Positions 1 through 64,000 of a stretch of 64,000 nt of DNA are shown piece after piece; position 1 is the stretch's first letter; the number at the start of each line of letters is the position of its first letter. Source of the stretch: Alphaproteobacteria bacterium. Lineage in GTDB: Bacteria; Pseudomonadota; Alphaproteobacteria; RF32; CAG-239. The DNA is taken from positions 9,979-73,978 of the forward strand of contig JAHHRI010000001.1 of assembly GCA_020025875.1 (NCBI GenBank), in the 5' to 3' direction. The translations under genes were made by a program, and so were the position numbers. Below the pieces are notes generated by a model that was not told the origin of the DNA, searched no databases, and worked only from the letters and a program-made list of their open reading frames with translations.

Positions 1-297
1 AAAAATCGGTCCTTTGCGGAACTCAAACTCGCCTTTCTGGCTGACATAGATCTCGCTGCCGGTAATATCCGACAGCAACAAATCCGGTGTGAACTGAATA
101 CGGTTAAAACCGGCGGAAATGCAGTCTGCCAAGGTTTTAATCGCTTTGGTTTTTGCCAGTCCCGGTGCGCCTTCGACCAGTGCGTGCCCTTCTGCCAGAA
201 GCGTGATCAGCATTTTTTTCACCAAATCTTTCTGCCCGATGATTCGGCTGTCCATATAATCTTTCAAACCAACGATTTTATCGCGTATTTCAGACAT
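1..297 (-). CDS. MoxR-family AAA+ ATPase, N-terminal ~99 codons; gene continues past the window start
   Basis: Reverse-strand translation from ATG at 297-295 gives MSEIRDKIVGLKDYMDSRIIGQKDLVKKMLITLLAEGHALVEGAPGLAKTKAIKTLADCISAGFNRIQFTPDLLLSDITGSEIY...; Walker A GAPGLAKT typical of MoxR; open to the window edge. Confidence 0.6.
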   Translation of the reverse strand, partial: MSEIRDKIVGLKDYMDSRIIGQKDLVKKMLITLLAEGHALVEGAPGLAKTKAIKTLADCISAGFNRIQFTPDLLLSDITGSEIYVSQKGEFEFRKGPIF

Positions 298-396
298 TTT
301 TCCCTCTTGTTTATAGTTTCATAAAGCACTTTTATTTCCGTGAATAATAATATAATATAAGAAAAGACAAACAAAAAAACAAGAAGTATCCTAAAA

Positions 397-2724
397 ATGA
401 GCGACATATTTGATCTGGCCGCACAAGAGCCTGCGACAACCTATGACAACACCACCCGACTTATGCCGGAACTGCCGTGGTTGAACAATCTCAATCCCGA
501 ACAAAAACAAGCCGTCACCTCCACCGAGGGGCCTCTGTTGGTGCTTTCCGGCGCGGGAACCGGCAAAACCAAAGTGTTGACCACCCGTCTGGCCTATATT
601 CTTGCCAACCGAAAAGCCAACCCGTGGAACTGTCTGGTTGTAACCTTTACCAACCGTGCTTCTCGCGAAATGAAAAGCCGCGCCCGCAACCTTATCGGTG
701 AAATGGCCGATTCTGTCTGGATGGGAACTTTTCACGGCATTGCCGCCAAAATTCTTCGCCTCCATGCCGAACGTGTCGGGCTTAAAAACAACTTTACCAT
801 TTTGGGCGAAGACGATCAACGGCGACTGATCAAACAGATTCTGGAAGCCGAAGGTATTGACGATAAAAAATATCCGCCGCAATCCATTCTGGACAAAATT
901 CAACTGTGGAAAGACAAGGGGCTGACGGTTGATAAAATCGACGACAACTTTCGCGCCAACATCACCACCGAAGTCTACAAAAAATATCAAAGCAGGCTGT
1001 TGGAACTCAACTGTGTCGATTTTGGCGATCTGTTGCTTTATACCTTAAACATTCTGATGTCCGCCCCCGAAGTGCTGAACGACTACCAAACACGTTTCAA
1101 ATACATTATGGTGGACGAATATCAAGACACCAACGTCACCCAGTATTTGTTTCTCCGCCTGATCTGCCAAAAGCACCGCAATTTGTGCTGCGTCGGTGAT
1201 GACGACCAATCTATCTATTCATGGCGCGGGGCAGAAATTGAAAACATCTTGCGTTTTGAAAAAGATTTCCCCGATGCCCGAATCATTCGCCTTGAACGCA
1301 ATTATCGCTCCACAGCCAACATTTTGTCCGCGGCGTCGGCACTTATCCGTCACAACCATGATCGCCTCGGGAAAACTTTGAAAGTGGCTGAAAATTCGCC
1401 TGCCGCCCTTGCGGACAACAGCAAAATTAAGATCATCAGCACCTACAACGGTGCAGAAGAAGCAGCTTATGTCGCCAATGAAATCGAAAACCTGCATCGA
1501 AACGGCACCGGTTACAACCAAATGGCCATCCTTGTGCGCACGGCGGCACAAACGCGCGAGTTTGAAGAAAAATTCATTGCCGAAGCCATACCCTATCAGG
1601 TCATCGGCGGTCCGAAATTCTACGAGCGGGCGGAAATCCGAGATGCCCTCGCCTATCTGCGGGTTGTTTTGCAGCCGGCAGACGATCTGGCTCTGGAACG
1701 CATCATTAACAAACCAGCGCGAAGCATCGGTGCCAAAACCGTCGACAAATTTAAAAACGAAGCGCGTGCCAACCACATTTCCCTGTTTATGGCCATTGAA
1801 AAGCTGTTACAAGAAAACGCCTTAAGCGGCAAAGCCAAATCCAATGCCGCCCAACTGATTGACCATTTTCACCAATGGCGACACACCATGAACGCGGTTT
1901 CTCCCGATGAACTGGCATCGCAGGTGCTGGAAGATTCCGGCTATATGGAAATGCTCAAAATGGACAAGTCCCCCGAAGCCGAAGGACGTATCGAAAACTT
2001 AAAAGAGCTGATTAATGTTATGAGTGACACCAATCAGTACCCCTCTTTAAACGACTTTATGGAACACGTCAGTTTGGTCATGGACAACGACAACAACATA
2101 GACACGGACAAAGTCATGCTGATCACTTTGCATTCGGCAAAAGGGCTGGAGTTTGAAACTGTGTTTCTGCCCGGCTGGGAAGAAGGGCTTTTTCCGCATC
2201 AGCGGGCGTTGGACGAAGGCGGCGGCAGCGCTTTGGAAGAAGAACGGCGGCTGGCTTATGTCGCCATAACCCGCGCCAAACAAAAACTATATATCTTAAC
2301 GGCGCTCAACCGCCGCATCTATGGTCAGTGGCAAAACAACCTGCCCTCTCGCTTCATCAACGAACTGCCGCCGGAAAATATAGAAATTTGCAATATGTCA
2401 TCGGCCTATTTCGGTACTTCAGAAAGTTACGGCAGCCGGTTCGGAGACTATAACCAAACGGCAACCGTTATCCACGACAGCGAACGCTTCAGCTATGTGC
2501 GTGAAGAAAACAACGATTGGAGCGGCAATGTCTGGCGTGCCAAGCGAAAAGCCGTAAACGCCGCCTCCGACACCCCCGTCGGCACAATCGTTTTTCACGA
2601 AACGTTTGGTTATGGCAAAGTGTTGAAAATCGAAGGCAACAAGTTGGAAATTTGGTTTAACGAGGCCGGACATAAAAAACTGTTAAAAGACTATGTCAGA
2701 AAAGCGCAGACCGCACGCAAATAA
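397..2724 (+). CDS. uvrD: UvrD/Rep-family ATP-dependent DNA helicase (775 aa)
   Basis: Walker A GAGTGKTKVLT, helicase motifs (DEYQDTN, TLHSAKGLEF, YVAITRAK), length typical of UvrD/Rep. Confidence 0.85.
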   Translation: MSDIFDLAAQEPATTYDNTTRLMPELPWLNNLNPEQKQAVTSTEGPLLVLSGAGTGKTKVLTTRLAYILANRKANPWNCLVVTFTNRASREMKSRARNLIGEMADSVWMGTFHGIAAKILRLHAERVGLKNNFTILGEDDQRRLIKQILEAEGIDDKKYPPQSILDKIQLWKDKGLTVDKIDDNFRANITTEVYKKYQSRLLELNCVDFGDLLLYTLNILMSAPEVLNDYQTRFKYIMVDEYQDTNVTQYLFLRLICQKHRNLCCVGDDDQSIYSWRGAEIENILRFEKDFPDARIIRLERNYRSTANILSAASALIRHNHDRLGKTLKVAENSPAALADNSKIKIISTYNGAEEAAYVANEIENLHRNGTGYNQMAILVRTAAQTREFEEKFIAEAIPYQVIGGPKFYERAEIRDALAYLRVVLQPADDLALERIINKPARSIGAKTVDKFKNEARANHISLFMAIEKLLQENALSGKAKSNAAQLIDHFHQWRHTMNAVSPDELASQVLEDSGYMEMLKMDKSPEAEGRIENLKELINVMSDTNQYPSLNDFMEHVSLVMDNDNNIDTDKVMLITLHSAKGLEFETVFLPGWEEGLFPHQRALDEGGGSALEEERRLAYVAITRAKQKLYILTALNRRIYGQWQNNLPSRFINELPPENIEICNMSSAYFGTSESYGSRFGDYNQTATVIHDSERFSYVREENNDWSGNVWRAKRKAVNAASDTPVGTIVFHETFGYGKVLKIEGNKLEIWFNEAGHKKLLKDYVRKAQTARK

Positions 2725-2851
2725 GAGATTGTGGGAATATGGATTGTCGGGCAAGGACTGTTAAAGATAAGAAAACAACACGCCGAACGCTGCCCGATGT
2801 CCGCTGTGCCGCAACCATATTTCCTTAAGCTGCGCGCGCTGGGGAGAAGCT

Positions 2852-2875
2852 AAAGGCGCAACGCTTTGCGCCTTT
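2852..2875. terminator. 10-bp stem hairpin (aaaggcgcaa / ttgcgccttt) between convergent genes; weak U-tract
   Basis: Perfect inverted repeat seen in sequence; no strong T-run on either strand. Confidence 0.3.
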
Positions 2876-2913
2876 AGAAAAAGCCCCGATTCGCAAAAAG
2901 AAACAACCGACTT

Positions 2914-3786
2914 CTACAGATCAAACAGATCGGAATAGGCAAAAGAAAAACCAATCAGGAAATTTGATCCCTCTTTATCCACACCGCACGCTTTGCCCTG
3001 AAAATAGCTGAAATAGGGTGCCAAGCTGAATTTCTGATAAACTTTCACATCCATCCGACCGGTCACGCTCAACTCATATTTTAAATCCGTCGCCACATAT
3101 TTACTATAGCTGACATAATTACGGAAATAGCCTTCCAGCTGGAAAGTCACCTGATCGGAAATGGGCTTTTCCGCCCGCAGCCCAATTTCATAGGCACTTT
3201 TTGTCACTTCGTCGCCGCTGTAGGTAAAGTCATATTCTCCGACTGCCGCGGCATAGAGTTCTTTAAGATAGGTGCCGTTAAACAACTTCAGACCGGTTTT
3301 GCCGCGAACCACTTTCATCCTCGGCGCATCGTTGTTTTTGGTAAATTCGGTTTGATAAGCTATGCTGACAAACGGACCGGCATCTATATCCTGAAACCCG
3401 GGTTTCCACAATTTACAATTATAATCCGAAGTCAATAAAATTTTGTCGGCATCTTCGTCTGTCGTATGCTTTTCTCCCTCAGGTTTCAAGCGTGTTTCCG
3501 CATATTCCATAAACAGACTGTTGTTCCATTGTGTATTTGGGCGCTCATATTCAAGCACAAAATCGAACACGCCTTTAATCATTGTTTTGCTGTCTGCGCT
3601 CAACTGAGAATTGGGGCTGTCAACGTAAAGGTCGGCGTTTTTAACTTCGGTTGAAGCCATCTCCAGCGCCACGCGGCGAAAATTTGCCCGCAAATGGCTT
3701 GTTTCGGTCTTTTCATCTGCCTGTACGGTCACAGAGGCAGCCATGTATACAACAGCTGTCAATGCCGGCAATTTATATTTGATCAT
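2914..3786 (-). CDS. Putative outer-membrane beta-barrel protein with signal peptide (290 aa)
   Basis: N-terminal signal peptide MIKYKLPALTAVVYMAASVTVQA, alternating aromatic/hydrophilic beta-strand pattern; family not securely recognised (MipA/OmpV-like guess). Confidence 0.45.
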   Translation of the reverse strand: MIKYKLPALTAVVYMAASVTVQADEKTETSHLRANFRRVALEMASTEVKNADLYVDSPNSQLSADSKTMIKGVFDFVLEYERPNTQWNNSLFMEYAETRLKPEGEKHTTDEDADKILLTSDYNCKLWKPGFQDIDAGPFVSIAYQTEFTKNNDAPRMKVVRGKTGLKLFNGTYLKELYAAAVGEYDFTYSGDEVTKSAYEIGLRAEKPISDQVTFQLEGYFRNYVSYSKYVATDLKYELSVTGRMDVKVYQKFSLAPYFSYFQGKACGVDKEGSNFLIGFSFAYSDLFDL

Positions 3787-3912
3787 CCAATCTCCGTCGT
3801 TTACAATTTAGTTTATCAGATATATAAACGATTGAAGAGGATTGGCAAGCTTTAAATGCCCGTTACCCGCAACATTTAAATCTCAGCGCATCTTAGCGCA
3901 AGAGGACAAAAC

Positions 3913-4437
3913 ATGAACATAGATCAACTGGCAGAAGCGATCTGCCGCCTAAAAGACACCCCTCGCAACGGCTGGATCCACCGCATGGTGGAAAATCCGG
4001 AATCCGTTGCCGATCATTCGTGGGGGCTCTGCCTGCTCACGCTTATTCTATGCCCCGCTCATCTCGATCGGCTGAAATGTATGGAGCTTGCCGTCGTTCA
4101 TGATCTGGCGGAAGAAATCACCGGCGACTATGTACCCGACGACAAAATCTCCCATCAGGAAAAACACGACTTGGAACTCAAAGCAATGGAACAAATTGCC
4201 GCACAGGTAAAATGTCCTCGGCTGCTCTCGCTGTTTGAGGAATATGAACAGCGCAGCACGCCGGAAGCCCTATTCGTTAAACAAATGGACAAACTCGAAG
4301 TGGTATTGCAAGCACGCTACTACGACCTTAACCACCGCAGTCGCTATTTTGAGGAAAAGCGCGAATGGCTTTCGCTGTTTGAGGAATATGAAAAAAATGC
4401 TCGCCCCGTACTAAACGGACTGCTGGAAAAATTATAG
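3913..4437 (+). CDS. HD-domain phosphohydrolase (YfbR-like 5'-deoxynucleotidase family)
   Basis: H...HD...D motif (ADHSWGL, VVHDLAEEITGD), ~174 aa. Confidence 0.65.
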   Translation: MNIDQLAEAICRLKDTPRNGWIHRMVENPESVADHSWGLCLLTLILCPAHLDRLKCMELAVVHDLAEEITGDYVPDDKISHQEKHDLELKAMEQIAAQVKCPRLLSLFEEYEQRSTPEALFVKQMDKLEVVLQARYYDLNHRSRYFEEKREWLSLFEEYEKNARPVLNGLLEKL

Positions 4438-4456
4438 TTTTTTTTATAAAAAACTC

Positions 4457-4485
4457 TTGACAACGAGAGAAAGTTTCTTTATTAA
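4457..4485 (+). promoter_or_regulatory. sigma70-like promoter for tRNA-Met: TTGACA-17-TATTAA
   Basis: TTGACA at 4457-4462, 17-nt spacer, TATTAA at 4480-4485, about 15 nt upstream of the tRNA 5' end. Confidence 0.5.
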
Positions 4486-4500
4486 AGATGCTGTCTTTAT

Positions 4501-4577
4501 GGCGGGGTAGCTCAGGTGGTTAGAGCAGCGGAATCATAATCCGCGTGTCGTTGGTTCGAATCCGACCCTCGCTACCA
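4501..4577 (+). tRNA. tRNA-Met (anticodon CAT; tRNA-Ile2 if lysidinylated cannot be excluded)
   Basis: Cloverleaf: acceptor GGCGGGG/CCTCGCT (two G-U), D-loop AGCTCAGGTGGTTAGAGC, anticodon stem GCGGA/TCCGC with loop ATCATAA, T-arm GGTTCGAATCC, 3' CCA encoded. Confidence 0.85.
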
Positions 4578-4585
4578 ACAAAAAA

Positions 4586-4610
4586 CCCTAGATTATCTAG
4601 GGTTTTTTCT
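4586..4610 (+). terminator. Rho-independent terminator after tRNA-Met
   Basis: ccctaga...tctaggg hairpin followed by TTTTTT. Confidence 0.6.
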
Positions 4611-4636
4611 TTGCTTTAAAACAATCTTTTAACTAT

Positions 4637-4861
4637 TTAATTTTTTTTACTTTTTTCTGCCATTTTCTCCGCCGCAGGCAAGGAAGAAAAAATCAGCAAT
4701 ATGGCAGAAGCGCCGACCAATATATAGACAATGCGGCTCAAAATGCTCATCGCGCCAAAAAGAAAAGCAACCAAATCAAAGCCAAACAAGCCGATCAGCC
4801 CCCAATTTAAACCTCCGATAATCGTCAAAATCAGTGCCGTATTGAAAACGATATTATTCAT
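4637..4861 (-). CDS. Small membrane protein, DUF378-like (74 aa)
   Basis: Two TM helices, GGLNWGLIGLFGFDLV motif reminiscent of DUF378. Confidence 0.5.
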   Translation of the reverse strand: MNNIVFNTALILTIIGGLNWGLIGLFGFDLVAFLFGAMSILSRIVYILVGASAILLIFSSLPAAEKMAEKSKKN

Positions 4862-5033
4862 AACTTATCTCCCGATTTATTATCATCTAACGAAGATAAT
4901 ATTGTGACTGATACAGATTTTTCAATATGAACATCAAGCAGAAAATTGTTTTGCCGCCCCAACCGGCAGCTGACAACGCCTTACCGATTGACCGTTTCGA
5001 CAATAGAAAACAGGCCTTTTGGGGCGCACAAAT

Positions 5034-5984
5034 TTACAGTTCTGTTCTGATAATATCATCAATCAGGGTATAACGAGGTTTCCAACCGAGCTCCGATTCC
5101 GCCAGATCGGAGGCGGCGACCAACACCGCGGGATCTCCGAGTCGATGTTCCTCAAAACGCACCGGCAACGGTTTGCCGATAATTCTCTCGGTTGCGTCAA
5201 TCACTTCCTTAACCGACACCCCTTGCGATGTTCCCAAGTTGAATATGCCCGAAGGACGCCCTGCAAGCAACCGTTTAATTGCCGATACATGAGCGTCCGC
5301 CAAATCAGACACATGGACATAATCTCGTATACAAGTACCGTCACGAGTTTCATAATCATTGCCAAACACCGACAAATATTGACGCTTTCCGTCAACCACT
5401 TCTTTAATGATCGGCAACAGGTTTTGCGGATGACGGTCACGACCTTTAATTGCTCCCGAAGCATCATAGCCGGCAGCGTTAAAATAGCGCAGCGCCGTAT
5501 ATTTAATTCCTTTCAGGCGGTCATACCAATCCATCAACCGTTCTGTTTCCTGCTTGGTAAACCCATAAAAACTAATCGGGTTAAGCGGGTGTTTTTCGTC
5601 AACCGGCAGATATTCCGGCATACCGTACACCGCGGCCGACGAGGAAAAAACCAGTGCTTTAACATTGTTTTGTGCCATTGCATTCAAAATATGAACCGCT
5701 CCGAGCAAATTGTTTTCGGCATAAAGTTCGGGGTTGATCATTGATTCTCCGACTGCTTTTTTGGCAGCCAGATGAACAACCGCCTCAAACCCCTGCCGCA
5801 TTGTTTTTTCCAGTTGTCCATAGTCTAGGATATTTCCTTCGACAAAGTGAGCGGCGGGAAACAGGTTAATTTTGTGTCCGCTTGACAAATCATCATAAAC
5901 GGTTACATCGGCATGATCTGCCAATAATGCTTTAACCACATGCGAACCGATATAACCCGCACCACCGATCACCAAAACTTTCAT
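5034..5984 (-). CDS. galE: UDP-glucose 4-epimerase
   Basis: MKVLVIGGAGYIGSH Rossmann N-terminus, YxxxK SDR signature, ~317 aa; start ATG overlaps ugd stop (ATGA). Confidence 0.85.
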   Translation of the reverse strand: MKVLVIGGAGYIGSHVVKALLADHADVTVYDDLSSGHKINLFPAAHFVEGNILDYGQLEKTMRQGFEAVVHLAAKKAVGESMINPELYAENNLLGAVHILNAMAQNNVKALVFSSSAAVYGMPEYLPVDEKHPLNPISFYGFTKQETERLMDWYDRLKGIKYTALRYFNAAGYDASGAIKGRDRHPQNLLPIIKEVVDGKRQYLSVFGNDYETRDGTCIRDYVHVSDLADAHVSAIKRLLAGRPSGIFNLGTSQGVSVKEVIDATERIIGKPLPVRFEEHRLGDPAVLVAASDLAESELGWKPRYTLIDDIIRTEL

Positions 5985-7291
5985 TTTATTTTTTTCCCCA
6001 CACATTGATAGTCAAACCCGAGTTGTTGCACCTCATCAAGGCTCAACATATTGCGCATATCAACGATTCTGGCGCAACGCATTATCTTTTTCAGCCGTTT
6101 AAGATCCAGATGCTTAAAATCTTCCCATTCGGTCAAGATCACGGCAACTTCCGCATCACGGCAAGCCTCGTCAACACTTTCCGCATATTGAACCGTATTG
6201 TTTAAAATGGTTTTGGCATTTTCCGTTGCCTTAGGATCATAAACCATAATATTGCGGGAATGTTTGATCATTTCTTTGACAATGTCAATCGCCGGCGATT
6301 CCCGACAATCGTCCGTTCCGCCTTTGAAAGCCAAACCCAACACCGCAATTTTTCCCTCCGGACGCTCTTTCACCAACTCAATCACCCGCCGTCCGATCAT
6401 AGATTTTCGGGCATCGTTTTGAGCAATGGTGGTTTCAATCAACGTAAGATGCGCGCCAAATTTTCTGCCCATCTGTGCCATGGCGTTGGTATCTTTGGGA
6501 AAACAAGAGCCGCCGTACCCCGGCCCCGAATTAAGAAATTTTTTGCCGATACGGCTGTCCAGCCCCATTCCTTTTGCCACTTCTTTAATGTCGGCATCGG
6601 CGCATTCGCAAAAATCCGCCATTTCGTTGATATAGTGAATTTTCATTGCCAAAAAGGCGTTTGAGGCATATTTGATGGTTTCCGACGAACGGCGTTTAAC
6701 GCACAAAATTTCGCTTTTGCCGACAAAGGGTTGATAAAGATTAAGCATCACTTCACGCGCTTTGTTGCTTTCGGCACCGATCACAATCCGATCAGGGTTA
6801 AAAAAGTCGTAAATGGCAAACCCCTCGCGCAAAAACTCAGGCAAAGAAACCACATCAAAATCGGCTTTCGGATTAACCTTGCGAATAATCTTCTCAATTT
6901 CATCGCCGCTGCCTACCGGCACCGTCGATTTAGTTGCCACAACCGTATACCCTTGCAAATAGCGAGCCAATTCTTCCGCTGCCGCATAAATATATTTCAA
7001 GTCGGCTTCTTTGGTCAGCGGATGCGGAGGCGTGCCCACCGCCAACATCACGACATCGGCATCTTTGACCGCGCTTTCCATATCTGTGGTAAAGCTCAAA
7101 GCACCGGCGGCCACGTTTTTTTGAAAAAGTTCCTCCAACCCGTCCTCATATAAAGTTAACTCACCACGGTTGAGCTTGTCGATTTTGTCTGTCAGCTTGT
7201 CAACGCAGACAACTCTGTTTCCGAGTTCGGCCAATCCGACCCCCGTGGGCAGACCGACATATCCCGTTCCGATAATGGCAATTTTCATCAT
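5981..7291 (-). CDS. ugd: UDP-glucose 6-dehydrogenase
   Basis: MKIAIIGTGYVGL NAD-binding N-terminus, catalytic GGSCFPKD motif, 436 aa. Confidence 0.85.
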   Translation of the reverse strand: MMKIAIIGTGYVGLPTGVGLAELGNRVVCVDKLTDKIDKLNRGELTLYEDGLEELFQKNVAAGALSFTTDMESAVKDADVVMLAVGTPPHPLTKEADLKYIYAAAEELARYLQGYTVVATKSTVPVGSGDEIEKIIRKVNPKADFDVVSLPEFLREGFAIYDFFNPDRIVIGAESNKAREVMLNLYQPFVGKSEILCVKRRSSETIKYASNAFLAMKIHYINEMADFCECADADIKEVAKGMGLDSRIGKKFLNSGPGYGGSCFPKDTNAMAQMGRKFGAHLTLIETTIAQNDARKSMIGRRVIELVKERPEGKIAVLGLAFKGGTDDCRESPAIDIVKEMIKHSRNIMVYDPKATENAKTILNNTVQYAESVDEACRDAEVAVILTEWEDFKHLDLKRLKKIMRCARIVDMRNMLSLDEVQQLGFDYQCVGKKIK

Positions 7292-7463
7292 TACTTACGC
7301 ATCCTCATATATCCGAAAGTCAGTTATTTAGAACGTTTTAATCATAATCAAACCGTTTGCAAAAACAAGCGTGGATTAGATTTTATACACTATTAACGAT
7401 TTGTATTGCTAAAACAGCTAAAAACCATTATATTTTGCATAATGATTTATTTTCGAGGACTAT

Positions 7464-8144
7464 TTGTCAATGCAAAAGGAGCTGTACCTGTTTATCATTT
7501 GGCCAAACGGCCGTTTTATGGAAAAACAGATTGTTGCCGACATCAAAAAAAAGTTTGAAATTTTCCGCATTTTTGAAGTCTGCTGGAAAGAGGAGCATTT
7601 TGCTCTCAATTTGGCGCGTTTTTATGGCAAAAAACTCCCTAAAGGATGCAAAAAAGAAAAAGAAACCGGCACCGGCTCTTTTAAGATCTACCTCGTTTAC
7701 GACAACAATCCGCAATACACGGACGGCAAAAATACAAATATTGTCAAAAAGAAACAAGAATATCGCCAGCTTGCCGGAGGCGGCAATCTGATCCATGCCA
7801 GCGACAACCCTGCCGAAACCAATGAAAACCTGTTGTTCCTGCTGGGCAAAACAATCAAGGAACTGGAGCAAGAAGGACCGCAGACCAATATCGGCGTCAT
7901 CAGCCACGACCTGATCGGCTGCCCGACATGGGACAGTCTTCGTCAAGCATTGGATACGGTAAGGAAAATCCCTTTTACCAGAGTAAAAGCTTATAAAAAT
8001 TCATACCTTATCCATAGTCGCAACGCCGATTTGGCTCGCCGTCTGCTCAATGCCTCCAGCCATTTTTCCATTCCCGGAATCCACAAATATTCGATTGAAG
8101 TCGGCAAAACCAAACAACCGATATATATTCGCAAAATCAACTAA
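7464..8144 (+). CDS. Hypothetical protein (226 aa), no recognisable domain
   Basis: Long ORF in an AT-rich pocket next to sugar-nucleotide genes; Lys-rich, no signal peptide. Confidence 0.4.
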   Translation: MSMQKELYLFIIWPNGRFMEKQIVADIKKKFEIFRIFEVCWKEEHFALNLARFYGKKLPKGCKKEKETGTGSFKIYLVYDNNPQYTDGKNTNIVKKKQEYRQLAGGGNLIHASDNPAETNENLLFLLGKTIKELEQEGPQTNIGVISHDLIGCPTWDSLRQALDTVRKIPFTRVKAYKNSYLIHSRNADLARRLLNASSHFSIPGIHKYSIEVGKTKQPIYIRKIN

Positions 8145-8157
8145 ACCGAATGCGCGG

Positions 8158-8472
8158 CTAATCTTCCTCATCATCAATCGGGGTTTTGGCAAACAAAATT
8201 TTCCATATCTGTTTGCGAAACATCCAGAGGTTAATAACCCCCAAAACAACCATCAGCGAAGCAAACAGATACAAAATATAATACCAACCGAGTTCGGCGG
8301 CATTCATCATCACTTCCTGATTGGTAAAACGCAAAAAACTGACCGCTGCCGCCGTCACAATAAATGAGATCATAAACGCTGCCAGCCAAACTTTGCGGAT
8401 AATGACCTTATCTGCCATCAGAGAAGTCAAAATATAAATTAAAAACAGAGAAATAAACAAATAGAATTCCAT
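8158..8472 (-). CDS. Small integral membrane protein (104 aa)
   Basis: Three predicted TM segments; no family recognised. Confidence 0.4.
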   Translation of the reverse strand: MEFYLFISLFLIYILTSLMADKVIIRKVWLAAFMISFIVTAAAVSFLRFTNQEVMMNAAELGWYYILYLFASLMVVLGVINLWMFRKQIWKILFAKTPIDDEED

Positions 8473-8613
8473 ATTTTGCTTCCTTACCCATTAGATTATG
8501 GCAAAAATATAAGCATACTCTTTTTCTTTTCAACAGTCGCACGCCTAAAAACGCAAACAAACAGCTTCTCACACCCTAAAAAACATACACCGTCAGAGAA
8601 TGAAAATATTGTT

Positions 8614-8741
8614 GTCCTCATCTCCCTGTCGCATCTCCTGTCCTCATCACCCTATCAAACCTTCTGTCATCATCACCCTGTCGCATCTCCTGTCCTCATC
8701 ACCTTATCAAACCTCCTGTCCTCATCTCCCTGTCGCACAAC
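8614..8741. repeat. Tandem repeat array: alternating ~26-bp units A (TCCTCATCtCCCTGTCGCATCTCCTG) and B (TCCTCATCACCcTATCAAACCTtCTG), period ~52 bp, pattern A-B-A-B-A
   Basis: Read directly from sequence 8614-8741; pyrimidine-rich on the + strand; non-coding, upstream of the 8158-8472 gene. Confidence 0.8.
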
Positions 8742-8776
8742 ATTATTTCGGCAATAAAATGCACCTCATAAACGCA

Positions 8777-8819
8777 AAAAAAACCGCTGTTTCCTTGTAG
8801 GGAAACAACGGTTTTTTTC
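8777..8819. terminator. Bidirectional rho-independent terminator (A-run, 12-bp stem, T-run)
   Basis: accgctgtttcc / ggaaacaacggt stem with one mismatch, flanked by AAAAAAAA and TTTTTTT; lies downstream of the minus-strand gene 8847-9092. Confidence 0.6.
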
Positions 8820-8846
8820 TTTGGTTTTATATTACTGCTTTTGCCA

Positions 8847-9092
8847 TTATCCATGGCAAAACCAGAGTTTCATCAGGATATTTAACTTGCCAAATATCCA
8901 GCAGTACACGCAATATACTGCTCCGATTATGGCTCCAATATGCCAAAATCCGATGATCCATCCCAAAAAGGCGGCAACCAAAGCGGTCAAAACAATCTCC
9001 AATACATAAGAAAGGAGTTGTTCTACTCCGTTTTTAATTAAACCCCAAATGAAACAGATTAAAATAAAACCGAAAAAAATGTTTGCTATCAT
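8847..9092 (-). CDS. Small membrane protein (81 aa)
   Basis: Hydrophobic, 2-3 TM; no family recognised. Confidence 0.4.
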   Translation of the reverse strand: MIANIFFGFILICFIWGLIKNGVEQLLSYVLEIVLTALVAAFLGWIIGFWHIGAIIGAVYCVYCWIFGKLNILMKLWFCHG

Positions 9093-9327
9093 ACATTATA
9101 TTTTTAAGAATCAATACTGTTTAATCCATTCAAGTTTTCACTTAAATTTTTCCACAGCAGCAATCAATAAAAAAGGAAAAACCTAATTTATGACGGCAAA
9201 CATGCGAATAATTAAATAGAAAAATGGAACAAATTAATTTTTTAGTTCTTTTATTATATAATTTTTGACATAAAATGCAAGCAAAATCATATTTTTTGTC
9301 ATTTTCTGAAATATTTTAACAGCATTC

Positions 9328-11106
9328 TCAATTCGGCAACTCAAACTCATCTAAAAGCGGCCATTCTCCTGCCAAAAACTGTTGCAAACTCTGTGGCTTT
9401 TGTCCCATCTGTGAAGAATACATCCAGTAGTTGGTAATAACCCGCTTAACATAAAGGCGGGTTTCTCGCCATGGGATCATTTCCATAAACAACAACGGAT
9501 CTCCGTCATGATTCTGTTTTTCTACCCAACGTTTCAAATTGTGTGGGCCGGCATTGTAAGAAGCGGCAAGAAAAATCAGATTGTTGCCGACATAATCTTT
9601 TTGCTGCAAGCGGCAAACATAATCTTGACCGATTTTCAAATTGAGTTTTTTATCAAAAAGCAAATGCCAATTTTTCTTATAGTTAGGATCAGCAGTCACC
9701 TCTGCCGCCGTTGCCGGCATCAGCTGCATCAACCCGCAAGCTCCGGCATGACTTCTGACCTTCGGAGAAAACAAAGATTCCTGACGAATCAATGCCCAAA
9801 TCCATGCCGGATAAACTTTCCAGCCACCTTCGGGACGCCACTGAGGACGGGGATATAAAAAAACATCGTATTCCCGCCCTTTATCGTGGTTTTTCAGCCT
9901 CTCGGCGGTAACATAACTCAAATTTGCCAAACTATATTGATACGCAAGAAAAAGCAGAAGTTCTTTTTGTTTTATATTCAGTTTGCCATAATTGTGTCGC
10001 AGATCGCTTTCTGCCAGATCGTTTTGTCCGGCAGCAAGCAGCAGCACCGCTCTCCGCAAAATGGGGGAAGAAAGAATCTCCCGTTGATAGGTTTGGTCTT
10101 CTAATTTGTTAAAATAACTTCGCAATTCCCAATCATATTCCACTTTGTCCGTTAGCATATAACGGGCAAGAATACCGTAGAATGTCCTCGGGTAGCGCGT
10201 GGCAATTCTCAAGTTGGCAGTCGATTCGTCCGGTCTTTTGAGTTTGATGTTGGCTCGGTAGCCCCAATAGGCACCGGCGGCAATCAGCCACGGATCGTTG
10301 TTTTTCAACCGCGCCAATTTTCCGAAATAGTCCGCTGCCAGATGATAGTTCTTAATTTTCCAAGCTGCCAAACCGCCAAACCAGCTAGCTGTCGCATCAC
10401 CGCTCCGCTTAATCGGCAAACGGCTCCATTTGAGGGCTGCCCGATTATCTCCGTCAAAAAAATAGGCAGAAGCAAGGGTGGCGCTCATCGCATCATATTT
10501 TTTGACAGGCATCAACTTTTTAAAACGCTTATTGTTTAAAACATCGACGGCAACCTGATGGTCGCTCTGCCGAATGGCTGCCAAAAAACGATCCAATTCT
10601 CCCCGCACATATTCCCGATCTGTCGATTTTAGGTTTTTGTATTCATCTCTGTACCAATCATAAAAGACATAAGGTTTTGTTTTTTCTGTCGGCAAGGAAG
10701 GCGGAAGATACCCCGGAGCTTTGCTAACCGCCAGATTTTTTATCTGCTGATATTGGGGATGATCGGCATGGTTCTTTAACCATTCGTTCAATTCTTCGTA
10801 GGTGGCCGCACTGCTTTTGTGCAAATATTTGGTTGCCAAAATATGCCCGAGCAGCAGCTTGTTTTGCAAAGTTTTTTGCAGCAAATCCGCTTTTTCCGTT
10901 TCGCCTTGTTCAATCGCCGTAAAAATATCTTTATAAATTTTGACATCTTGAGCAGAAACATGGGCGCGTTCCAACAGGCTGTTATACAAAGCCGGCTTAA
11001 TGATTTTAAAATTTTTTGACGCCGCCGATACCCCGCAAGGGAGCAGCAGCAGCGTCAAAAACAATATCCAAACTTTTTTCAATTTCTTTCCCGCAATATT
11101 TTTCAC
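9328..11106 (-). CDS. slt: Soluble lytic murein transglycosylase
   Basis: Signal peptide, superhelical N-domain, C-terminal SLT catalytic motif ...ESLFSPKVRSHAGACGLMQLMP...AGYNAGP. Confidence 0.85.
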   Translation of the reverse strand: MKNIAGKKLKKVWILFLTLLLLPCGVSAASKNFKIIKPALYNSLLERAHVSAQDVKIYKDIFTAIEQGETEKADLLQKTLQNKLLLGHILATKYLHKSSAATYEELNEWLKNHADHPQYQQIKNLAVSKAPGYLPPSLPTEKTKPYVFYDWYRDEYKNLKSTDREYVRGELDRFLAAIRQSDHQVAVDVLNNKRFKKLMPVKKYDAMSATLASAYFFDGDNRAALKWSRLPIKRSGDATASWFGGLAAWKIKNYHLAADYFGKLARLKNNDPWLIAAGAYWGYRANIKLKRPDESTANLRIATRYPRTFYGILARYMLTDKVEYDWELRSYFNKLEDQTYQREILSSPILRRAVLLLAAGQNDLAESDLRHNYGKLNIKQKELLLFLAYQYSLANLSYVTAERLKNHDKGREYDVFLYPRPQWRPEGGWKVYPAWIWALIRQESLFSPKVRSHAGACGLMQLMPATAAEVTADPNYKKNWHLLFDKKLNLKIGQDYVCRLQQKDYVGNNLIFLAASYNAGPHNLKRWVEKQNHDGDPLLFMEMIPWRETRLYVKRVITNYWMYSSQMGQKPQSLQQFLAGEWPLLDEFELPN

Positions 11107-11813
11107 ATTTCCTTAATCCAACGGATTTTGCTTGCACATTGCCGCTGCGTCATTCCTTTAACCCGACAACGGTTGACAATGATATTGGGCTGCCGATCCA
11201 TATTGTAGCAACCATCACCTAACAAACCATAGCTAAAATGATTTTCCACCCCAGGTTCCACGTCACTAAAGCTCAATACCGTTTCCATTCCTTGCCATTT
11301 CAGCCGGTAGCTGATGTTGGAAAGTTTAACCGGCAGTGTCGTCAAAATCGAAAATTTAGCACTGCAGCGTGTCTGACCGGAAGGGCTGCGATAGATGCTG
11401 AAATCTTTCATATACAACATAATCAGCTCATCTTCCTCATGTTCTTCGGTTGTTTCCACGGTCACGCCGCCGACTGTGGTATAGCGGCGATAGGGCTGCT
11501 TTGCGGGAGCGGCTTTGGGCGGCTGTTTTTTGCCGAAGGCATAATCGAAAGGGGAGCTGACAGGTTGTTTTTCAACATTATTTTTCTTTAACGGCTCATC
11601 GGAAACATCAACGACGGAATAAGAGCTTTCGTCTTTTGTTGCTGCTGCTTCCTTTGCCGCCTGCGGCGAAACATTTGTGTCCGCATTGTTCTGTACCGCC
11701 GGTGCGTTGACGGACGGAGCAGAACCGAAATATTGGGCATACGCCGGACGGCAACATAGCAACCCGACGATAACCAAAGAAAACGGCTTAATTTTATCCA
11801 TCTTATTCACCAC
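11103..11813 (-). CDS. Secreted hypothetical protein (signal peptide; Ala/Pro/Lys-rich linker)
   Basis: Signal peptide ...SLVIVGLLCCRPAYAQ; no domain recognised; start overlaps slt stop. Confidence 0.5.
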   Translation of the reverse strand: MVNKMDKIKPFSLVIVGLLCCRPAYAQYFGSAPSVNAPAVQNNADTNVSPQAAKEAAATKDESSYSVVDVSDEPLKKNNVEKQPVSSPFDYAFGKKQPPKAAPAKQPYRRYTTVGGVTVETTEEHEEDELIMLYMKDFSIYRSPSGQTRCSAKFSILTTLPVKLSNISYRLKWQGMETVLSFSDVEPGVENHFSYGLLGDGCYNMDRQPNIIVNRCRVKGMTQRQCASKIRWIKEM

Positions 11814-11835
11814 GCATCCCCTCTAACCAAAAATG

Positions 11836-12570
11836 CTACTTAATACCGCTGATAATACTGCCTGCAGAGTTCAGCGCATCAATCGTTTTGGCATATATGC
11901 CGGCAGTTTCGGTTTTGCTTTCCTGTTTTTTGGCATCTTCGCGGCGGCTTTCTTCGTCAGGAGTAATCTCCTTAAAATCCAGATAGTACTGAGCATCTTC
12001 GGGAGTAACATACTTAAACAACCGTCCGCAAGGGCTTTCTTGCGAAGCGCGACGTGCCGAGCGGCCTCCCGACAACCCTTCTGCCGAGCAGGATTTAACC
12101 GAATAATCCACTTTTTCAATCAGCAGGAAGCAGCGATCCGTATTGACACGATTGTTCACCGTCACCTGTTTATAAGGTTTCATTGCCGGCACTTCTACCA
12201 TAATATTCACCGTATCGGAAGAACGTCTTTCCGTTTCCGAATAAGCACGGTTGGCGTTACGGTTATGTTTTTGTGCATCTTCGGCTTTTTCCTGCTTGAT
12301 CACGCCTTCAAGCGATGTATCTTTCCATGTAAAATCAAGCATGGCTTCTTTGAGGGTGTAGCCTGAGCGATTATAGAAAGTGGTGTTGAAATCGCAGGCA
12401 ATCACTTCTCCGTCACGATTTTCAACCGGTGTAATGTCATGAATCTTAAACAACAATTCTTCCGTCGCGTCATCGTCAACGGGAACTGTTTGTTGCGCCA
12501 TCGATGAACCGACATGGGTTGCCAACACGGCGCCGAGAGCCAAACCGAAAACTTTTTTGCTAATACTCAT
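11836..12570 (-). CDS. Secreted hypothetical protein (244 aa)
   Basis: Signal peptide MSISKKVFGLALGAVLATHVGSSMAQQ; no domain recognised. Confidence 0.5.
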   Translation of the reverse strand: MSISKKVFGLALGAVLATHVGSSMAQQTVPVDDDATEELLFKIHDITPVENRDGEVIACDFNTTFYNRSGYTLKEAMLDFTWKDTSLEGVIKQEKAEDAQKHNRNANRAYSETERRSSDTVNIMVEVPAMKPYKQVTVNNRVNTDRCFLLIEKVDYSVKSCSAEGLSGGRSARRASQESPCGRLFKYVTPEDAQYYLDFKEITPDEESRREDAKKQESKTETAGIYAKTIDALNSAGSIISGIK

Positions 12571-12658
12571 TTTGCTTTCCTTAAAAAGTTATGTATCAAG
12601 ATTTTACCGAATAATAATTCACTTTTTCAAATTTTACCAACAAATAATGAATAAAAAC

Positions 12659-13441
12659 CTAATTATTTTGCAATTTTTTCGCCAACAGCAGCAAATCTGC
12701 CCACACTTTTGCCTTTTGCGCCGCATTGCGTAGCAAATATGCAGGGTGAAAACTTGCCAAAACGGCAACGCTGTCCCCTTTTGCGGTTTGATATTCCTGC
12801 CATTTGCCGCGCAAACGCGAGATTGTTTCTTTATTGTCAAGCAAGCTGTTGGCGGCGCTGCCTCCCAGCACCACAATAATCTCCGGCTTCAACAACTCAA
12901 TTTGCCGCCGCAGAAAAGGCAAACAAACAGCCACCTCGGCGTCGGTAGGCGTCCGGTTCCCTGGTGGACGCCACGGCAAAACATTGGTGATATAGACTTT
13001 GCTGCGGTCAAGCCCGATGGCCGCCAGCATTTTATCGAGCAGGTGCCCGCTTCGCCCGACGAACGGTTCGCCGATTCTGTCTTCGTCTGCCCCCGGAGCC
13101 TCGCCGATAATCATGATTTTGGCTTGCGAATTGCCGCCGCCAAACACCGTTTTGTTAGAAGTCAGCTTCAGTGAACAGCCTTCAAAAGCCTCTGCCGCCG
13201 CGCGCAGTTCTTCAAGCGTTGCCGAGGCCTCGCAAATATCGCGCGCATTTTTACAGGCTTTAAGGCTCATCTGCGCCAAATCGGTTATCGCCGGACGCGC
13301 AACGTTTTCTTCCGCAATCGCTGTCGGCAATGCGGCTTTTGGCGGCGACACGTTCTGCCGCAGACAACCGGGCACGTCTCCGCAGATCACATCTACCCCT
13401 GCAGCCAGATACCATTCCAACAATTCTTTTTCATTCATCAT
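12659..13441 (-). CDS. Uracil-DNA glycosylase, family 4 (4Fe-4S type) with N-terminal extension
   Basis: Motif A GEAPGADEDRIGEPFVGRSGHLLD and motif B HPAYLLR characteristic of family-4 UDG. Confidence 0.75.
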   Translation of the reverse strand: MMNEKELLEWYLAAGVDVICGDVPGCLRQNVSPPKAALPTAIAEENVARPAITDLAQMSLKACKNARDICEASATLEELRAAAEAFEGCSLKLTSNKTVFGGGNSQAKIMIIGEAPGADEDRIGEPFVGRSGHLLDKMLAAIGLDRSKVYITNVLPWRPPGNRTPTDAEVAVCLPFLRRQIELLKPEIIVVLGGSAANSLLDNKETISRLRGKWQEYQTAKGDSVAVLASFHPAYLLRNAAQKAKVWADLLLLAKKLQNN

Positions 13442-13559
13442 GTATTATATGCTATGCTTATCTGTTTTCTTTTGCAAACAAATAATTAAATTATCTTCAT
13501 ATTATTAGATTTCTGTTGTAAGATGATCGAGTCTGAAATAAACTGGAGCCGCCTGACAA

Positions 13560-15377
13560 ATGAACGGAGTGAGAAAAGTGATTGAAAAAGCCGCTTATGT
13601 ATTATCTATTTTGATAGGGATTGTGGTCGCCAATTCCTGCACCCTTTTCAATATACCGCAGCAGACAGCGCCAGCCGTCAGCACTTTGGAACAAGCACCG
13701 ACGGCTGAAGGCAAACAAAACTATGGCAGCTATCTGGCAGGTAGGGTAGCCCATATCCGCCACAATTTAAACAAAGCCGCCGACTATTACAAAAACGCCG
13801 TCGATTTCGTGCCGGACAAACAAATGCTGCCGAGCCAGCTGTATATCATTTTGACCTCTCAGGGGCGTATCGACGAGGCCGTAGCCTATGCGCAGATGGC
13901 AAGAAAAAAAGGCGACGAAAGCCCGTTCATAGATACCATTGAAGCCATCAACCTGATCAAACACGGAGAATATCAAAAAGCCATCGACACAATCGGCAAA
14001 ACCAATAACCCGATCGCCGTCACTTTTTTCAATCCGCTGATTTCCGCATGGAGCCATGCCGGCTTAAAAGATGCCAAAAAAGCAACCAAGGCACTGGCTC
14101 CGCTGGCTGCCAACGCTGCTTTCCGCCCGCTGTACCTGTTTCATGCCGGAGCCATCAACGACTATCTCGGCAACACCAAAGCCGCCGAAGCCCACTATAC
14201 GGCATTGATGAACATCCGCCACATGGAGCTGGCGGTCTTTCCCCTGCAAGTCATTTCCAACTTCTATCTGCGCCGCGCAGAGCCGGACAAAGCCTTGCGG
14301 GTTGCCGGTTTGGCGCTGAACAAAGACAATCTCATGATGAAAACCGTCATTGACGACATCAAAAAAGCCGATTCAAACATCGAGCCGATCCTCAAACAAC
14401 CGGAAACGGGACTCGCCGACGCCTTGTTCAGCATTGCCCTCCTCTTGCAGCAAGACGGCAGCAACGCCGACCTATCCATTCTGTTTGCCTCGCTTTCCTC
14501 ATACTGCTCTCCGGAATATCCGCTGCCGCGCCTTTTGGCTGCCGACATTTTAGAAAAAAGAAAACTATATGCCGAAGCCAACCAAGCCTACCGGCATATC
14601 GGTCCCGAAAGTTATGCCTATTATACCGCTTTGTTTCAGACCGCAAAAAATCTGATGCAAACAGACAACACCGCCGAGGCAGAAAAAATCTTCCGCCGAC
14701 TTTATACCGATTATCCCCCCAATCCCGACATTTTGACCAATTTGGGAGAAATTGCCCGCATTGAAGGAAGATACGACGAAGCGGCAAAATTTTATCAAAA
14801 AGCCATCGATCGTTATCCGAGCGATTCCGTAACCGAAACCTGGCCTTTGCACTTTGCTATCGGCATTTCTCACGGTGCCGCCGGCCGCAACGATTTGGCA
14901 GAAAAACATCTGCGCAAGGTGCTCAAATTAAAACCCAACCGAATGACGCAAAACCACCTCGGCTACACTTTATTGCAGCAAAACAAAAAACTGGAAGAAG
15001 CCTTTGAACTGATTGTTTCCGCCTACAACCCAAAAGTTGCAGACGGTACCGTTACCGACAGCCTTGGCTGGGCCTTTTACAAAATCGGCGACTATGAGCA
15101 AGCCGTTCGCTATCTGGAAGCTGCCTCCAACCAAGCGCCGTCAGAAGCCGTCATTTATGACCATTTAGGCGATGCCTATTGGCAAGTGGGACGCAAACGT
15201 GAGGCCGTGTTCCAATGGAACCACGCCCTCCGACTGAAAGACAACACCGGAGAATTTGAGCGACAGCTGACTTTGAAAAAACTGGAAAGCGGTTTGGAAA
15301 AACCCGCCATACCGAGCTTTGATGCAAAACAGATAGAAAAACAAGTGGAACGGCTGAAAGCCAAAGAAAACAAATAA
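13560..15377 (+). CDS. TPR-repeat protein, probable lipoprotein (605 aa)
   Basis: Multiple TPR-like helical repeats (AxxYxxAL patterns), N-terminal hydrophobic segment ending ...VVANSC. Confidence 0.65.
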   Translation: MNGVRKVIEKAAYVLSILIGIVVANSCTLFNIPQQTAPAVSTLEQAPTAEGKQNYGSYLAGRVAHIRHNLNKAADYYKNAVDFVPDKQMLPSQLYIILTSQGRIDEAVAYAQMARKKGDESPFIDTIEAINLIKHGEYQKAIDTIGKTNNPIAVTFFNPLISAWSHAGLKDAKKATKALAPLAANAAFRPLYLFHAGAINDYLGNTKAAEAHYTALMNIRHMELAVFPLQVISNFYLRRAEPDKALRVAGLALNKDNLMMKTVIDDIKKADSNIEPILKQPETGLADALFSIALLLQQDGSNADLSILFASLSSYCSPEYPLPRLLAADILEKRKLYAEANQAYRHIGPESYAYYTALFQTAKNLMQTDNTAEAEKIFRRLYTDYPPNPDILTNLGEIARIEGRYDEAAKFYQKAIDRYPSDSVTETWPLHFAIGISHGAAGRNDLAEKHLRKVLKLKPNRMTQNHLGYTLLQQNKKLEEAFELIVSAYNPKVADGTVTDSLGWAFYKIGDYEQAVRYLEAASNQAPSEAVIYDHLGDAYWQVGRKREAVFQWNHALRLKDNTGEFERQLTLKKLESGLEKPAIPSFDAKQIEKQVERLKAKENK

Positions 15378-15380
15378 GCC

Positions 15381-15641
15381 TCAATGAACGCTTTGGGGGT
15401 CAAGATTGTTCTGGCGTGCCAGAACAAAGGCAAAATCGCGGCTGTCGGCAACCGCCAGCGGCGTACCGTCTGCCGTATAAACCCGCCAAATTTCGCCGTT
15501 TTCAATCTTGTCGCTCTTAATAAACGCAACCTCCTGATCGCTCCAACTCAAAAGAGTGGCATATTCTTCTTCCGTCAGTTCAACACCATCGGCAGAAAAC
15601 ATTTCCTTTTTCATAGCATTTGTTCTTTCAAATAAATTCAA
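15381..15641 (-). CDS. Small conserved hypothetical protein (DUF1150-like, 86 aa)
   Basis: Acidic small ORF immediately downstream of the TPR gene on the opposite strand; resembles alphaproteobacterial DUF1150 proteins (weak recall). Confidence 0.35.
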   Translation of the reverse strand: MNLFERTNAMKKEMFSADGVELTEEEYATLLSWSDQEVAFIKSDKIENGEIWRVYTADGTPLAVADSRDFAFVLARQNNLDPQSVH

Positions 15642-15779
15642 TTTGCAATTATATATACTCCGGTTGTTAAAGTTGTACTAATAAAAAATACATTTTTTTC
15701 CATAGCAGGGCAGAAATAATTTGCCAAAATAAGATTTAGGGTTTATACACTTAGCTAAAAAACAAAGAGGAAACAATTT

Positions 15780-15998
15780 ATGAAAGAAGAATTGCTGGAA
15801 TTGGCCGGAACGGTTATTGAGAAACTGCCGAACGCAATGTTTAGGGTCAAATTAGAAAACGGCGTGGAAATTTTAGCTCATACGGCAGGAAAAATGCGCA
15901 AGTTCCGCATCCGTGTCATGGTCGGTGACAAAGTCGATATTGAAATGACCCCCTACGACCTGACCAAAGGACGAATCACTTTTCGCCACAAAGACTGA
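15780..15998 (+). CDS. infA: Translation initiation factor IF-1
   Basis: 72 aa, S1-like OB fold; [72 protein letters not shown] is near-canonical IF-1; SD AAGAGGA. Confidence 0.9.
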
Positions 15999-16013
15999 CA
16001 ATTTGTCAAAAAA

Positions 16014-16035
16014 CCCCGAAATGCGGGGTTTTTTA
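16014..16035 (+). terminator. Rho-independent terminator of infA
   Basis: ccccg-aaatg-cgggg hairpin followed by TTTTTT. Confidence 0.7.
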
Positions 16036-16107
16036 TTTTAATCAACCGAAACCACCCTGTTTAGGTGTCCGCCTGCCCTTATGGCAGCCGACAGTGTCGG
16101 ACAAAGG

Positions 16108-16692
16108 TTACAGATATTTAATAAGGGCAAAGCCGCCAAGCAGCAGAAGCAAAAACACAACCGTCAAAATGCCCAGATTTTTCTCAATAAAAATCCGAAT
16201 AGGTTCGCCATATTTTTTTAAGAGCCATGCAACCAAGAAAAAACGCATACCGCGGGAAAGTACCGAGGCCACACCAAACACCCACAGATTGAGATCGACA
16301 GCCCCGCTGGCAATCGTAACCACCTTATAAGGAAACGGTGTTAATCCGGCACCGAACACAATCCACGCTCCCCACTCGTGATAATATCCCTTAAACACTT
16401 CAAACTGATGGATATAGCCATAAAATTTCAAAATAGGTTCGGCAATCAGGTCATAACCGTAAAAACCGATGGCATATCCCAAATAACCGCCGATCACGCT
16501 GGCAAGCGTTGCCATTCCGGCAATTTGCCACGCGCGTTCACGATGAGCAAGCACCATCGGAATAATCATAACATCAGGAGGAATCGGAAAAAAAGAACTT
16601 TCCATAAAAGCAATAACAAACAGCACGGTCATGGCATGGCGGCAAGAGGCCGCGGCAATCAGCCGATCATAAATTTGCTGCAATATCTTCAT
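16108..16692 (-). CDS. DedA/SNARE-associated family membrane protein
   Basis: 194 aa, multiple TM segments, conserved DedA core (…FFPIPPDVMIIPM…G..R…RFF…). Confidence 0.75.
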   Translation of the reverse strand: MKILQQIYDRLIAAASCRHAMTVLFVIAFMESSFFPIPPDVMIIPMVLAHRERAWQIAGMATLASVIGGYLGYAIGFYGYDLIAEPILKFYGYIHQFEVFKGYYHEWGAWIVFGAGLTPFPYKVVTIASGAVDLNLWVFGVASVLSRGMRFFLVAWLLKKYGEPIRIFIEKNLGILTVVFLLLLLGGFALIKYL

Positions 16693-16734
16693 CAGTTTTC
16701 CCCATTGAATGACAACGGGTTTTTATAGCATGAA

Positions 16735-17403
16735 TCATTTAAGAAAAGAAACTAATTTTTTCATATTACCACGATTTTCCACATAAAAAGTATTATCAAA
16801 ACCGACAATATCGCTGATCTTTTTATAGGCCTCTTTCCGACAGTGAATAATCACGGCCTGCGGAGCGTTGCGCTGCAAAAACATTTTGGCGCCGTGTGCG
16901 TCATACACTTTGAAGTAAGAAATGCAAAATTCCTCCATCTTGCCAAACTCGTTGGTCGAATACGGCAGATAATCTTCAAGCAACAGCACCTTATATCCGA
17001 GATTTCCCCGACAATAGGCATGGGCAATCTCCACAAGCATCTTTTCGTTTTCTTCGGCGGGAACATAATGGGCCGCCCCCTTGGTCATTGTTTGTGTCGA
17101 TTCCGCATTGAGCATCACCGCCGGAGCTTTGTCTAAGTAATGATGAGCCGACAAATAGCTCAAAACCTGCCAAGCATCCACATTTTCGGCATTTTTATCA
17201 ACCACATACAGTTGTGGGTGCAGTTCGTCCGCATAGCGAATCAGCTGATAGGCGTTGCCGGTGGCAAACACCTCATATCCTTGATCTTCAAGCAGGTTCT
17301 GATAACGCAAATCCGTTGGACTGCCGTTATCAATCATAAAAATGCGACCTGGTTGTTCCATATTCCTGTTCCTTTCGGTAATGAATAAACAACTCAGAGT
17401 CAA
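16735..17403 (-). CDS. Tandem CheY-like receiver-like (pseudo-receiver) domain protein; likely start at Met 17362
   Basis: Two ~100-aa halves each with a receiver-like hydrophobic core (IFMIDNG…YVVDKN…VMLNA; KVLLLEDY…VIIHC); several canonical receiver residues are substituted. Confidence 0.3.
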   Translation of the reverse strand: MTLSCLFITERNRNMEQPGRIFMIDNGSPTDLRYQNLLEDQGYEVFATGNAYQLIRYADELHPQLYVVDKNAENVDAWQVLSYLSAHHYLDKAPAVMLNAESTQTMTKGAAHYVPAEENEKMLVEIAHAYCRGNLGYKVLLLEDYLPYSTNEFGKMEEFCISYFKVYDAHGAKMFLQRNAPQAVIIHCRKEAYKKISDIVGFDNTFYVENRGNMKKLVSFLK

Positions 17404-17416
17404 TATAGTCTTGCAA

Positions 17417-18316
17417 CTACCCTTTTTTAAGATTGTTATTTTGGTTTAGATACGCCTGATAGGTATTGTCCAGCAGCATGGCTATTGTCATCGGTCCGAC
17501 TCCCCCCGGCACCGGAGTGATAAACGCCGCTTTTTCTTTCACATCGTCAAAATCGACATCACCGAACAATTTATTGTCAATTCGGTTAATGCCGACGTCA
17601 ATCACCGTCGCCCCTTCTTTAAGCCAATCTTTTTTCACCATTTGGGAGCATCCGCAAGCGGCAACGACAATATCGGCTTGTTGTGTCAGCTTTGGCAGGT
17701 CAACGGTTTTGCTGTGCGCAACCGTTACCGTGCAATGGCGATTAAGCAGCAGCGAAGCCAAAGGTCGGCCAACAATATTGGAACGTCCGATAATCACCGC
17801 ATGTTTACCGCTTAAATCACCAATGGAATGTTCCAGCAAATAAAGAATGCCTTTCGGGGTGGCGGCAATCATTGCCCGCGGATCGTTTTCGTGCAGCAAA
17901 CCGGCATTATACGGACCAAAACCGTCCACATCTTTTTCGTGAGCAATCGCCTCAATCACTTTGGCAGAGCTTATGTGTTTCGGCAGCGGCATTTGCACCA
18001 AAATGCCGTTGACGTTCCGATCATTATTCAAACGTCCGATCAACTCCAGCAGATCTTCTTCCGGCGTTTCTTCCGGCAAATGATAAATATCGCACACCAT
18101 ACCCAATGCCTGCGCCGCCTTTTGCTTGTTGCGATCATAAATGATGCTGGCGGGATCGTTGCCGACCAGCACAACCGCCAAATAGGGTTTATTTGGCAGA
18201 GCGGCAATTTTTTCCGCCAACAGATTCCGCAAATTTTCGGCAATGAGCTTACCGTCAATAATCGTTGCTGTCATTTTCCCTTCTCCATTCTTCCAAACGC
18301 CGACAAACATTTTCAC
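17417..18316 (-). CDS. folD: Bifunctional methylenetetrahydrofolate dehydrogenase/cyclohydrolase
   Basis: Conserved FolD motifs (GRSNIVGRPLASLL, PVPGGVGPMT); start probably MTATIIDGK at ~18274. Confidence 0.85.
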   Translation of the reverse strand: MKMFVGVWKNGEGKMTATIIDGKLIAENLRNLLAEKIAALPNKPYLAVVLVGNDPASIIYDRNKQKAAQALGMVCDIYHLPEETPEEDLLELIGRLNNDRNVNGILVQMPLPKHISSAKVIEAIAHEKDVDGFGPYNAGLLHENDPRAMIAATPKGILYLLEHSIGDLSGKHAVIIGRSNIVGRPLASLLLNRHCTVTVAHSKTVDLPKLTQQADIVVAACGCSQMVKKDWLKEGATVIDVGINRIDNKLFGDVDFDDVKEKAAFITPVPGGVGPMTIAMLLDNTYQAYLNQNNNLKKG

Positions 18317-18581
18317 CGCCGTTTTTAATCAACAGTTTTTTATAATGAGAAATTTCTCCGCTGACAAGTTCTATTTCCGACTTGGCAATTTTAAGTTTTT
18401 TAGCAACCAACGCAATCAGTTCTTTGTTGGCGCGTCCTTTTTCCGGCGGACTAACCACCGCGATTTTCAGATATTCCTCATTTTTTTCATTGCGAAAAAT
18501 TCCTTTAATGCCGGTTCCTGACGCATTTGGCGACAGCCTCACCCGCAAAACCGTTCCCTTGTCCGTTTCTTCCGCAAACAT
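18255..18581 (-). CDS. DUF167 (YggU-like) protein
   Basis: ~100 aa, motif ...VRLSPNASGTGIKGI...LKIAVVSPPEKGRANKELIALVAKKLKIAKSEIELVSGE. Confidence 0.6.
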   Translation of the reverse strand: MFAEETDKGTVLRVRLSPNASGTGIKGIFRNEKNEEYLKIAVVSPPEKGRANKELIALVAKKLKIAKSEIELVSGEISHYKKLLIKNGGENVCRRLEEWRRENDSNDY

Positions 18582-18649
18582 CTCTGCTCCGCATTTTAAA
18601 AAATCAATCGGGCGGTCTGTGCCGCCCGATTGATTGTTACCCTCATTTT

Positions 18650-18970
18650 CTACGACATCAGCATCAGATCAAGCCGATAAATAAAACGCCCCAAAAACAA
18701 CAAAGCCAACAGCAATATAAACGGCGAAAAGTCAAAACCGGAAACCGCCGGAATTTTCTCCGAAATTTTCTTATAAACCGGTGCGGTTGCTTTGGTTAAC
18801 AATTCGCCAATTTTGACAACATATGTATTTTTGACGTCAACAATACCGAAACGAACCAACCAATGCAGAGCCACATCTGCCAGAACAACGGTAATATAGA
18901 TATTGACCACAACGCCCAACATCCACACAAATGGTTCCAATAAAGCAGCCATGAAAAAACTCCTTATCAT
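18650..18970 (-). CDS. YggT-family membrane protein
   Basis: ~106 aa, two TM segments flanking a conserved loop, adjacent to the DUF167 gene as in yggT-yggU pairs. Confidence 0.6.
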   Translation of the reverse strand: MIRSFFMAALLEPFVWMLGVVVNIYITVVLADVALHWLVRFGIVDVKNTYVVKIGELLTKATAPVYKKISEKIPAVSGFDFSPFILLLALLFLGRFIYRLDLMLMS

Positions 18971-19029
18971 TAAAACATAATCATTTTCAGTTTCAACTTA
19001 TACATATTTCACCCGTTTGTCCAGCATTT

Positions 19030-20142
19030 TTAAGCGTTTTGCATCTGCGATGCCAGCTTGGTGTAATAAGTGCTGTCAAAGGCTCTTGACCGATCCATCG
19101 AATAGCTGAGCGGACGTGTTTTAAGCGGCGGACGCCGTCCGCTTAAACGAGCAATATGCTCACGGACATCTTCCGTTGTTTCCGTCATCTGTTGTTCGGG
19201 GACAGCCCGTTCCATAAAATCTTCCGCCACGCTGCGTTCATAAGCCTGCATCCGATCATCGTCCCAATGGAACAAAACTTCCTCTTTCAGCAAATCATCG
19301 AAGCGAAACGTCGGTTCGAACTGATCACCGATTTCGTTCTGATAAAGCATTTCCTGTTCGTCGTCACGGCGCAATTTATCATTTTCGTACATACCGTAAA
19401 AATCGTCATAATCGTCGTCCAAATCATCGTCGTCGCCATGATACACTTTTAATTTTTGCAACATATTTTTTGGCATATTCCATTGTGGCTGACGCTTCAT
19501 AAATTCGCGCATGGCTGCCACATAGACCACGGCCTTTTTATAGTCGTTTTCTTTTTTCTTAATGTCCACTTCCTGCGGCTTGTCTTTTTTATTGGCGGTG
19601 CTTTCCTTAATGCCGCTTCTGATCTGGCGTAGTTTGACCAATTTGTTGTATAGGGCGGCATAGTGTTTTTTGGCTTCGGGGAAAGCGCAGTTTTGAAACA
19701 AACCGAGACAAGTCAAAATTTCCGCCTCGCGAGAATAGGAATCGTCCAGCCACTCGTTTCGTTCTTCCAAATCGTCGTCCGACACAAAACCGTCGTTCAT
19801 ATGCTGCATAATTTCTGCGGATTCGGTAAACCAGCTGAAATATTCCTGCTCCGATGACGTTTCCGAACCGAGAGATTCTATCGTCATGGCAATTTGGAAC
19901 TGCAAATCGGCAACCGGCACTTCCTTATTGCCGATTTTGATACTCGATTTTTTGGGCGCAAGCACCAATTCTCGCGTCACTCTTTCGGATTCCTGCCGAT
20001 CAATATCCGGATATTCCTGCTGGACCGCGCGCATGATAATATTTTTGGAGCTGTCCAATTTGTCTTGACGATTCATCTGCATATAGCGCAGTCGTTCCAA
20101 ACGCTCCTGCCTCAATTTTCGTTTATTTTCCGATTCGTCCAT
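19030..20142 (-). CDS. Highly acidic hypothetical protein (370 aa; D/E-rich, DDDDLDDDYDD tract)
   Basis: Long ORF co-directional with and 25 bp downstream of the TerB-like gene; no signal peptide or known domain. Confidence 0.5.
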   Translation of the reverse strand: MDESENKRKLRQERLERLRYMQMNRQDKLDSSKNIIMRAVQQEYPDIDRQESERVTRELVLAPKKSSIKIGNKEVPVADLQFQIAMTIESLGSETSSEQEYFSWFTESAEIMQHMNDGFVSDDDLEERNEWLDDSYSREAEILTCLGLFQNCAFPEAKKHYAALYNKLVKLRQIRSGIKESTANKKDKPQEVDIKKKENDYKKAVVYVAAMREFMKRQPQWNMPKNMLQKLKVYHGDDDDLDDDYDDFYGMYENDKLRRDDEQEMLYQNEIGDQFEPTFRFDDLLKEEVLFHWDDDRMQAYERSVAEDFMERAVPEQQMTETTEDVREHIARLSGRRPPLKTRPLSYSMDRSRAFDSTYYTKLASQMQNA

Positions 20143-20166
20143 GATAAAATCTCCTGTAATGATAAA

Positions 20167-20604
20167 TCAGTTTCTGACTTCCTCAAAAATAATTTTTGCT
20201 TCTTCCGCCAGAATAATTTTATCAATAACCCAGTTGCTGATTTGTTCAATTTTATCCAGTTCAACACCCATCGCCTGCCCGACACGGCCGATAAACAAAG
20301 TTTCTTTATCGGTAAGCACATCGTCGGCATGCGCCAGAATGCACAGTTCTTTAATCAGTTCGAGTGCCACTCTGCGGCTTTTGATTTTTTTTAGATTTTC
20401 AACAATGACATCTCCATCGTCGGGAGCCAGAACCTCGCCAATTCTGTTTTCCGAAATTTGGTAAGTTTTCGCCAAATTTTTCACAAAACGTCTTTCGTTC
20501 TCGTCAAAAGAACCGTCGGCACAAGCCAATCTGGTAAAAGCCTTGAGATAGGCGACTCTGCTGTCTTCATCCATTTTCAGTATTTCTTCCAAGTGCGGAT
20601 CCAT
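20167..20604 (-). CDS. TerB-like (tellurite-resistance TerB fold) protein
   Basis: 145 aa with two D-x(6)-E type TerB repeats (ACADGSFDENERRFV; AHADDVLTDKETLFI). Confidence 0.55.
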   Translation of the reverse strand: MDPHLEEILKMDEDSRVAYLKAFTRLACADGSFDENERRFVKNLAKTYQISENRIGEVLAPDDGDVIVENLKKIKSRRVALELIKELCILAHADDVLTDKETLFIGRVGQAMGVELDKIEQISNWVIDKIILAEEAKIIFEEVRN

Positions 20605-20803
20605 AAGAACTCTCCTACAAATGTTAAACAGTGTTATCTATCGGTATGATAACAAAGACAAAAATGAATATCAACAAAAATCATTTTCCGATCTTTGGCA
20701 AAACATATCCTATCCTTCCCGATCATGGGACAAAAAACATTTGAAAATCGCCGCATTTAAGAATAATATGCAAACAATTAACAATTAACGGAACAAAAAT
20801 AAA

Positions 20804-22141
20804 GTGAAATACCACATCAAAACTTTTGGCTGCCAAATGAATGTTTACGATTCTCAGCGCATTGCCCACATTTTACAAAACATGGGACACACTCCGGCAA
20901 CCTCTCTCGCCGAGGCAGACCTCATCATCTTCAACACTTGCCACATCCGCGAAAAAGCGGCGGAAAAACTTTTTTCCGACCTCGGACGCATCAACCTGAT
21001 CAAAGAAGAACGCAAAGCCGCTGGACTGGAAACAATTATCGGCGTCGTTGGCTGCGTTGTACAGGCGGAAGACGAGGAAATTGCCCGACGGGCGCCGTTT
21101 GTCAATTTTGCCACCGGACCGCTCACCTATTATCGCATCCCTGAAATTTTGCAAAAAATCGCCCGCGATAAAAACCTTTGCATTATCGATACCGAATTTG
21201 CCGCCGACAGCAAATTCGACCATTTGCCGGAAAACCTCTCCGAAGGTGTCTGCTCTTATCTGGCCATTCAGGAAGGTTGCAACAACTTTTGCACCTACTG
21301 CATTGTTCCCTACACCCGCGGAGTGGAAACATCTCGCCCGATCGAAGACGTTTTAAAAGAAGCCCGCCGACTGGTAGAAACCGGCACGCTCGAAATTAAT
21401 CTGCTCGGGCAAAATGTGAATTCTTATCACGGCGAAGATGCCAGCGGTAAAGAACGCAACCTCGCCTATCTGCTGCACCGATTGGCAGAAATCGACGGTT
21501 TGGAGCGCATTCGCTACACCACCTCCTACCCTGCCGATGTCAATGACGAACTCATTGCCTGCCATCGGGACATCAAAAAGCTGATGCCATACCTGCATTT
21601 GCCGCTGCAATCGGGCTCTGACAAAATTTTAAAGGCAATGAACCGCCGCCACAGCGCCGGTCAATATCTCGAAACCGTCCGCAAACTAAAAGAAGCCGCG
21701 CCCGAACTCGGCCTTTCTTCCGACTTCATTGTCGGCTTCCCCGGAGAAACCGACGAAGACTTCGCCGCAACTTTGGAGATGGTTGACAAAGTCGGCTACA
21801 TTCAGGCCTATTCGTTCAAATACAGCCGGCGCGCCGGAACCCCCGCCGCGGTTTATCCCGCTCAGGTGCCGGAAAAGGTCAAGGCCGAGCGTTTAAACAT
21901 TTTGCAAGACAAATTATTTTCTCGGCAGTTAAACTTTAATAAAGAATGTATCGGTAAAATTATGCCGGTACTGTTTGAGAGTAGAGGTAAAAAGAAAGGT
22001 CAAATGTTCGGACGCACACCATATATGCAAAACCTGCATGCACAGGCACCGGCAGAAAGCCTCAACCGAATCTTGCCGGTACGCATTACCGATGCAACCG
22101 TCAACTCTTTAAGCGGATCAATTATACAACAACAAAAATAA
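20804..22141 (+). CDS. miaB: tRNA-i6A37 methylthiotransferase
   Basis: N-terminal MTTase Cys motif, radical-SAM CxxxCxxC (CNNFCTYC), TRAM C-terminus; 445 aa. Confidence 0.9.
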   Translation: MKYHIKTFGCQMNVYDSQRIAHILQNMGHTPATSLAEADLIIFNTCHIREKAAEKLFSDLGRINLIKEERKAAGLETIIGVVGCVVQAEDEEIARRAPFVNFATGPLTYYRIPEILQKIARDKNLCIIDTEFAADSKFDHLPENLSEGVCSYLAIQEGCNNFCTYCIVPYTRGVETSRPIEDVLKEARRLVETGTLEINLLGQNVNSYHGEDASGKERNLAYLLHRLAEIDGLERIRYTTSYPADVNDELIACHRDIKKLMPYLHLPLQSGSDKILKAMNRRHSAGQYLETVRKLKEAAPELGLSSDFIVGFPGETDEDFAATLEMVDKVGYIQAYSFKYSRRAGTPAAVYPAQVPEKVKAERLNILQDKLFSRQLNFNKECIGKIMPVLFESRGKKKGQMFGRTPYMQNLHAQAPAESLNRILPVRITDATVNSLSGSIIQQQK

Positions 22142-22150
22142 GGTGCAATT

Positions 22151-23131
22151 ATGGCAGAAATTGAATTTGAACTTTTTAACAACCAACTTGTTCAACAATT
22201 AGTCGGTTCGCAAGACAGCAATCTGAAAATCATAGAAAAAGCGCTGACCGTGGAAATTGCCACTTTTGGCAACCAAATCCGTATCAGCGGCAGCGACGAA
22301 GCGGTACAACAGGCCAAATCGGCAATCGACGCTCTTTATTCCAAAGTCAGCCGCGGCATTGCCGTCAGTGATCAGGAAGTGATGGCTGCCGTACGTATCA
22401 GCAGCGCGGAACCAAGCAGCAAACCGCGGATCAATATTGACGACATTGTCCTTAAAACCAAAAAACGCCATATCTATCCCCGCTCCGCCACCCAAGCCGA
22501 ATATATCGTCGAGATGATGAACAACGAGTTGGTTTTTGGGTTAGGCCCTGCCGGCACGGGTAAAACTTATCTGGCTGTCGCGCTGGCGGTTACCATGATG
22601 CTCGAAGGTACGATCGACAAAATCATTCTCTCCCGTCCGGCCGTTGAAGCCGGCGAAAACTTGGGTTTTCTGCCCGGTGATTTGAAAGACAAAGTCGACC
22701 CCTATTTGCGCCCGCTTTACGATGCTTTGTACGAAATGCTGCCGGCCGAACAGGTTGACAAAAAACTTGCCGCCGGCGAAATAGAAATTGCGCCGCTGGC
22801 TTTCATGCGCGGACGTACGCTGTCAAACGCTTTTGTTATTCTTGACGAAGCTCAAAACACCACTCCCATGCAGATGAAAATGTTTCTTACGCGTTTGGGC
22901 GAAAATTCGCGCATGGTTGTCAACGGCGACTTAAGTCAGGTAGACTTGCCGCGCGGGGTGGTTTCCGGTCTGCGCGATGCACTCGGCACTTTGCGCGGGG
23001 TCAGCGGCATCAGTTCGGTTACTTTCAGTGCCGCCGACGTCGTCCGTCACGGTCTGGTTGCCAAAATCGTCCGTGCTTACGAACAAAAATATCATCAGGA
23101 AGAAACGACAAATGATGAAAACAACGCTTAA
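22151..23131 (+). CDS. phoH: PhoH-family ATPase
   Basis: Walker A GPAGTGKTYLA, PhoH C-terminal domain; 326 aa. Confidence 0.85.
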   Translation: MAEIEFELFNNQLVQQLVGSQDSNLKIIEKALTVEIATFGNQIRISGSDEAVQQAKSAIDALYSKVSRGIAVSDQEVMAAVRISSAEPSSKPRINIDDIVLKTKKRHIYPRSATQAEYIVEMMNNELVFGLGPAGTGKTYLAVALAVTMMLEGTIDKIILSRPAVEAGENLGFLPGDLKDKVDPYLRPLYDALYEMLPAEQVDKKLAAGEIEIAPLAFMRGRTLSNAFVILDEAQNTTPMQMKMFLTRLGENSRMVVNGDLSQVDLPRGVVSGLRDALGTLRGVSGISSVTFSAADVVRHGLVAKIVRAYEQKYHQEETTNDENNA

Positions 23132-23624
23132 CCTCAACCTCGGCGACAACAACTGGAATGACGGGCTGCCCGATGCGGCAGCCCTGTCGGCAAAGATTTT
23201 CCAAACGGTTATAGAGCGGCTGGATCCGAAGTTTTTGCAAAACAAAAAAGATATTTCTCTCAATCTGGAGCTAAGCAACGACAACGCCATACAAACACTC
23301 AACCGCCAATTTCGCCATCTTGACAAACCAACCAACGTGTTGTCTTTCGCCAACATTGATGATGACGATTTCTTCAATACCCTGCCCGAAATGTCGGAAG
23401 TCGAACTCGGCGACATCATCATTGCTTACGAAACCATATCTGCCCAAAGCAAAGATCAAGAGATCGACTTTCGAGCGCACTATATCCACATTCTGGTTCA
23501 CGGGATTCTTCATCTGCTGGGCTACGATCATCAGGAAGAAGAAGAACAAAAGGAAATGGAGGCCTTGGAAACGATGTTGTTGGCAGAGATGGGCATTGCC
23601 GATCCGTATGCCCAAGACGAATAA
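23112..23624 (+). CDS. ybeY: rRNA maturation endoribonuclease YbeY
   Basis: HGILHLLGYDH zinc-binding motif; real start at MMKTTL (23112), overlapping the phoH 3' end. Confidence 0.85.
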   Translation: MMKTTLNLNLGDNNWNDGLPDAAALSAKIFQTVIERLDPKFLQNKKDISLNLELSNDNAIQTLNRQFRHLDKPTNVLSFANIDDDDFFNTLPEMSEVELGDIIIAYETISAQSKDQEIDFRAHYIHILVHGILHLLGYDHQEEEEQKEMEALETMLLAEMGIADPYAQDE

Positions 23625-23722
23625 TTTTTTTGTTCCGCATTTTTCAGGACGCGCCTTGTAACAGTCGCCGACGAAGAACACTCCTCTTTTGATACAAACC
23701 ACCAACTTTTGGCAAAAAATTC

Positions 23723-25258
23723 ATGCATTGGCTCAATAATACAAAACAATTCTTTGAAAAATTTTCAAAATCTGCGGCGCTGATATTGGGCGGATTGTCA
23801 ACAGCCGCGTTGCCGCCATATTATTTTTTACCGTTGTTGGTGTTTGCGTTTGCCGGTCTTATGTTTCTGCTGCTGACCAGCCCGTCGCCGAAAAAAGCCT
23901 TTGCCCTCGGCTACTGGTTCGGCTTCGGCCATTTTGCCTGCGGTCTGTTTTGGATTAACCATGCTCTGATGACGGATCTGCCGCGTTTAGGCTGGCTGAT
24001 TCCCTTCTGTTTGGCGGGCAGCGGCGGTTTTTTCGGTCTGTTTACGGCTTTCCCCGCTCTGTTTTGCCGCTTTTTCAGCGGCGTTTGGTCAAAGCTGCTT
24101 GCTTTTGCCGCCGCTTGGACTTTTTTTGAATGGATCCGTAGTTTTATCTTCAGCGGTTTTCCGTGGAATCTGTTGGGCACGGTTTGGGCATTCAGCGACA
24201 ACGCCATTCAGGCGGCTTCCGTGTTTGGCACTTACGGGCTTTCGCTTCTGACCGTTGTTGCCGCCGGCGCTTGGGGGATTCCTCTGTTTCGTCCCGAACG
24301 AAAAAATCTGCTTGCCGCCTTCCTTGTTTCTTTGTTGCTGCCGGCATTGTTGTTTACCTACGGCAGCTTGCGCCTTAATCGCCATGCCCGTGAAACTTTC
24401 TCCGACATCAATATCAGAATCGTCCAACCTGCCATTCCTCAACAACTCAAATGGCACAAAGAAATGCTGGAGAACAATCTGCAAGCTTACATAGAAGCCT
24501 CTATCCGCAACATACCTTCGCAAACAAACATGGTCATCTGGGGAGAAACCGCCAATCCCTTTGTGCTTAGCCTGCAGCCCCAATATCTTGATTGGCTTTT
24601 GCAAGCGGTGCCGACTGACGGCTACCTGATCACCGGTGCGCTCGACTATCTTTACGATGGCAACAAATGGCGTCCGGTCAATGCCATGCAGGCGCTGGAC
24701 AGAAAAGGTGTTGCCGCCTCCTACAGCAAATCTCATCTGGTTCCTTTCGGCGAATATATACCTTTGCGCTCATATCTGCCGGCAAGCCTAAAGCCGGTGA
24801 CCAACGTCATTGCCGACTTTATCTCCGGCACCGGTCCTGCCACCGTTTCTTTGCCGCAAATACCGCCGTTTGGCACGCTGATCTGCTACGAAATTATTTT
24901 TCCTGCCGCCGTTACCGATCCGCAACAACGCCCCGAATGGCTGATCAATCTGACCAACGATGGTTGGTATGGCGACAGCGCCGGCCCGCATCAACACTTG
25001 ATTGCCGCCCGTATGCGCGCGGTGGAAGAAGGGTTGACCATCGTGCGTGCCGCCAATTCAGGCATCAGCGCCCTCATTTCCAAAACGGGGGTGGTTCTTC
25101 GCTCTTTGCCGCTGAACGTTTCCGGCACGCTCGATTTTGCCCTGCCCGAAAAACTGTCCGTCCCAACCCCCTACTCCCGATACCATAATCTGACGGTTAT
25201 GCTGCTTTGCCTGTTTGCTCTCACAACGGCTTTCTGGCTGTCGAAACATTCGCTATGA
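23723..25258 (+). CDS. lnt: Apolipoprotein N-acyltransferase
   Basis: N-terminal polytopic membrane domain plus C-terminal CN-hydrolase domain (…WGETA…, …CYEIIFP…); 511 aa. Confidence 0.85.
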   Translation: MHWLNNTKQFFEKFSKSAALILGGLSTAALPPYYFLPLLVFAFAGLMFLLLTSPSPKKAFALGYWFGFGHFACGLFWINHALMTDLPRLGWLIPFCLAGSGGFFGLFTAFPALFCRFFSGVWSKLLAFAAAWTFFEWIRSFIFSGFPWNLLGTVWAFSDNAIQAASVFGTYGLSLLTVVAAGAWGIPLFRPERKNLLAAFLVSLLLPALLFTYGSLRLNRHARETFSDINIRIVQPAIPQQLKWHKEMLENNLQAYIEASIRNIPSQTNMVIWGETANPFVLSLQPQYLDWLLQAVPTDGYLITGALDYLYDGNKWRPVNAMQALDRKGVAASYSKSHLVPFGEYIPLRSYLPASLKPVTNVIADFISGTGPATVSLPQIPPFGTLICYEIIFPAAVTDPQQRPEWLINLTNDGWYGDSAGPHQHLIAARMRAVEEGLTIVRAANSGISALISKTGVVLRSLPLNVSGTLDFALPEKLSVPTPYSRYHNLTVMLLCLFALTTAFWLSKHSL

Positions 25259-25380
25259 AAAACAACACCGCCCCGACAAATCAATTACTTAAAGTTTTAT
25301 AAATCAAATTGATATATAAAATATTATATAAAAACCGTTGACATCAACCACTAAAAATTGCATTATATAAACGTAATTTT

Positions 25381-25893
25381 GTGGAGAATGAGATGAACTT
25401 GACTAAATCAAAAAAAACCAGCCGCGGAAGAACGCCCAGCGGACAACCCAACCCGATTGACGTACACGTCGGCAACCGCATTCGTTTGCGCCGGACACTG
25501 CTAGGCTACTCTCAGGAAAAGCTTGCTTCCATGTTGGGGCTAACTTTTCAACAGGTGCAGAAATACGAACGCGGCAACAACCGTGTCGGTGCCAGTCGTT
25601 TATGGGACATCAGCAAGGTGTTGAATGTGCCGATCAATTTCTTTTATGAAGATATGGATCGTAAAGTGGCTCAGCAAAGCCCGCGTGTTTTCAGCGCGCA
25701 GGAGGGTGTTCTCAGTTTTGAAGAAAACCAAGAAGAAATAGATATGGATCCAATGAAACGACAAGAAACACTGGAACTGGTCAAAGCCTATTACCGCATA
25801 CCCAACCGCAAGGCTGCCAAATATCTCTTTAATTTGATTATTACCATGTCCAAAAGCGGCGGAGATCGCCATCAAATAGGCGACGACGAATAA
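25381..25893 (+). CDS. XRE-family helix-turn-helix transcriptional regulator
   Basis: HTH_3-like segment LRRTLLGYSQEKLASMLGLTFQQVQKYERGNNRVGASRLWDISKVLNV; sigma70-like promoter (TTGACA…TATAAA) and a palindrome atcaaattgat upstream. Confidence 0.65.
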   Translation: MENEMNLTKSKKTSRGRTPSGQPNPIDVHVGNRIRLRRTLLGYSQEKLASMLGLTFQQVQKYERGNNRVGASRLWDISKVLNVPINFFYEDMDRKVAQQSPRVFSAQEGVLSFEENQEEIDMDPMKRQETLELVKAYYRIPNRKAAKYLFNLIITMSKSGGDRHQIGDDE

Positions 25894-25919
25894 TAAAATA
25901 CGCACATATGCTTAAAAAA

Positions 25920-25946
25920 AGCTGGCATTTTTCTGCCGGCTTTTTA
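25920..25946 (+). terminator. Rho-independent terminator after the HTH gene
   Basis: gctggca-tttttc-tgccggc hairpin followed by TTTTT. Confidence 0.5.
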
Positions 25947-25992
25947 TTATATCAAAAAACAACAACTTTCAACCAACGGGAAACATCAAACT

Positions 25993-27135
25993 ATGAGCTT
26001 TCTTTTTAGCAGCGAGGCCGTTTCTGCCGGACATCCGGACAAAGTCTGCGACCAAATATCAGATACCCTGCTTGATCTTTTTCTGGCGGCAGACCCCAAC
26101 GCGCATACCGCCGTTGAAACTTTGGCAACCACCCGTCAGGTGATTATCTCCGGCGAAACACTCAGTTCTTGCCCGCCTTCTGCCGAAAAAATCGAAGAAT
26201 CCGTCCGCGCTCTCATTGCAAAAATCGGCTACCATCAATCGGGGTTCGCCCCCCAAAACGTGCAAATCACCAATCTCACGCACTGCCAGTCGGCAGACAT
26301 TGCCCAAGGTATCAAAGATTTTGGCGCCGGCGATCAAGGCATAATGTTCGGCTATGCCAAAAATGAACAAGGCTATGACAACGAATATATGCCTTTGGGT
26401 ATTTGGCTGGCCAACAAATTGCTGGCGGAATTGCGGCTTGCGGCGCTACCGGGGCTGGAACCAGACGCCAAATCTCAAATAACCTTGGAATATAACGACA
26501 AGCGGCAAGCGGTTGCCGTTCGTTCGGTGGTTCTTTCCACCCAACACCACGAAAGCCTTTCTCCGGAAAATCTGCGGGAAATGGTCAAACCGGTGATCCG
26601 CCAAACAATTCCGCCGATTCTTTTATCGGAACGTACCGAATATCTGATTAATCCGGCAGGACGTTTTGTCATCGGCGGTCCCAACGGCGACTGCGGTCTA
26701 ACCGGACGCAAAATCGTTGCCGACACATACGGCGGCTATGCGCCGCACGGAGGCGGTGCTTTTTCAGGCAAAGACCCAAGCAAAGTTGACCGTTCCGCCG
26801 CCTATATGATGCGCTATTTGGCAAAAAATATCGTTGCCGCCGGACTAGCCGACGAATGCCTGCTGCAAATATCCTACGCCATTGGCAAAAAAGATCCGTT
26901 GTCGTTGTTTATCGACTGCCGCGGAACGGCCAAAGTCGACGAAAAAGCCTTGCTGAAGAAAATCCCCGAATTGGTCGATCTCACCCCTCGGGGAATAATC
27001 AACCGCCTACAGCTCCGCCGCCCCATATACACACCGACTGCCGCCTATGGGCATTTTGGCCGCCAACCGCAGGCCAACGGAGAATTTTCTTGGGAAAGAA
27101 CAGATTTATGTAAGGAACTCGCCTCATGTTTTTAG
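25993..27135 (+). CDS. metK: S-adenosylmethionine synthetase
   Basis: N-terminal …SAGHPDKVCDQISD…, GGGAFSGKDPSKVDRS motifs; 380 aa. Confidence 0.9.
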   Translation: MSFLFSSEAVSAGHPDKVCDQISDTLLDLFLAADPNAHTAVETLATTRQVIISGETLSSCPPSAEKIEESVRALIAKIGYHQSGFAPQNVQITNLTHCQSADIAQGIKDFGAGDQGIMFGYAKNEQGYDNEYMPLGIWLANKLLAELRLAALPGLEPDAKSQITLEYNDKRQAVAVRSVVLSTQHHESLSPENLREMVKPVIRQTIPPILLSERTEYLINPAGRFVIGGPNGDCGLTGRKIVADTYGGYAPHGGGAFSGKDPSKVDRSAAYMMRYLAKNIVAAGLADECLLQISYAIGKKDPLSLFIDCRGTAKVDEKALLKKIPELVDLTPRGIINRLQLRRPIYTPTAAYGHFGRQPQANGEFSWERTDLCKELASCF

Positions 27136-27839
27136 ATGACAAACCGCATTTTTTCGGGCGCCGCAAAGGGCGTCGCATTCGCAAAGCCAAAACCGCCCTG
27201 CTGGAAGAGTTTTTGCCTCAAGTTACGCTTTCTTTGCAAAATCCGTTCAGTTTTGGCATTGAGCCTAAAAAAATTTGTTTGGAAATAGGCTTCGGAGACG
27301 GCACCCATCTGGCAGGTATTGCCGCCCTTCATCCGGAAAACGGCTATATCGGCGCGGAAGTTTTTCAAAACGGCGTGGCCAACCTGCTCAGCCTGATTAC
27401 CGGCATTAAAGAAAGTTCGGAAATCGGCGAGGATATCCGCCTTTTGCCGGAAAGAAGCGACAACATCCGCATTTACGGCGACGACATAAGACTTTTGTTT
27501 CCGCATATACCCGATGCTTCCGTTGACGAAATATTTTTGCTGTTTCCTGACCCGTGGCCCAAAAAACGCCATGCCGACCGCCGCTTTGTTAATCAGGAAA
27601 ACCTAAAGCAGCTGGCACGGATTTTAAAGATCGGCGGCAAACTGCTGATTGCCACCGATCACCCGATATACAAACGCTGGACATTAAGACAAATGCAACA
27701 AACACCTCACTTTCATTGGACGGCAACCTGCGGCAACGACTGGAAGCGCGAACCCGTCGACTGGGTTAAAACCAAATATCAGCAAAAAGCCCTGCGGGAA
27801 GGCAGACGCCCCGTCTTTTTGCAATATGAAAGAAATTAA
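27126..27839 (+). CDS. trmB: tRNA (guanine-N7)-methyltransferase
   Basis: Class I SAM MTase motif LEIGFGDG, …LLFPDPWPKKRH… TrmB signature; overlaps metK stop. Confidence 0.85.
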   Translation: MFLDDKPHFFGRRKGRRIRKAKTALLEEFLPQVTLSLQNPFSFGIEPKKICLEIGFGDGTHLAGIAALHPENGYIGAEVFQNGVANLLSLITGIKESSEIGEDIRLLPERSDNIRIYGDDIRLLFPHIPDASVDEIFLLFPDPWPKKRHADRRFVNQENLKQLARILKIGGKLLIATDHPIYKRWTLRQMQQTPHFHWTATCGNDWKREPVDWVKTKYQQKALREGRRPVFLQYERN

Positions 27840-27933
27840 CCTGCTGAAACATTTGGTAAAGTTTTGTGTTTTTACTTTACAAGCACATCTTTGTAAGCTA
27901 CCACTATCACATAAACAACTTTAAGGATACAAA

Positions 27934-28737
27934 TTGATGAGCAACATTCACCCCTCCGCCGTCATTGAAGACGGTGCCCAAATTGCCGACAGTGCCAAAA
28001 TCGGCCCCTTCTGTTTTATCGGCGCCAAAGCAAAAATCGGAGAAAACGTCCAACTGATCTCCCATGTCAGCATTATGAACGATACAACCGTCGGGGAAGG
28101 CACCATCGTTTTTCCGGGGGCCGTTTTGGGTGGCGGACCACAAGACCACGGTAACGAATTTCAACCGGAAGCAAAACTCATCATCGGCAAAAACAACATT
28201 ATCAGAGAACACGTCACCATGCAGTGCGGCACGCCAAAAGAACACTTTACCACCGTTGTCGGTGATAACGGGATGTTTATGGTCAACAGCCATGTGGCGC
28301 ACGACTGTGTCGTCGGCAACAACGTCATCATGACCAACAACGCCGTTATCGGCGGTCATGTTCATGTTGGTGACGGCGCCATTTTAGGCGGCAACTGTGC
28401 CGTTCACCAATTTTGCCGTATCGGTCGCAAAGCCATGATCGGCGGTATGTCCGGCGTTGCCCGCGACGTCATTCCCTTTGGCATTGTCACCGGAGATCGC
28501 GCCAAACTGAGAGGACTAAACCTTATAGGTCTAAAGCGCAGCGGCTTTTCTCCCGTCGAAGTCAAAGCCATGACTCGCGCCTATATGTACATTTTCAAAT
28601 CCTCCGAAGGCAATTTTGAAAGCCGCCTGAACAATGCCCACGAAAAATACAAAAACGATGCCCTGATTATGGAAATGGTAGGGTTTATTGACGACGCCTT
28701 AAAAGGTCGTCGCAATATCATGACGGCGGAAGCCTAA
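27934..28737 (+). CDS. lpxA: UDP-N-acetylglucosamine O-acyltransferase
   Basis: Left-handed beta-helix hexapeptide repeats, IHPSAVIEDGAQI start, C-terminal helical domain; 267 aa. Confidence 0.85.
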   Translation: MMSNIHPSAVIEDGAQIADSAKIGPFCFIGAKAKIGENVQLISHVSIMNDTTVGEGTIVFPGAVLGGGPQDHGNEFQPEAKLIIGKNNIIREHVTMQCGTPKEHFTTVVGDNGMFMVNSHVAHDCVVGNNVIMTNNAVIGGHVHVGDGAILGGNCAVHQFCRIGRKAMIGGMSGVARDVIPFGIVTGDRAKLRGLNLIGLKRSGFSPVEVKAMTRAYMYIFKSSEGNFESRLNNAHEKYKNDALIMEMVGFIDDALKGRRNIMTAEA

Positions 28738-29582
28738 TGGAAAACAAAAAGAAAAAACTGGGGATTATCGCAGGGGGAGGAACGCTCCCCCGCAGTCTGA
28801 TCGAACATTGCCAAAACAGCGGACGTGACTATTTTGCCATTGCCATCGAAGGAAATGCCGATCCGAGTCTTTTTACCGCAGACATTCCCCATATATGGAT
28901 TCGTATTGGGCAAGCCGGCAGCGGCTTTAAACGTTTCCGCGATGAAAAAGTGGAAGAAGTGGTCATGATCGGCACCATTCGCCGCCCCGGATTCAAAGAA
29001 CTGATCCCCGATATGCGCACCACTGCCTTTTTTGCCAAAGTGGGCGCCAAGGCTCTCGGCGACGACGGCATTTTACGCGCCCTGATCAAAGAAATCGAAA
29101 GCGAAAATATGCGGGTTGTCGGCATTCACGAAGTGATGAACAATATTTTGGTCAAACCCGGTGTGCTTGGCAAATACAAACCGGGGAAAGATGATCTTGT
29201 CGACATCAAACGAGGCATACAGACAGCCTATGAACTCGGCAAGCTGGATATCGGACAAGCCGTGATCATTCAGCAGGGGTTGGTGCTGGGCGTAGAAGCT
29301 ATCGAAGGCACCGACGAACTCATTAAACGCTGTGCCGACTATAAGCGAAAAGGCAGCGGCGGCGTGTTGGTCAAGCTCCGCAAACCTCAACAAGATATGC
29401 GGATAGATCTGCCGACAATCGGCACCCGCACCATCGAAAACGCCAAAGCCTGCGGCTTAAACGGGCTGGCGGTTCATGCCGGCAACACGCTGATTGTCGA
29501 TGAGCAAGACGTTATCAAAGCCGCCGACAAAGCCGGACTGTTTTTAGTCGGCATTGAACCGGGAGACTATCTTGAACCATAA
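28737..29582 (+). CDS. lpxI: UDP-2,3-diacylglucosamine hydrolase LpxI (DUF1009)
   Basis: 281 aa between lpxA and lpxB with the alphaproteobacterial LpxI N-terminus (KLGIIAGGGTLP); stop/start overlap with lpxA. Confidence 0.65.
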   Translation: MENKKKKLGIIAGGGTLPRSLIEHCQNSGRDYFAIAIEGNADPSLFTADIPHIWIRIGQAGSGFKRFRDEKVEEVVMIGTIRRPGFKELIPDMRTTAFFAKVGAKALGDDGILRALIKEIESENMRVVGIHEVMNNILVKPGVLGKYKPGKDDLVDIKRGIQTAYELGKLDIGQAVIIQQGLVLGVEAIEGTDELIKRCADYKRKGSGGVLVKLRKPQQDMRIDLPTIGTRTIENAKACGLNGLAVHAGNTLIVDEQDVIKAADKAGLFLVGIEPGDYLEP

Positions 29583-30744
29583 CCTAAAAATTTATCTGAT
29601 TGCCGGCGAGCCTTCGGGTGACGCCCTCGGCGCACGACTGATGCGCGCGCTTAAAGACAAAACAAATGGTCATGTCGAATTTTTCGGCATTGGCGGCGAC
29701 ACTATGGAAAAAGAAGGGCTGAAATCTCTGTTTGACATTTCCGAGTTAGCCATTATGGGGCTATGCGAAGTGATCCCGAGCATTCCCAGAGTTTTAAAAC
29801 GGATTCGTCAAACCGTTGACGACATTATCCGCCTTCGTCCAGATGTGGTTATCTCCATCGACAGCTGGAGTTTCGGCAGTCGGGTACAGAAAAAACTGCG
29901 CGCGTTAAAAACGGGTATTCCCCAAATTCACTATGTGGCTCCGCAGGTATGGGCATGGAAGAAAAAAAGAGCAAGAACCATGCACAAATATGTCGACCGC
30001 CTGCTTACCCTGCTCCCGCAAGAACCGAAATATTTTATTCCCTACGGTATGAAAACGGATTTTGTCGGACACCCCGTCATTGAAAGTCCGGTCATTAATG
30101 GCGACGGGAAAACCTTTCGCCGCAAATACGGAATTGATGAAAAGCAAAAAATCATCTGCCTGCTGCCGGGGTCTCGTCATAATGAAGTATCTCGCCTATT
30201 ACCGGTTTTTCTGGAAGCGGCACAAATGCTGCAACAACAGTATACAGATCTGTTTTTCATTATTCCGACAGTTAAAACCGTGGCGGAACGGGTAAAAAAT
30301 ATGCTCAAAAATTCGACATTACCGATTCTGATGGTAGAAGGAGAAGAAGATAGACACAATGCCATGAGCGCCGCCACCGCAGCCGTTGCCGCATCGGGCA
30401 CCGTTGCCTTAGAACTGGCAATCGCCGACGTACCGCATATTATCGGCTATAAAGTTGCTCCGCTGACGGCTGCACTGGTCAAACATTTTCTGCATATCCA
30501 GTTTGTCAACCTGTCCAACATCTTGCTCGGACGGGAAATTGTCCCCGAACTGTTGCAGGAGCGTTGCGTTGCCGCCAACATCGTCCTTTATCTCAACCGC
30601 TTTCTAAAACAAGACAGTTTCTACCGCTACCAGAAAGAAGGTTTTCGAAAAGTGCGCACCATTCTCGGACTGGGCAGACAAAAACCAAGCGAAAATGCCG
30701 CCGACATCATCTTAAACATGATTAAGAATCAGTCGGATTCATAG
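29554..30744 (+). CDS. lpxB: Lipid-A-disaccharide synthase
   Basis: LKIYLIAGEPSGDALGARLM N-terminus, GT-B fold length (396 aa). Confidence 0.85.
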   Translation: MNRETILNHNLKIYLIAGEPSGDALGARLMRALKDKTNGHVEFFGIGGDTMEKEGLKSLFDISELAIMGLCEVIPSIPRVLKRIRQTVDDIIRLRPDVVISIDSWSFGSRVQKKLRALKTGIPQIHYVAPQVWAWKKKRARTMHKYVDRLLTLLPQEPKYFIPYGMKTDFVGHPVIESPVINGDGKTFRRKYGIDEKQKIICLLPGSRHNEVSRLLPVFLEAAQMLQQQYTDLFFIIPTVKTVAERVKNMLKNSTLPILMVEGEEDRHNAMSAATAAVAASGTVALELAIADVPHIIGYKVAPLTAALVKHFLHIQFVNLSNILLGREIVPELLQERCVAANIVLYLNRFLKQDSFYRYQKEGFRKVRTILGLGRQKPSENAADIILNMIKNQSDS

Positions 30745-30818
30745 CTCAATATTTTGACAAGGGACACCACCTAGTCGGGAAACACCCGAAAGAATAGAAG
30801 AACTGATACTAAAAAGCA

Positions 30819-31349
30819 TTACTCGTTGTTTGGACGATGTTCTCGCTCACGGTTACTCTCGTCAACCGCCTCTTCGATCCGCGCTTTAATCTGCAACGGA
30901 TTGTCCACGTCAAAAAACTCCACCTTGGCACTGCCCGTTCCGGAAAAAAGAATATTGCCGAAACCAAACAAGCGTCCCCAAAAAGTTTGCTTCACTTGGA
31001 TGGATTCAATCCGCTCCACTTTAATTTCTTCCGTCTTGATTGAAATGATACCGCTTTTATACACCACCCGCCGACTGGTGCAGACCATCTCCGTCAGATG
31101 GAGAGATAAATACAAAAGAAAGGGATAAATACCGACAATGGCAGACAAAACCAGCAAAGCAATCGCCATCTCCGTCTGCTTGTCCAAGTAAGAAGTGAAA
31201 GCTAGCGAAAAAGACACCATGGAAACAACTCCGAGCGTGGCAAACATAAAATAAAACCACAACCACTTAACCCAATGATATTTGGCTTCAACCTTAATTG
31301 TCTCGTCTTTTGTCATTGTTCCTTTGACATAGGCATTTTGACTGAACAT
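30819..31349 (-). CDS. Membrane protein with bacterial PH (bPH_2, YdbS/YdbT-like) domain
   Basis: Two TM helices followed by a ~80-aa PH-like domain; 176 aa. Confidence 0.45.
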   Translation of the reverse strand: MFSQNAYVKGTMTKDETIKVEAKYHWVKWLWFYFMFATLGVVSMVSFSLAFTSYLDKQTEMAIALLVLSAIVGIYPFLLYLSLHLTEMVCTSRRVVYKSGIISIKTEEIKVERIESIQVKQTFWGRLFGFGNILFSGTGSAKVEFFDVDNPLQIKARIEEAVDESNREREHRPNNE

Positions 31350-31350
31350 A

Positions 31351-32796
31351 TTATCTCCTCCAGAAATTTCTGGTAAAGACCACCAGAACAGTTAAAACTT
31401 CCAAACGTCCGAGCAGCATGGTAGCGCTCAACACGTTTTTTTGCACGCCGGACATCCAAGCGCAATTACCGTCAGGACCGATAGATGCCACCACCCCCGG
31501 ACCGGAGTTGGTTATACAAGCCACGACGGCGCTGAATGCGGTTGCAAAATCCATCCCCGACAAGGCAAGCAACAGCGTCGAAAATATAATTGTTGCAAAA
31601 AAAGCCCCAACCATGACCAACACCGACGAAACGGCAGCCGATGAAATGGTGTATTGTTTGACCTTCATCGGCACCACCCGATTGGGATCAACCGCCGTTT
31701 CTAAAGATTGCCGCAAATAGGACCCAACCACTTGCCAACGGAATATCTTGACAGATCCCGAAGTGGACCCCGTACAACCGCCGGTCATTGCAAAAATGAT
31801 AAACAGTGTCTGAAATTCCACCCCCCAAGCCAGATAATTGACAGATGTCAATCCGGTAGTTGTCACGATTGAAATGATATTAAACGAGGTATAACGAAGT
31901 GCCGTCCAAAAATCGCCGTAAACATCGTTGTAAACCAGCCACAGCGAACTGCCGACGATATAAACAAACAGCACTTTCAAAAAACTGACCACCTGTTCGG
32001 TGCGCAGCGACTGCCGGAATTTGTTTTGCAACAACACAATGTAAAAAGTCATCGGCAAAGCGCCGATAACCATAAAGATGGATATAACAACTTCTATGTC
32101 CACGTTGTCATAAAACAAAATAGATTTGTTTTTAGTGGAAAAACCGGCGGTTGAGATTGTGGACATGGCATGATTGATGGCGTCAAACCAGTTCATTCCC
32201 GCCCAGTAGAGGCATATGGCGCACAAACCGCACAAAAAGAAATAAACCCAAAAAATGCGTTTGGCAATATAGTGAAATTTCGGCATAAATTTATCATTAA
32301 AATCCGAACTTTCTCGCTGAAACATCTGCATTCCGCCGATTCCCAGAAACGGGAGCAAGGCCACTGCAAACATAACAATCCCCGCCCCGCCCATGGCCGT
32401 CAGCATCGACCGCCAAAGCAAAATGGCATTCGGCTGCGCCTCAATGTTGTTCAAAATTGTTGCGCCTGTCGTAGACAAACCGGAAACCGCCTCAAACAAA
32501 GCATCATAAAAATGATCGGTGCTGCCGTACAGCATAAACGGCACCGCCGCCAACAGCGACATAACAATCCAACTGGTTGTCGTCAGCAAATATCCCTGAC
32601 GAATACTGATGTTTTCAACCGGCGCGCGATTGGAAAGAAACAGCGAAAGCCCGATAAAAAGGCAAAAAAGGGACGAACTGAGAAACGGCGACCAAGACGC
32701 AGAAGTATCATAAATATCATAACCGGCGACAATCAGCATGGCAGCCCCCAAAATGCTGATAAAATAGCCGTTAATCATCAGGACAATCTGCCACAT
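31351..32796 (-). CDS. trkH: TrkH/KtrB-family potassium uptake protein
   Basis: 481 aa polytopic membrane protein with repeated M1-P-M2 selectivity-filter-like segments (…TTGAT…, …TAGFS…, …TTGLT…, …SGPG…). Confidence 0.85.
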   Translation of the reverse strand: MWQIVLMINGYFISILGAAMLIVAGYDIYDTSASWSPFLSSSLFCLFIGLSLFLSNRAPVENISIRQGYLLTTTSWIVMSLLAAVPFMLYGSTDHFYDALFEAVSGLSTTGATILNNIEAQPNAILLWRSMLTAMGGAGIVMFAVALLPFLGIGGMQMFQRESSDFNDKFMPKFHYIAKRIFWVYFFLCGLCAICLYWAGMNWFDAINHAMSTISTAGFSTKNKSILFYDNVDIEVVISIFMVIGALPMTFYIVLLQNKFRQSLRTEQVVSFLKVLFVYIVGSSLWLVYNDVYGDFWTALRYTSFNIISIVTTTGLTSVNYLAWGVEFQTLFIIFAMTGGCTGSTSGSVKIFRWQVVGSYLRQSLETAVDPNRVVPMKVKQYTISSAAVSSVLVMVGAFFATIIFSTLLLALSGMDFATAFSAVVACITNSGPGVVASIGPDGNCAWMSGVQKNVLSATMLLGRLEVLTVLVVFTRNFWRR

Positions 32797-32810
32797 AATC
32801 CGCTGTTTCC

Positions 32811-33692
32811 TTATTGTAAAGCCACGCGATCGGAAAAGCCGCGTTCAACCAAAACCTTATTAATACTCACGCCGTTAACAAAACATTCTCCGGTCGCGAC
32901 ATTGTCTGCCGTATAAGCCAAAATCCGGCAACTGACGATTTCGCCTTTCAGCGCGTCACGCAAAAATACGGCGGCTTTCACCCCTCGCGAGCTTCGCGGG
33001 TTGGAATAAATGCCGTAAAGAAACATATATCTGCCACCCACTTCCATTTCGTTGGCATTATAAATTTTAACTTCTCCCGAAATTTCCTCCGGTTCATCGA
33101 CATAACGCAAAACGTCGCCCTCTTCCTCGGAAACTTTTTTAACAATCACCGGTTTATTTTCAAACAACAACTCTTTGTTTTCCGAGGGCTGTTCGACAGA
33201 GGTGTCCGCAACCGGTGCGCCCACTTCTTCGTTAACCGGCATTTGCGGCACCGCCGGCGTCAATGCCACCACGTCACCGGCCTCTTCAGCCAAAATATCC
33301 ACCCGTTGCGGGCGGGCTCCGGAAGCGGCCTTAAACATTTGCCGCCGAGTTTCTTTGTAGCTCGGCGCCACTTCCACCAACCGATCGGTTCCTTTGCCGG
33401 GCTTTGACGCCAATACGGGGATATCGTTAATCAGCTCAGACAGACGGTCGGAAAACTTAGTCAAATCCATATCTTTGCTACGTATTTTTTCCAGATACCA
33501 GCGGTGCACTTCCGTCGGTTGCGCTCCGTAATACAGCGGAACACAATATGCTGCTGCCACAAGCAAAATCAGCACCGGATAAACCGGTTTGCGAAACGGA
33601 TAAGTAAAAAATGACACCGTCTTATGAACAACCGCTCCCCAGCCGCTTGGCGAACGCAGGTCGTTGTCCTCTCGTTTTTTTAAGAAAAACAT
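32811..33692 (-). CDS. Membrane-anchored hypothetical protein (293 aa)
   Basis: N-terminal TM anchor, Pro/Glu-rich linker, C-terminal ~100-aa domain of unknown type (possibly OB/SNase-like). Confidence 0.4.
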   Translation of the reverse strand: MFFLKKREDNDLRSPSGWGAVVHKTVSFFTYPFRKPVYPVLILLVAAAYCVPLYYGAQPTEVHRWYLEKIRSKDMDLTKFSDRLSELINDIPVLASKPGKGTDRLVEVAPSYKETRRQMFKAASGARPQRVDILAEEAGDVVALTPAVPQMPVNEEVGAPVADTSVEQPSENKELLFENKPVIVKKVSEEEGDVLRYVDEPEEISGEVKIYNANEMEVGGRYMFLYGIYSNPRSSRGVKAAVFLRDALKGEIVSCRILAYTADNVATGECFVNGVSINKVLVERGFSDRVALQ

Positions 33693-33767
33693 AGCTTTCC
33701 CCTATGGTTAAATCCTTTAGCTTTTAAGCTAAACGGTAAGCGGATAAAATTCAAGCAAAAAGGACGA

Positions 33768-34640
33768 CTAGTACACGGCTTTAACGATAAAGTCCGGCAG
33801 TTCGGGCAAGGCAGATGCGCCGGCCGCCCCTTTATGCCCGCCGCCGCCGAACCGAGCCGCAATTTTAGAAACGTCCACATCTTTTTTGGCAGAATAAAAA
33901 GAAAGATTCCAACGGCGGTTTTTATTCATATAAAAATTGATCATCACGTCATAATCGCCGATACGGTCAAAAGTATCAAAAAAAGTGGAACGCCCTTGCG
34001 GCATATTGGCACAAATGCACTTTAACCCGTCAATTTCCGCTTCAAACGCCATACTGCGCACCAAATGATGGTTGCGTGCATTAATCCAAGCCACAATCCG
34101 CTCCCCTTGTGCTATCATTTGCTCCACGTCGAGCCGACCGGCAAACAGTTTTGTCCACACCGGATCCTGAGGCCGATTCTGCCCAAGCGACTGCATGGCA
34201 TATTCAAACGGCTGCACCCGCCGATCGCTTAAATCAAAAATATCGTGCTTGGCCAACAAAGCGACTCCGAGCGGCAACGGACGCTCCGGATAATAATATT
34301 CCCACGACAGCTCAATCGCCGCCGTGCCAATCCGCCGAAGCCCTTTAATCGGTTCCGCTCCGGCATCCAATTTCATTTCATATTCCTTGATCACCGAAGC
34401 ATGATGATCAATCCAAGTAAAATCTTTTCTTTTGCTTAGATCAAACATATAGTCGACCGGCAGGGCAAAATCGCACACAACAATCATCTCATGACGTTCA
34501 ATTTCATCATAGGGAATGTCCATATCATGGTTTAACCCCAACAATTCAATCTCCGGATACACACTTTTAACAATGGCTCCGGATCCCTTTCCGTCATGAT
34601 CGGCAATATGATATATACACAGCATTTTTCTTCTCCTCAC
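33768..34640 (-). CDS. DHH-family phosphoesterase (NrnA-like oligoribonuclease/pAp phosphatase)
   Basis: DHH motif (YHIADHDGKGSG), DHHA1-like C-terminus with GGGH; probable start MLCIYH at ~34625. Confidence 0.65.
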   Translation of the reverse strand: MRRRKMLCIYHIADHDGKGSGAIVKSVYPEIELLGLNHDMDIPYDEIERHEMIVVCDFALPVDYMFDLSKRKDFTWIDHHASVIKEYEMKLDAGAEPIKGLRRIGTAAIELSWEYYYPERPLPLGVALLAKHDIFDLSDRRVQPFEYAMQSLGQNRPQDPVWTKLFAGRLDVEQMIAQGERIVAWINARNHHLVRSMAFEAEIDGLKCICANMPQGRSTFFDTFDRIGDYDVMINFYMNKNRRWNLSFYSAKKDVDVSKIAARFGGGGHKGAAGASALPELPDFIVKAVY

Positions 34641-34641
34641 A

Positions 34642-35433
34642 CTAAAAAAACAGCGTCATTCCGTCAAAGGCAGGGGCAACATTTTCCGGCGTCATCCGAT
34701 TAATCTGCTCAAAATCGCATTCCACGGCCATATGATTAATCACTGCCCGTTGCGGAGCAATCCGCTTAATATCGCGCATAATTTCTTCAAAACCGGCATG
34801 ATACTTGCCACCCTCCACCGTTGTCAACGGCACCACCATCACTTTCACCGGTTGGCGGATATAGGCAAAAGCTTCTTCCTCAATTTCTCGATAATCTGCA
34901 ATATAAACCATCTCCCCGTCATTAAAAACATATCCTGTCGTTGGCATATTGTGCCCTTTCAGCCGGATCGGCGTCACTTTCAGCTCATTGTTGATCATAA
35001 ACGACTGATAATGTTTGATCGGGTTGGCAATCAGGCTTGGGCAGCTACTGATATTGTTGGTATGTTCACGGGTGGCCAGCAGATAGGAAAAACGATTTTT
35101 TATTTCTTGCACAATCTCATCGGCGGCATAAAAATCGAGACTGGTTCCCACGGCCCGATTAATTTCCCGCAACTCATCTATGCCGTGCAGATGGTCGGCA
35201 TGCGCATGGGTGTAGACAATGCCGTCCAAGCGACGGATATCGGCATTGAGCAGCTGCATTCGAAGATCGGGGGAGGTGTCGATTAAAATCCGCGTATGCG
35301 CATACTCCAAACACGAGGTGGTCCGACTGCGGCAGTTTTTTCCGTTGGTCGGATCGCATACCCCCCAACCGCAGGTAACGGAAGGCACACCGGGGGCGGC
35401 ACCACTGCCGAGAATTGTCAGTTTATAGGTCAA
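34642..35433 (-). CDS. MBL-fold metallo-hydrolase (PhnP-like)
   Basis: HxHxDH motif THAHADHLHG; 263 aa. Confidence 0.7.
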   Translation of the reverse strand: MTYKLTILGSGAAPGVPSVTCGWGVCDPTNGKNCRSRTTSCLEYAHTRILIDTSPDLRMQLLNADIRRLDGIVYTHAHADHLHGIDELREINRAVGTSLDFYAADEIVQEIKNRFSYLLATREHTNNISSCPSLIANPIKHYQSFMINNELKVTPIRLKGHNMPTTGYVFNDGEMVYIADYREIEEEAFAYIRQPVKVMVVPLTTVEGGKYHAGFEEIMRDIKRIAPQRAVINHMAVECDFEQINRMTPENVAPAFDGMTLFF

Positions 35434-36224
35434 AACCGATATCTCCCTTTGTCGCTGGCCTTGCGAAACAGAGTGTAAAAATTCTCCGACGTCATCTTGG
35501 CCATTTCTTCAAACGATACTTCTTTTATCTGTGCCAATTTTTCTGCCACAAAACGGACATTGGCAGGTTCGTTGCGGTGCCCGCGGAACGGCACCGGTGC
35601 CAAAAACGGAGAATCTGTTTCCACCAGCAGCCGATTGAGCGGCAAATCGGCAAAAATTTCTCGCAATCCGCCGCTTTTATTAAAAGTGATAATCCCCGAA
35701 GCCGAAATATAAAACCCGATAGAAAGAGCAAACTCCGCCAGCCGCCGCGATCCTGAAAAACAATGAATTTCACCGCAAAAAGGCTGATCCTGATAGTGTT
35801 CGGTCAATATACCGATTGTGTCATCATCGGCATCGCGGGTATGAATAATAAGCGGCAGTTCGGTCTTTTGGGCTGCCAATATATGCTCGACAAACAGTTT
35901 GCGCTGGTTTTGCTTTTCGCTGTAATCATAGTAATAGTCCAACCCGCATTCGCCGATGGCAACGATTTTTTTATGTTTGCTTTTTTCCGCCAACTCTGCT
36001 GCGGACACATCCGGAAACTCGTCGGCATTGTGCGGATGAACACCTACCGCAGTGTAGATAAACGGATATTTTTCCGAAAGTTTCAACTGCTCGTCCAAAG
36101 TGTCGATACAATTACCGGCATTTAATGCCGCGGTAATGCCGTTTTCCTTCATCCGCAAGATAATATCATCCATATCATCTTCAAAATCGTTATAATCCAA
36201 ATGACAATGACTGTCGACTAACAT
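35430..36224 (-). CDS. tatD: TatD-family metal-dependent DNase/hydrolase
   Basis: MLVDSHCHLD start, conserved TatD His/Glu/Asp residues; 264 aa. Confidence 0.85.
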   Translation of the reverse strand: MLVDSHCHLDYNDFEDDMDDIILRMKENGITAALNAGNCIDTLDEQLKLSEKYPFIYTAVGVHPHNADEFPDVSAAELAEKSKHKKIVAIGECGLDYYYDYSEKQNQRKLFVEHILAAQKTELPLIIHTRDADDDTIGILTEHYQDQPFCGEIHCFSGSRRLAEFALSIGFYISASGIITFNKSGGLREIFADLPLNRLLVETDSPFLAPVPFRGHRNEPANVRFVAEKLAQIKEVSFEEMAKMTSENFYTLFRKASDKGRYRF

Positions 36225-36237
36225 TTTTTCCTCACAG

Positions 36238-37290
36238 TTACATAACTTTGCACAAATGACCGATAATATTTATCAGCGTTTCTTTCTTGTCCATGTTCAA
36301 AGCCTCCGTCTGCCGCAGCGTCCGGACGGCGTTTTCCCAAGCGCTGACCGTTTCCTCTATATGGCGAGAGGCAAGCACATGGTCGGCACAATACTTCAAT
36401 ATCAGCTCCGAAGCCAGCTCAAAACTTTCTTCCGTTTCAACGGCGGCATCCACCCAATTCAACAGGTCTTGCAATTTAAAACGGCTGCCGAGACCAATTA
36501 TCTCCGCCAGCTCACGGTAACGTTCCGTCGCACCGCAATCGGCATAATTCAAGGCTTTGCCGATACTGCCGGAAGCCAGTTGAACCACCTCCGCAATCGT
36601 CTTTTCCGTCAGTTCGGGACGATAGCGACGCAGCAAACAGCCAACCGCCTCGTCGGTCAGCGGCTTAAGTACCAACTTGCTGCACCGTGAGCGAATTGTC
36701 GGCAGCAGCTGTCTGACATTATGGCTAATCAGCAACAAAACACTTTTGACCGGCGGTTCTTCCAAAATTTTTAAAAGCGCGTTGGCGCTGGACAAATTCA
36801 TATCGTCAACACTGTCGATAATCACCGCCCGCCAACCGTCGTCAGAAGATTTTTTCGTTAGAAATTCATTAATTTCCCGCACATCGTCCACCCGTATAAC
36901 CGCGGATTTTTTCAGCCCCTTGAGTTCGCTCTCGTCAAACGCCGCGCCGTCTTTGATGGCTTTTAATACTTTCTTGCGATCTGCCTCAACAAAATTGCGC
37001 TCAATCACTTTCAGATCGGGGTGAGAACAAGAAGAAATCAACCTGTTGGCGGCACTGTTCGGATCTGTTGCCAAGGAAGCGGCGGGAAAACTTTTTCGCT
37101 GCCGCTCGTTAAGCAAAAAACGGGCAAACCGATACGCCAAGGTCGATTTGCCAATTCCCTTCACTCCGGAAATCAGCCAAGAATTGTGCAATTTGTTGGC
37201 ATTATAGGCGTCAAGAAGTGCTTTTTCCGCTTCTTCTTGACCTAAGAGGAAAAAATTGTTTTTAGGGTTCATCTGTTCATCGTCGAACAT
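36238..37290 (-). CDS. holB: DNA polymerase III subunit delta prime
   Basis: AAA+ clamp-loader fold, GVKGIGKSTLAYRFARFLL P-loop-like, SRC motif (RSRC). Confidence 0.8.
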   Translation of the reverse strand: MFDDEQMNPKNNFFLLGQEEAEKALLDAYNANKLHNSWLISGVKGIGKSTLAYRFARFLLNERQRKSFPAASLATDPNSAANRLISSCSHPDLKVIERNFVEADRKKVLKAIKDGAAFDESELKGLKKSAVIRVDDVREINEFLTKKSSDDGWRAVIIDSVDDMNLSSANALLKILEEPPVKSVLLLISHNVRQLLPTIRSRCSKLVLKPLTDEAVGCLLRRYRPELTEKTIAEVVQLASGSIGKALNYADCGATERYRELAEIIGLGSRFKLQDLLNWVDAAVETEESFELASELILKYCADHVLASRHIEETVSAWENAVRTLRQTEALNMDKKETLINIIGHLCKVM

Positions 37291-37937
37291 TATTTGCGCA
37301 TCAACCTTTCTTCCGTCATTTTAACAATTTCCCGATGCAGGCTCTCCACGCTTTGGTCTGCATTAAGCAGCACATAATGCGGCGAAGATTGGGCAATCTC
37401 GCGAAAACCGCGACGCAGATTTTCGTGAAACGCCAGTTCTCTGCTTTCAAACCGTGTTTCCTGCACGGCGGCAGAACCGTTACGTTTAAGAGAACGCGCC
37501 ACCCCTTTTGCCGGATCAATATCGAGAATAATCGTCAAATCCGGACGAAAATGGCCGACTGTGATGGCGTATAACTGATCCAACATTTCTTTCGGCAGCC
37601 GCTTGTCATAGCCGTAATATTGATAGGCGACGGTAGAATCGGCAAACCGGTCGCTAATCACCCACGTCCCCCGCTCCAGAGCAGGCAAAACTTTACTTTG
37701 CAGATGAATGCGCCGATCGGCATAATACAGCAACGCTTCTGCCACCGCGTCCATTTTATCTTTGTTGCCGGTGCACAAAATTTTGCGCAATTCTTGCCCC
37801 ACCTCGGTACCGCCGGGTTCTTTGGTCGTCATCACGTCAATGCCTTTGTTTTGCAGATACGCCGCCAACAATCCGATCTGGGTGGTTTTGCCGGATCCTT
37901 CGCCACCTTCAAGGGTTATAAAACATCCTTTACCCAT
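37290..37937 (-). CDS. tmk: Thymidylate kinase
   Basis: Real start MGKGCFITLEGGEGSGKTTQ at 37937; the ORF-track N-terminal extension is unlikely; start overlaps dacC stop. Confidence 0.85.
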   Translation of the reverse strand: MGKGCFITLEGGEGSGKTTQIGLLAAYLQNKGIDVMTTKEPGGTEVGQELRKILCTGNKDKMDAVAEALLYYADRRIHLQSKVLPALERGTWVISDRFADSTVAYQYYGYDKRLPKEMLDQLYAITVGHFRPDLTIILDIDPAKGVARSLKRNGSAAVQETRFESRELAFHENLRRGFREIAQSSPHYVLLNADQSVESLHREIVKMTEERLMRK

Positions 37938-37938
37938 T

Positions 37939-39084
37939 CTACTCCGTCCCCAAAAGAAGATACTTGATATTGCTGAGTATCCGCCCCCAAAAGCCCAATT
38001 TGCGAATGCTGTGATCGGCGTAAAGAGGCACAATCTTTGTCTTGCCGTCGGGAAGTTCTATCTTCACCTCACCCAACTTGTCTCCCTGCGCCACCGGTGC
38101 TTTCACCGGCTTGTCATAAACCGCCGTCAGTTTGACATCACGCGCCTGACTGCGGGCAATGGTCATCATCACATCTTTATTGACGACCAGATCAATCGAT
38201 TTTTCTTCTCCCATATAAACAGGAACGGAAACAATCCGTTGAAATTGTTTAAAAATCTTATAATTGTTAAATTCTCTGAACCCCCAGTTCATCAGCTTTT
38301 CGGCTTCTTCCGAACGTTCTTTGTTGCTCTTAAGTCCGGTCATAACGCCAATCAAGCGCCGATCTCCCCGCTTGACCGATGCCGTCAGACAAAAGCCGGC
38401 TTCCGCCGTATGGCCGGTTTTCAGCCCGTCGGCATCTGCCATCGAATAGAGCAAAGGGTTGCGGTTGCCTTGCAATATGTTGTTATAGGTAAAGCTTTTC
38501 TGAGAAAAGACGGAATAATATTCGGGAAAGTCGCGGATCAGTGCCTGCGCCAGTTTAGCCAGATCTTCGACCGACATCCGATGATCGGGGTGAGGCAAGC
38601 CGGTAGAATTGACAAAATGCGAATTTTTCAGCCCCAATTCTTGCGCTTTGTCATTCATCAATTCGGCAAAATCTTCCTCGGTGCCGGCAATATTTTCAGC
38701 AACGACAATGCACGCGTCGTTGCCGGACTGAATAATAATTCCTTTGATCAGGTTTTCCACGCTCACTTTGCTGCCGATGGGCAGGAACATGGTTGAACTG
38801 CCGCTGGCAGCTCCGCCCGTGCGCCATGCGTTTTCGCTGACGGTAAAAACATCTTCAAGTGACAACGTGCCGTCTTTGAGCTTGCTGAAAAGGACATAAA
38901 CGGTCATCAGCTTGCTCATCGAAGCGGGAGCCACCGGCGCAAAGGCATTTTCTGCCAAAAGATGTTCACCGGTGTCATAATCCATCAAAATCACATTTTT
39001 GGCTTTGGTTTCAAGAGCAGAAGCAGAGTTCGCCAACATTGCGCTCAAAACGGCAACAGACAACCATTTGGAATAAGTTTTCAT
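37939..39084 (-). CDS. dacC: D-alanyl-D-alanine carboxypeptidase (PBP5/6 family)
   Basis: Signal peptide MKTYSKWLSVAVLSAMLANSASA (start at 39084), SxxK (SMSKLMT), SGN and KTG motifs. Confidence 0.8.
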   Translation of the reverse strand: MKTYSKWLSVAVLSAMLANSASALETKAKNVILMDYDTGEHLLAENAFAPVAPASMSKLMTVYVLFSKLKDGTLSLEDVFTVSENAWRTGGAASGSSTMFLPIGSKVSVENLIKGIIIQSGNDACIVVAENIAGTEEDFAELMNDKAQELGLKNSHFVNSTGLPHPDHRMSVEDLAKLAQALIRDFPEYYSVFSQKSFTYNNILQGNRNPLLYSMADADGLKTGHTAEAGFCLTASVKRGDRRLIGVMTGLKSNKERSEEAEKLMNWGFREFNNYKIFKQFQRIVSVPVYMGEEKSIDLVVNKDVMMTIARSQARDVKLTAVYDKPVKAPVAQGDKLGEVKIELPDGKTKIVPLYADHSIRKLGFWGRILSNIKYLLLGTE

Positions 39085-39094
39085 TACAACTCCT

Positions 39095-40006
39095 CTAATT
39101 TTCAACAACATGTGCGGCAGGGATACCGAAATTTCGAATTTTTGCCTGAGTAACCAGCGCTTCTTCATGATACTTGTATGGCCCTACCCGCACGCGATAA
39201 AACATCCGGCCGTTGACTTCGGCTTTCAAAATATGTGCCGCGCCAAAATCGGCAACTCTTGAAGCCAACCGATCGGCGGCATTATAATTGGCAAAAGCGC
39301 CGGCTTGCACATAATAACCGTCCGCCAAAAAAGTCTTGGCATCATCATCAAACCCATCGTTTGCGGATGACCTCAGCGGCTCAATGGCAGGGGCTGCCGC
39401 TAGCGGAGCCACATCTTCGCCGATTTCGCTTTTGATGACTCGTTTTGTCGGCGCGGCGGAAACCTCCGACGCCAAAGCCTTTCCCGTCAGTGCCGCTTTT
39501 AGGTTTTTACTTTCCTTTTCCAACACTTCCACGCGAACTTTTGCCGTCCCTTTTTCCAAAAAGCCAAGCAGTTGAGCCACTTTTTTAGAAACATCGACAA
39601 TCCGGTTACGGGCATAAGGCCCCCGATCGTTAACACGCACCACCAACGAGCGACCATTTTCAAGATTGGTGATTTTGACAATGGAAGGCAGGGGCAACGT
39701 TCGGTGGGCGGCGGTCAGACTGTGCATATTATACTTTTCGCCGTTAGCGGTGCGCTTGGCATGAAAATCCGGTCCGTACCACGAAGCAACGCCCACTTCC
39801 GAATAGGCATAATCTTCTTTCGGATAATACCAACGTCCGAGAATCTTATAAGGATTGCCCACTTTATAGACACCGCCCTGACTTCTAATGGCGGAAGCCT
39901 GTTTCTGCGGCGGATCGGTCACCTCCGGAGAAGCGGTTTCACAACCGCTGAGAAAAACACACATCCCCGCGCAAAAAGCGAATATCTTCAGCTTGCTCAC
40001 ATTCAT
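39095..40006 (-). CDS. rlpA: Septal ring lytic transglycosylase RlpA (DPBB plus SPOR domain), lipoprotein
   Basis: Lipobox LSGC, RlpA double-psi beta-barrel motif GVASWYGPDFHAKRTANGEKY…VRVNDRGPY, C-terminal SPOR-like domain. Confidence 0.8.
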   Translation of the reverse strand: MNVSKLKIFAFCAGMCVFLSGCETASPEVTDPPQKQASAIRSQGGVYKVGNPYKILGRWYYPKEDYAYSEVGVASWYGPDFHAKRTANGEKYNMHSLTAAHRTLPLPSIVKITNLENGRSLVVRVNDRGPYARNRIVDVSKKVAQLLGFLEKGTAKVRVEVLEKESKNLKAALTGKALASEVSAAPTKRVIKSEIGEDVAPLAAAPAIEPLRSSANDGFDDDAKTFLADGYYVQAGAFANYNAADRLASRVADFGAAHILKAEVNGRMFYRVRVGPYKYHEEALVTQAKIRNFGIPAAHVVEN

Positions 40007-40389
40007 TTTTGTTCCTCAATCAACATTGCGCCGCATTTTATACTATTTTTTTTCTCTCGTAAAGCAGATATTTTAAAACGCCGACAGAACATTTCGGAGC
40101 ATACGACAATGCCCATCAAGCAACAACTCGACACATGACTTTGACTGTAACCGTTTGTTCAAAACCCGTATAAAAGCACTCTTTGTCAGGCTTGACACAC
40201 AGGGCTTGCGCCCCAAAAGACGAACACGCTGCCCAATATGCTTTGCTGCCCGATATGCGCCGTTTTTTGTTTTTTCAACCATATCTCGAAACCCAAAAAG
40301 CCATTGGCAAAAATGTTTTTTAAATTGTAAAAAAAATATTGTTGACATTCTTCATGAAATGCAATAGAACAATCCCAGTTTACAACACT

Positions 40390-40463
40390 TGCCCCATCGT
40401 CTAACGGCAGGACAGCGCACTCTGACTGCGTTAATCGTGGTTCGAATCCATGTGGGGCAGCCA
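40390..40463 (+). tRNA. tRNA-Gln (anticodon CTG)
   Basis: Acceptor TGCCCCA/TGGGGCA, anticodon loop CTCTGAC (CTG), T-arm GGTTCGAATCC, discriminator G plus CCA. Confidence 0.8.
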
Positions 40464-40471
40464 ATTAATGT

Positions 40472-40508
40472 AAGGGTTGCTTTTTTAAAGCAACCCTTCT
40501 GTTTTTTA
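40472..40508 (+). terminator. Rho-independent terminator after tRNA-Gln
   Basis: 11-bp stem aagggttgctt / aagcaaccctt, loop tttta, then TTTTTT. Confidence 0.6.
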
Positions 40509-40516
40509 AACAAATT

Positions 40517-40594
40517 CTCCCCTGCCTTTTTCACGCTGTCCCATTTCCCTCTGCCTTTTTCTCCCCTGCCTTTTTTCACACTGTCCCATTTTCC
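40517..40594. repeat. CT-rich direct repeats: ~32-bp unit CTCCCCTGCCTTTTTCAC(G/A)CTGTCCCATTT(T)CC twice with a partial copy between
   Basis: Copies at 40517-40548 and 40561-40594 read directly; partial CTCTGCCTTTTT at 40549-40560. Confidence 0.6.
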
Positions 40595-40864
40595 CCCGCC
40601 TTTTCAGCCTTCCGACGTCTGTTTGTCCCGTCCTCCGCCCAGTTTTGCTCAATAATCCGTCCGGCTTGGCTTTCCGTTTATCGTTGCCGCAAAAGCTTTT
40701 TTCGCATACTTATATCTTGTTGCGAAAGCTCCGCCGTGCAGAAATATCCCAATTTGACAACAGACTGTCTGATATGTTTGATTTTGCTGTTGCGTAATCA
40801 AAAAATTATGCTAGCTTGAAAAAAATATGTTTGTTTTATCATTTTATTTCTAAACGGAGAGCTT

Positions 40865-42199
40865 ATGGCTAATTTTACGGTAATTGAATTATTGCTGTTT
40901 CAATCATTGCTGATTTTTTTGAACGCGGTTTTTGCCTGTGCGGAGATAGCGGTCATCTCGGTCAATGAAAACAAATTAAACAAATTGTCTGAAGAAGGGA
41001 ACAAAAAAGCAAAACGGCTATTATCACTGATGGAGCAGCCGGCTAAGTTTTTGGCAACCATTCAAGTCGGCATCACTCTGGCGGGTTTTCTCGGCAGCGC
41101 CTTTGCCGCCGACAATTTTTCCGACCGCATTGTCGATTGGCTGATTGCCGCCGGCGTCACCCTTTCTCCGGCTAAACTGGATGTTATGGCGGTAATCGGA
41201 ATCACGCTTATTTTATCCTATGTCACACTGATCTTGGGCGAGTTGGTACCCAAAAGAATCGCCATGCAAAATGCGGAAAAAATCGGTTTGGCCATGTCCG
41301 GTCCAATTTACGGCGTGGCAAAGATATTTGCTCCTTTGGTGTGGTTTTTGACAATCTCCACCAATATCGTGCTCAAGCTGCTGGGTATCAGCCCCGAAAA
41401 CCATGACGAAAGAGTGACTGAAGAAGAAATTCGCATTATGATTGATGCGGGCAGCAAAAGCGGCGCGATTGACGACACGGAAAAAGATCTGCTTCACAAT
41501 GTGTTTGAGTTTAACGACACTTTGGCAGAAGAAGTTATGACACACCGCACCGAAGTCACTTTTCTTAATGCCGATGACACACCGCAAAAATGGGAGCGGG
41601 AAATGATAGACACGCGCTATTCGGTTTATCCGGTATTTCGCGGCAGCAACGACAACGTGATCGGTTCTCTTAGCATCAAAGATTATTTCAAATTCAAAGA
41701 TCTGGACAAAGAAGATATTTTGCGGCAGGCATTAAAACCGGTGCAATTCATTCCCGAATCGGTGCATGTGAACGATTTGTTTCAAAGTATGCAAAAAAGC
41801 CGCAATCATTTTGTGGTGGTGGTTGACGAATATGGCGGTGTTGACGGCATTGTCACCATGAGCGACTTATTGGAAGAATTGGTCGGAGATCTGGAAGATG
41901 ATATGACGGCACCGCCAAGCTGCCCCGACATTGAACAAGTGGGACAAAAGGTGTGGCGGATCAAAGGAGCGGCAGCCATCGACGAGGTAATGAAATGTAT
42001 CGGAGTTTCGCTGCCAAACAACGAATGCGAAACTTTCGGCGGATTCGTGTTATCGCTGATGGGCAGCATTCCCGAAGACAAGAACAACATCAAACTGGAA
42101 TATGGCAACCTAAAGATAAAAGTTATCAGCGCCAAAGGACACAGAATTGAAGACACGCTGGTGCAAATGAACGATCGGCCAATGTCGACGAATATCTAA
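40865..42199 (+). CDS. corC: CorC/HlyC-family (DUF21-CBS pair-CorC_HlyC) magnesium/cobalt efflux-associated membrane protein
   Basis: N-terminal 4-TM DUF21, tandem CBS domains, C-terminal transporter-associated domain; 444 aa. Confidence 0.8.
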   Translation: MANFTVIELLLFQSLLIFLNAVFACAEIAVISVNENKLNKLSEEGNKKAKRLLSLMEQPAKFLATIQVGITLAGFLGSAFAADNFSDRIVDWLIAAGVTLSPAKLDVMAVIGITLILSYVTLILGELVPKRIAMQNAEKIGLAMSGPIYGVAKIFAPLVWFLTISTNIVLKLLGISPENHDERVTEEEIRIMIDAGSKSGAIDDTEKDLLHNVFEFNDTLAEEVMTHRTEVTFLNADDTPQKWEREMIDTRYSVYPVFRGSNDNVIGSLSIKDYFKFKDLDKEDILRQALKPVQFIPESVHVNDLFQSMQKSRNHFVVVVDEYGGVDGIVTMSDLLEELVGDLEDDMTAPPSCPDIEQVGQKVWRIKGAAAIDEVMKCIGVSLPNNECETFGGFVLSLMGSIPEDKNNIKLEYGNLKIKVISAKGHRIEDTLVQMNDRPMSTNI

Positions 42200-42220
42200 A
42201 AGCAGACAAGCCGCTCGTTA

Positions 42221-42248
42221 CGTTGGGCAAACATCGGTTTGCCCAACG
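42221..42248 (+). terminator. Perfect 12-bp stem hairpin (cgttgggcaaac / gtttgcccaacg) just after the corC stop; no clear U-tract
   Basis: Inverted repeat read directly; followed by gcaaaaaag. Confidence 0.35.
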
Positions 42249-42444
42249 GCAAAAAAGACGGCAAAACTTCGTCTGAGCGCAAAACAGAAACGGCACTTGC
42301 TTTAAACAACCGAAAACATCGACGCAAAGAGCTGTTTTTGACTCTGCGGCAGACAGCTTTTATTTTGACAAAACCTTGTTTTAGCAGAAAAGCTAAACAC
42401 TCACGCCTTAAAAGCACAAAAAACCTCATAAAAAAAGACAAATA

Positions 42445-42472
42445 TTGACAAAATGGGTATAATGTCTATAAT
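42445..42472 (+). promoter_or_regulatory. Near-consensus sigma70 promoter TTGACA-16-TATAAT upstream of the 42511 gene
   Basis: TTGACA 42445-42450, TATAAT 42467-42472; GGTATAAT also present inside the spacer. Confidence 0.5.
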
Positions 42473-42510
42473 GCTCTTATCGATCGCAAAAAACAAAGAA
42501 GAGGTGCCTC

Positions 42511-43818
42511 ATGACAAATACGGACAATCAGCAAGAATCGGATGAGCAACAATTTGTTCGCTTAACACGGCCAGTCGTGCTTGATAGTGCGCTGCTAAAA
42601 GCCGCAATGACAAAAGATATTCTGAGCAACAATCCCGAATATGTATCGGATATTGCACAAAGATACAACCTAGATCCTCAGCAAGATCAGGCTTCCATCG
42701 CCGACAAACTTTATGAAGAACAGATCGACACAATTACGGAAATCTGCATTGCCAACACGTTAGACGAAAACATAGTTGCCGCTTACGAACTTTTGCAGAA
42801 CGTTTGTTATTTCAGCCCCGAAGATATACACTATATGCAAATGACAGAAGGCGAGAATCTGCCCTCAAACGTTACCCAATATATTAACGAACGTTTAAGC
42901 GGCGTATCGGAGCTGATGCCTGTTGTCGATTTTACCAACACCGTTAATGAGGCCATTTTATATTCGACCAACGACTGCCCCGATTTTACTTTATACAAAG
43001 CCAATCAGCTGAAAGAAAAATTTGACGAATGCAACCTCAAGCTAACCAATGAAGAAAAAGGAAAACTAAGCTTTATTGCTTCCAAAATGTACCGCAAACT
43101 GAGCCAACAAAACGTTTTTATGCAAGACAACGGCAGAGCTGTTGATTTCCATGAAAAGGAATGTTTGCATAAGACGCTGTCGCTTACCAGCGACTATAAG
43201 CTTATCTCCCACTGCCAGAACAGACTGCAAGACGCAAAAGACGAACAGGATATTATTAGCGCTTACCAATACGCGCTGAGCAAAAAGCAAAGCCGAAACG
43301 ACTTATACAAAATCAATGTGGCCTTATCCTCTTTGTATATCGACAAAACGTAGACCATCGGCTTTTTTAATGACAGATCCGTTAAAAAAATCTCTGCCGA
43401 CAGAGCTAAAAAACATCTGCTGAACGCTTATCGTTATGCTCATAAAGAAGATCGACCGCCTCTGTTAAACAAGCTTGCCAAAATCCATATGACGTTAGGC
43501 GAGATTCAAGAGTGGAAAAATATCAAAGAAGTTTTGGCAATGAAATTTCAGAAAGGCGAGGATCGTTGCCATACTCTAAATTCGATTGCCGACAAAACCG
43601 GAGATTGCGACTTTTACCGCAAAGCCCTCGAAGAATGCAAGCGCGCTCGGATGCCACAGGCAGATAAAATTCATATACAGGAAACAACTTATGAAAAAAT
43701 GGCTTTGAAAACCAAAGACCCGACGGTTAAACAAGAGGCAGAACAGCAGCTGGCAGAGATAAGAATACAAAAACAACAAATCTTTCGGCAACTGCTGAAC
43801 ACACCAAAAGAGAAATAA
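42511..43818 (+). pseudogene. Large hypothetical protein gene interrupted by a single in-frame TAG (43351-43353); frame continues open for ~155 more codons to 43818
   Basis: ORFs 42511-43353 and 43489-43818 are in the same frame with no other stop between them; combined ~435 aa, no known domain. Confidence 0.45.
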
Positions 43819-43853
43819 CCAACGGCACTTGGAGCAAATTTTTTACAAACCAA

Positions 43854-43880
43854 TTAAAGCCCTGTTCAGCAGGGCTTTAA
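43854..43880. terminator. Hairpin terminator (perfect 9-11 bp stem aaagccctg / cagggcttt, loop ttcag) serving the convergent genes
   Basis: Read directly; T-rich flank on the minus-strand side (ttggtttgtaaaaaa). Confidence 0.55.
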
Positions 43881-43901
43881 TTGATGATATGAGCAGATAT
43901 T

Positions 43902-44057
43902 TTATTTATCTTTGCCGCATTGGCAATCTTTGCCACATTGGCAATCTTCGCCGCATTGGCAATCTTCACCACATTGACAATCTTCGCCGCATTGGCAATC
44001 TTCACCACATTGACAATCTTCGCCGCATTGGCAGTTTGGATTATTGCATTTTCCCAT
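43902..44057 (-). CDS. Small cysteine-rich tandem-hexapeptide-repeat protein, 51 aa: MGKCNNPN(CQCGED)5(CQCGKD)2K
   Basis: Minus strand: AGGAGG SD 7 nt upstream of ATG (44057-44055), ORF ends at TAA (43904-43902), 15 Cys; near-consensus promoter upstream and hairpin terminator downstream. Not in the six-frame track as such (the track shows only a plus-strand shadow ORF 43829-44098). Confidence 0.7.
   Translation of the reverse strand: MGKCNNPNCQCGEDCQCGEDCQCGEDCQCGEDCQCGEDCQCGKDCQCGKDK
43911..44036. repeat. 7 x 18-bp tandem repeat (plus strand TTCGCCGCATTGGCAATC / TTCACCACATTGACAATC variants) encoding the CQCGED hexapeptide on the minus strand
   Basis: Units read directly. Differences between E-type units (GGC/GGT, TGC/TGT x2) are all synonymous in the minus-strand frame; E->K differences are confined to the two 3'-proximal units. 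Confidence 0.85.
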
Positions 44058-44091
44058 TTTTTTCCTCCTGTAATATTAAGCTGACATTATC

Positions 44092-44120
44092 AATATAGTC
44101 TGTTGCCGACAGACTGTCAA
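44092..44120 (-). promoter_or_regulatory. Near-consensus sigma70 promoter (minus strand) TTGACA-17-TATATT; spacer contains the palindrome GTCTGTcggcaACAGAC
   Basis: On the minus strand: cgTTGACAgtctgtcggcaacagacTATATTgataatgtcagcttaatattacAGGAGGaaaaaaATG; -35 = plus 44115-44120, -10 = plus 44092-44097. Confidence 0.6.
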
Positions 44121-44261
44121 CGAGAGAGCTTTGCGCAAGCCGGTTTGCTTCCTTCATCACCCCCATCCTGCACTTTGCAAACTCGCCGTCTGAAACATCA
44201 GCCAACCGGCAACAGCCTCCTCTGCCGTCAATGCCAAAATTTCCAACCGACACAAAGCAAC

Positions 44262-44291
44262 ACATTTATAGCAAAAAAGCACTGCCAAAGC
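44262..44291. terminator. Bidirectional terminator (A-run, agcactgc-caaa-gcagtgct, T-run) downstream of the OMP gene
   Basis: Read directly. Confidence 0.6.
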
Positions 44292-44318
44292 AGTGCTTTT
44301 TCTTGGGAACAAATCCGA

Positions 44319-45095
44319 TCAGAACAATACTTTCGCGCTTACGCCGAGGGTGTAACTGTAGTCAACATAGTCGCTGCCGTTGCCCCCCAGATAATAGTCG
44401 CCGAAAACGCCGACGGCAATATTTTCTTTAACAAAGTAGTTGGCTTCCGCCTCTGCCCACCATGTATTGACATTGGTACCATCCAAAACGAAATCGTAAC
44501 GGATACCGGCATCTACAGAGTATTTGGCATCGGCTTTGTGGAAACCGTTAAACCACGAATAAGCCATCGGGCGGTCTGCATAGTCAATTCGGCTATTAGC
44601 AGTAAACGAAGTGTAAGGCATCCAGCCATTTTGCAATTCGTAGCCCAATTTAACGTTGGCACTCAATTCTTTGTACCATCTATCATCATTATAACGATGT
44701 CCATACCAACTATGCGGATCAAATGTGTAGTAGGAAGCACCGACCTGAGCCAGCCAGTTGCCACGCTGCATGTTGTATTTAGCACCGATCAAATAATCAA
44801 AGTTGTGATCGTTGTTATATTCCTGATTGGTAAGACCTTCAAAATCGAACTGGTTGCCGATTTCCGCAACAACGGAGAAGTTGTCCGTAACCCCATAAGT
44901 GATTTCTTCGGATGCGCGAAAATCTTCCGCGGCGGCAACATCATGTTTCAGCGAGGTGCGTGCATATTGCAAAGAAGTATTTGACAATACCTTCCCTGCC
45001 CCCGGCAAATACATCGGAGCAGTAATATCTTCCGCATTCGCAACACCGGCAAACATAACGGCAGCGGTTGCCAAAAGCATAGTTCTATAGTTCAT
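44319..45095 (-). CDS. Outer-membrane beta-barrel protein, Omp25/Omp31 (Hbp/Pap31)-family-like, 258 aa
   Basis: Signal peptide MNYRTMLLATAAVMFAGVANA, aromatic-rich amphipathic beta strands, C-terminal …GVSAKVLF ending in Phe; SD AAGGAG. Confidence 0.6.
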   Translation of the reverse strand: MNYRTMLLATAAVMFAGVANAEDITAPMYLPGAGKVLSNTSLQYARTSLKHDVAAAEDFRASEEITYGVTDNFSVVAEIGNQFDFEGLTNQEYNNDHNFDYLIGAKYNMQRGNWLAQVGASYYTFDPHSWYGHRYNDDRWYKELSANVKLGYELQNGWMPYTSFTANSRIDYADRPMAYSWFNGFHKADAKYSVDAGIRYDFVLDGTNVNTWWAEAEANYFVKENIAVGVFGDYYLGGNGSDYVDYSYTLGVSAKVLF

Positions 45096-45218
45096 GTGAA
45101 GTCTCCTTAGTTATTAAAACTTTTGTGAATAAAATATATCACAAAAATACTGTATCAGATAATTCGGAGATTTCAACAAATAAAAATCGCTCACTCTCAT
45201 TTTGTGACATACAAAATA

Positions 45219-45845
45219 TTATAAGGCTCTGGCAGACTTGCGAAAAGATTGATTTTGTTTGTTTTTCATAAATCGAAGCAAAGTCATGCGATCGACTTTC
45301 AACTCTCTGGCAATTTGCGCTTTGGGCATCTTTTGTTCAAGCATGGTGTTGATATGTTCTTCTAAACCGGTCAGTTTAAGCTTTTTGTTGCAACGTCCCG
45401 TGGGGCGGCCAAGTTTTTTCCCCTCGGACTTGATTCGGCTCAAAGCCTCTTTCGTGCGTTGCGAAATCAAATTGCGTTCTATTTCTGCCGACAACCCGAA
45501 AGCAAATGCCAACACTTTGGACTGAATATCGCTGCCTAACCGATAGTTGTCTTTAATCGTCCATACTTGAGCTTCCGCATTGAGGCAATAATGCAAAATG
45601 GTCATCACCTGCAACAGGTTACGTCCGAGACGCGATATTTCCGAAGCGATTAAAATATCATTTTTGGTAAGTTTTTTTAACAATTTACCAAGCTTGCGTT
45701 GGCGAAAGTCGGTGGCGCCGGAAATGGTTTCCTCAAACCAGCGATTGATGATAACCCCGTTTTTTTCGGCAAATTGCCCAATTTCAAAGCGTTGGTTTTC
45801 CGTTGTTTGTTTGTCAGTACTGACTCTAATGTATCCGTATATCAT
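45219..45845 (-). CDS. Small serine recombinase (resolvase/invertase family, Hin/Gin/Tn3-resolvase-like), 208 aa
   Basis: N-terminal catalytic motif YGYIRVSTDKQ (Ser nucleophile), resolvase core, C-terminal HTH. Confidence 0.8.
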   Translation of the reverse strand: MIYGYIRVSTDKQTTENQRFEIGQFAEKNGVIINRWFEETISGATDFRQRKLGKLLKKLTKNDILIASEISRLGRNLLQVMTILHYCLNAEAQVWTIKDNYRLGSDIQSKVLAFAFGLSAEIERNLISQRTKEALSRIKSEGKKLGRPTGRCNKKLKLTGLEEHINTMLEQKMPKAQIARELKVDRMTLLRFMKNKQNQSFRKSARAL

Positions 45846-46070
45846 GATATATCCTTATAAGTTTAACGGTTGGTTCTCGTTATAAATTATAATTATATGT
45901 ATGAACGTACGGCAAAATAAGGTGTATTAAACGCCGATGTTTATAGAATGAGGCAACCAAAATGACCGCAAAAAACGTGAGCTTACGGCCGATATCCTCT
46001 GTTTTTTACTTGATTTTAGCCCAAAAACTGTTTTGATAAACAAACGCAAAAAGCAACAACGGGGTTAACC

Positions 46071-46511
46071 ATGTGGGAAGAATACGCTTATATCAGCCTG
46101 TTTGCCATCAGCTTCGGAGCAGCAACCGTTTGCCCGATCAGCTCTGAGCTGGTTTTCATTTCAATGATCGGAACAAACTTCAACCCCATCCTCTGCATTT
46201 GGACGGCGGCCGCCGGAAACTGGCTGGGCGGCATGACAACCTACGGCATGGGCAGACTGGGAAAATCGGAATGGCTGACAAAATATTTTAAAATACCCTC
46301 CGCACAACTGGAAAAAATCAGCAATTTTGCAGCCGGACACGGTGCCGCCACCGCTTTTTTCGGTTTCCTCCCCGCAATCGGCGATGTTATCGTTTTTGTT
46401 TTAGGTCTGTTGAGGGCCAATTTGCCACTCACCGCGTGTTCTATGTTTGTCGGAAAGTTTTTGCGCTATTGCTTGCTGGCTTATGGCATTTTACAAGGTA
46501 TGGAGTGGTAA
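46071..46511 (+). CDS. YqaA/DedA-like small membrane protein
   Basis: 146 aa, 4 TM, DedA-type core motif (…G…Y…GR…). Confidence 0.5.
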   Translation: MWEEYAYISLFAISFGAATVCPISSELVFISMIGTNFNPILCIWTAAAGNWLGGMTTYGMGRLGKSEWLTKYFKIPSAQLEKISNFAAGHGAATAFFGFLPAIGDVIVFVLGLLRANLPLTACSMFVGKFLRYCLLAYGILQGMEW

Positions 46512-46583
46512 ACCGTTTGCCGATACCCTTTCTTGCAGCAACAGATTTGACATATTTTTCACCACAAAAATATTTTTCATCAT

Positions 46584-46615
46584 AAAAAAAGCACGTCCAT
46601 TTAACGTGCTTTTTC
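46584..46615. terminator. Bidirectional terminator (A-run, gcacgt…acgtgc hairpin, T-run)
   Basis: Lies between the convergent YqaA-like gene and tRNA-Ser. Confidence 0.6.
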
Positions 46616-46619
46616 AAAT

Positions 46620-46709
46620 TGGCGGAGAGAGCGAGATTCGAACTCGCGGAAGGCTTGCGCCTTCGACGGTTTTCAAGACCGTTGCAATCAACCGCTCTGC
46701 CATCTCTCC
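46620..46709 (-). tRNA. tRNA-Ser (anticodon TGA)
   Basis: Reverse complement GGAGAGATGGCAGAGCGGTTGATTGCAACGGTCTTGAAAACCGT…long variable arm…GAGTTCGAATCTCGCTCTCTCCGCCA; anticodon loop CTTGAAA. Confidence 0.8.
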
Positions 46710-46775
46710 AATAAGAACTGGTGTTGTTTTAGTTTGTACCCAAAACAACACCAAAGGTCAAGAGTTTTTTAAAAT

Positions 46776-47129
46776 CTATTTGCGTTTACCGATTAAGCGC
46801 AGATAGTCAATGATGTAAACCACGATCAAAAAGCAAAAAGCACGCAAACAAATGATGTAAGCCCCTGCTTTCACGCTAAAAAAGAACACTTGAACAACCA
46901 TTGACGTCACAAAAGAGCAACCCAACATCGTCAACCAGTAGTATTTGACTTTGCTAAAAGCAAATGCACATACGATTGCGGGGACAAAAATTTTCCAATC
47001 TACAATCATCGACTGCAAAATGCCGAGACTGACGGGAATAAATTTGGTACCGGTCAGCATACCGGTAATAATAGCGACAACCGCCACTATCAAAATGCCG
47101 AAATAAATCTTTTTCAAACTCATGGTCAA
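46776..47129 (-). CDS. Small integral membrane protein (117 aa, ~4 TM)
   Basis: Hydrophobicity pattern only. Confidence 0.4.
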   Translation of the reverse strand: MTMSLKKIYFGILIVAVVAIITGMLTGTKFIPVSLGILQSMIVDWKIFVPAIVCAFAFSKVKYYWLTMLGCSFVTSMVVQVFFFSVKAGAYIICLRAFCFLIVVYIIDYLRLIGKRK

Positions 47130-47256
47130 TTCCTTTTATAGTAAAATGATTTGTTCGGAGCATAACAACATTTATTTATTTTTGCAAACTATTTAATAAA
47201 AACTCCGGCCATTGTCTTGCCGGAGTTTCTAAAAGCACGATCAGCGCTAAGATGGT

Positions 47257-47814
47257 TTAAAAAGTATATCTGATACCTGCGGTTACTTCCATCAGATTAT
47301 CCAGATGCTTGGCGCCGATGTAGCTGTAACGCCCGACCACGCGTGCTGAAAAATTCTCGTTGAAATCATACTGCGCGCCGATACCTGCACGATAGCCAAG
47401 TCTTTGCTTATCAATATTGCCTGTTTTGTATTTGGCTTTCATATTATAATTTGCCATTCCGAGCGAACCGAGCAAATTCAAACCGTTGCAACCGATCGGC
47501 AGATAGCCGTAGGCATCCAGACCATAAGCATAAAACTCCGTCTTTACACGATATTCCGTTTTATCGAAAGATTTGGTTTCTGCCGACTGCTGGAAAAAGG
47601 CTTCCAAACTGGCGTAATGCGTTATCCAAGTACCAACGTTAACAGCACCGGAATTGTAGCTTTTTTTCGGTTCTCTTACCAGATCCTTATAGTCTGCGTG
47701 CGAATAGACATAATCCAAACCGATATAAGGTCTGAACTCTCTCTCCCAATCCATTGCATTTGCGCTTACGGAAAAAAGGCAAGCAACACCCGCTAACACT
47801 AATGTCTTTTTCAT
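47257..47814 (-). CDS. Small outer-membrane beta-barrel protein (OmpA-like 8-strand / Omp25-family-like), 185 aa
   Basis: Signal peptide MKKTLVLAGVACLFSVSANA, C-terminal …AGIRYTF. Confidence 0.6.
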   Translation of the reverse strand: MKKTLVLAGVACLFSVSANAMDWEREFRPYIGLDYVYSHADYKDLVREPKKSYNSGAVNVGTWITHYASLEAFFQQSAETKSFDKTEYRVKTEFYAYGLDAYGYLPIGCNGLNLLGSLGMANYNMKAKYKTGNIDKQRLGYRAGIGAQYDFNENFSARVVGRYSYIGAKHLDNLMEVTAGIRYTF

Positions 47815-47997
47815 ATTCTAAACTCCATTTATAAATAGGTTTTTGTGAACTATCATTAAAAGTCTGTTGCAAATATTATAACAGTCATATTATGACTGAC
47901 TGATGATGTAGCCATTGTTTGCGCAAATTAAAGAGTGCTTTTCAAAAAAAAAGTGCTAAATTAGAAAGAAAATATATGATAATATAGGAAAATTAAG

Positions 47998-48639
47998 ATG
48001 TTATATCCTGAAAAAAATTGCACTCTCTGCCCCCGATTGGCAGCTTTCCGCGAAGAAAATCGGCAAAAGTTCCCCACTTTTCACAATTCCCCCGTTTCCC
48101 CTTTCGGCCCGTTAGAGGCTGCTCTTTTGGTTCTCGGCATGGCACCGGGCTTAAAAGGCGCCAACCAAACCGGCCGCCCCTTCACCAACGACTATGCCGG
48201 CGACTTACTCTATCCGACGTTAAAAAAATATGGGCTGGCAACCGGCACCTACGACAAAAGGAAAGACGACGGGTTTGAGCTGATCTCTGCCCGAGTGACC
48301 AATGCCGTTCGTTGTGTGCCGCCGCAAAACAAAGTTGTGGCGGACGAAGTACGCAACTGTCGACAGTTTCTCACCGCAGAAATATCCGCAATGAAAAACC
48401 TCAAAATAATCCTTGCCTTGGGCGGGGTTGCCCACAACGCGCTGCTTAGCACCCTCGGCTACCCGAAATCGAGCTACAAATTCTCTCACGGTTCCCGACA
48501 CGAACTTTCCCGCCACAATCTGATTTTGTTCGATTCCTACCACACTTCGCGCTACAACGTAAACACCGGTGTTTTAACCACGGAAATGTTTGAAGAGGTT
48601 GTTTGCCAAGTGGTCAAAGAACTGAATCGCGGTGCCTGA
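47998..48639 (+). CDS. Uracil-DNA glycosylase superfamily protein (family 4/5-like; motif A GMAPG)
   Basis: N-terminal CxLCxxL Fe-S ligand pattern (CTLCPRL), GMAPGLKGANQTGRPFTNDYAGDLL, C-terminal …DSYHTSRYN. Confidence 0.6.
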   Translation: MLYPEKNCTLCPRLAAFREENRQKFPTFHNSPVSPFGPLEAALLVLGMAPGLKGANQTGRPFTNDYAGDLLYPTLKKYGLATGTYDKRKDDGFELISARVTNAVRCVPPQNKVVADEVRNCRQFLTAEISAMKNLKIILALGGVAHNALLSTLGYPKSSYKFSHGSRHELSRHNLILFDSYHTSRYNVNTGVLTTEMFEEVVCQVVKELNRGA

Positions 48640-50369
48640 TGTCATACGATTTGCTTATGCGGCAGGCGCTGAAACTGCACGATGAAGGGCGGCTGGAGCA
48701 AGCCGAACAACTCTACCGGCAGATTTTGGAAACTTCTCCCGATCATCCGGTTGTGCTCAATCTGCTGGGGTTGATTGCTCAGAGCAAAAATCTGCATGAT
48801 CAGGCAATAACCTTCTTTTCGCGCGCCATCGCGCAAAATCCACAATCTGCCGAATATGTGTTTAACCTCGCATGGTCGGAAGAACGCTGCGGCAAGCCGG
48901 CAGAAGCCATTAAGACTTATCTGCGGGCTTTGCGGTTGCAACCAAACATTAAAGAAGCCCACAATGCACTCGGCAACCTCTATGCCGGCACCGGAAAAAG
49001 CCAACAAGCCCGCGAACAGTACAATCTCGCGGCCATGCTCGATCCCGCCTATGCCGAACCCAGAGCCAATTTGGCAAAAATGGAAAAAGATATTCCCGCT
49101 TTGCAAAATCTTGCAACCCAATATCCCGACGAAGCTCTGATTCCCTATTACCTCAGTTTGCTCTATCGTCAAAAAGGCTGCCTCAAAGAAGCGTTGACAG
49201 CAGCACAGACGGCTTGCCGCCTCTTTGCGGACGAAAGCGGTCTGCTGCTGGCAGGTGAGCTTTCCCTCGATTTGGGTTTTAAGGCTTCGGCGCATGAATA
49301 TTTTTGCCGCGCATTGGAGTTCAACCCCCAATCCGTTACGGCATTGATCAACCTTGCCAATAACGAAACCGACGAACACAAAGCCGAGCAAATGTATCAA
49401 AAAGCACTGGATATCGCTCCCGACAATGTCGAAGCCCATATCAATCTTGCCGACCTGTTCCATCGTCAAGGACGCCTGCACGAAGCGTTGGAAGAATATC
49501 GGCAGGCCGTTATCAGGGCGCCCGAACGGGCGGAAATCAGCAACAATCTGGGAGTTATTCAAAAAAATTTCGGCGAATATGAGGAAGCTCTGGGGCTGTT
49601 TTTTAACGCCCTCACCAAGCAACCGGAAAAAAAGGAATATGCCCTGAATGCAGCGGAAACACTCATCCGATTCTACGAAAAAGATGCCGACAAAGCACGA
49701 AAAATTGCCGCAAACTGGCTCCGACAAATGCCGACAAATGCCTTTGCCGAACATCTGAACGCCGCTTTCAATCGGGAGAAAAAAACGGAAACGGCAGACT
49801 ATGCGCGCGAACTGTTTGATCTTTTTGCCGAAGGATACGAAGATGTTATGAACAAAATTGAATATCGTCTGCCGCAAGAAATAGCCGAACGGCTCAATCA
49901 GCCGAAAGGCTCAATCATCGACCTTGGCTGCGGCACCGGTCTGATCGGACAGATACTGAAAAACCAAGAAAATACTCTGATCGGTGTCGACATTTCGCCC
50001 GCCATGTTGGAGCAGGCAAAGAAAAAAGGCGTCTACGACACGCTGATTGAAGAAAACATTGAAAAATATTGCCGCCGCCTGCCGCCGGCAGACTGGGTTA
50101 TTGCTGCCGATGTTTTCGGCTATATCGGCTCTCCGGAAGAAATTATCGCCGCCGTTTTTCCGCGCCGTTTTTGCTTTTCCGTTGCCGTTACAAGCGGCAA
50201 AGACGATTATATCTTAATGCCCAACGGACGCTACCGCCACCATCCCGCATATATCAAAAAGCTTTTGCAAAAAGCCGGCTATTCGGATATTATGGAACAC
50301 AAAACCGAACTGCGGCAAGAAAACGGGCATCCGGTTGAGGGGATTATTTTTATCGCAAAGGAAAAATAA
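48639..50369 (+). CDS. TPR-repeat protein fused to a C-terminal class I SAM-dependent methyltransferase domain
   Basis: N-terminal TPR repeats (…AEQLYRQILETSPDHPVVLNLLGLI… etc.), C-terminal motif I IIDLGCGTGLIG; start ATG overlaps the upstream stop (TGATG). Confidence 0.7.
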   Translation: MSYDLLMRQALKLHDEGRLEQAEQLYRQILETSPDHPVVLNLLGLIAQSKNLHDQAITFFSRAIAQNPQSAEYVFNLAWSEERCGKPAEAIKTYLRALRLQPNIKEAHNALGNLYAGTGKSQQAREQYNLAAMLDPAYAEPRANLAKMEKDIPALQNLATQYPDEALIPYYLSLLYRQKGCLKEALTAAQTACRLFADESGLLLAGELSLDLGFKASAHEYFCRALEFNPQSVTALINLANNETDEHKAEQMYQKALDIAPDNVEAHINLADLFHRQGRLHEALEEYRQAVIRAPERAEISNNLGVIQKNFGEYEEALGLFFNALTKQPEKKEYALNAAETLIRFYEKDADKARKIAANWLRQMPTNAFAEHLNAAFNREKKTETADYARELFDLFAEGYEDVMNKIEYRLPQEIAERLNQPKGSIIDLGCGTGLIGQILKNQENTLIGVDISPAMLEQAKKKGVYDTLIEENIEKYCRRLPPADWVIAADVFGYIGSPEEIIAAVFPRRFCFSVAVTSGKDDYILMPNGRYRHHPAYIKKLLQKAGYSDIMEHKTELRQENGHPVEGIIFIAKEK

Positions 50370-50370
50370 G

Positions 50371-50694
50371 TTGGGAAGAAAAGAAGAAAACACAGGCTTC
50401 ACCTGCCGCCATTGCGGACATGAAGTGTTGCCGCTGACCGGCGGCAGCTACCGCAACCATTGCCCGTTTTGCCTTCATTCGCTCCATGTCGACATCATTC
50501 CCGGTGATCGGGCAAGCCAATGCGGCGGACTGATGGAGCCGGTCGGGGTTGTCTACAACTCTGCCAAAGGCTGGCAAATTATTCACCGCTGCCAAAAATG
50601 CGGCTTTGAACGAAGCAACATGATCAGCGAAGACCCGCGCCAGCCTGACGACATCAATGCCATTACAAAACTGATGCGCCGTGCCGCTCGCTGA
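50371..50694 (+). CDS. RNHCP-domain zinc-finger protein (likely TTG start)
   Basis: RNHCPFCLHSLHVD and CQKCGFE Cys clusters; the ORF-track ATG at 50335 would overlap the upstream gene, TTG at 50371 lies just after its stop. Confidence 0.5.
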   Translation: MGRKEENTGFTCRHCGHEVLPLTGGSYRNHCPFCLHSLHVDIIPGDRASQCGGLMEPVGVVYNSAKGWQIIHRCQKCGFERSNMISEDPRQPDDINAITKLMRRAAR

Positions 50695-50791
50695 TAGCGG
50701 TTGCTGATTTTTTTAAAGAAGCGGCTTTTAATGACATGGCGGCATACTATATATAATCAGCAGACAATACAAAAAATGAGGAGTATTTGGA

Positions 50792-51391
50792 ATGAACAAA
50801 GATTTAAGCAGCCTATATACCGCCAGAAGATCAATCTACAATCTCGGCAGCCGACAGATTCTGCGAGAGGAAGAAATCAGCACCGTTATCTCTCATGCCC
50901 TCAAATTCTGTCCCAGTGCTTTCAATTCCCAATCGGCGCGGTTGGTGGTTCTGTTCGGTAAACATTACCGCAAACTGTGGGATATTGTCTTAACCGAACT
51001 GAGCAAAGTGGTTCCCGAAGATAAAATGCCTGCCACGATTGAGAAAATACAGAGCTTTTCCAACGGCTTGGGAACCGTCTTGTTTTTTGAAGACACCCAC
51101 ACCGTCGAAAACCTCAAAAACAAATTTCCGCTTTATGCCGAAAACTTCCCCAAATGGTCGCTTGAATCAAACGGTATGCTGCAATATATGATTTGGCTTG
51201 CGCTTGCCGAAAAAAACATCGGCGCATCTCTTCAACACTACAACCCGCTAATCGACAACGAAGTCAAACTGACCTTCGATATTCCCGCCCACTGGCAATT
51301 ACTGGCACAAATGCCCTTCGGCAGCATTGAACAGCCTGCCGATGAAAAAAGCTTTTTGCCGCTCGAAGAGCGCCTAAAAATTTTCCGATAG
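50792..51391 (+). CDS. Nitroreductase-family oxidoreductase
   Basis: 199 aa, N-terminal …YTARRSIYNL…, nitroreductase fold length and pattern. Confidence 0.65.
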   Translation: MNKDLSSLYTARRSIYNLGSRQILREEEISTVISHALKFCPSAFNSQSARLVVLFGKHYRKLWDIVLTELSKVVPEDKMPATIEKIQSFSNGLGTVLFFEDTHTVENLKNKFPLYAENFPKWSLESNGMLQYMIWLALAEKNIGASLQHYNPLIDNEVKLTFDIPAHWQLLAQMPFGSIEQPADEKSFLPLEERLKIFR

Positions 51392-51421
51392 GGCAAATTT
51401 TTTAAAACATATCAAAACCGG

Positions 51422-51889
51422 CTAATATTCCGGATAATTGGTTACTGCGTTTCCCTGATTTTCAATTTGGTTAATGTCGCTATCGGGGTAAGATTGGAGA
51501 TCATAAATGCGGTTATTGGATTCGTAAAGTGTGTTTTGTATTTCGTTTTGCATTTTTTCGGGGGAATACCGTGTGCCGATTTGGGGATTTTGCGTGCTGA
51601 CTTCAGAAACGATATTGGCGGGCATTTTCTTCGGTTTCGCTGTCAACGGCAGCGTTTTTTGCATCAAACTTTGCGGCGCCTCCGGCATTTCGTCAACAAC
51701 CGGATTACCAAACGGGTTGTTAACCCCGTCCCCCTGCTCCACCATCATTTGGTTAAAAGTGCCGTTGGCATTTTCCGCCTCCCCGAAAACCACCGTCGGC
51801 TCTGCATTGTCCGAATAGATGTCTATTGATTCTGCCGCTTCCGTATTAAAAATCAGCATCATGCCCAACAAAGCAAATAAAACTTTCAT
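51422..51889 (-). CDS. Secreted hypothetical protein (start at MKVLFALLGMML, 51889)
   Basis: Signal peptide, SD AAGGA; Asn/Gln/Pro-rich, no domain. Confidence 0.45.
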   Translation of the reverse strand: MKVLFALLGMMLIFNTEAAESIDIYSDNAEPTVVFGEAENANGTFNQMMVEQGDGVNNPFGNPVVDEMPEAPQSLMQKTLPLTAKPKKMPANIVSEVSTQNPQIGTRYSPEKMQNEIQNTLYESNNRIYDLQSYPDSDINQIENQGNAVTNYPEY

Positions 51890-52083
51890 CTCTTGTCCTT
51901 TAAAAAAACATAACTTGCACCATACAAATAATCTCCGACGGCGCCCTTTCAACCTGAGATAAAAATTATTTTGCTTCCTGCGCGGATTTTTTCCGACGGG
52001 CAGTTGAACCGATTGCCAACAAAACAAAGCCCCGCTCACCGCCAAAGGCGCATGAACGGGGCTTTTTTGGAGCAAACGGTCGA

Positions 52084-53262
52084 TCAGATAAGTTTTTTAA
52101 CGTCCTGAGCAATAACCAATTCTTCGTTGGTCGGAATGACAAAAACTCTGACTTTTGAACCAGCCTTGGAAATTTCCGTCAGAGTGCCGCGCAATTTGTT
52201 GGCTTCCTCATCAAGCTCAATTCCCATATATGCCAGCCGTTGGCAAATCAGTTTGCGGACCTCGCTGCCATTTTCGCCGATACCGCCGGTGAAAACAATG
52301 GCATCAACGCCGCCCATTGCCGCCGTATAAGCGCCGATATATTTAACAATGCTGTAGATATAAACCTGCATGGCTGTTACGGCTTCGGGATCTCCGGCAA
52401 AATATTTCACTTCAACATCACGATTGTCGGAGTGACCGCACAGACCGAGCATACCCGACTGTTTGTTCAGCAGATTGTCCACTTCCTCAACGGTCTTGCC
52501 CTGCGTTTTCATGATATAAAGCGGCACAAACGGATCGACATCTCCCGAACGTGTCCCCATAACCACGCCTGCCAGCGGGGTAAAGCCCATTGAGGTATCC
52601 TGACACTCTCCGTCCTTCACCGCGCTGATTGATGCTCCGTTCCCGATATGGCAGGTAATAATTTTACCGGCTTTGCCGATCAGTTTGGCAGCTTCGCGCG
52701 AAACAAACAGATGTGACGTTCCGTGCGCGCCATAGCGACGGATTTTGTATTTTTTGTATTGTTCCAGCGGCAGGGCATACATATAAGCTTCGGGTTTCAT
52801 CGTCTGATGAAAAGCCGTGTCAAAAGCCGCCACTTGGGCAACATTGGGCAACAGCGCTTTGACCGCTCTGATCCCCATAACCGCCGCCGGATTGTGCAGC
52901 GGTGCCAGCATTGACAGTTCGTCAAGAATGCGAATAACTTCATCATCTATTAAAACCGAATGGTTAAAATATTCGCCGCCATGAACCACACGGTGACCAA
53001 CGCCGGAAAGTTCGTCAATGCTGTGCAAAACGCTGCCGAGCAACAGATCAAGCACTTCCTTAATGGCTTCTTTATGAGAAGGCAGCGGCAGTTCGGTTGT
53101 CACTTTTTCGCCGTCGCCGACCTTAATTGTGACCAAAGAGCCTTCAATGCCGATACGGTCAGCCAGACCTTTTGCCACAACTTCAAAATGATCGCCGTCG
53201 ACATTAAAAAGCTGATATTTCAGAGATGATGAACCGGAGTTCAGGACTAATATTTTTTCCAT
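52084..53262 (-). CDS. ackA: Acetate kinase
   Basis: MEKILVLNSGSSSLKYQLF N-terminus, ASKHA fold motifs; 392 aa. Confidence 0.9.
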   Translation of the reverse strand: MEKILVLNSGSSSLKYQLFNVDGDHFEVVAKGLADRIGIEGSLVTIKVGDGEKVTTELPLPSHKEAIKEVLDLLLGSVLHSIDELSGVGHRVVHGGEYFNHSVLIDDEVIRILDELSMLAPLHNPAAVMGIRAVKALLPNVAQVAAFDTAFHQTMKPEAYMYALPLEQYKKYKIRRYGAHGTSHLFVSREAAKLIGKAGKIITCHIGNGASISAVKDGECQDTSMGFTPLAGVVMGTRSGDVDPFVPLYIMKTQGKTVEEVDNLLNKQSGMLGLCGHSDNRDVEVKYFAGDPEAVTAMQVYIYSIVKYIGAYTAAMGGVDAIVFTGGIGENGSEVRKLICQRLAYMGIELDEEANKLRGTLTEISKAGSKVRVFVIPTNEELVIAQDVKKLI

Positions 53263-53303
53263 ATGAGTATTCCTGCTTTGAGAGTTAGTTTAAGTTAAAA
53301 AAG

Positions 53304-54311
53304 TTATTTTTTAGCGGCCTGCAATGCGGTAATGGCAATCATACCGACAATATCTTCCACGAGTGCTCCGCGCGAAAGGTCGTTGACCGGTGCGTTCAAC
53401 CCTTGCAAAATCGGTCCGTAAGCCTCTGCGCCGCCGAGACGTTGCAAAAGTTTATAACTGATGTTTCCTGCCTCAATATCGGGAAAAATCAACACATTGG
53501 CATGACCGGCAACCTCGCTTTCCGGCGCCTTTTTGGCAGCCACCGCCATATCAAGCGCGGCATCGGCCTGCATTTCGCCATCAATCTTTATCGGCAACTC
53601 CCGATATTCCGGCAGTTTGAGCTGTTCTTTGGCCAATTTCACGGCTTCGACAACCTTGTCCACGCCTTCGCCTTTGCCCGATCCTTTGGTGGAGTAGGAA
53701 AGAAGAGCCACATGAGGTTTTATGTCAAACTGCAACGCCGTTTGCGCGGCATCTACGGCAATGTCTGCCAGCTCGGCGGCCGTCGGATTGATAACAATGG
53801 CACAATCGGACAAAATGTAGGGTTTGCCGTTGATGACCTCCAGCACCGCAGAAGAAACGGCGCGCCCTTTTTTGGCAGATTTAATGATCTGCAATGCCGG
53901 ACGAACGGTGTCCGCCGTCGAATGATTGGCGCCCGAAACCATGCCGTCGGCATCGCCGGCTTTAATCATCATCGTACCAAAATAGTTATAATTGTGCATC
54001 TGCTTCAGCGCATCTTCGGCGGTAATCCCCTTGTCTTTGCGCAATTCAAAAAACATCTCGGCATAAACCGCCAGCTTGGGAGAGTTTTCCGGAGAAACCA
54101 CTTCGATTCCTTTCATATCCCAACCCTTGCCCGCATAATAAGCTTTTATTGTTTCCGGATTGCCGAGAACAACCGGCTTTGCCGCCCCCGCTTCGGCAAT
54201 AATGTGAGCCGCTTCAAGCACGCGTTCGTCTTCACTTTCCGGCAACACAACGGTTTTTTTGTTTTCTGCGGCTTTGGCCAACAGGTGTTTTAAATAGACG
54301 CTTTCTGTCAT
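53304..54311 (-). CDS. pta: Phosphate acetyltransferase (PTA_PTB domain only)
   Basis: Start MTESVYLKHLLAKAAENKKTVVLPESEDERVL at 54311 (SD AAGGA); conserved …SGANHSTADTVRPALQII…. Confidence 0.85.
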   Translation of the reverse strand: MTESVYLKHLLAKAAENKKTVVLPESEDERVLEAAHIIAEAGAAKPVVLGNPETIKAYYAGKGWDMKGIEVVSPENSPKLAVYAEMFFELRKDKGITAEDALKQMHNYNYFGTMMIKAGDADGMVSGANHSTADTVRPALQIIKSAKKGRAVSSAVLEVINGKPYILSDCAIVINPTAAELADIAVDAAQTALQFDIKPHVALLSYSTKGSGKGEGVDKVVEAVKLAKEQLKLPEYRELPIKIDGEMQADAALDMAVAAKKAPESEVAGHANVLIFPDIEAGNISYKLLQRLGGAEAYGPILQGLNAPVNDLSRGALVEDIVGMIAITALQAAKK

Positions 54312-54368
54312 TTGCTCTGTCCTTAAACTGTTTATAAAGAGAATTTGTTTGTAATAAACAACGAATTG

Positions 54369-54396
54369 ATCAAAAAGTCTATAAAAACTTTTTGAT
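54369..54396. promoter_or_regulatory. 10-bp perfect inverted repeat ATCAAAAAGT-n8-ACTTTTTGAT in the divergent pta/ndk intergenic region
   Basis: Read directly; candidate operator. Confidence 0.35.
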
Positions 54397-54452
54397 TTTT
54401 CGTCATATATAGGATAAGATTTGCCAAATTTAGCCAACCGACAGAGGAAAAC

Positions 54453-54869
54453 ATGGAAAAAACCTTATCAATAATTAAACCAGAAGCGGTCAGCCGCGGA
54501 TTAAGCGGAAAAATTATCGCAGCCATAGAACAAGACGGTCTGAAAATTGTCGCCCAAAAAATGCTGCGGCTGTCACACGAAGAAGCTGCCCGCTTTTATG
54601 CCGTTCACCAAAACAAAGCCTTTTTTGACGAACTGATCGAAAATATCACCGCCGGTCCGGTCATCATTCAAGTGTTGGCGGGAGAAAACGCAATCGAAAA
54701 ATATCGCCGGCTGATGGGCAATACCAACCCCGCCGCCGCCGAGGACGGAACGCTTCGGCGTTCCTACGGCGTTTCCATTGAAAAAAACGCCGTCCACGGC
54801 TCCGACTGTGAGGAAAGCGCCGAGCGGGAAATTGCCTTTTTCTTCAACCATCTGGAAATTTTAGAATAA
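54453..54869 (+). CDS. ndk: Nucleoside diphosphate kinase
   Basis: MEKTLSIIKPEAV…NAVHGSD active-site His motif; 138 aa. Confidence 0.9.
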   Translation: MEKTLSIIKPEAVSRGLSGKIIAAIEQDGLKIVAQKMLRLSHEEAARFYAVHQNKAFFDELIENITAGPVIIQVLAGENAIEKYRRLMGNTNPAAAEDGTLRRSYGVSIEKNAVHGSDCEESAEREIAFFFNHLEILE

Positions 54870-54885
54870 CCTCAGGAGAGTTTCT

Positions 54886-55938
54886 ATGAACCGCCTTTTG
54901 CTTCCCATTTTGCTGTGTACCCTGCTTGCCGCCTTTTCGGCACAGGCTGCCCAACCGTCTTATTCCGCCGATGTGAGCGTTGACGTCACGGCAGACAACG
55001 CCGCCGCTGCCAGAGAACTGGCCATGCATCGTGCCAACCGACAGGCTATCAGCGCCATTGCCGCCAACTTCACCACCCGTGAAGGAATTGCGGTTTTAAA
55101 CAAGCTGACTGATGATCAGCTGCTCAATTTTATCAGAGAAACAACGGTGTTGGAAGAAAAAACCTCCAACATCCGCTATATCGCCAAACTAAGAATTACC
55201 GCCGCCGACAAGCTTTTAAGGCAATATTTGCAAGAAAAAAACGTGCCGCTGGTTGTGGCATCTTCCGCCGAAGTGATGGTTATTCCGGTTTTCCGCGAAG
55301 GTCCCGATATGCCGCCTCTGCTGTGGGAAATCGAAAGCCCTTGGCGCATCGCTTGGCAGCAAAACCCGCCGACCATAGGTTCGGTTCGCTTCTTTATGCC
55401 TATGGCAGACAACGCGCCGTTTTTGACCACCGCCCAACAGGCATTATCTCTTGATGTTGAACTGTTTGAGCAGCTCCGAGCTCTAAACAATGGCGGCGAA
55501 GTCTATGTTGCCGAGGCTTATTACAACGGCGACGATAACCTGACCATCAGCATCATCACCCCGCAAAACGGCAAACGGCAAATCTTTAGCGTCAGCGGAC
55601 CGCGCACGTCCGAACTTTTCAAGCAAGCCGCTCACGAAACCGGTATGCGTATTGCCGACGAACTGAAGGGACGCACCGTTGTTACTTCGACTCATCCGGA
55701 AACCATCACCGTTTTGTATCAATTCAAAACCTTGAGTTCGTGGCTGAAAACAGAAGAAAAAATAGCTGCCGTAACCGCGGTTGACGATATCCGCATCAAT
55801 GCCATCGGCAACGGACGCATCCAATTTCAGATCAGCTTTGTCGGAGATTTTGACATACTCGAAAACGCCCTCCGCAACGCACATCTGCAACTGAGCAAAA
55901 CCGGCAATTATTTTACTCTGACCGATATGTCCATCTAA
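54886..55938 (+). CDS. Secreted protein of unknown function (possibly DUF2066-like)
   Basis: Signal peptide MNRLLLPILLCTLLAAFSAQA; 350 aa; family assignment from memory only. Confidence 0.45.
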   Translation: MNRLLLPILLCTLLAAFSAQAAQPSYSADVSVDVTADNAAAARELAMHRANRQAISAIAANFTTREGIAVLNKLTDDQLLNFIRETTVLEEKTSNIRYIAKLRITAADKLLRQYLQEKNVPLVVASSAEVMVIPVFREGPDMPPLLWEIESPWRIAWQQNPPTIGSVRFFMPMADNAPFLTTAQQALSLDVELFEQLRALNNGGEVYVAEAYYNGDDNLTISIITPQNGKRQIFSVSGPRTSELFKQAAHETGMRIADELKGRTVVTSTHPETITVLYQFKTLSSWLKTEEKIAAVTAVDDIRINAIGNGRIQFQISFVGDFDILENALRNAHLQLSKTGNYFTLTDMSI

Positions 55939-55954
55939 ACAACGAGATATAACA

Positions 55955-57040
55955 ATGCAAAAAACCAATTCTGCAAACATTTCCGTTTCCGGCAAATCAA
56001 ACAAGTTTTTCTGGCTGACACTTTTTGCCTGCTTTTGCGCCTTTGTCTACATTTTGCGCTCGGTTTTGTTGCCGTTTGTTGCCGGCATCATCATCGGCTA
56101 TCTGCTCGATCCTCTGGTCGACAGATTCGCCCGACTAAAAATCGGACGCACATGGTCAACCATTTTGGTCTTAAGTTTGGTCGTGCTGATTATTGTTCCC
56201 GCCATGGTGCTGTTGGTAAATGTGATAGACAGCCAGCTGAGCGTGTTCATCAGCGTTATCCCCAACTATGTTTCCTCGCTTTTGAAAAAAGCCGAACCGC
56301 TGCTGGTTGATCTTAAAGACTTGTTCCCCGCGCTTGATGCCAACAAAATCCGCAGTTATATGCACGATAACATGGCAAACAACTTAAAAATATTGGGAAA
56401 AATTTTGCGCAGCCTCATTTCCGGCGGCATGGCCATCGTCAACCTAATATCTTTGCTCCTGATCACCCCCGTTGTTGCTTTTTATATGCTTCGCGACTGG
56501 GACAAGTTTATTGCCAAAGTTCGCAGCCTGCTGCCAAGAAAGTCGAAAAAATCGATTGAACAGCAGGCGCGAGAAATTGATCGCACGTTGGCAGGGTTTA
56601 TCCGCGGGCAACTGAGTGTTTGCGTTATCCTCGGCAGTTTCTATGCCATTGGTCTGCACTTGGCAGGGCTGGATTTGGGCTTGCTGGTCGGTTTTCTGGC
56701 AGGGATCATCTCCTTTATTCCCTATGTCGGCACTATCTCCGGCTTCATTATCAGCATGGCTCTGGCCTTTGCCCAATTTGACAGCATGATCCCCATTTTC
56801 GGAGTGGCCGGCATTTTTATGGTCGGGCAATTTATGGAAGGCAATTTCCTTACCCCGAAGCTGGTCGGCGACAATGTCGGGCTGCACCCCGTGTGGGTAA
56901 TGTTTGCCTTGCTGGCAGGCGGGGTTTTACTGGGCTTCCTCGGACTGATGATTGCCGTTCCCGTGGCAGCCATCATTGGCGTTTTAATCCGCCATGCCAT
57001 CATCAATTATAAGAAAAGCAGCCTTTATCTTGAAGACTGA
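55955..57040 (+). CDS. AI-2E family transporter (PerM/YdiK-like)
   Basis: 361 aa, ~8 TM, typical AI-2E architecture. Confidence 0.75.
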   Translation: MQKTNSANISVSGKSNKFFWLTLFACFCAFVYILRSVLLPFVAGIIIGYLLDPLVDRFARLKIGRTWSTILVLSLVVLIIVPAMVLLVNVIDSQLSVFISVIPNYVSSLLKKAEPLLVDLKDLFPALDANKIRSYMHDNMANNLKILGKILRSLISGGMAIVNLISLLLITPVVAFYMLRDWDKFIAKVRSLLPRKSKKSIEQQAREIDRTLAGFIRGQLSVCVILGSFYAIGLHLAGLDLGLLVGFLAGIISFIPYVGTISGFIISMALAFAQFDSMIPIFGVAGIFMVGQFMEGNFLTPKLVGDNVGLHPVWVMFALLAGGVLLGFLGLMIAVPVAAIIGVLIRHAIINYKKSSLYLED

Positions 57041-57061
57041 CAAACCCTTTTCTTTCAAGCT

Positions 57062-57091
57062 AAAAAGTCGGGCCTGAAGGCCCGACTTTTT
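57062..57091. terminator. Bidirectional rho-independent terminator (gtcgggcc-tgaa-ggcccgac, flanked by A-run and T-run)
   Basis: Read directly. Confidence 0.7.
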
Positions 57092-57456
57092 ATGAATGCC
57101 CAACCGAAAACCACGGGACTATTCAGAGCCGAATGCCAAGCTCTCGTAACAACTCGGCACCGCTCTGCCAAGCCTGCTCAAAAGGCAAGCTTGGCGGCCA
57201 GTTCAGAGAATTGTCAGACAACCTGAGCCATACATACAAAAGCTATAAAAAATAGTCCTTTTGCTCAAAAATATGGTACAATGGTTGTCAAGCCATATTA
57301 TCATGAAAACATCTGTGATAAATGGATTTAACAGCTATCTCCCTTATAGGGAGCCGCTCTTTTGCATAGATAACAAACGACAAGAGGCTTAATAAAAATC
57401 AGGCAATATGTGAAGGACAAACACCGATACCGGTTAATCTCCAAACTTCTCTATAT

Positions 57457-58296
57457 TCAGCGGTTGTTGATATTGTCTTTAACCATTCCGGGAGAAAGCG
57501 GAGCGGACGGCAACTTGCTCACCCGTCGCACTTTTACCGGCTTCGGCAAAGAAACCTTTTCCACTCGTTCTTCAACGCCGCAGTCATAAACTTCCCATTG
57601 TTCGCCGTCTGTTCCCGTCGGCGCTTCGGTGTCGGGTTGATCATCTTGAGGGCGGGTTTCCGCCAAAGGAGCTTCACGAGCTTCGGCAACCTTTTCGGTC
57701 TGCAAAACAAGATCTTCTTTTGTCGGCATCTCAACTCTTGTCAGCTCATCTGCCGCGCTCAAATCCATCGGTTCGTTTTCGTTCATATATGCTGCCGATT
57801 TCATTATTTCTTTGCATTTGAGCATTTCATCACTGACCATTTGGTCAAGAATATCGGCCATCACGGCATCTTTTTCATAAAGATCAAAAACAGCCGTTTC
57901 CATATCGCCGGTCAGATGGATTTTTGTTTCCGGCACAACTTCCATCAGTTTCTCAAAAAAATTAGGTTCTTTTTCCCGCAACGAAAAATGATGAATATCA
58001 AGCTCATCAAAACCGCGGATATCAATATCGTCATTAAACTGCTTAAAGTAGTAGCCCCCTTGTTTATTCTGATAAATAGACAACCCGAACTGATACATAT
58101 ATTCTTTCAGGGCTTCTTCAATCAGCTCTGACCGAGAAAGCAGCTCATCTTCATAATCGTACTCGTCGTCCTCGTCTTCAAGATCCCAGCGGCCATATTT
58201 CAGCTTTTTGTCTTTGATGCGCTTTAGTTTTCTTTCTTTCAAAAGCCGGCGCATTTTAAACAATCGCTCCATTTTCTTTAAAATTGATTCTTCCAT
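57457..58296 (-). CDS. Acidic hypothetical protein (279 aa; EDEDDEYDYEDE tract)
   Basis: Long ORF, compositionally similar to the 19030-20142 protein but not obviously homologous. Confidence 0.45.
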   Translation of the reverse strand: MEESILKKMERLFKMRRLLKERKLKRIKDKKLKYGRWDLEDEDDEYDYEDELLSRSELIEEALKEYMYQFGLSIYQNKQGGYYFKQFNDDIDIRGFDELDIHHFSLREKEPNFFEKLMEVVPETKIHLTGDMETAVFDLYEKDAVMADILDQMVSDEMLKCKEIMKSAAYMNENEPMDLSAADELTRVEMPTKEDLVLQTEKVAEAREAPLAETRPQDDQPDTEAPTGTDGEQWEVYDCGVEERVEKVSLPKPVKVRRVSKLPSAPLSPGMVKDNINNR

Positions 58297-58532
58297 CGGT
58301 CAAAACTCCCTCGAAATGTGCTTTTAATTATAGCATATAAAAAGTAAATTTAAACCTAATTTACAGATTTTTGCCGCCGCCCCGTCGTCTGCTCGACCGC
58401 TTACGATTCCCATTTGTACCGACATGAGCCGATAAACAACAAAAATTGCTGCTTTGCAAAAGATTTTGCTTGCAATTTTTTTTCTTTCGTTATACATACC
58501 TACCAGAATGTATATTTAATTTTGAAAAGAAA

Positions 58533-59153
58533 ATGGCGCGCAAAACCAGAGAAGAAAGCGAAAACACCAAAACCATGATTTTGAAATCTGCTTTGGACTG
58601 TTTTTACGAAAAAGGATTTTCCCGCACAACTTTTGAAGATATTGCCCTGCGCATTAATCTGACAAAAGGCGCGGTTTATTGGCATTTTAAAAACAAAGCG
58701 GAATTGCTGGCCGCATTAATCCGGCAACGTGTTTCCCAAAATCGGGAAGCCATCGGCAACCGCTACATCTCCCCCCGCTCCATCGCCGAACTCCGAGAAT
58801 TTTTCCGCCACGAAGCGGAACACATCGAAAAATCTCCGGAAGTGAGAAAATTTATTTTCTTCACTCAGTTTCAGGTCGAATGGTCGGACGGCATCTTCAA
58901 CCAAGTTCAGGCCCAAACCGGAGAGATACACGATTTTCATTTCAAAAAGGCAAAACAGGCTTTAACAGCCGCCAAGAAAAATGGAGAGATATCTGCCCAA
59001 ACAGACATCCCGATGGTCTGCACCCTCATCGTCGGCATATGGCGCGGTCTGATCAACACATATATATGCAAAGAGGTAACGTTCGATCTTTCTCAGGCTT
59101 TTCTGGAGGGATTTGACGCAGTGATTGAAAAAAACCAGAAATTGAAAGGTTAA
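58533..59153 (+). CDS. TetR-family transcriptional regulator
   Basis: Start MARKTREESENTKTMILKSALDCFYEKGFSRTTFEDIALRINLTKGAVYWHFKNK (TetR HTH). Confidence 0.8.
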   Translation: MARKTREESENTKTMILKSALDCFYEKGFSRTTFEDIALRINLTKGAVYWHFKNKAELLAALIRQRVSQNREAIGNRYISPRSIAELREFFRHEAEHIEKSPEVRKFIFFTQFQVEWSDGIFNQVQAQTGEIHDFHFKKAKQALTAAKKNGEISAQTDIPMVCTLIVGIWRGLINTYICKEVTFDLSQAFLEGFDAVIEKNQKLKG

Positions 59154-59157
59154 AAAA

Positions 59158-60324
59158 ATGAAAGTTGGAAAAATGAGCAATCGCAAAATATTAAGACAAG
59201 TGATTGTCTTATGCTCCGGTGTGGCGGTCGGTTGGTTTTTAAATACCAAACTCAACCCTCACATGACAATGCCGATGTCGGGCAGCGGCAGTATGCCGTT
59301 CGTACTGGTGGAAGAAGCGCAATTACAAGATATTACGCCTTCCAAAAAATTTATCGGTCATGTAGAAGCCATCAACGAGGTCAACATCCAACCCCAAGTC
59401 AGCGGATATTTGGAAAAAGTGCTGTTTAACGAAGGCTCCGCAGTTAACAAAGGCGACATTTTGTTTGTTATCGAACAGCAAAAATACATTGCGACCGTAG
59501 ACTTGCGCAAAGCGGAACTCGACAAAGCCAAAGCGAGCTTTACCCAACTGGAAAAAGAATACAAACGGCAAAAGTCCCTCAACCAACAAAAATTCGCATC
59601 CGAATCCAAACTGGACGAAGCCTATTCCAATATGTTGCAGGCTCAGGCCTCCGTCAAACAGGCGGAAGCCAACTACGAATTGGCAAAAATAGATCTTGAA
59701 CACACCGAAATTCGCTCGCCGATCAACGGCTATATCGGCAAAGCCATGATCACCGCCGGCAACTATGTCAGCACGTCGAGCGGCACGCTGGCCAACATTG
59801 TGCAAACCGATCCGGTACGCATTGTCTTTTCCGTCACCGACAAAGAAATGCCCGACTTAAAGCAGACTTACGACCAAGAAGGCAGCGAAACTTACAGCAA
59901 GATTATCCTAGCCAACAACAAGGTTATCAAAAAACCGCTGCTTTCCCGTTTTAACGACAACTCAATCAACACCGGAACCGCCACAATGTCCATTTATTCT
60001 GAGTTTGAAAACAAAGACGGCACACTGATCCCCGGCGGCTATGTCGACATTATGATCGGCTCAGGCCCCGAAAAAAATGCCGTAACCGTTTCTCAGGCAG
60101 CCTTGGCACAAGACGAACACGGCAGCTATGTTATGATTGTTAATCAAAATAACGTGGTTGAACAAAGACGTATTGTTTTGGGGAGCATTTCAAACGACAG
60201 ACAGATTGTAACCTCCGGGCTGAAAGCCGGCGAAAAAGTCATCATTCAGGGACTGCAAAAAGTTGCCAACGGCAAAAAAGTGCGGATCGGAATGATAAAC
60301 GAACAAACTGCGGAAGGAAAATAA
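59158..60324 (+). CDS. RND efflux membrane fusion protein (AcrA/MexA-like)
   Basis: Signal/lipobox region, coiled-coil hairpin, beta-barrel and MP domains; 388 aa. Confidence 0.8.
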   Translation: MKVGKMSNRKILRQVIVLCSGVAVGWFLNTKLNPHMTMPMSGSGSMPFVLVEEAQLQDITPSKKFIGHVEAINEVNIQPQVSGYLEKVLFNEGSAVNKGDILFVIEQQKYIATVDLRKAELDKAKASFTQLEKEYKRQKSLNQQKFASESKLDEAYSNMLQAQASVKQAEANYELAKIDLEHTEIRSPINGYIGKAMITAGNYVSTSSGTLANIVQTDPVRIVFSVTDKEMPDLKQTYDQEGSETYSKIILANNKVIKKPLLSRFNDNSINTGTATMSIYSEFENKDGTLIPGGYVDIMIGSGPEKNAVTVSQAALAQDEHGSYVMIVNQNNVVEQRRIVLGSISNDRQIVTSGLKAGEKVIIQGLQKVANGKKVRIGMINEQTAEGK

Positions 60325-60327
60325 TTT

Positions 60328-63300
60328 ATGTTTTCAAGGATTTTTATTGAACGACCACGGTTTGCGATGGTTATTTCGATTGTGCTGACACTTGCCGGCG
60401 CAATCGCCGTTTTTTCACTTCCAATTACTCTTTATCCGGAAATTACACCGCCAACCATCAGAGTTGCAGCCACTTATCCGGGGGCAAACGCCGAGGTTAT
60501 CGCAAACACGGTGGGCATTCCGTTGGAAGAAACCATCAATGGCGTGGAAGATATGCTTTATATGGATTCGTCCTCAGATGCCACCGGACGCTACAGCCTA
60601 ACCATTACATTCAAAGTAGGCACCGACCCCGATATGGCACAGGTCAAAGTGCAAAATCGTGTTTCTCAGGCATTGAGCAAACTGCCGTCGGAAGTCCAGC
60701 AACAAGGGATTACCGTCAGCCGGCGTTCTTCCGATCAGCTGGGTTTTCTGACCGCTCGTTCCCCTAAAGGCACTCACGACACTTTGTTCCTGAGCAACTA
60801 TGTGCAAAACAACATAAAGAAAAACTTAATCAAGGTGGACGGTGTCGGAGAAATTAACGTCTATGCTCCGCCGCTGTCCATGCGCGTATGGCTGGACGCC
60901 AACAAAATAACCGCGCTCAATTTGCCCGTTTCCGCCATTAAGGCAGCAATCGGCAGCCAAAACATTCAGCCCTCTTTGGGCAAAGTCGGCTCCATGCCGG
61001 GGGATGGTTCACAACAAATGGTCTATGCCCTGCTTAGCAGCGGACGCCTCAACGATGTTGAAGAATTTAAACAAATTATCGTGCGCACCGATGAAGAAGG
61101 CGGGCTGGTACGTTTAGGAGATGTCGCCAAAATTGAGATTGGCCAAGAGGATTATAACTCGGAAGCCCGCTTTGACGGCGCGCCCTCCGTCGCCATCGCC
61201 GTCAATATGCTCTCCGGCGCCAACGCCATCAATGCCATGGCCAACCTGCGTGCGGAAATGGCGCGTTTGGAGCAATTCTATCCGGACGATGTCGAAATTT
61301 TTATTGCATACGATGCCACCGAGTACATCACGTCTTCGATTGAAGAAGTCATCTTTACTCTGATTTTGACCTTTATCTTGGTTGTTGCCGTTTGTTACCT
61401 GTTTTTGCAAGACTGGCGAGCCGTGTTGGTTCCGACACTCACCATTCCGGTATCCATCTTTGCCACTTTTGCCGTGCTGCTGGCACTGGGCTATAGCTTA
61501 AACACCCTAACCTTGTTTGGGTTGGTTCTGGCTATCGGTCTGGTGGTAGACGATGCGATCGTTGTGGTAGAACGTGTTTTGTTCCTGATGGAAAACGAAA
61601 AGCTGGCACCCAAACAAGCCACAATCAAAGCCATGGAACAAGTATCGGGAGCCATTGTCGCCACCACTTTGGTACTGTTGGCCATTTTCGTGCCGATCGG
61701 CTTTATCGGCGGCATCACCGGCAAAATCTATCAGCAGTTTGCGGTAGCCATTTCAACGGCGGTTGCTTTTTCATCGCTCAACGCGCTGACGTTGTCGCCG
61801 GCTTTGTGCGCCACCATGTTGCGACCGCTTAAACCGTTTCAGCACGGCCCGCTGTTTTGGTTCTCGCGCGCCGTTGACAAATCGCGCGACAAATACGCCG
61901 GTATCGTTGCCATTGCCAGCCGCAAGATAAGCGTGATTGCTCTCATATTCGCCCTCATTGTTGCCGGCATTGCCGCACTGCTGCATATTAGCCAAACAAG
62001 CTTCATTCCGAGCGAAGATCAGGGGGCTTTCTTTGCCAACATCCAGCTGCCGGAAGGTGCTTCCCGCGAACGTGCCGATGCTCTGGTCAAAAAAGCCGTT
62101 CCGCTGTTTATGGAAGAAAAAGGAGTCGCTCATGTTATGAACATCACCGGTCAAAGCATCATCGGCGGTTCAGGAGAAAATGTGGGCTTTATCATCGCCA
62201 TACTGGAGCCATGGGCAAAACGTACGGACAAAGAACTGTACTCCACAAATATCCTCAACAGAATTAAAGCCAAGCTGGACGACTTCCCCGAAGCCAACAT
62301 CAATATGTTTGAAATGCCCTCCATTCAGGGGTTGGGCAGCACCAACGGCATGGACTTCCGCCTGCAAGCGCTCGATTCGCCTGATCCCAAAAAGCTAGAT
62401 GCCGCTTTACAGGGTTTTCTTGGCCGTCTGAACAGATCGCCTTATGTATCTTATGCCTTTTCAACATATAATGCGACCACGCCGCATATCTTTGTTGACA
62501 TTGATCGCGCCAAAGCAGAATCAATGAAAGTCACAACCGGCGACATCTACGGCACTTTGGGACAATACCTCGGCTCCTCTTACATCAACAATGTAAACTT
62601 CGGAACTCAGGTTAACAAAGTGATCATTCAGGCCGACTGGCCATACCGCCAAGGTGTGAACAACATCAGCAGCCTGTATGTCCAAAACAGTCTGGGCGAA
62701 ATGGTTCCTTTGGGCGGCATGGTCAACTTAAGCAAAGTTTTGGCACCCAGCACCATCAACCGCTACAATCAGTATCCGGCAGCTTCCATCAATATTGTCG
62801 GCAACCATGCTTACAGTACCGGCGAAGCCATGAACGCCATCGAACAATTAGCAAAAGTTGCTCTGCCGAAGGGTTACAGCTACGAGTGGTCGGGCATGAG
62901 CTATCAGGAAAAAGCCAACCAAGGCCAGATCGGCTATCTGATTGTGCTGGCGCTGACCTTTGCTTATCTGTTCTTGGTTGCGCAATATGAAAGCTGGAGT
63001 ACGCCGATTCCGGTTCTGGCCTCGGTTTCCGTTGCCATGGTCGGCGCCCTGTTGGGGCTGTTCATTCATGGTTTGCCGCTTAGCATTTATGCCCAGTTGG
63101 GATTGATTCTGCTGGTCGGACTGGCTGCCAAGAACTCCATTCTGATCGTTGAGTTTGCCAAGGAAGAACGAGAAAAAGGCACGTCCATCAACAAAGCGGC
63201 AATGATCGGTCTGAAAGAACGCTTCCGCGCCGTGTTGATGACGGCTTTCACCTTCATCCTCGGCACTTTGCCGATGGTAGTCGCCACCGGTGCCGGTGCT

Positions 63301-63459
63301 AACAGCCGAATCGCAATCGGCGTACCGGTATTCTACGGTATGTTGGTCGGCACGATGATCGGTCTGATTATCATCCCGATGCTTTATGTTCTGTTCCAGA
63401 CGCTGACAGAGATGGTCAGCGGTCAGCCCAAAGCTGAACAGAACGACAAACAGAGCTAA
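60328..63459 (+). CDS. RND multidrug efflux permease (AcrB/MexB-like)
   Basis: 1043 aa, 12 TM with two large periplasmic loops, start [10 protein letters not shown]…. Confidence 0.9.
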
Positions 63460-63478
63460 GAACCAACCGATAAAAAAT

Positions 63479-63508
63479 GCCGCAATCTCAAAATTGCGGC
63501 GTTTTTTT
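63479..63508 (+). terminator. Rho-independent terminator after the RND pump
   Basis: gccgcaat-ctcaaa-attgcggc followed by TTTTTTT. Confidence 0.7.
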
Positions 63509-63595
63509 GTTGCCTGAAACCGATTTATGTTTCAAACTAAAAACCGAACTGATTTTTATCGACAAGCAAAACCTATTTACGAGAAAGGAAAAAAG

Positions 63596-63988
63596 ATGAA
63601 CAAACTGCTTTATAGCGCATTGATCATTACGGCCCTAACCGGCTGCACGCCCAAAACAGAAATCTGCGGAACATACAACGGACTGCTGCCCGCCGCCGAT
63701 GGCCCGGGGATTGATATGACACTTAAACTAAACGCTAACAATACTTTTGCCAACAAACTGGTTTATGTTGATCGCAAAGGCGGAACTTTTTACGAAAAAG
63801 GCACATACACCCTCAACGGCAACATTATTGAACTGACAACCAAAAACAACATTTCTTATTATAAAAAAGAAAAAAACCAACTTCGTATGCTCGATTACGA
63901 AAAGAAAGAAGTTACCGGAGAACTTGCCGACGACTACATCCTAAAAAAGATAAAAGACTGTGCGGCAACAGATGAAAAGCAAAAATAA
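63596..63988 (+). CDS. Lipoprotein resembling the N-terminal domain of NlpE/CutF
   Basis: Lipobox LTGC, CGTYNGLLPAADGPGIDMTLKLNANNTF… pattern resembling NlpE_N; start at 63596 with SD AAGGA. Confidence 0.45.
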   Translation: MNKLLYSALIITALTGCTPKTEICGTYNGLLPAADGPGIDMTLKLNANNTFANKLVYVDRKGGTFYEKGTYTLNGNIIELTTKNNISYYKKEKNQLRMLDYEKKEVTGELADDYILKKIKDCAATDEKQK

Positions 63989-64000
63989 ACATCAGACTTT

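Follow-up and report, generated by a model that had tools for sequence, protein, structure and literature searches.

The DNA between two inward-facing tRNA genes of a gut alphaproteobacterium raised the question of whether it is foreign DNA captured at a tRNA or native DNA that has moved. In the 64,000-nucleotide stretch that we analysed (the window), tRNA-Gln(CTG) lies at 40390-40463 on the plus strand and tRNA-Ser(TGA) at 46620-46709 on the minus strand, and ARAGORN and Rfam agree that their 3′ ends face each other. An earlier note on this DNA described the segment between them as a candidate accessory islet at an old or decayed insertion hot-spot. All of the genes that it named between the two tRNAs are present, some under labels that we corrected, and searches with Pfam, NCBIfam, PADLOC, and PHROGs confirmed that the segment holds no integrase, phage, or conjugation gene. 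PADLOC reported zero defence systems, and the two tRNAs were the only known RNAs in an Rfam scan. From comparisons of gene order with related genomes, we conclude that the segment is probably a relocated, partly decayed, clade-conserved block of native chromosomal DNA at a tRNA hot-spot. Insertion at a hot-spot thus stood, as part of the earlier reading, and accessory or foreign content did not.

The window was compared with assemblies of related gut Alphaproteobacteria (“Azospirillum sp.” MAGs). The two flanks of the window are directly adjacent in at least four related lineages, in which RlpA identity is 89%, 80%, 64%, and 60%; the order there is NitroR-RNHCP-TPR_MT-UDG-OMP185-mem117-tRNA-Ser, followed by rlpA-dacC-tmk-holB-tatD. 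Because these flanks adjoin each other in relatives, we read positions 40112-46613 as inserted DNA 3′ of tRNA-Ser, and because the more distant lineages also carry no block there, the empty rlpA/tRNA-Ser site is presumably ancestral. The gap between tRNA-Ser and rlpA in the empty-site relatives ranges from 217 bp to 1.29 kb, with lengths that vary among close relatives, and the site is nearly empty, holds one unrelated gene, or carries a prophage integrated into the tRNA. In one sister-lineage contig (L106), prophage tail and lysis genes end in an exact 63-nt copy of tRNA-Ser that is attR-like. On this comparative evidence, the gap is a real and general hot-spot, as the earlier note had supposed. 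Its proposal of insertion at a tRNA 3′ end holds for tRNA-Ser, the resident gene beside rlpA, and fails for tRNA-Gln as the target. tRNA-Gln is linked to the block at loci L001, L002, and L087, and it is cargo of the relocated block rather than a boundary or an integration target.

Junction alignments with empty-site relatives were made at both ends of the insert. Homology to two of these relatives (L101 and L119) ends at 40111 and resumes at 46614, and homology to the block-carrying relatives begins at 40316. The intervening left linker (40112-40315, 204 bp) matched neither group of relatives, and a right linker (46509-46613, 105 bp), likewise unique to the window, contains a terminator hairpin; comparisons with relatives gave no identifiable origin for either linker. 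Searches for a tRNA-like remnant in the left linker and, across the window and linkers, for att-like copies of the 3′ end of either tRNA gave matches at chance level only (10 nt at best, p ~ 0.05), and the window is without the direct repeats of either tRNA 3′ end that an islet had led the earlier note to look for. When all junctions of the window and of its relatives were searched for a common motif, only AT-rich or terminator fragments came up.

The same block occurs in the same order at other positions in at least five related lineages (L001/L002, L081, L084-86, L087-89, and L095-98), and none of the window's flank genes is found at these loci. At three loci, which represent two lineages, the block lies beside aspS, with aspS-tRNA-Gln at one end (L001, L002, and L087), and tRNA-Thr is near its other end in L001, L002, L084-86, and L096. 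The neighbours of the block vary, with aspS, DUF362, rlpA, or Lyase_1 at one end and tRNA-Thr, tRNA-Ser, polysaccharide genes, or HAD/methyltransferase genes at the other. Synteny therefore cut both ways for the islet proposal, with an empty site in relatives that favours insertion and a block conserved elsewhere that argues against foreign cargo. Among the contigs seen, none combines an empty rlpA/tRNA-Ser site with the block at another position, and we infer the link between the two from similar identity levels and parsimony.

The window's block is smaller than that of its relatives, from which it differs by the absence of an autotransporter gene, a GSP-synthase pair, and a gene of 164 to 168 aa. 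The CT-rich direct repeats pointed out earlier after tRNA-Gln were confirmed by TRF as a window-specific tandem repeat of two 45-nt units (40515-40604) with no homologue in relatives; it occupies the position of the relatives' autotransporter gene, and no autotransporter remnant was found in this region. The hairpins are also present and are ordinary terminators between genes, such as that at 40472-40498 after tRNA-Gln. These absent genes and a nonsense codon described below bear out the suggestion that the window's copy has decayed.

The first protein gene of the block (40865-42199, plus strand) had been called corC. The gene is there, but its product has an N-terminal CNNM/DUF21 domain and is not CorC/YbeX proper, which combines a CBS pair with CorC_HlyC and has no CNNM membrane domain: the product scored 117 bits against the CorC model (cut-off, 379), and the best model was PaeA, at 237 bits against a cut-off of 500. 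From its CNNM(DUF21)-CBS-CorC_HlyC architecture (Pfam and NCBIfam), it is a predicted CNNM-family transporter, TlyC/PaeA-like. The protein is 83 to 86% identical in gut “Azospirillum sp.” MAGs, and the next-best matches, at about 50 to 55% identity, are in Clostridia and Treponema.

The next gene (42511-43818, plus strand) encodes a clade-restricted protein described as TPR-like and all-alpha from structure analysis. Its family comprises 6 clusters at 90% identity, with 46 representatives at 50%, among 1.84 billion proteins. The in-frame TAG noticed earlier (43351-43353) is genuine, since the stop recurs in an independent Logan assembly and orthologues are intact (434 aa; 420 to 469 aa among orthologues), and the gene would be a pseudogene or a split gene. 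Near-consensus promoters were found as claimed, at 42445-42472 (12 of 12 matches), where the −35 region upstream of the TPR-like gene is conserved in relatives, and at 44120-44092 (11 of 12), upstream of the Cys-rich peptide gene. Palindromes of the ACAGACTGT type in the promoters of corC and of the Cys-peptide gene were considered as operators and rejected, since L001/L002 retain the −35 and −10 boxes of these promoters but not the palindromes.

The Cys-repeat peptide gene was confirmed at 43902-44057 on the minus strand. Its 51-aa product contains 16 Cys residues, with CQC motifs, in (CQCGED) repeats encoded by an array of seven 18-nt units (43908-44033), and it matched nothing in Pfam and nothing meaningful in NCBIfam. 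Bacterial metallothioneins are small peptides whose hallmark is about 30% Cys in CxC/CxxC motifs, and we regard the peptide as putatively metallothionein-like. L001/L002 carry a 40-aa orthologue without the expansion, with the promoter conserved.

The label “Omp25-like” did not survive for the outer-membrane protein encoded at 44319-45095 on the minus strand. The 258-aa product has no match to OMP_b-brl (PF13505), and it models as an outer-membrane beta-barrel channel of 12 strands (pLDDT, 84.2) rather than 8. Its closest folds are likewise 12-stranded channels, namely KdgM/NanC-type porins, the COG4313 channel, and FapF. An 8-stranded Omp25/OmpA-like protein is encoded outside the segment, at 47257-47814 (Pfam). 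The family of the 12-stranded protein comprises 114 clusters, and the few with a source name are from Alphaproteobacteria MAGs; the promoter and leader hairpin of the gene (45096-45176) are conserved. The last gene of the block (46071-46511, plus strand) encodes a YqaA/DedA-like (VTT-domain) membrane protein. The gene is present as reported, but its Pfam VTT_dom match falls below threshold (29.8 versus 33.9 bits). The protein is 72 to 73% identical in L001/L002 and occurs in most, though not all, relatives.

Between these two genes lies that of a small serine recombinase (45219-45845, minus strand; Pfam Resolvase and HTH_7), which has an N-terminal catalytic Ser motif (…YIRVST…) and a C-terminal HTH, a type of about 190 to 210 aa. 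It matches the NCBIfam Mpi model NF009949 at 310.9 bits (cut-off, 272) over model positions 1 to 199 of 203, its best solved relative is the Gin invertase, with a full-length alignment, and its top PHROG is “DNA invertase.” The protein is 76 to 90% identical across block-carrying lineages, and the invertase family is widespread in related gut Alphaproteobacteria, with homologues at about 70% identity in unrelated contexts that have no block. The earlier note cited the recombinase in favour of an insertion hot-spot; the enzyme is no relic of a mobile element but a strongly conserved Mpi-family protein and, as judged by family membership only, a predicted DNA invertase of the phase-variation type rather than a mobility enzyme. 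Its most likely targets are invertible DNA segments at other sites, whose inversion would bring about phase variation in surface genes.

In Bacteroides fragilis, the master DNA invertase is Mpi, whose targets are at least thirteen scattered sites (PMC5903667). The recombinase here resembles Mpi and Hin/Gin/Cin/Pin in its small size and in its domains, catalytic at the N terminus and HTH at the C terminus, and no invertible segment was found beside its gene, as is also the case for mpi. It differs from Mpi in its host, a gut alphaproteobacterium rather than Bacteroides, and in that we found neither inverted-repeat targets nor inversion polymorphism for it. Specifically, no convincing inverted-repeat pair was found around the gene, in the segment, or in the whole window, no invertible target was found within ±10 kb of the gene in relatives, and no inversion polymorphism was seen within ±10 kb in four groups of 2 to 4 same-lineage assemblies each (about 12 contigs). 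The best inverted-repeat pairs of the window were rejected as targets, being inside housekeeping genes such as lpxB. The Mpi core site, which we take to be ARACGTWCGT, had one match, inside the TPR-like coding sequence, and this was also rejected, with a chance expectation of 37%. The autotransporter genes of relatives contain intragenic inverted repeats, such as 15749-15774 and 16545-16570 in L084, which are candidate targets only.

The differing flanks among several lineages could mean that the block itself is mobile. It would then be a small cassette moved by its own serine recombinase and inserting beside tRNA genes, consistent with the several genomic contexts of the block, the tRNA genes that adjoin its ends, and the constant presence of the recombinase within it. 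However, repeats at the ends of the block, whether inverted or direct, are absent, as are an att-like duplication and a motif common to the junctions, and the block's recombinase, whose homologues also occur apart from the block, is of the Hin/Gin/Mpi type. Such enzymes invert DNA and are not known to integrate it. The cargo is core-like, with a tRNA, a lineage-wide OMP, and native codon usage, and separate insertions at the neighbouring tRNA-Thr account for much of the variation in flanks (L086 versus L084). We consider a cassette of this kind unlikely.

A classical horizontally acquired islet, foreign accessory DNA at a tRNA as the earlier note proposed, would fit the insertion at a tRNA 3′ end, the presence of a recombinase, and a CNNM gene whose nearest relatives outside the clade are in Clostridia and Treponema. 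The GC content of the segment, 0.436 compared with 0.466 for the window, also falls below that of the flanks, as such an islet might. The lower value arises because intergenic DNA makes up a larger share of the segment, and the GC3 and codon usage of its genes are native, within about 1.5 standard deviations of the window's genes. An integrase and att repeats are absent, the OMP and invertase families are widespread in related gut Alphaproteobacteria, and the gene set and order kept in at least five related lineages are not those of accessory DNA. This reading is already contradicted by the synteny data, and we hold it to be very improbable. The observations that the earlier note itself had named as telling against an islet, conserved content with native composition, are largely those that we made.

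A metagenome-assembly chimera joined at tRNA genes would be conceivable for a window from a poorly represented lineage, the more so as the independent Logan contigs end within the segment, with the right junction (46509-46613) spanned by none of them, and as exact-protein searches for the window's own genome yielded only short Logan contigs, from SRR14298101. Against this, an independent Logan contig (L180) matches 32702-40581 at 100% identity and thus reproduces the left junction in another assembly over 7.9 kb, two precise joins would have been needed to set a 6.5-kb block exactly between genes that are neighbours in relatives, and the junctions have no common repeat; an artefact is highly unlikely. 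It is hardly credible that the rlpA/tRNA-Ser position is the ancestral one and that the block was moved or lost in the other lineages. Nothing speaks for this directly, although the polarity rests on a limited lineage sample. The site is empty in four lineages, the two most distant (RlpA, 60 to 64%) among them, and the aspS-tRNA-Gln-autotransporter linkage is common to the divergent L087 and L001/L002.

Relocation of a native block is thus the reading that we prefer, and “relocated,” which the earlier note had used of corC, is the right word. The block, which runs from tRNA-Gln through the genes for the CNNM transporter, TPR-like protein, Cys-rich peptide, 12-stranded OMP, Mpi-family invertase, and YqaA-like protein, would ancestrally have had aspS on one side and lain near tRNA-Thr on the other. 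In this lineage it would have come to lie between rlpA and the tRNA-Ser(TGA) 3′ end, with three breakpoints, all beside tRNA genes, by either one cut-and-paste event or two nested inversions. We infer the mechanism of the move because no site-specific signature survives. During or after the move, the block would have shrunk and the TPR-like gene would have gained its nonsense codon. The recombinase would not have been the mover.

The locus shares with tRNA-associated genomic islands an insert directly 3′ of a tRNA, at a site that is empty or holds other cargo in relatives and, in one of them, a prophage with a 63-nt tRNA repeat. It differs from them in that the insert has no integrase, att duplication, or foreign composition and in that its cargo is a conserved native block with its own tRNA-Gln. 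The three breakpoints beside tRNAs, the target-site neighbours that keep their relative orientation, and the accompanying gene loss resemble block translocation by nested inversions at tRNA or rRNA genes, although here no mediating repeats are visible and a single 64-kb window is available to judge the path. A bolder reading is that uncultured gut Alphaproteobacteria have a hitherto undescribed phase-variation system whose master switch is the invertase, encoded beside the 12-stranded OMP and, in relatives, an autotransporter, and that the activity of the enzyme on sites close to its locus, for instance the autotransporter inverted repeats or sites at the block borders, drives flank rearrangement, including the relocation here. 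We think this combination unlikely.

A relocated block at a tRNA hot-spot is ordinary genome plasticity. A tRNA-bracketed segment with a recombinase may mimic a decayed island and yet be native DNA that has moved, which calls for caution in predicting islands in MAGs, as the “recombinase” here is, by family, a host regulatory enzyme. The locus also reveals that uncultured gut Alphaproteobacteria carry an Mpi-type invertase that is well conserved and physically linked to surface-protein genes. If this invertase drives phase variation, Bacteroides-style surface switching would reach a second gut phylum.

The decisive comparison was a metagenome scan using as the query RlpA, the left neighbor of the segment in the window. 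In lineages whose RlpA is 89%, 80%, 64%, and 60% identical to that of the window, the right flank (nitroreductase, RNHCP, TPR-methyltransferase, UDG, OMP185, mem117, and tRNA-Ser) is joined straight to the left flank (rlpA, dacC, tmk, holB, and tatD). An earlier note on this DNA had proposed insertion at a tRNA 3' end, and the segment is indeed absent from the tRNA-Ser/rlpA site in these related lineages. Window homology to the empty-site relatives stops at 40111 and returns at 46614, 6 bp past the 3' end of tRNA-Ser. The block is missing here from the most distant lineages as well, so the sequence comparison indicates an ancestral empty site and a derived arrangement in the window. The tRNA-Ser/rlpA gap differs in length among empty-site lineages: 217 bp and nearly empty in locus L107, 523 bp in L165, and 1.29 kb with one unrelated secreted protein of 301 aa in L119-type loci. 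The window carries the left-flank housekeeping cluster tatD-holB-tmk-dacC-rlpA at 35430-40006 and, on the right, OMP_b-brl, UDG, TPR-methyltransferase, RNHCP, nitroreductase, and ackA; all relatives examined are syntenic with the window over both flanks.

ARAGORN placed tRNA-Gln(CTG) at 40390-40463 (+) and tRNA-Ser(TGA) at 46620-46709 (-), with their 3' ends pointing at each other as first described, and Rfam found no other RNA in the segment. Between them lie genes for a CNNM-CBS-CorC_HlyC transporter (40865-42199, +); a single reading frame broken by a TAG at 43351 (42511-43818, +); a 51-aa peptide, MGKCNNPNCQC(GEDCQC)n…, encoded by an array of seven 18-nt copies (43902-44057, -); a 258-aa outer-membrane protein (OMP; 44319-45095, -); a 208-aa Resolvase plus HTH_7 protein (45219-45845, -); and a VTT/YqaA-like protein with a sub-threshold match (46071-46511, +). 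All genes listed in the earlier note exist, but three labels were corrected: the "corC" product is a CNNM/TlyC/PaeA-type transporter and not CorC proper, "Omp25-like" does not fit the OMP, and the "small serine recombinase," present as a gene, is of the invertase type. The segment has no detectable integrase, phage, or conjugation genes, as had been noted, and likewise no defense genes. It contains two near-perfect sigma-70 promoters, and its hairpins are terminators placed intergenically.

The block is not peculiar to the window. Two metagenome loci of related gut Alphaproteobacteria, L001 and L002 (∼80% nucleotide identity), keep the order tRNA-Gln, transporter, 434-aa protein, Cys-rich peptide, OMP, recombinase, and VTT, and differ from the window solely by additional genes, namely, an autotransporter that separates tRNA-Gln from the transporter, a glutathionylspermidine-synthase-like gene with small ORFs, and a 168-aa secreted protein. 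The same core occurs in three more lineages found via the recombinase (86%, 80%, and 76% identity) and in a fourth found via the 434-aa protein; the autotransporter, a 164- to 168-aa gene, and VTT are optional in these four. Common to all block lineages is the order recombinase-OMP-unknown, usually followed by the CNNM transporter; in one contig, L095, other genes occupy the transporter position. Codon usage and GC3 of the segment genes lie within ∼1.5 standard deviations of the window's other 58 called ORFs. The earlier note had reasoned that conserved content of native composition would speak against an accessory islet, and this is largely what the synteny, codon usage, and GC3 show.

L095 is 99.4 to 100% identical to L096/L097 over 6 to 7 kb and then diverges abruptly at 5909 and 12875, on the transporter side and 54 bp past the VTT gene, which reflects either structural variation between strains or chimeric metagenome assembly. 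The nearest relatives of the window's transporter come from human-gut metagenome-assembled genomes (MAGs) labeled "Azospirillum sp." (83 to 86% amino acid identity). Beyond this close clade they are from Clostridia and Treponema (∼50 to 55%), not other Proteobacteria, a hint that the clade ancestor acquired the gene horizontally long ago. The window's own lineage is poorly sampled, with only three short contigs of an independent assembly (Logan, run SRR14298101) matching at 99.8 to 100%.

The tRNA-Ser site is a true hot-spot. In L106, from the lineage with 89% RlpA identity, phage tail-fiber, tail-fiber-assembly, and endolysin genes lie upstream of the 301-aa gene; this prophage end (1-5210) is integrated at tRNA-Ser(TGA) and closes with an exact, attR-like 63-nt copy of tRNA-Ser positions 28-90 (5148-5210). 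The prophage end and its repeat show that tRNA-Ser(TGA) is an active phage attB in a sister lineage. Within its short tRNA-Ser/rlpA gap, L107 carries an inverted tRNA-3'-end-like fragment (∼9822-9870, …gcggagagcgggatttgaaccccgg…) that may be a scar of earlier integration or inversion. Copies of the tRNA-Ser 5' part, 100% identical, sit ∼100 bp upstream of the intact gene in L119 (7954-7976, 23 nt) and L165 (42-77, 36 nt); the window has none. In the L084-L086 lineage, the tRNA-Thr flanking the block is a second tRNA hot-spot: L086 has at 3100-8316 a ∼5-kb strain-level insertion (AbiEii, an ankyrin protein, and others) relative to L084/L085, adjoining this tRNA.

None of the window flank genes sought is present in any block-carrying locus. 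In three of these loci (L001, L002, and L087) aspS adjoins tRNA-Gln, and several have a tRNA-Thr with its 3' end toward the VTT end. The simplest reading is that a native block was relocated and that tRNA-Gln is part of the cargo, not the boundary or target for which it had been taken. Matching identity levels suggest that the empty-site genomes hold the block at aspS; no one contig with both the empty site and the block at aspS was seen. Either a single excision-insertion event or a pair of nested inversions could account for the relocation, with three breakpoints that would lie 5' of tRNA-Gln, 3' of tRNA-Thr, and 3' of tRNA-Ser. The independent assembly reproduced the left junction and not the right one. 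The search for direct repeats of either tRNA 3' end, proposed in the earlier note, returned a best match of 10 nt (p∼0.05) in the window-unique linkers at the block ends (40112-40315 and 46509-46613). The window has no attR-like repeat as in L106 and the junctions share no motif; therefore, relocation left no site-specific signature. Of the "old or decayed insertion hot-spot," the insertion, the hot-spot, and partial decay stand, with the cargo being native and relocated: the segment is a relocated, partly decayed native module at a tRNA hot-spot, not an accessory islet.

The interrupted gene is predicted to encode a clade-restricted, all-alpha TPR-like solenoid (model pLDDT 88.7; PDB matches to generic TPR folds, TM about 0.3), with just 6 family clusters at 90% identity and 46 representatives at 50% among 1.84 billion proteins. 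Because its orthologues are intact, the TAG is a nonsense mutation; it recurs in the independent assembly, so the in-frame stop reported earlier is real. Following tRNA-Gln, in the relatives' autotransporter position, is a window-specific CT-rich repeat (two 45-nt copies, 40515-40604) without a homologue among the fetched relative loci. The Cys-rich peptide has a 40-aa orthologue in L001/L002 with a conserved promoter, compared to which its repeat expansion is window specific. Its array (43908-44033) holds 7 tandem 18-nt (CQCGED) copies, with a 36-nt period at 95% match, and an independent Logan contig terminates within it. The 17-nt spacer of its promoter (44092-44120, -) is a perfect palindrome (GTCTGTcggcaACAGAC); L001/L002 share just the -35 and -10 boxes and lack the palindrome.

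The OMP was modeled as a 12-stranded barrel (pLDDT 84.2) closest in fold to KdgM/NanC-type porins, a COG4313 channel, and FapF. Its family comprises 114 clusters, the few source-named ones being from Alphaproteobacteria MAGs, and distant members show no linkage to the invertase. Its leader (45100-45176, -), strongly conserved over six lineages, consists of TTGAAA-16-TACAGT, a 10-bp hairpin (TTTTGTG…CACAAAA) with a variable loop and one compensatory pair, and the RBS; the hairpin is probably an mRNA-stabilizing or regulatory 5' element.

By sequence, the recombinase is a host invertase. It matched NCBIfam NF009949, "master DNA invertase Mpi family," over its full length at 310.9 bits (cutoff, 272 bits); its best PHROG is "DNA invertase," and Gin invertase is its best solved relative, before the Tn3 and gamma-delta resolvases. 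Homologues at 66 to 90% identity are very numerous, the few source-named ones being from Alphaproteobacteria or "Acetobacter sp." MAGs, and those at ∼70% lie in contexts unrelated to the block. Mpi of Bacteroides fragilis inverts at least thirteen dispersed regions (PMC5903667). No inverted-repeat pair that could serve as a target was found in the segment or window, the Mpi core motif gave no significant match, and no inversion was seen between same-lineage assemblies. The recombinase-OMP spacer carries a fixed, conserved promoter and leader hairpin instead of an inverton. By analogy with Mpi, the invertase probably works in trans on invertible DNA. Inverted repeats of 20 to 26 nt lie inside the relatives' block autotransporter genes, a gene missing from the window; inverting the enclosed segment gives 1 stop in L084 (15749-15774/16545-16570), 6 in L002 (7242-7261/8696-8715), and 0 in L087 (16742-16764/16988-17010). 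As a lead, these repeats could be what the invertase acts on, or they could be fortuitous within a repetitive passenger domain. Overall, the case is one of ordinary genome plasticity. A side question of modest interest is which DNA the Mpi-type invertase acts on in these uncultured gut Alphaproteobacteria and whether the enzyme has any role in the instability of its own neighborhood.

Follow-up and report, generated by a model that had tools for sequence, protein, structure and literature searches.

A cysteine-rich tandem-repeat peptide gene of a gut alphaproteobacterium with probable metallothionein-like function

The peptide gene, its tandem array and its expression signals

The window, i.e. 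the whole stretch of 64 kb of DNA analysed here, carries a small gene on its minus strand (43902..44057, stop codon included). It starts with ATG and encodes a protein of 51 amino acids with 15 Cys, MGKCNNPN(CQCGED)5(CQCGKD)2K (MGKCNNPNCQCGEDCQCGEDCQCGEDCQCGEDCQCGEDCQCGKDCQCGKDK). An initial annotation, made from the letters of the sequence, had described this 51-codon reading frame with its 15 Cys in CxC pairs, and it is present in the ORF list in exactly that form. Cysteine accounts for 29% of the residues (15/51), all in CxC pairs, while Phe, Trp, Tyr and His do not occur. The neighbouring genes code for an outer-membrane protein, a Mpi-like invertase, two unknown ORFs and a CNNM/CorC transporter. 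The exact 51-aa protein had no entry in a gene collection of 153 billion positions, and an exact look-up of the outer-membrane protein returned no record.

Most of the coding sequence is an in-frame tandem array (43908..44033, minus strand), which Tandem Repeats Finder resolves in two ways. A period of 18 bp in 7.0 copies yields 86% matches, whereas a period of 36 bp in 3.5 copies scores better, with 95% matches. Units 1, 3 and 5 read TGC CAA TGC GGC GAA GAT, units 2 and 4 TGT CAA TGT GGT GAA GAT. Translation of units 1-5 gives CQCGED and that of units 6-7 CQCGKD, AAA (Lys) replacing GAA. Shifted by 36 nt, the array is identical to itself (100% over 54 nt). Seven 18-bp repeats had been reported initially; the array is there, and its true unit is best described as a 36-bp pair (2 x 18 bp) that was amplified as a pair. 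With amplification of the pair, the differences between units, three in number and all synonymous, represent one copied set and not independent repeats. Taken alone (~0.04), they are weak evidence for the coding frame, for which they had been the argument at first; the frame itself is borne out by the orthologues described below.

Two contigs of the same species, L042 (99.86% identical) and L043, were found among Logan contigs from SRR14298101 via the invertase and a 109-aa ORF convergent to the peptide gene. They are interrupted within the array, at window position 43971, or end before it. L042, from an independent sample, bears out the final 3.5 units, and a shortened gene call of 30 aa sits at the broken end of one same-species contig. 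The copy number of seven units is taken from one assembly. JGI metagenomes were scanned for two targets, the window-type N-terminus combined with GED and CQCGEDCQCGED encoded by any codons; both scans ended with 0 matches, and no other CQCGED array was found.

A promoter scan located a -35 hexamer TTGACA (44115..44120) and a -10 hexamer TATATT (44092..44097) on the minus strand. The resulting TTGACA-17-TATATT promoter (44120..44092), already recognised in the initial annotation, matches the consensus at 11 of 12 positions. TTGAC[AG] is kept at the equivalent site in orthologous loci, and TATATT in the relatives L001, L003, L007, L020, L037, L004 and L023. The Shine-Dalgarno sequence AGGAGG (44064..44069, minus strand) precedes the ATG by 6 nt, one less than first counted, and most alphaproteobacterial members of the peptide family keep GGAG(A/G) 5' of their ATG.

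The sequence between the two hexamers is GTCTGTCGGCAACAGAC. It had been noted as palindromic, and the perfect palindrome proved to be longer than described, with a 7-5-7 arrangement (AGTCTGTcggcaACAGACT, 44115..44097, both strands) that fills the promoter spacer. A perfect 6-bp inverted repeat occurs in a random 17-mer with P ~0.0012, and chance is an improbable source of the palindrome. The palindrome occupies the same place as the CsoR operator in other members of the family and is a candidate operator. It is not kept in the sister species L007/L020 or L001/L003, whose spacers are unrelated and non-palindromic. A second copy was not found in the 64-kb window, the best matches having 2 mismatches. 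Because the palindrome is not conserved, its role is put forward tentatively: it may serve a replacement repressor as operator, or the window promoter, which is near-consensus, could be constitutive.

Folding revealed a perfect 14-bp hairpin (43851..43883, both strands) that separates the peptide gene from the convergent 109-aa ORF (dG -22.8 kcal/mol, z = -5.4). It is a probable intrinsic terminator, possibly acting in both directions. The hairpin agrees with the one initially reported except for its stem, which measures 14 bp and not 9-11 bp. Its U-tract is weak (tail UUGGUUUG), and a consensus terminator scan of the window did not call it. A hairpin search of the sequence detected another stem of 12 bp, followed by a T-run, at the 3' end of the upstream outer-membrane-protein gene (44274..44301, minus strand). 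Given its own hairpin downstream and the 12-bp hairpin with T-run upstream, the peptide unit would be insulated on both sides, with no read-through from the upstream gene.

Two further ideas on the locus were set aside. The first was an invertible segment, as the Mpi-like invertase lies 1.1 kb away. The best flanking inverted repeat (16 nt, 88%, 43528-43543 / 44228-44243) is near chance, an estimated ~1.5 such pairs being expected in 3.4 kb, and one of its arms lies inside an ORF. The second was a Neisseria origin, considered for a DUS-like GCCGTCTGAA just upstream. Only 2 copies of it occur in the 64 kb, and the relatives are alphaproteobacterial MAGs.

Orthologues, selection and repeat expansion

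A degenerate DNA pattern identified 38 KCNNPNC[QK]C loci in reference genomes. The orthologues originate from ~35 species of uncultured gut and rumen Alphaproteobacteria, nearly all of the loci coming from MAGs labelled 'Azospirillum sp.', Rhodospirillales or Alphaproteobacteria. A protein search also found relatives starting with MGKCNNPNCQC. The orthologous ORFs comprise 33-66 aa and share the pattern M-x-KCNNPNC-x-CE-x-CQCG-x-x-CQC..., with the Cys in register. Invariant positions in the family alignment are M1, K3, C4, N5, N6, P7, N8, C9, C11, E13, C15 and C17. The window peptide shows the defining features of this family: M-x-K-C-N-N-P-N-C-x-C followed by C-x-C-G-x-x units, a conserved promoter and SD in front, and a gut alphaproteobacterial host. 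The window locus is syntenic with L001-3 and L007/L020, and also with the loci of the 38-aa relative P0003, in which a resolvase comes first, a 258-aa outer-membrane protein second and the peptide third.

The pN/pS ratio was ~0.08, calculated over the 22 shared N-terminal codons of 28 distinct DNA sequences. Between L001 and L003, the coding sequences differ by synonymous changes only, while the flanks diverge. The minus-strand frame is under strong purifying selection, and the locus is a real gene.

Shadow ORFs overlap the peptide gene in other frames, with three overlapping ORFs in all. Where the period of a tandem repeat is divisible by 3, several frames are often open, and a non-coding minisatellite, open in one frame by chance, would look similar in this respect. 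The chance of this being the case is negligible. Repeat-free orthologues exist in dozens of species and have kept the start, the SD, the promoter and the Cys register. Together with the low pN/pS, they exclude the non-coding as well as the shadow-frame readings. The plus-strand ORF of 89 aa (43829..44098) is, as had been supposed, a shadow of the peptide gene.

The species nearest to that of the window is represented by L007 and L020 from 'Azospirillum sp. 51_20'-type MAGs. The flanking block of outer-membrane protein and invertase is ~83% identical to that of the window and syntenic on both sides. The peptide of L007/L020 has 40 aa (MGKCNNPNCQCEDCQCGDNCQCGKDCGEKDSGHCGCGKDK) with 10 Cys and no DNA repeat; its N-terminus and its ...CGKDK end match those of the window protein. 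A repeat-free, 10-Cys peptide with the same ends in the nearest species argues that a recent amplification made the window version. The CQCG(E/K)D unit was amplified in place of a Cys-poor linker, raising the number of Cys from ~10 to 15.

Other members of the family have changed in length as well. L019 corresponds to L009 with a single 18-bp unit (GEKCQC) added, and L023, a csoR-linked locus of another species, contains a separate recent array (18 bp x 4.9, 91% matches). The L019 step and the L023 array make unit amplification a recurrent event in the peptide family. Length changes in multiples of 18 bp, as anticipated initially, hold between species in these instances.

The KCNNPNC-CxC family is rare and has not been characterised before. 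Among the models of Pfam and NCBIfam, none scored above its cutoff for these peptides, and the source records give the family no name either. Searched with a profile, 5.8 billion clusters yielded 32 proteins, none with a functional name; one of them, from Candidatus Gastranaerophilales, is labelled 'hypothetical protein'. HMMER, run exhaustively against 1.84 billion representatives, reported just 26 at E <= 0.001. A Pfam scan of long multi-module relatives (P0036 and others) assigned a ThiF fragment only, leaving the Cys module without a family. In a literature corpus that lacks most subscription journals, no account of the family was found.

Regulators and exporters beside the relatives

The gene following the peptide gene encodes a CsoR-family repressor in 23 of the 38 genome loci. 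It is ~90 aa long and starts 9-60 nt after the peptide stop codon. The protein belongs to the CsoR/RcnR family (Pfam PF02583, E = 1e-29). Among NCBIfam models, it scores best against that of the Cu sensor RicR, with 79 bits, which is under that model's strict cutoff, compared to 45 for FrmR and 39 for RcnR. The nearest solved structures are the Cu(I)-CsoRs 4M1P from Geobacillus (E = 6e-17) and 4ADZ from Streptomyces (E = 5e-15), with which the ligand motifs RYC.DI and H..HC (Cys/His/Cys) align exactly. Several lines of sequence comparison identify the repressor as a putative Cu(I)-type CsoR.

ATACCC/GGGGTAT half-sites are located <=100 nt upstream in 26 of the 38 loci. They fall in the -35/-10 spacer where it was resolved, e.g. 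in L004, L005, L023 and L031. Most family members carry ATAC(C)...GGGGTAT inverted repeats in the spacer after TTGACA, some with a second copy downstream. A His-rich CDF exporter follows csoR in L012 and L023, and follows the peptide gene directly in L025. For this exporter, the closest match is ZitB, which exports Zn, ahead of any Cu system. CsoR-family proteins can also sense Ni/Co. The regulator points to Cu(I) as the most likely metal to be bound by the peptide, while the CDF exporter leaves Zn and Cd possible.

The window copy belongs to a sub-lineage (window, L007/L020, L001-3/L021/L037/L040) in which a probable terminator stands where csoR would follow and the CsoR box is absent. The same sub-lineage keeps TTGAC[AG]-17-TATATT and the SD at an unchanged distance to the ATG. 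A six-frame HMM search of the 64-kb window detected no csoR, and matches to the CsoR box, ATAC(C)n-N-(G)nGTAT, occurred in the window at chance level. Neither an operator of this type over the promoter nor a cognate csoR was found for the window copy within the 64 kb; where most relatives carry the metal-sensor gene and the half-sites, it has the non-conserved palindrome only.

A peptide this rich in thiols could also buffer or carry reactive sulfur (persulfides), or serve as a redox sink under a CstR-type sensor. Persulfide sensors are among the CsoR-family regulators described in the literature (PMC10318464; PMC7533328). The regulator of the relatives, however, shows the Cys/His/Cys pattern, is nearest to Cu(I)-CsoRs and is not of the x-C-x-C CstR type. 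CDF metal exporters are co-located, and sulfur-oxidation genes were absent among the neighbouring ORFs inspected. A role in sulfur chemistry appears unlikely.

In most relatives, the stop codon of the ORF lies ~9-60 nt before csoR. This position would also suit a Cys-responsive leader ORF, in which ribosome stalling at Cys codons attenuates the downstream genes, and mycobacterial polycysteine short ORFs are a precedent (bioRxiv 10.1101/834739). Such a leader is very improbable here. Behind the window ORF lie a strong hairpin and a convergent gene, which leaves nothing to attenuate. Strong purifying selection acts on the non-Cys residues (N, P, Q, G, E/D), no two Cys codons stand next to each other, and the genes downstream in the relatives concern metal homeostasis, not cysteine metabolism.

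The initial annotation had proposed either a metallothionein-like peptide or a precursor peptide. Small size, the conserved MGKCNNPNC N-terminus and the repetitive Cys-rich core are in line with a RiPP precursor, the Cys repeats serving as modification substrate and the N-terminus as leader. A RiPP-type modifying enzyme, protease and exporter are nevertheless absent beside the gene, both at the window locus and in the relatives. What recurs beside the peptide gene are csoR and CDF genes, and the conserved N-terminus itself holds Cys in register with the repeats. A RiPP precursor is quite improbable on this evidence. The association with csoR, operator and CDF exporter in the relatives, and the absence of modifying enzymes nearby, favour the metallothionein-like reading.

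Metallothionein character, proposed function and known systems

Metallothioneins are small, contain ~15-30% or more Cys in CxC/CxxC arrangement and few or no aromatic residues, and the window peptide has all of these properties. In the comparison with metallothionein profiles suggested at the outset, all matches to curated families remained below threshold. The best Pfam match, PF01439 (Metallothio_2), scored 16.4 bits with a cutoff of 23, and PF02067 (Metallothio_5) scored 13.8 bits with a cutoff of 25. The BmtA/SmtA family (PF02069) yielded no match at E <= 1 for the window peptide, and 22 members of the peptide family likewise gave none at E <= 0.1. In a profile search of the PDB, the sole match at E <= 10 was the snail Cd-metallothionein 6qk5 (E = 0.013), recognised via the CxCGxxCxCG spacing. 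An AlphaFold model of the peptide had a pLDDT of 54.5, with no secondary structure and no fold. The absence of a predicted fold would be compatible with an apo-metallothionein but proves nothing.

The preferred reading, with a probability of roughly 0.7, is that the gene is genuine and monocistronic and encodes a cytoplasmic metallothionein-like peptide, which would sequester a thiophilic metal and has recently been expanded by repeats and uncoupled from csoR. Its 15 Cys, arranged as CxC pairs in a presumably unstructured cytoplasmic peptide, are expected to form metal-thiolate clusters. Cu(I) would be the metal most likely sequestered, Zn and Cd being possible. In most family members, the promoter appears to be overlapped by a CsoR-type operator, with the peptide gene directly upstream of csoR. 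An operator over the promoter leads to the proposal that in these members the peptide is made when Cu(I) releases CsoR. The family most likely consists of metal-induced sequestering peptides, as gene order and operator positions suggest.

In the window lineage, the gene has become uncoupled from csoR and has retained a near-consensus sigma-70 promoter and the SD. The in-frame amplification of 36 bp (2 x CQCGED), with the increase from ~10 to 15 Cys, should raise the metal capacity. The spacer palindrome would possibly act as the operator of a replacement repressor. A more far-reaching version is doubtful as a whole: an undescribed Cu metallothionein family operating in a minimal self-limiting CsoR circuit, with the gene for the sink placed immediately 5' of that for its sensor, its capacity tuned within short evolutionary spans by in-frame gain and loss of 18-bp CxCGxx units, and the sink of the window rewired to a repressor recognising AGTCTGT-N5-ACAGACT.

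Cu and Zn are abundant in feed and in host defence. To our knowledge, the buffering of Cu and Zn by gut anaerobes is poorly understood. If the metallothionein-like reading is true, the peptide family would be a new metal-buffering system of uncultured gut Alphaproteobacteria, with a Cu-sensor partner built in. The peptides are compact and easy to synthesise, and variants with 9 to 19 Cys would offer a natural series for the scaling of capacity with CxC units. The window gene would also be a clear case of small-protein evolution through codon-phased tandem amplification. Such genes have neither a family model nor a name, and the repeat breaks short-read assemblies.

Among the known systems, the closest analogue is MymT of M. 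tuberculosis, a small Cu(I) metallothionein that had once escaped annotation; RicR, a paralogue of CsoR, binds a palindrome in its promoter (PMC7558416; PMC3944814). The peptides described here resemble it in being ~50 aa long, Cys-rich, presumably cytoplasmic and at first unannotated, and the regulator of the family scores best against the RicR model. The likeness is functional and regulatory only, as the peptide has no Pfam or NCBIfam match above cutoff. Unlike mymT, the peptide gene of the family usually lies directly 5' of the repressor gene and sometimes also of a CDF gene. The window copy differs further in lacking operator and csoR linkage and in being built from a recent tandem repeat.

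SmtA/BmtA with SmtB is comparable in that a small bacterial metal-sequestering protein is paired with a dedicated metal-sensing repressor. SmtA differs in its zinc-finger-like fold, in which both Cys and His act as ligands (PF02069, PDB 1JJD), and has no profile link to the family in Pfam or in the PDB search. The regulators differ as well, CsoR in the family and ArsR/SmtB in the case of SmtA. Polycysteine leader ORFs have in common with the peptide gene that they are short, Cys-rich and often an unannotated first cistron. They act via consecutive Cys codons and an RNA switch before cysteine-metabolism genes, whereas here the peptide is conserved and the window copy monocistronic.

Eukaryotic CxC metallothioneins, such as the Cd-metallothionein of Littorina (6qk5), share the CxCGxxCxCG spacing and the absence of aromatic residues. 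The similarity to 6qk5 is sub-threshold and probably compositional or convergent. Mollusc metallothioneins are described as evolving via duplication of Cys modules (PMC7826182; PMC8476144); those modules are domains of 9-12 Cys, not units of 6 residues. Few types of bacterial metallothioneins have been distinguished, SmtA/BmtA and MymT being those named in a review (PMC7558416). Compared with these, the KCNNPNC-CxC peptides are new as a sequence family and in their architecture, while their proposed functional kind, that of a metallothionein, is known.

A recombinase and an outer-membrane protein gene beside the peptide gene

A serine recombinase is encoded at window positions 45219..45845 (-). 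It is assigned to the NCBIfam equivalog 'master DNA invertase Mpi family', with a score of 310.9 bits (cutoff 272). The adjoining gene at 44319..45095 (-) encodes a 258-aa putative beta-barrel outer-membrane protein. Synteny of the pair is kept at the family loci L001-3 and in the nearest species (L007/L020). The pair could be a switch that makes a surface protein phase-variable in a gut Alphaproteobacterium. An inverted-repeat search revealed no convincing invertible repeats. A 16-nt inverted repeat (43528..43543 and 44228..44243, 88% complementary) brackets a 109-aa ORF together with the whole peptide unit. Such a repeat is about the chance expectation in 3.4 kb, and one of its arms falls within an ORF.

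On the plus strand, positions 44185..44194 and 62423..62432 carry the Neisseria-type DNA uptake sequence GCCGTCTGAA. The first of these copies lies some 70 nt upstream from the peptide promoter. Two copies in the window compare with 0.11 expected. The host genome does not belong to the Neisseriaceae, and the two copies may be due to chance.

Members of the CNNM/CorC family are linked to Mg/Co efflux. A transporter of this family is encoded at 40865..42199 (+), 1.7 kb from the peptide gene, and its gene was found also on the same-species contig L042. An Rfam gathering-level match to the eukaryotic snoRNA SNORD36 at 6787..6864 (-) (32.4 bits, E = 0.29) is, for a bacterial genome, almost certainly spurious.

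Altered arrangements of the peptide gene and csoR

One genome has the peptide gene twice, at L015 and L041, both on contig CADAJN010000004.1. In each copy, a shortened peptide ORF is fused by a deletion to the start of csoR, the gene for a CsoR-type repressor (...TGAATCATTCGGAAAAC...). The copies may represent decaying duplicates or a recurrent deletion. At locus L004, a gene for a 129-aa membrane protein lies between the peptide gene and csoR (4570..4989, in the orientation with the peptide gene on the plus strand). The first helix of this protein carries a CC motif; a CRCCC motif and a C-terminal HHHGCH are also present. Searches of Pfam and NCBIfam yielded no match. The protein is possibly a novel component of a metal transporter.

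CxC repeats in long and fused proteins

In the long database proteins P0036 (645 aa), P0037 and P0048, a module of about 55 aa recurs up to 11 times in near-identical form. Every module contains C-G-N-P-S-C-K-C-P-T-C-E-C-G-T-G-C-T-C-G, the core of the KCNNPNC-CxC family, and after the modules comes the beginning of a ThiF/MoeB-type domain. These proteins may be modular metallothioneins to which an E1-like enzyme is fused or has been mis-joined. A further setting for CxC repeats like those of the peptide family is P0035 (114 aa), in which a 4Fe-4S ferredoxin domain (PF13370, PF13459) is fused to a C-terminal tail of CxC repeats, made of two units of CSCGEDCNCSDN.
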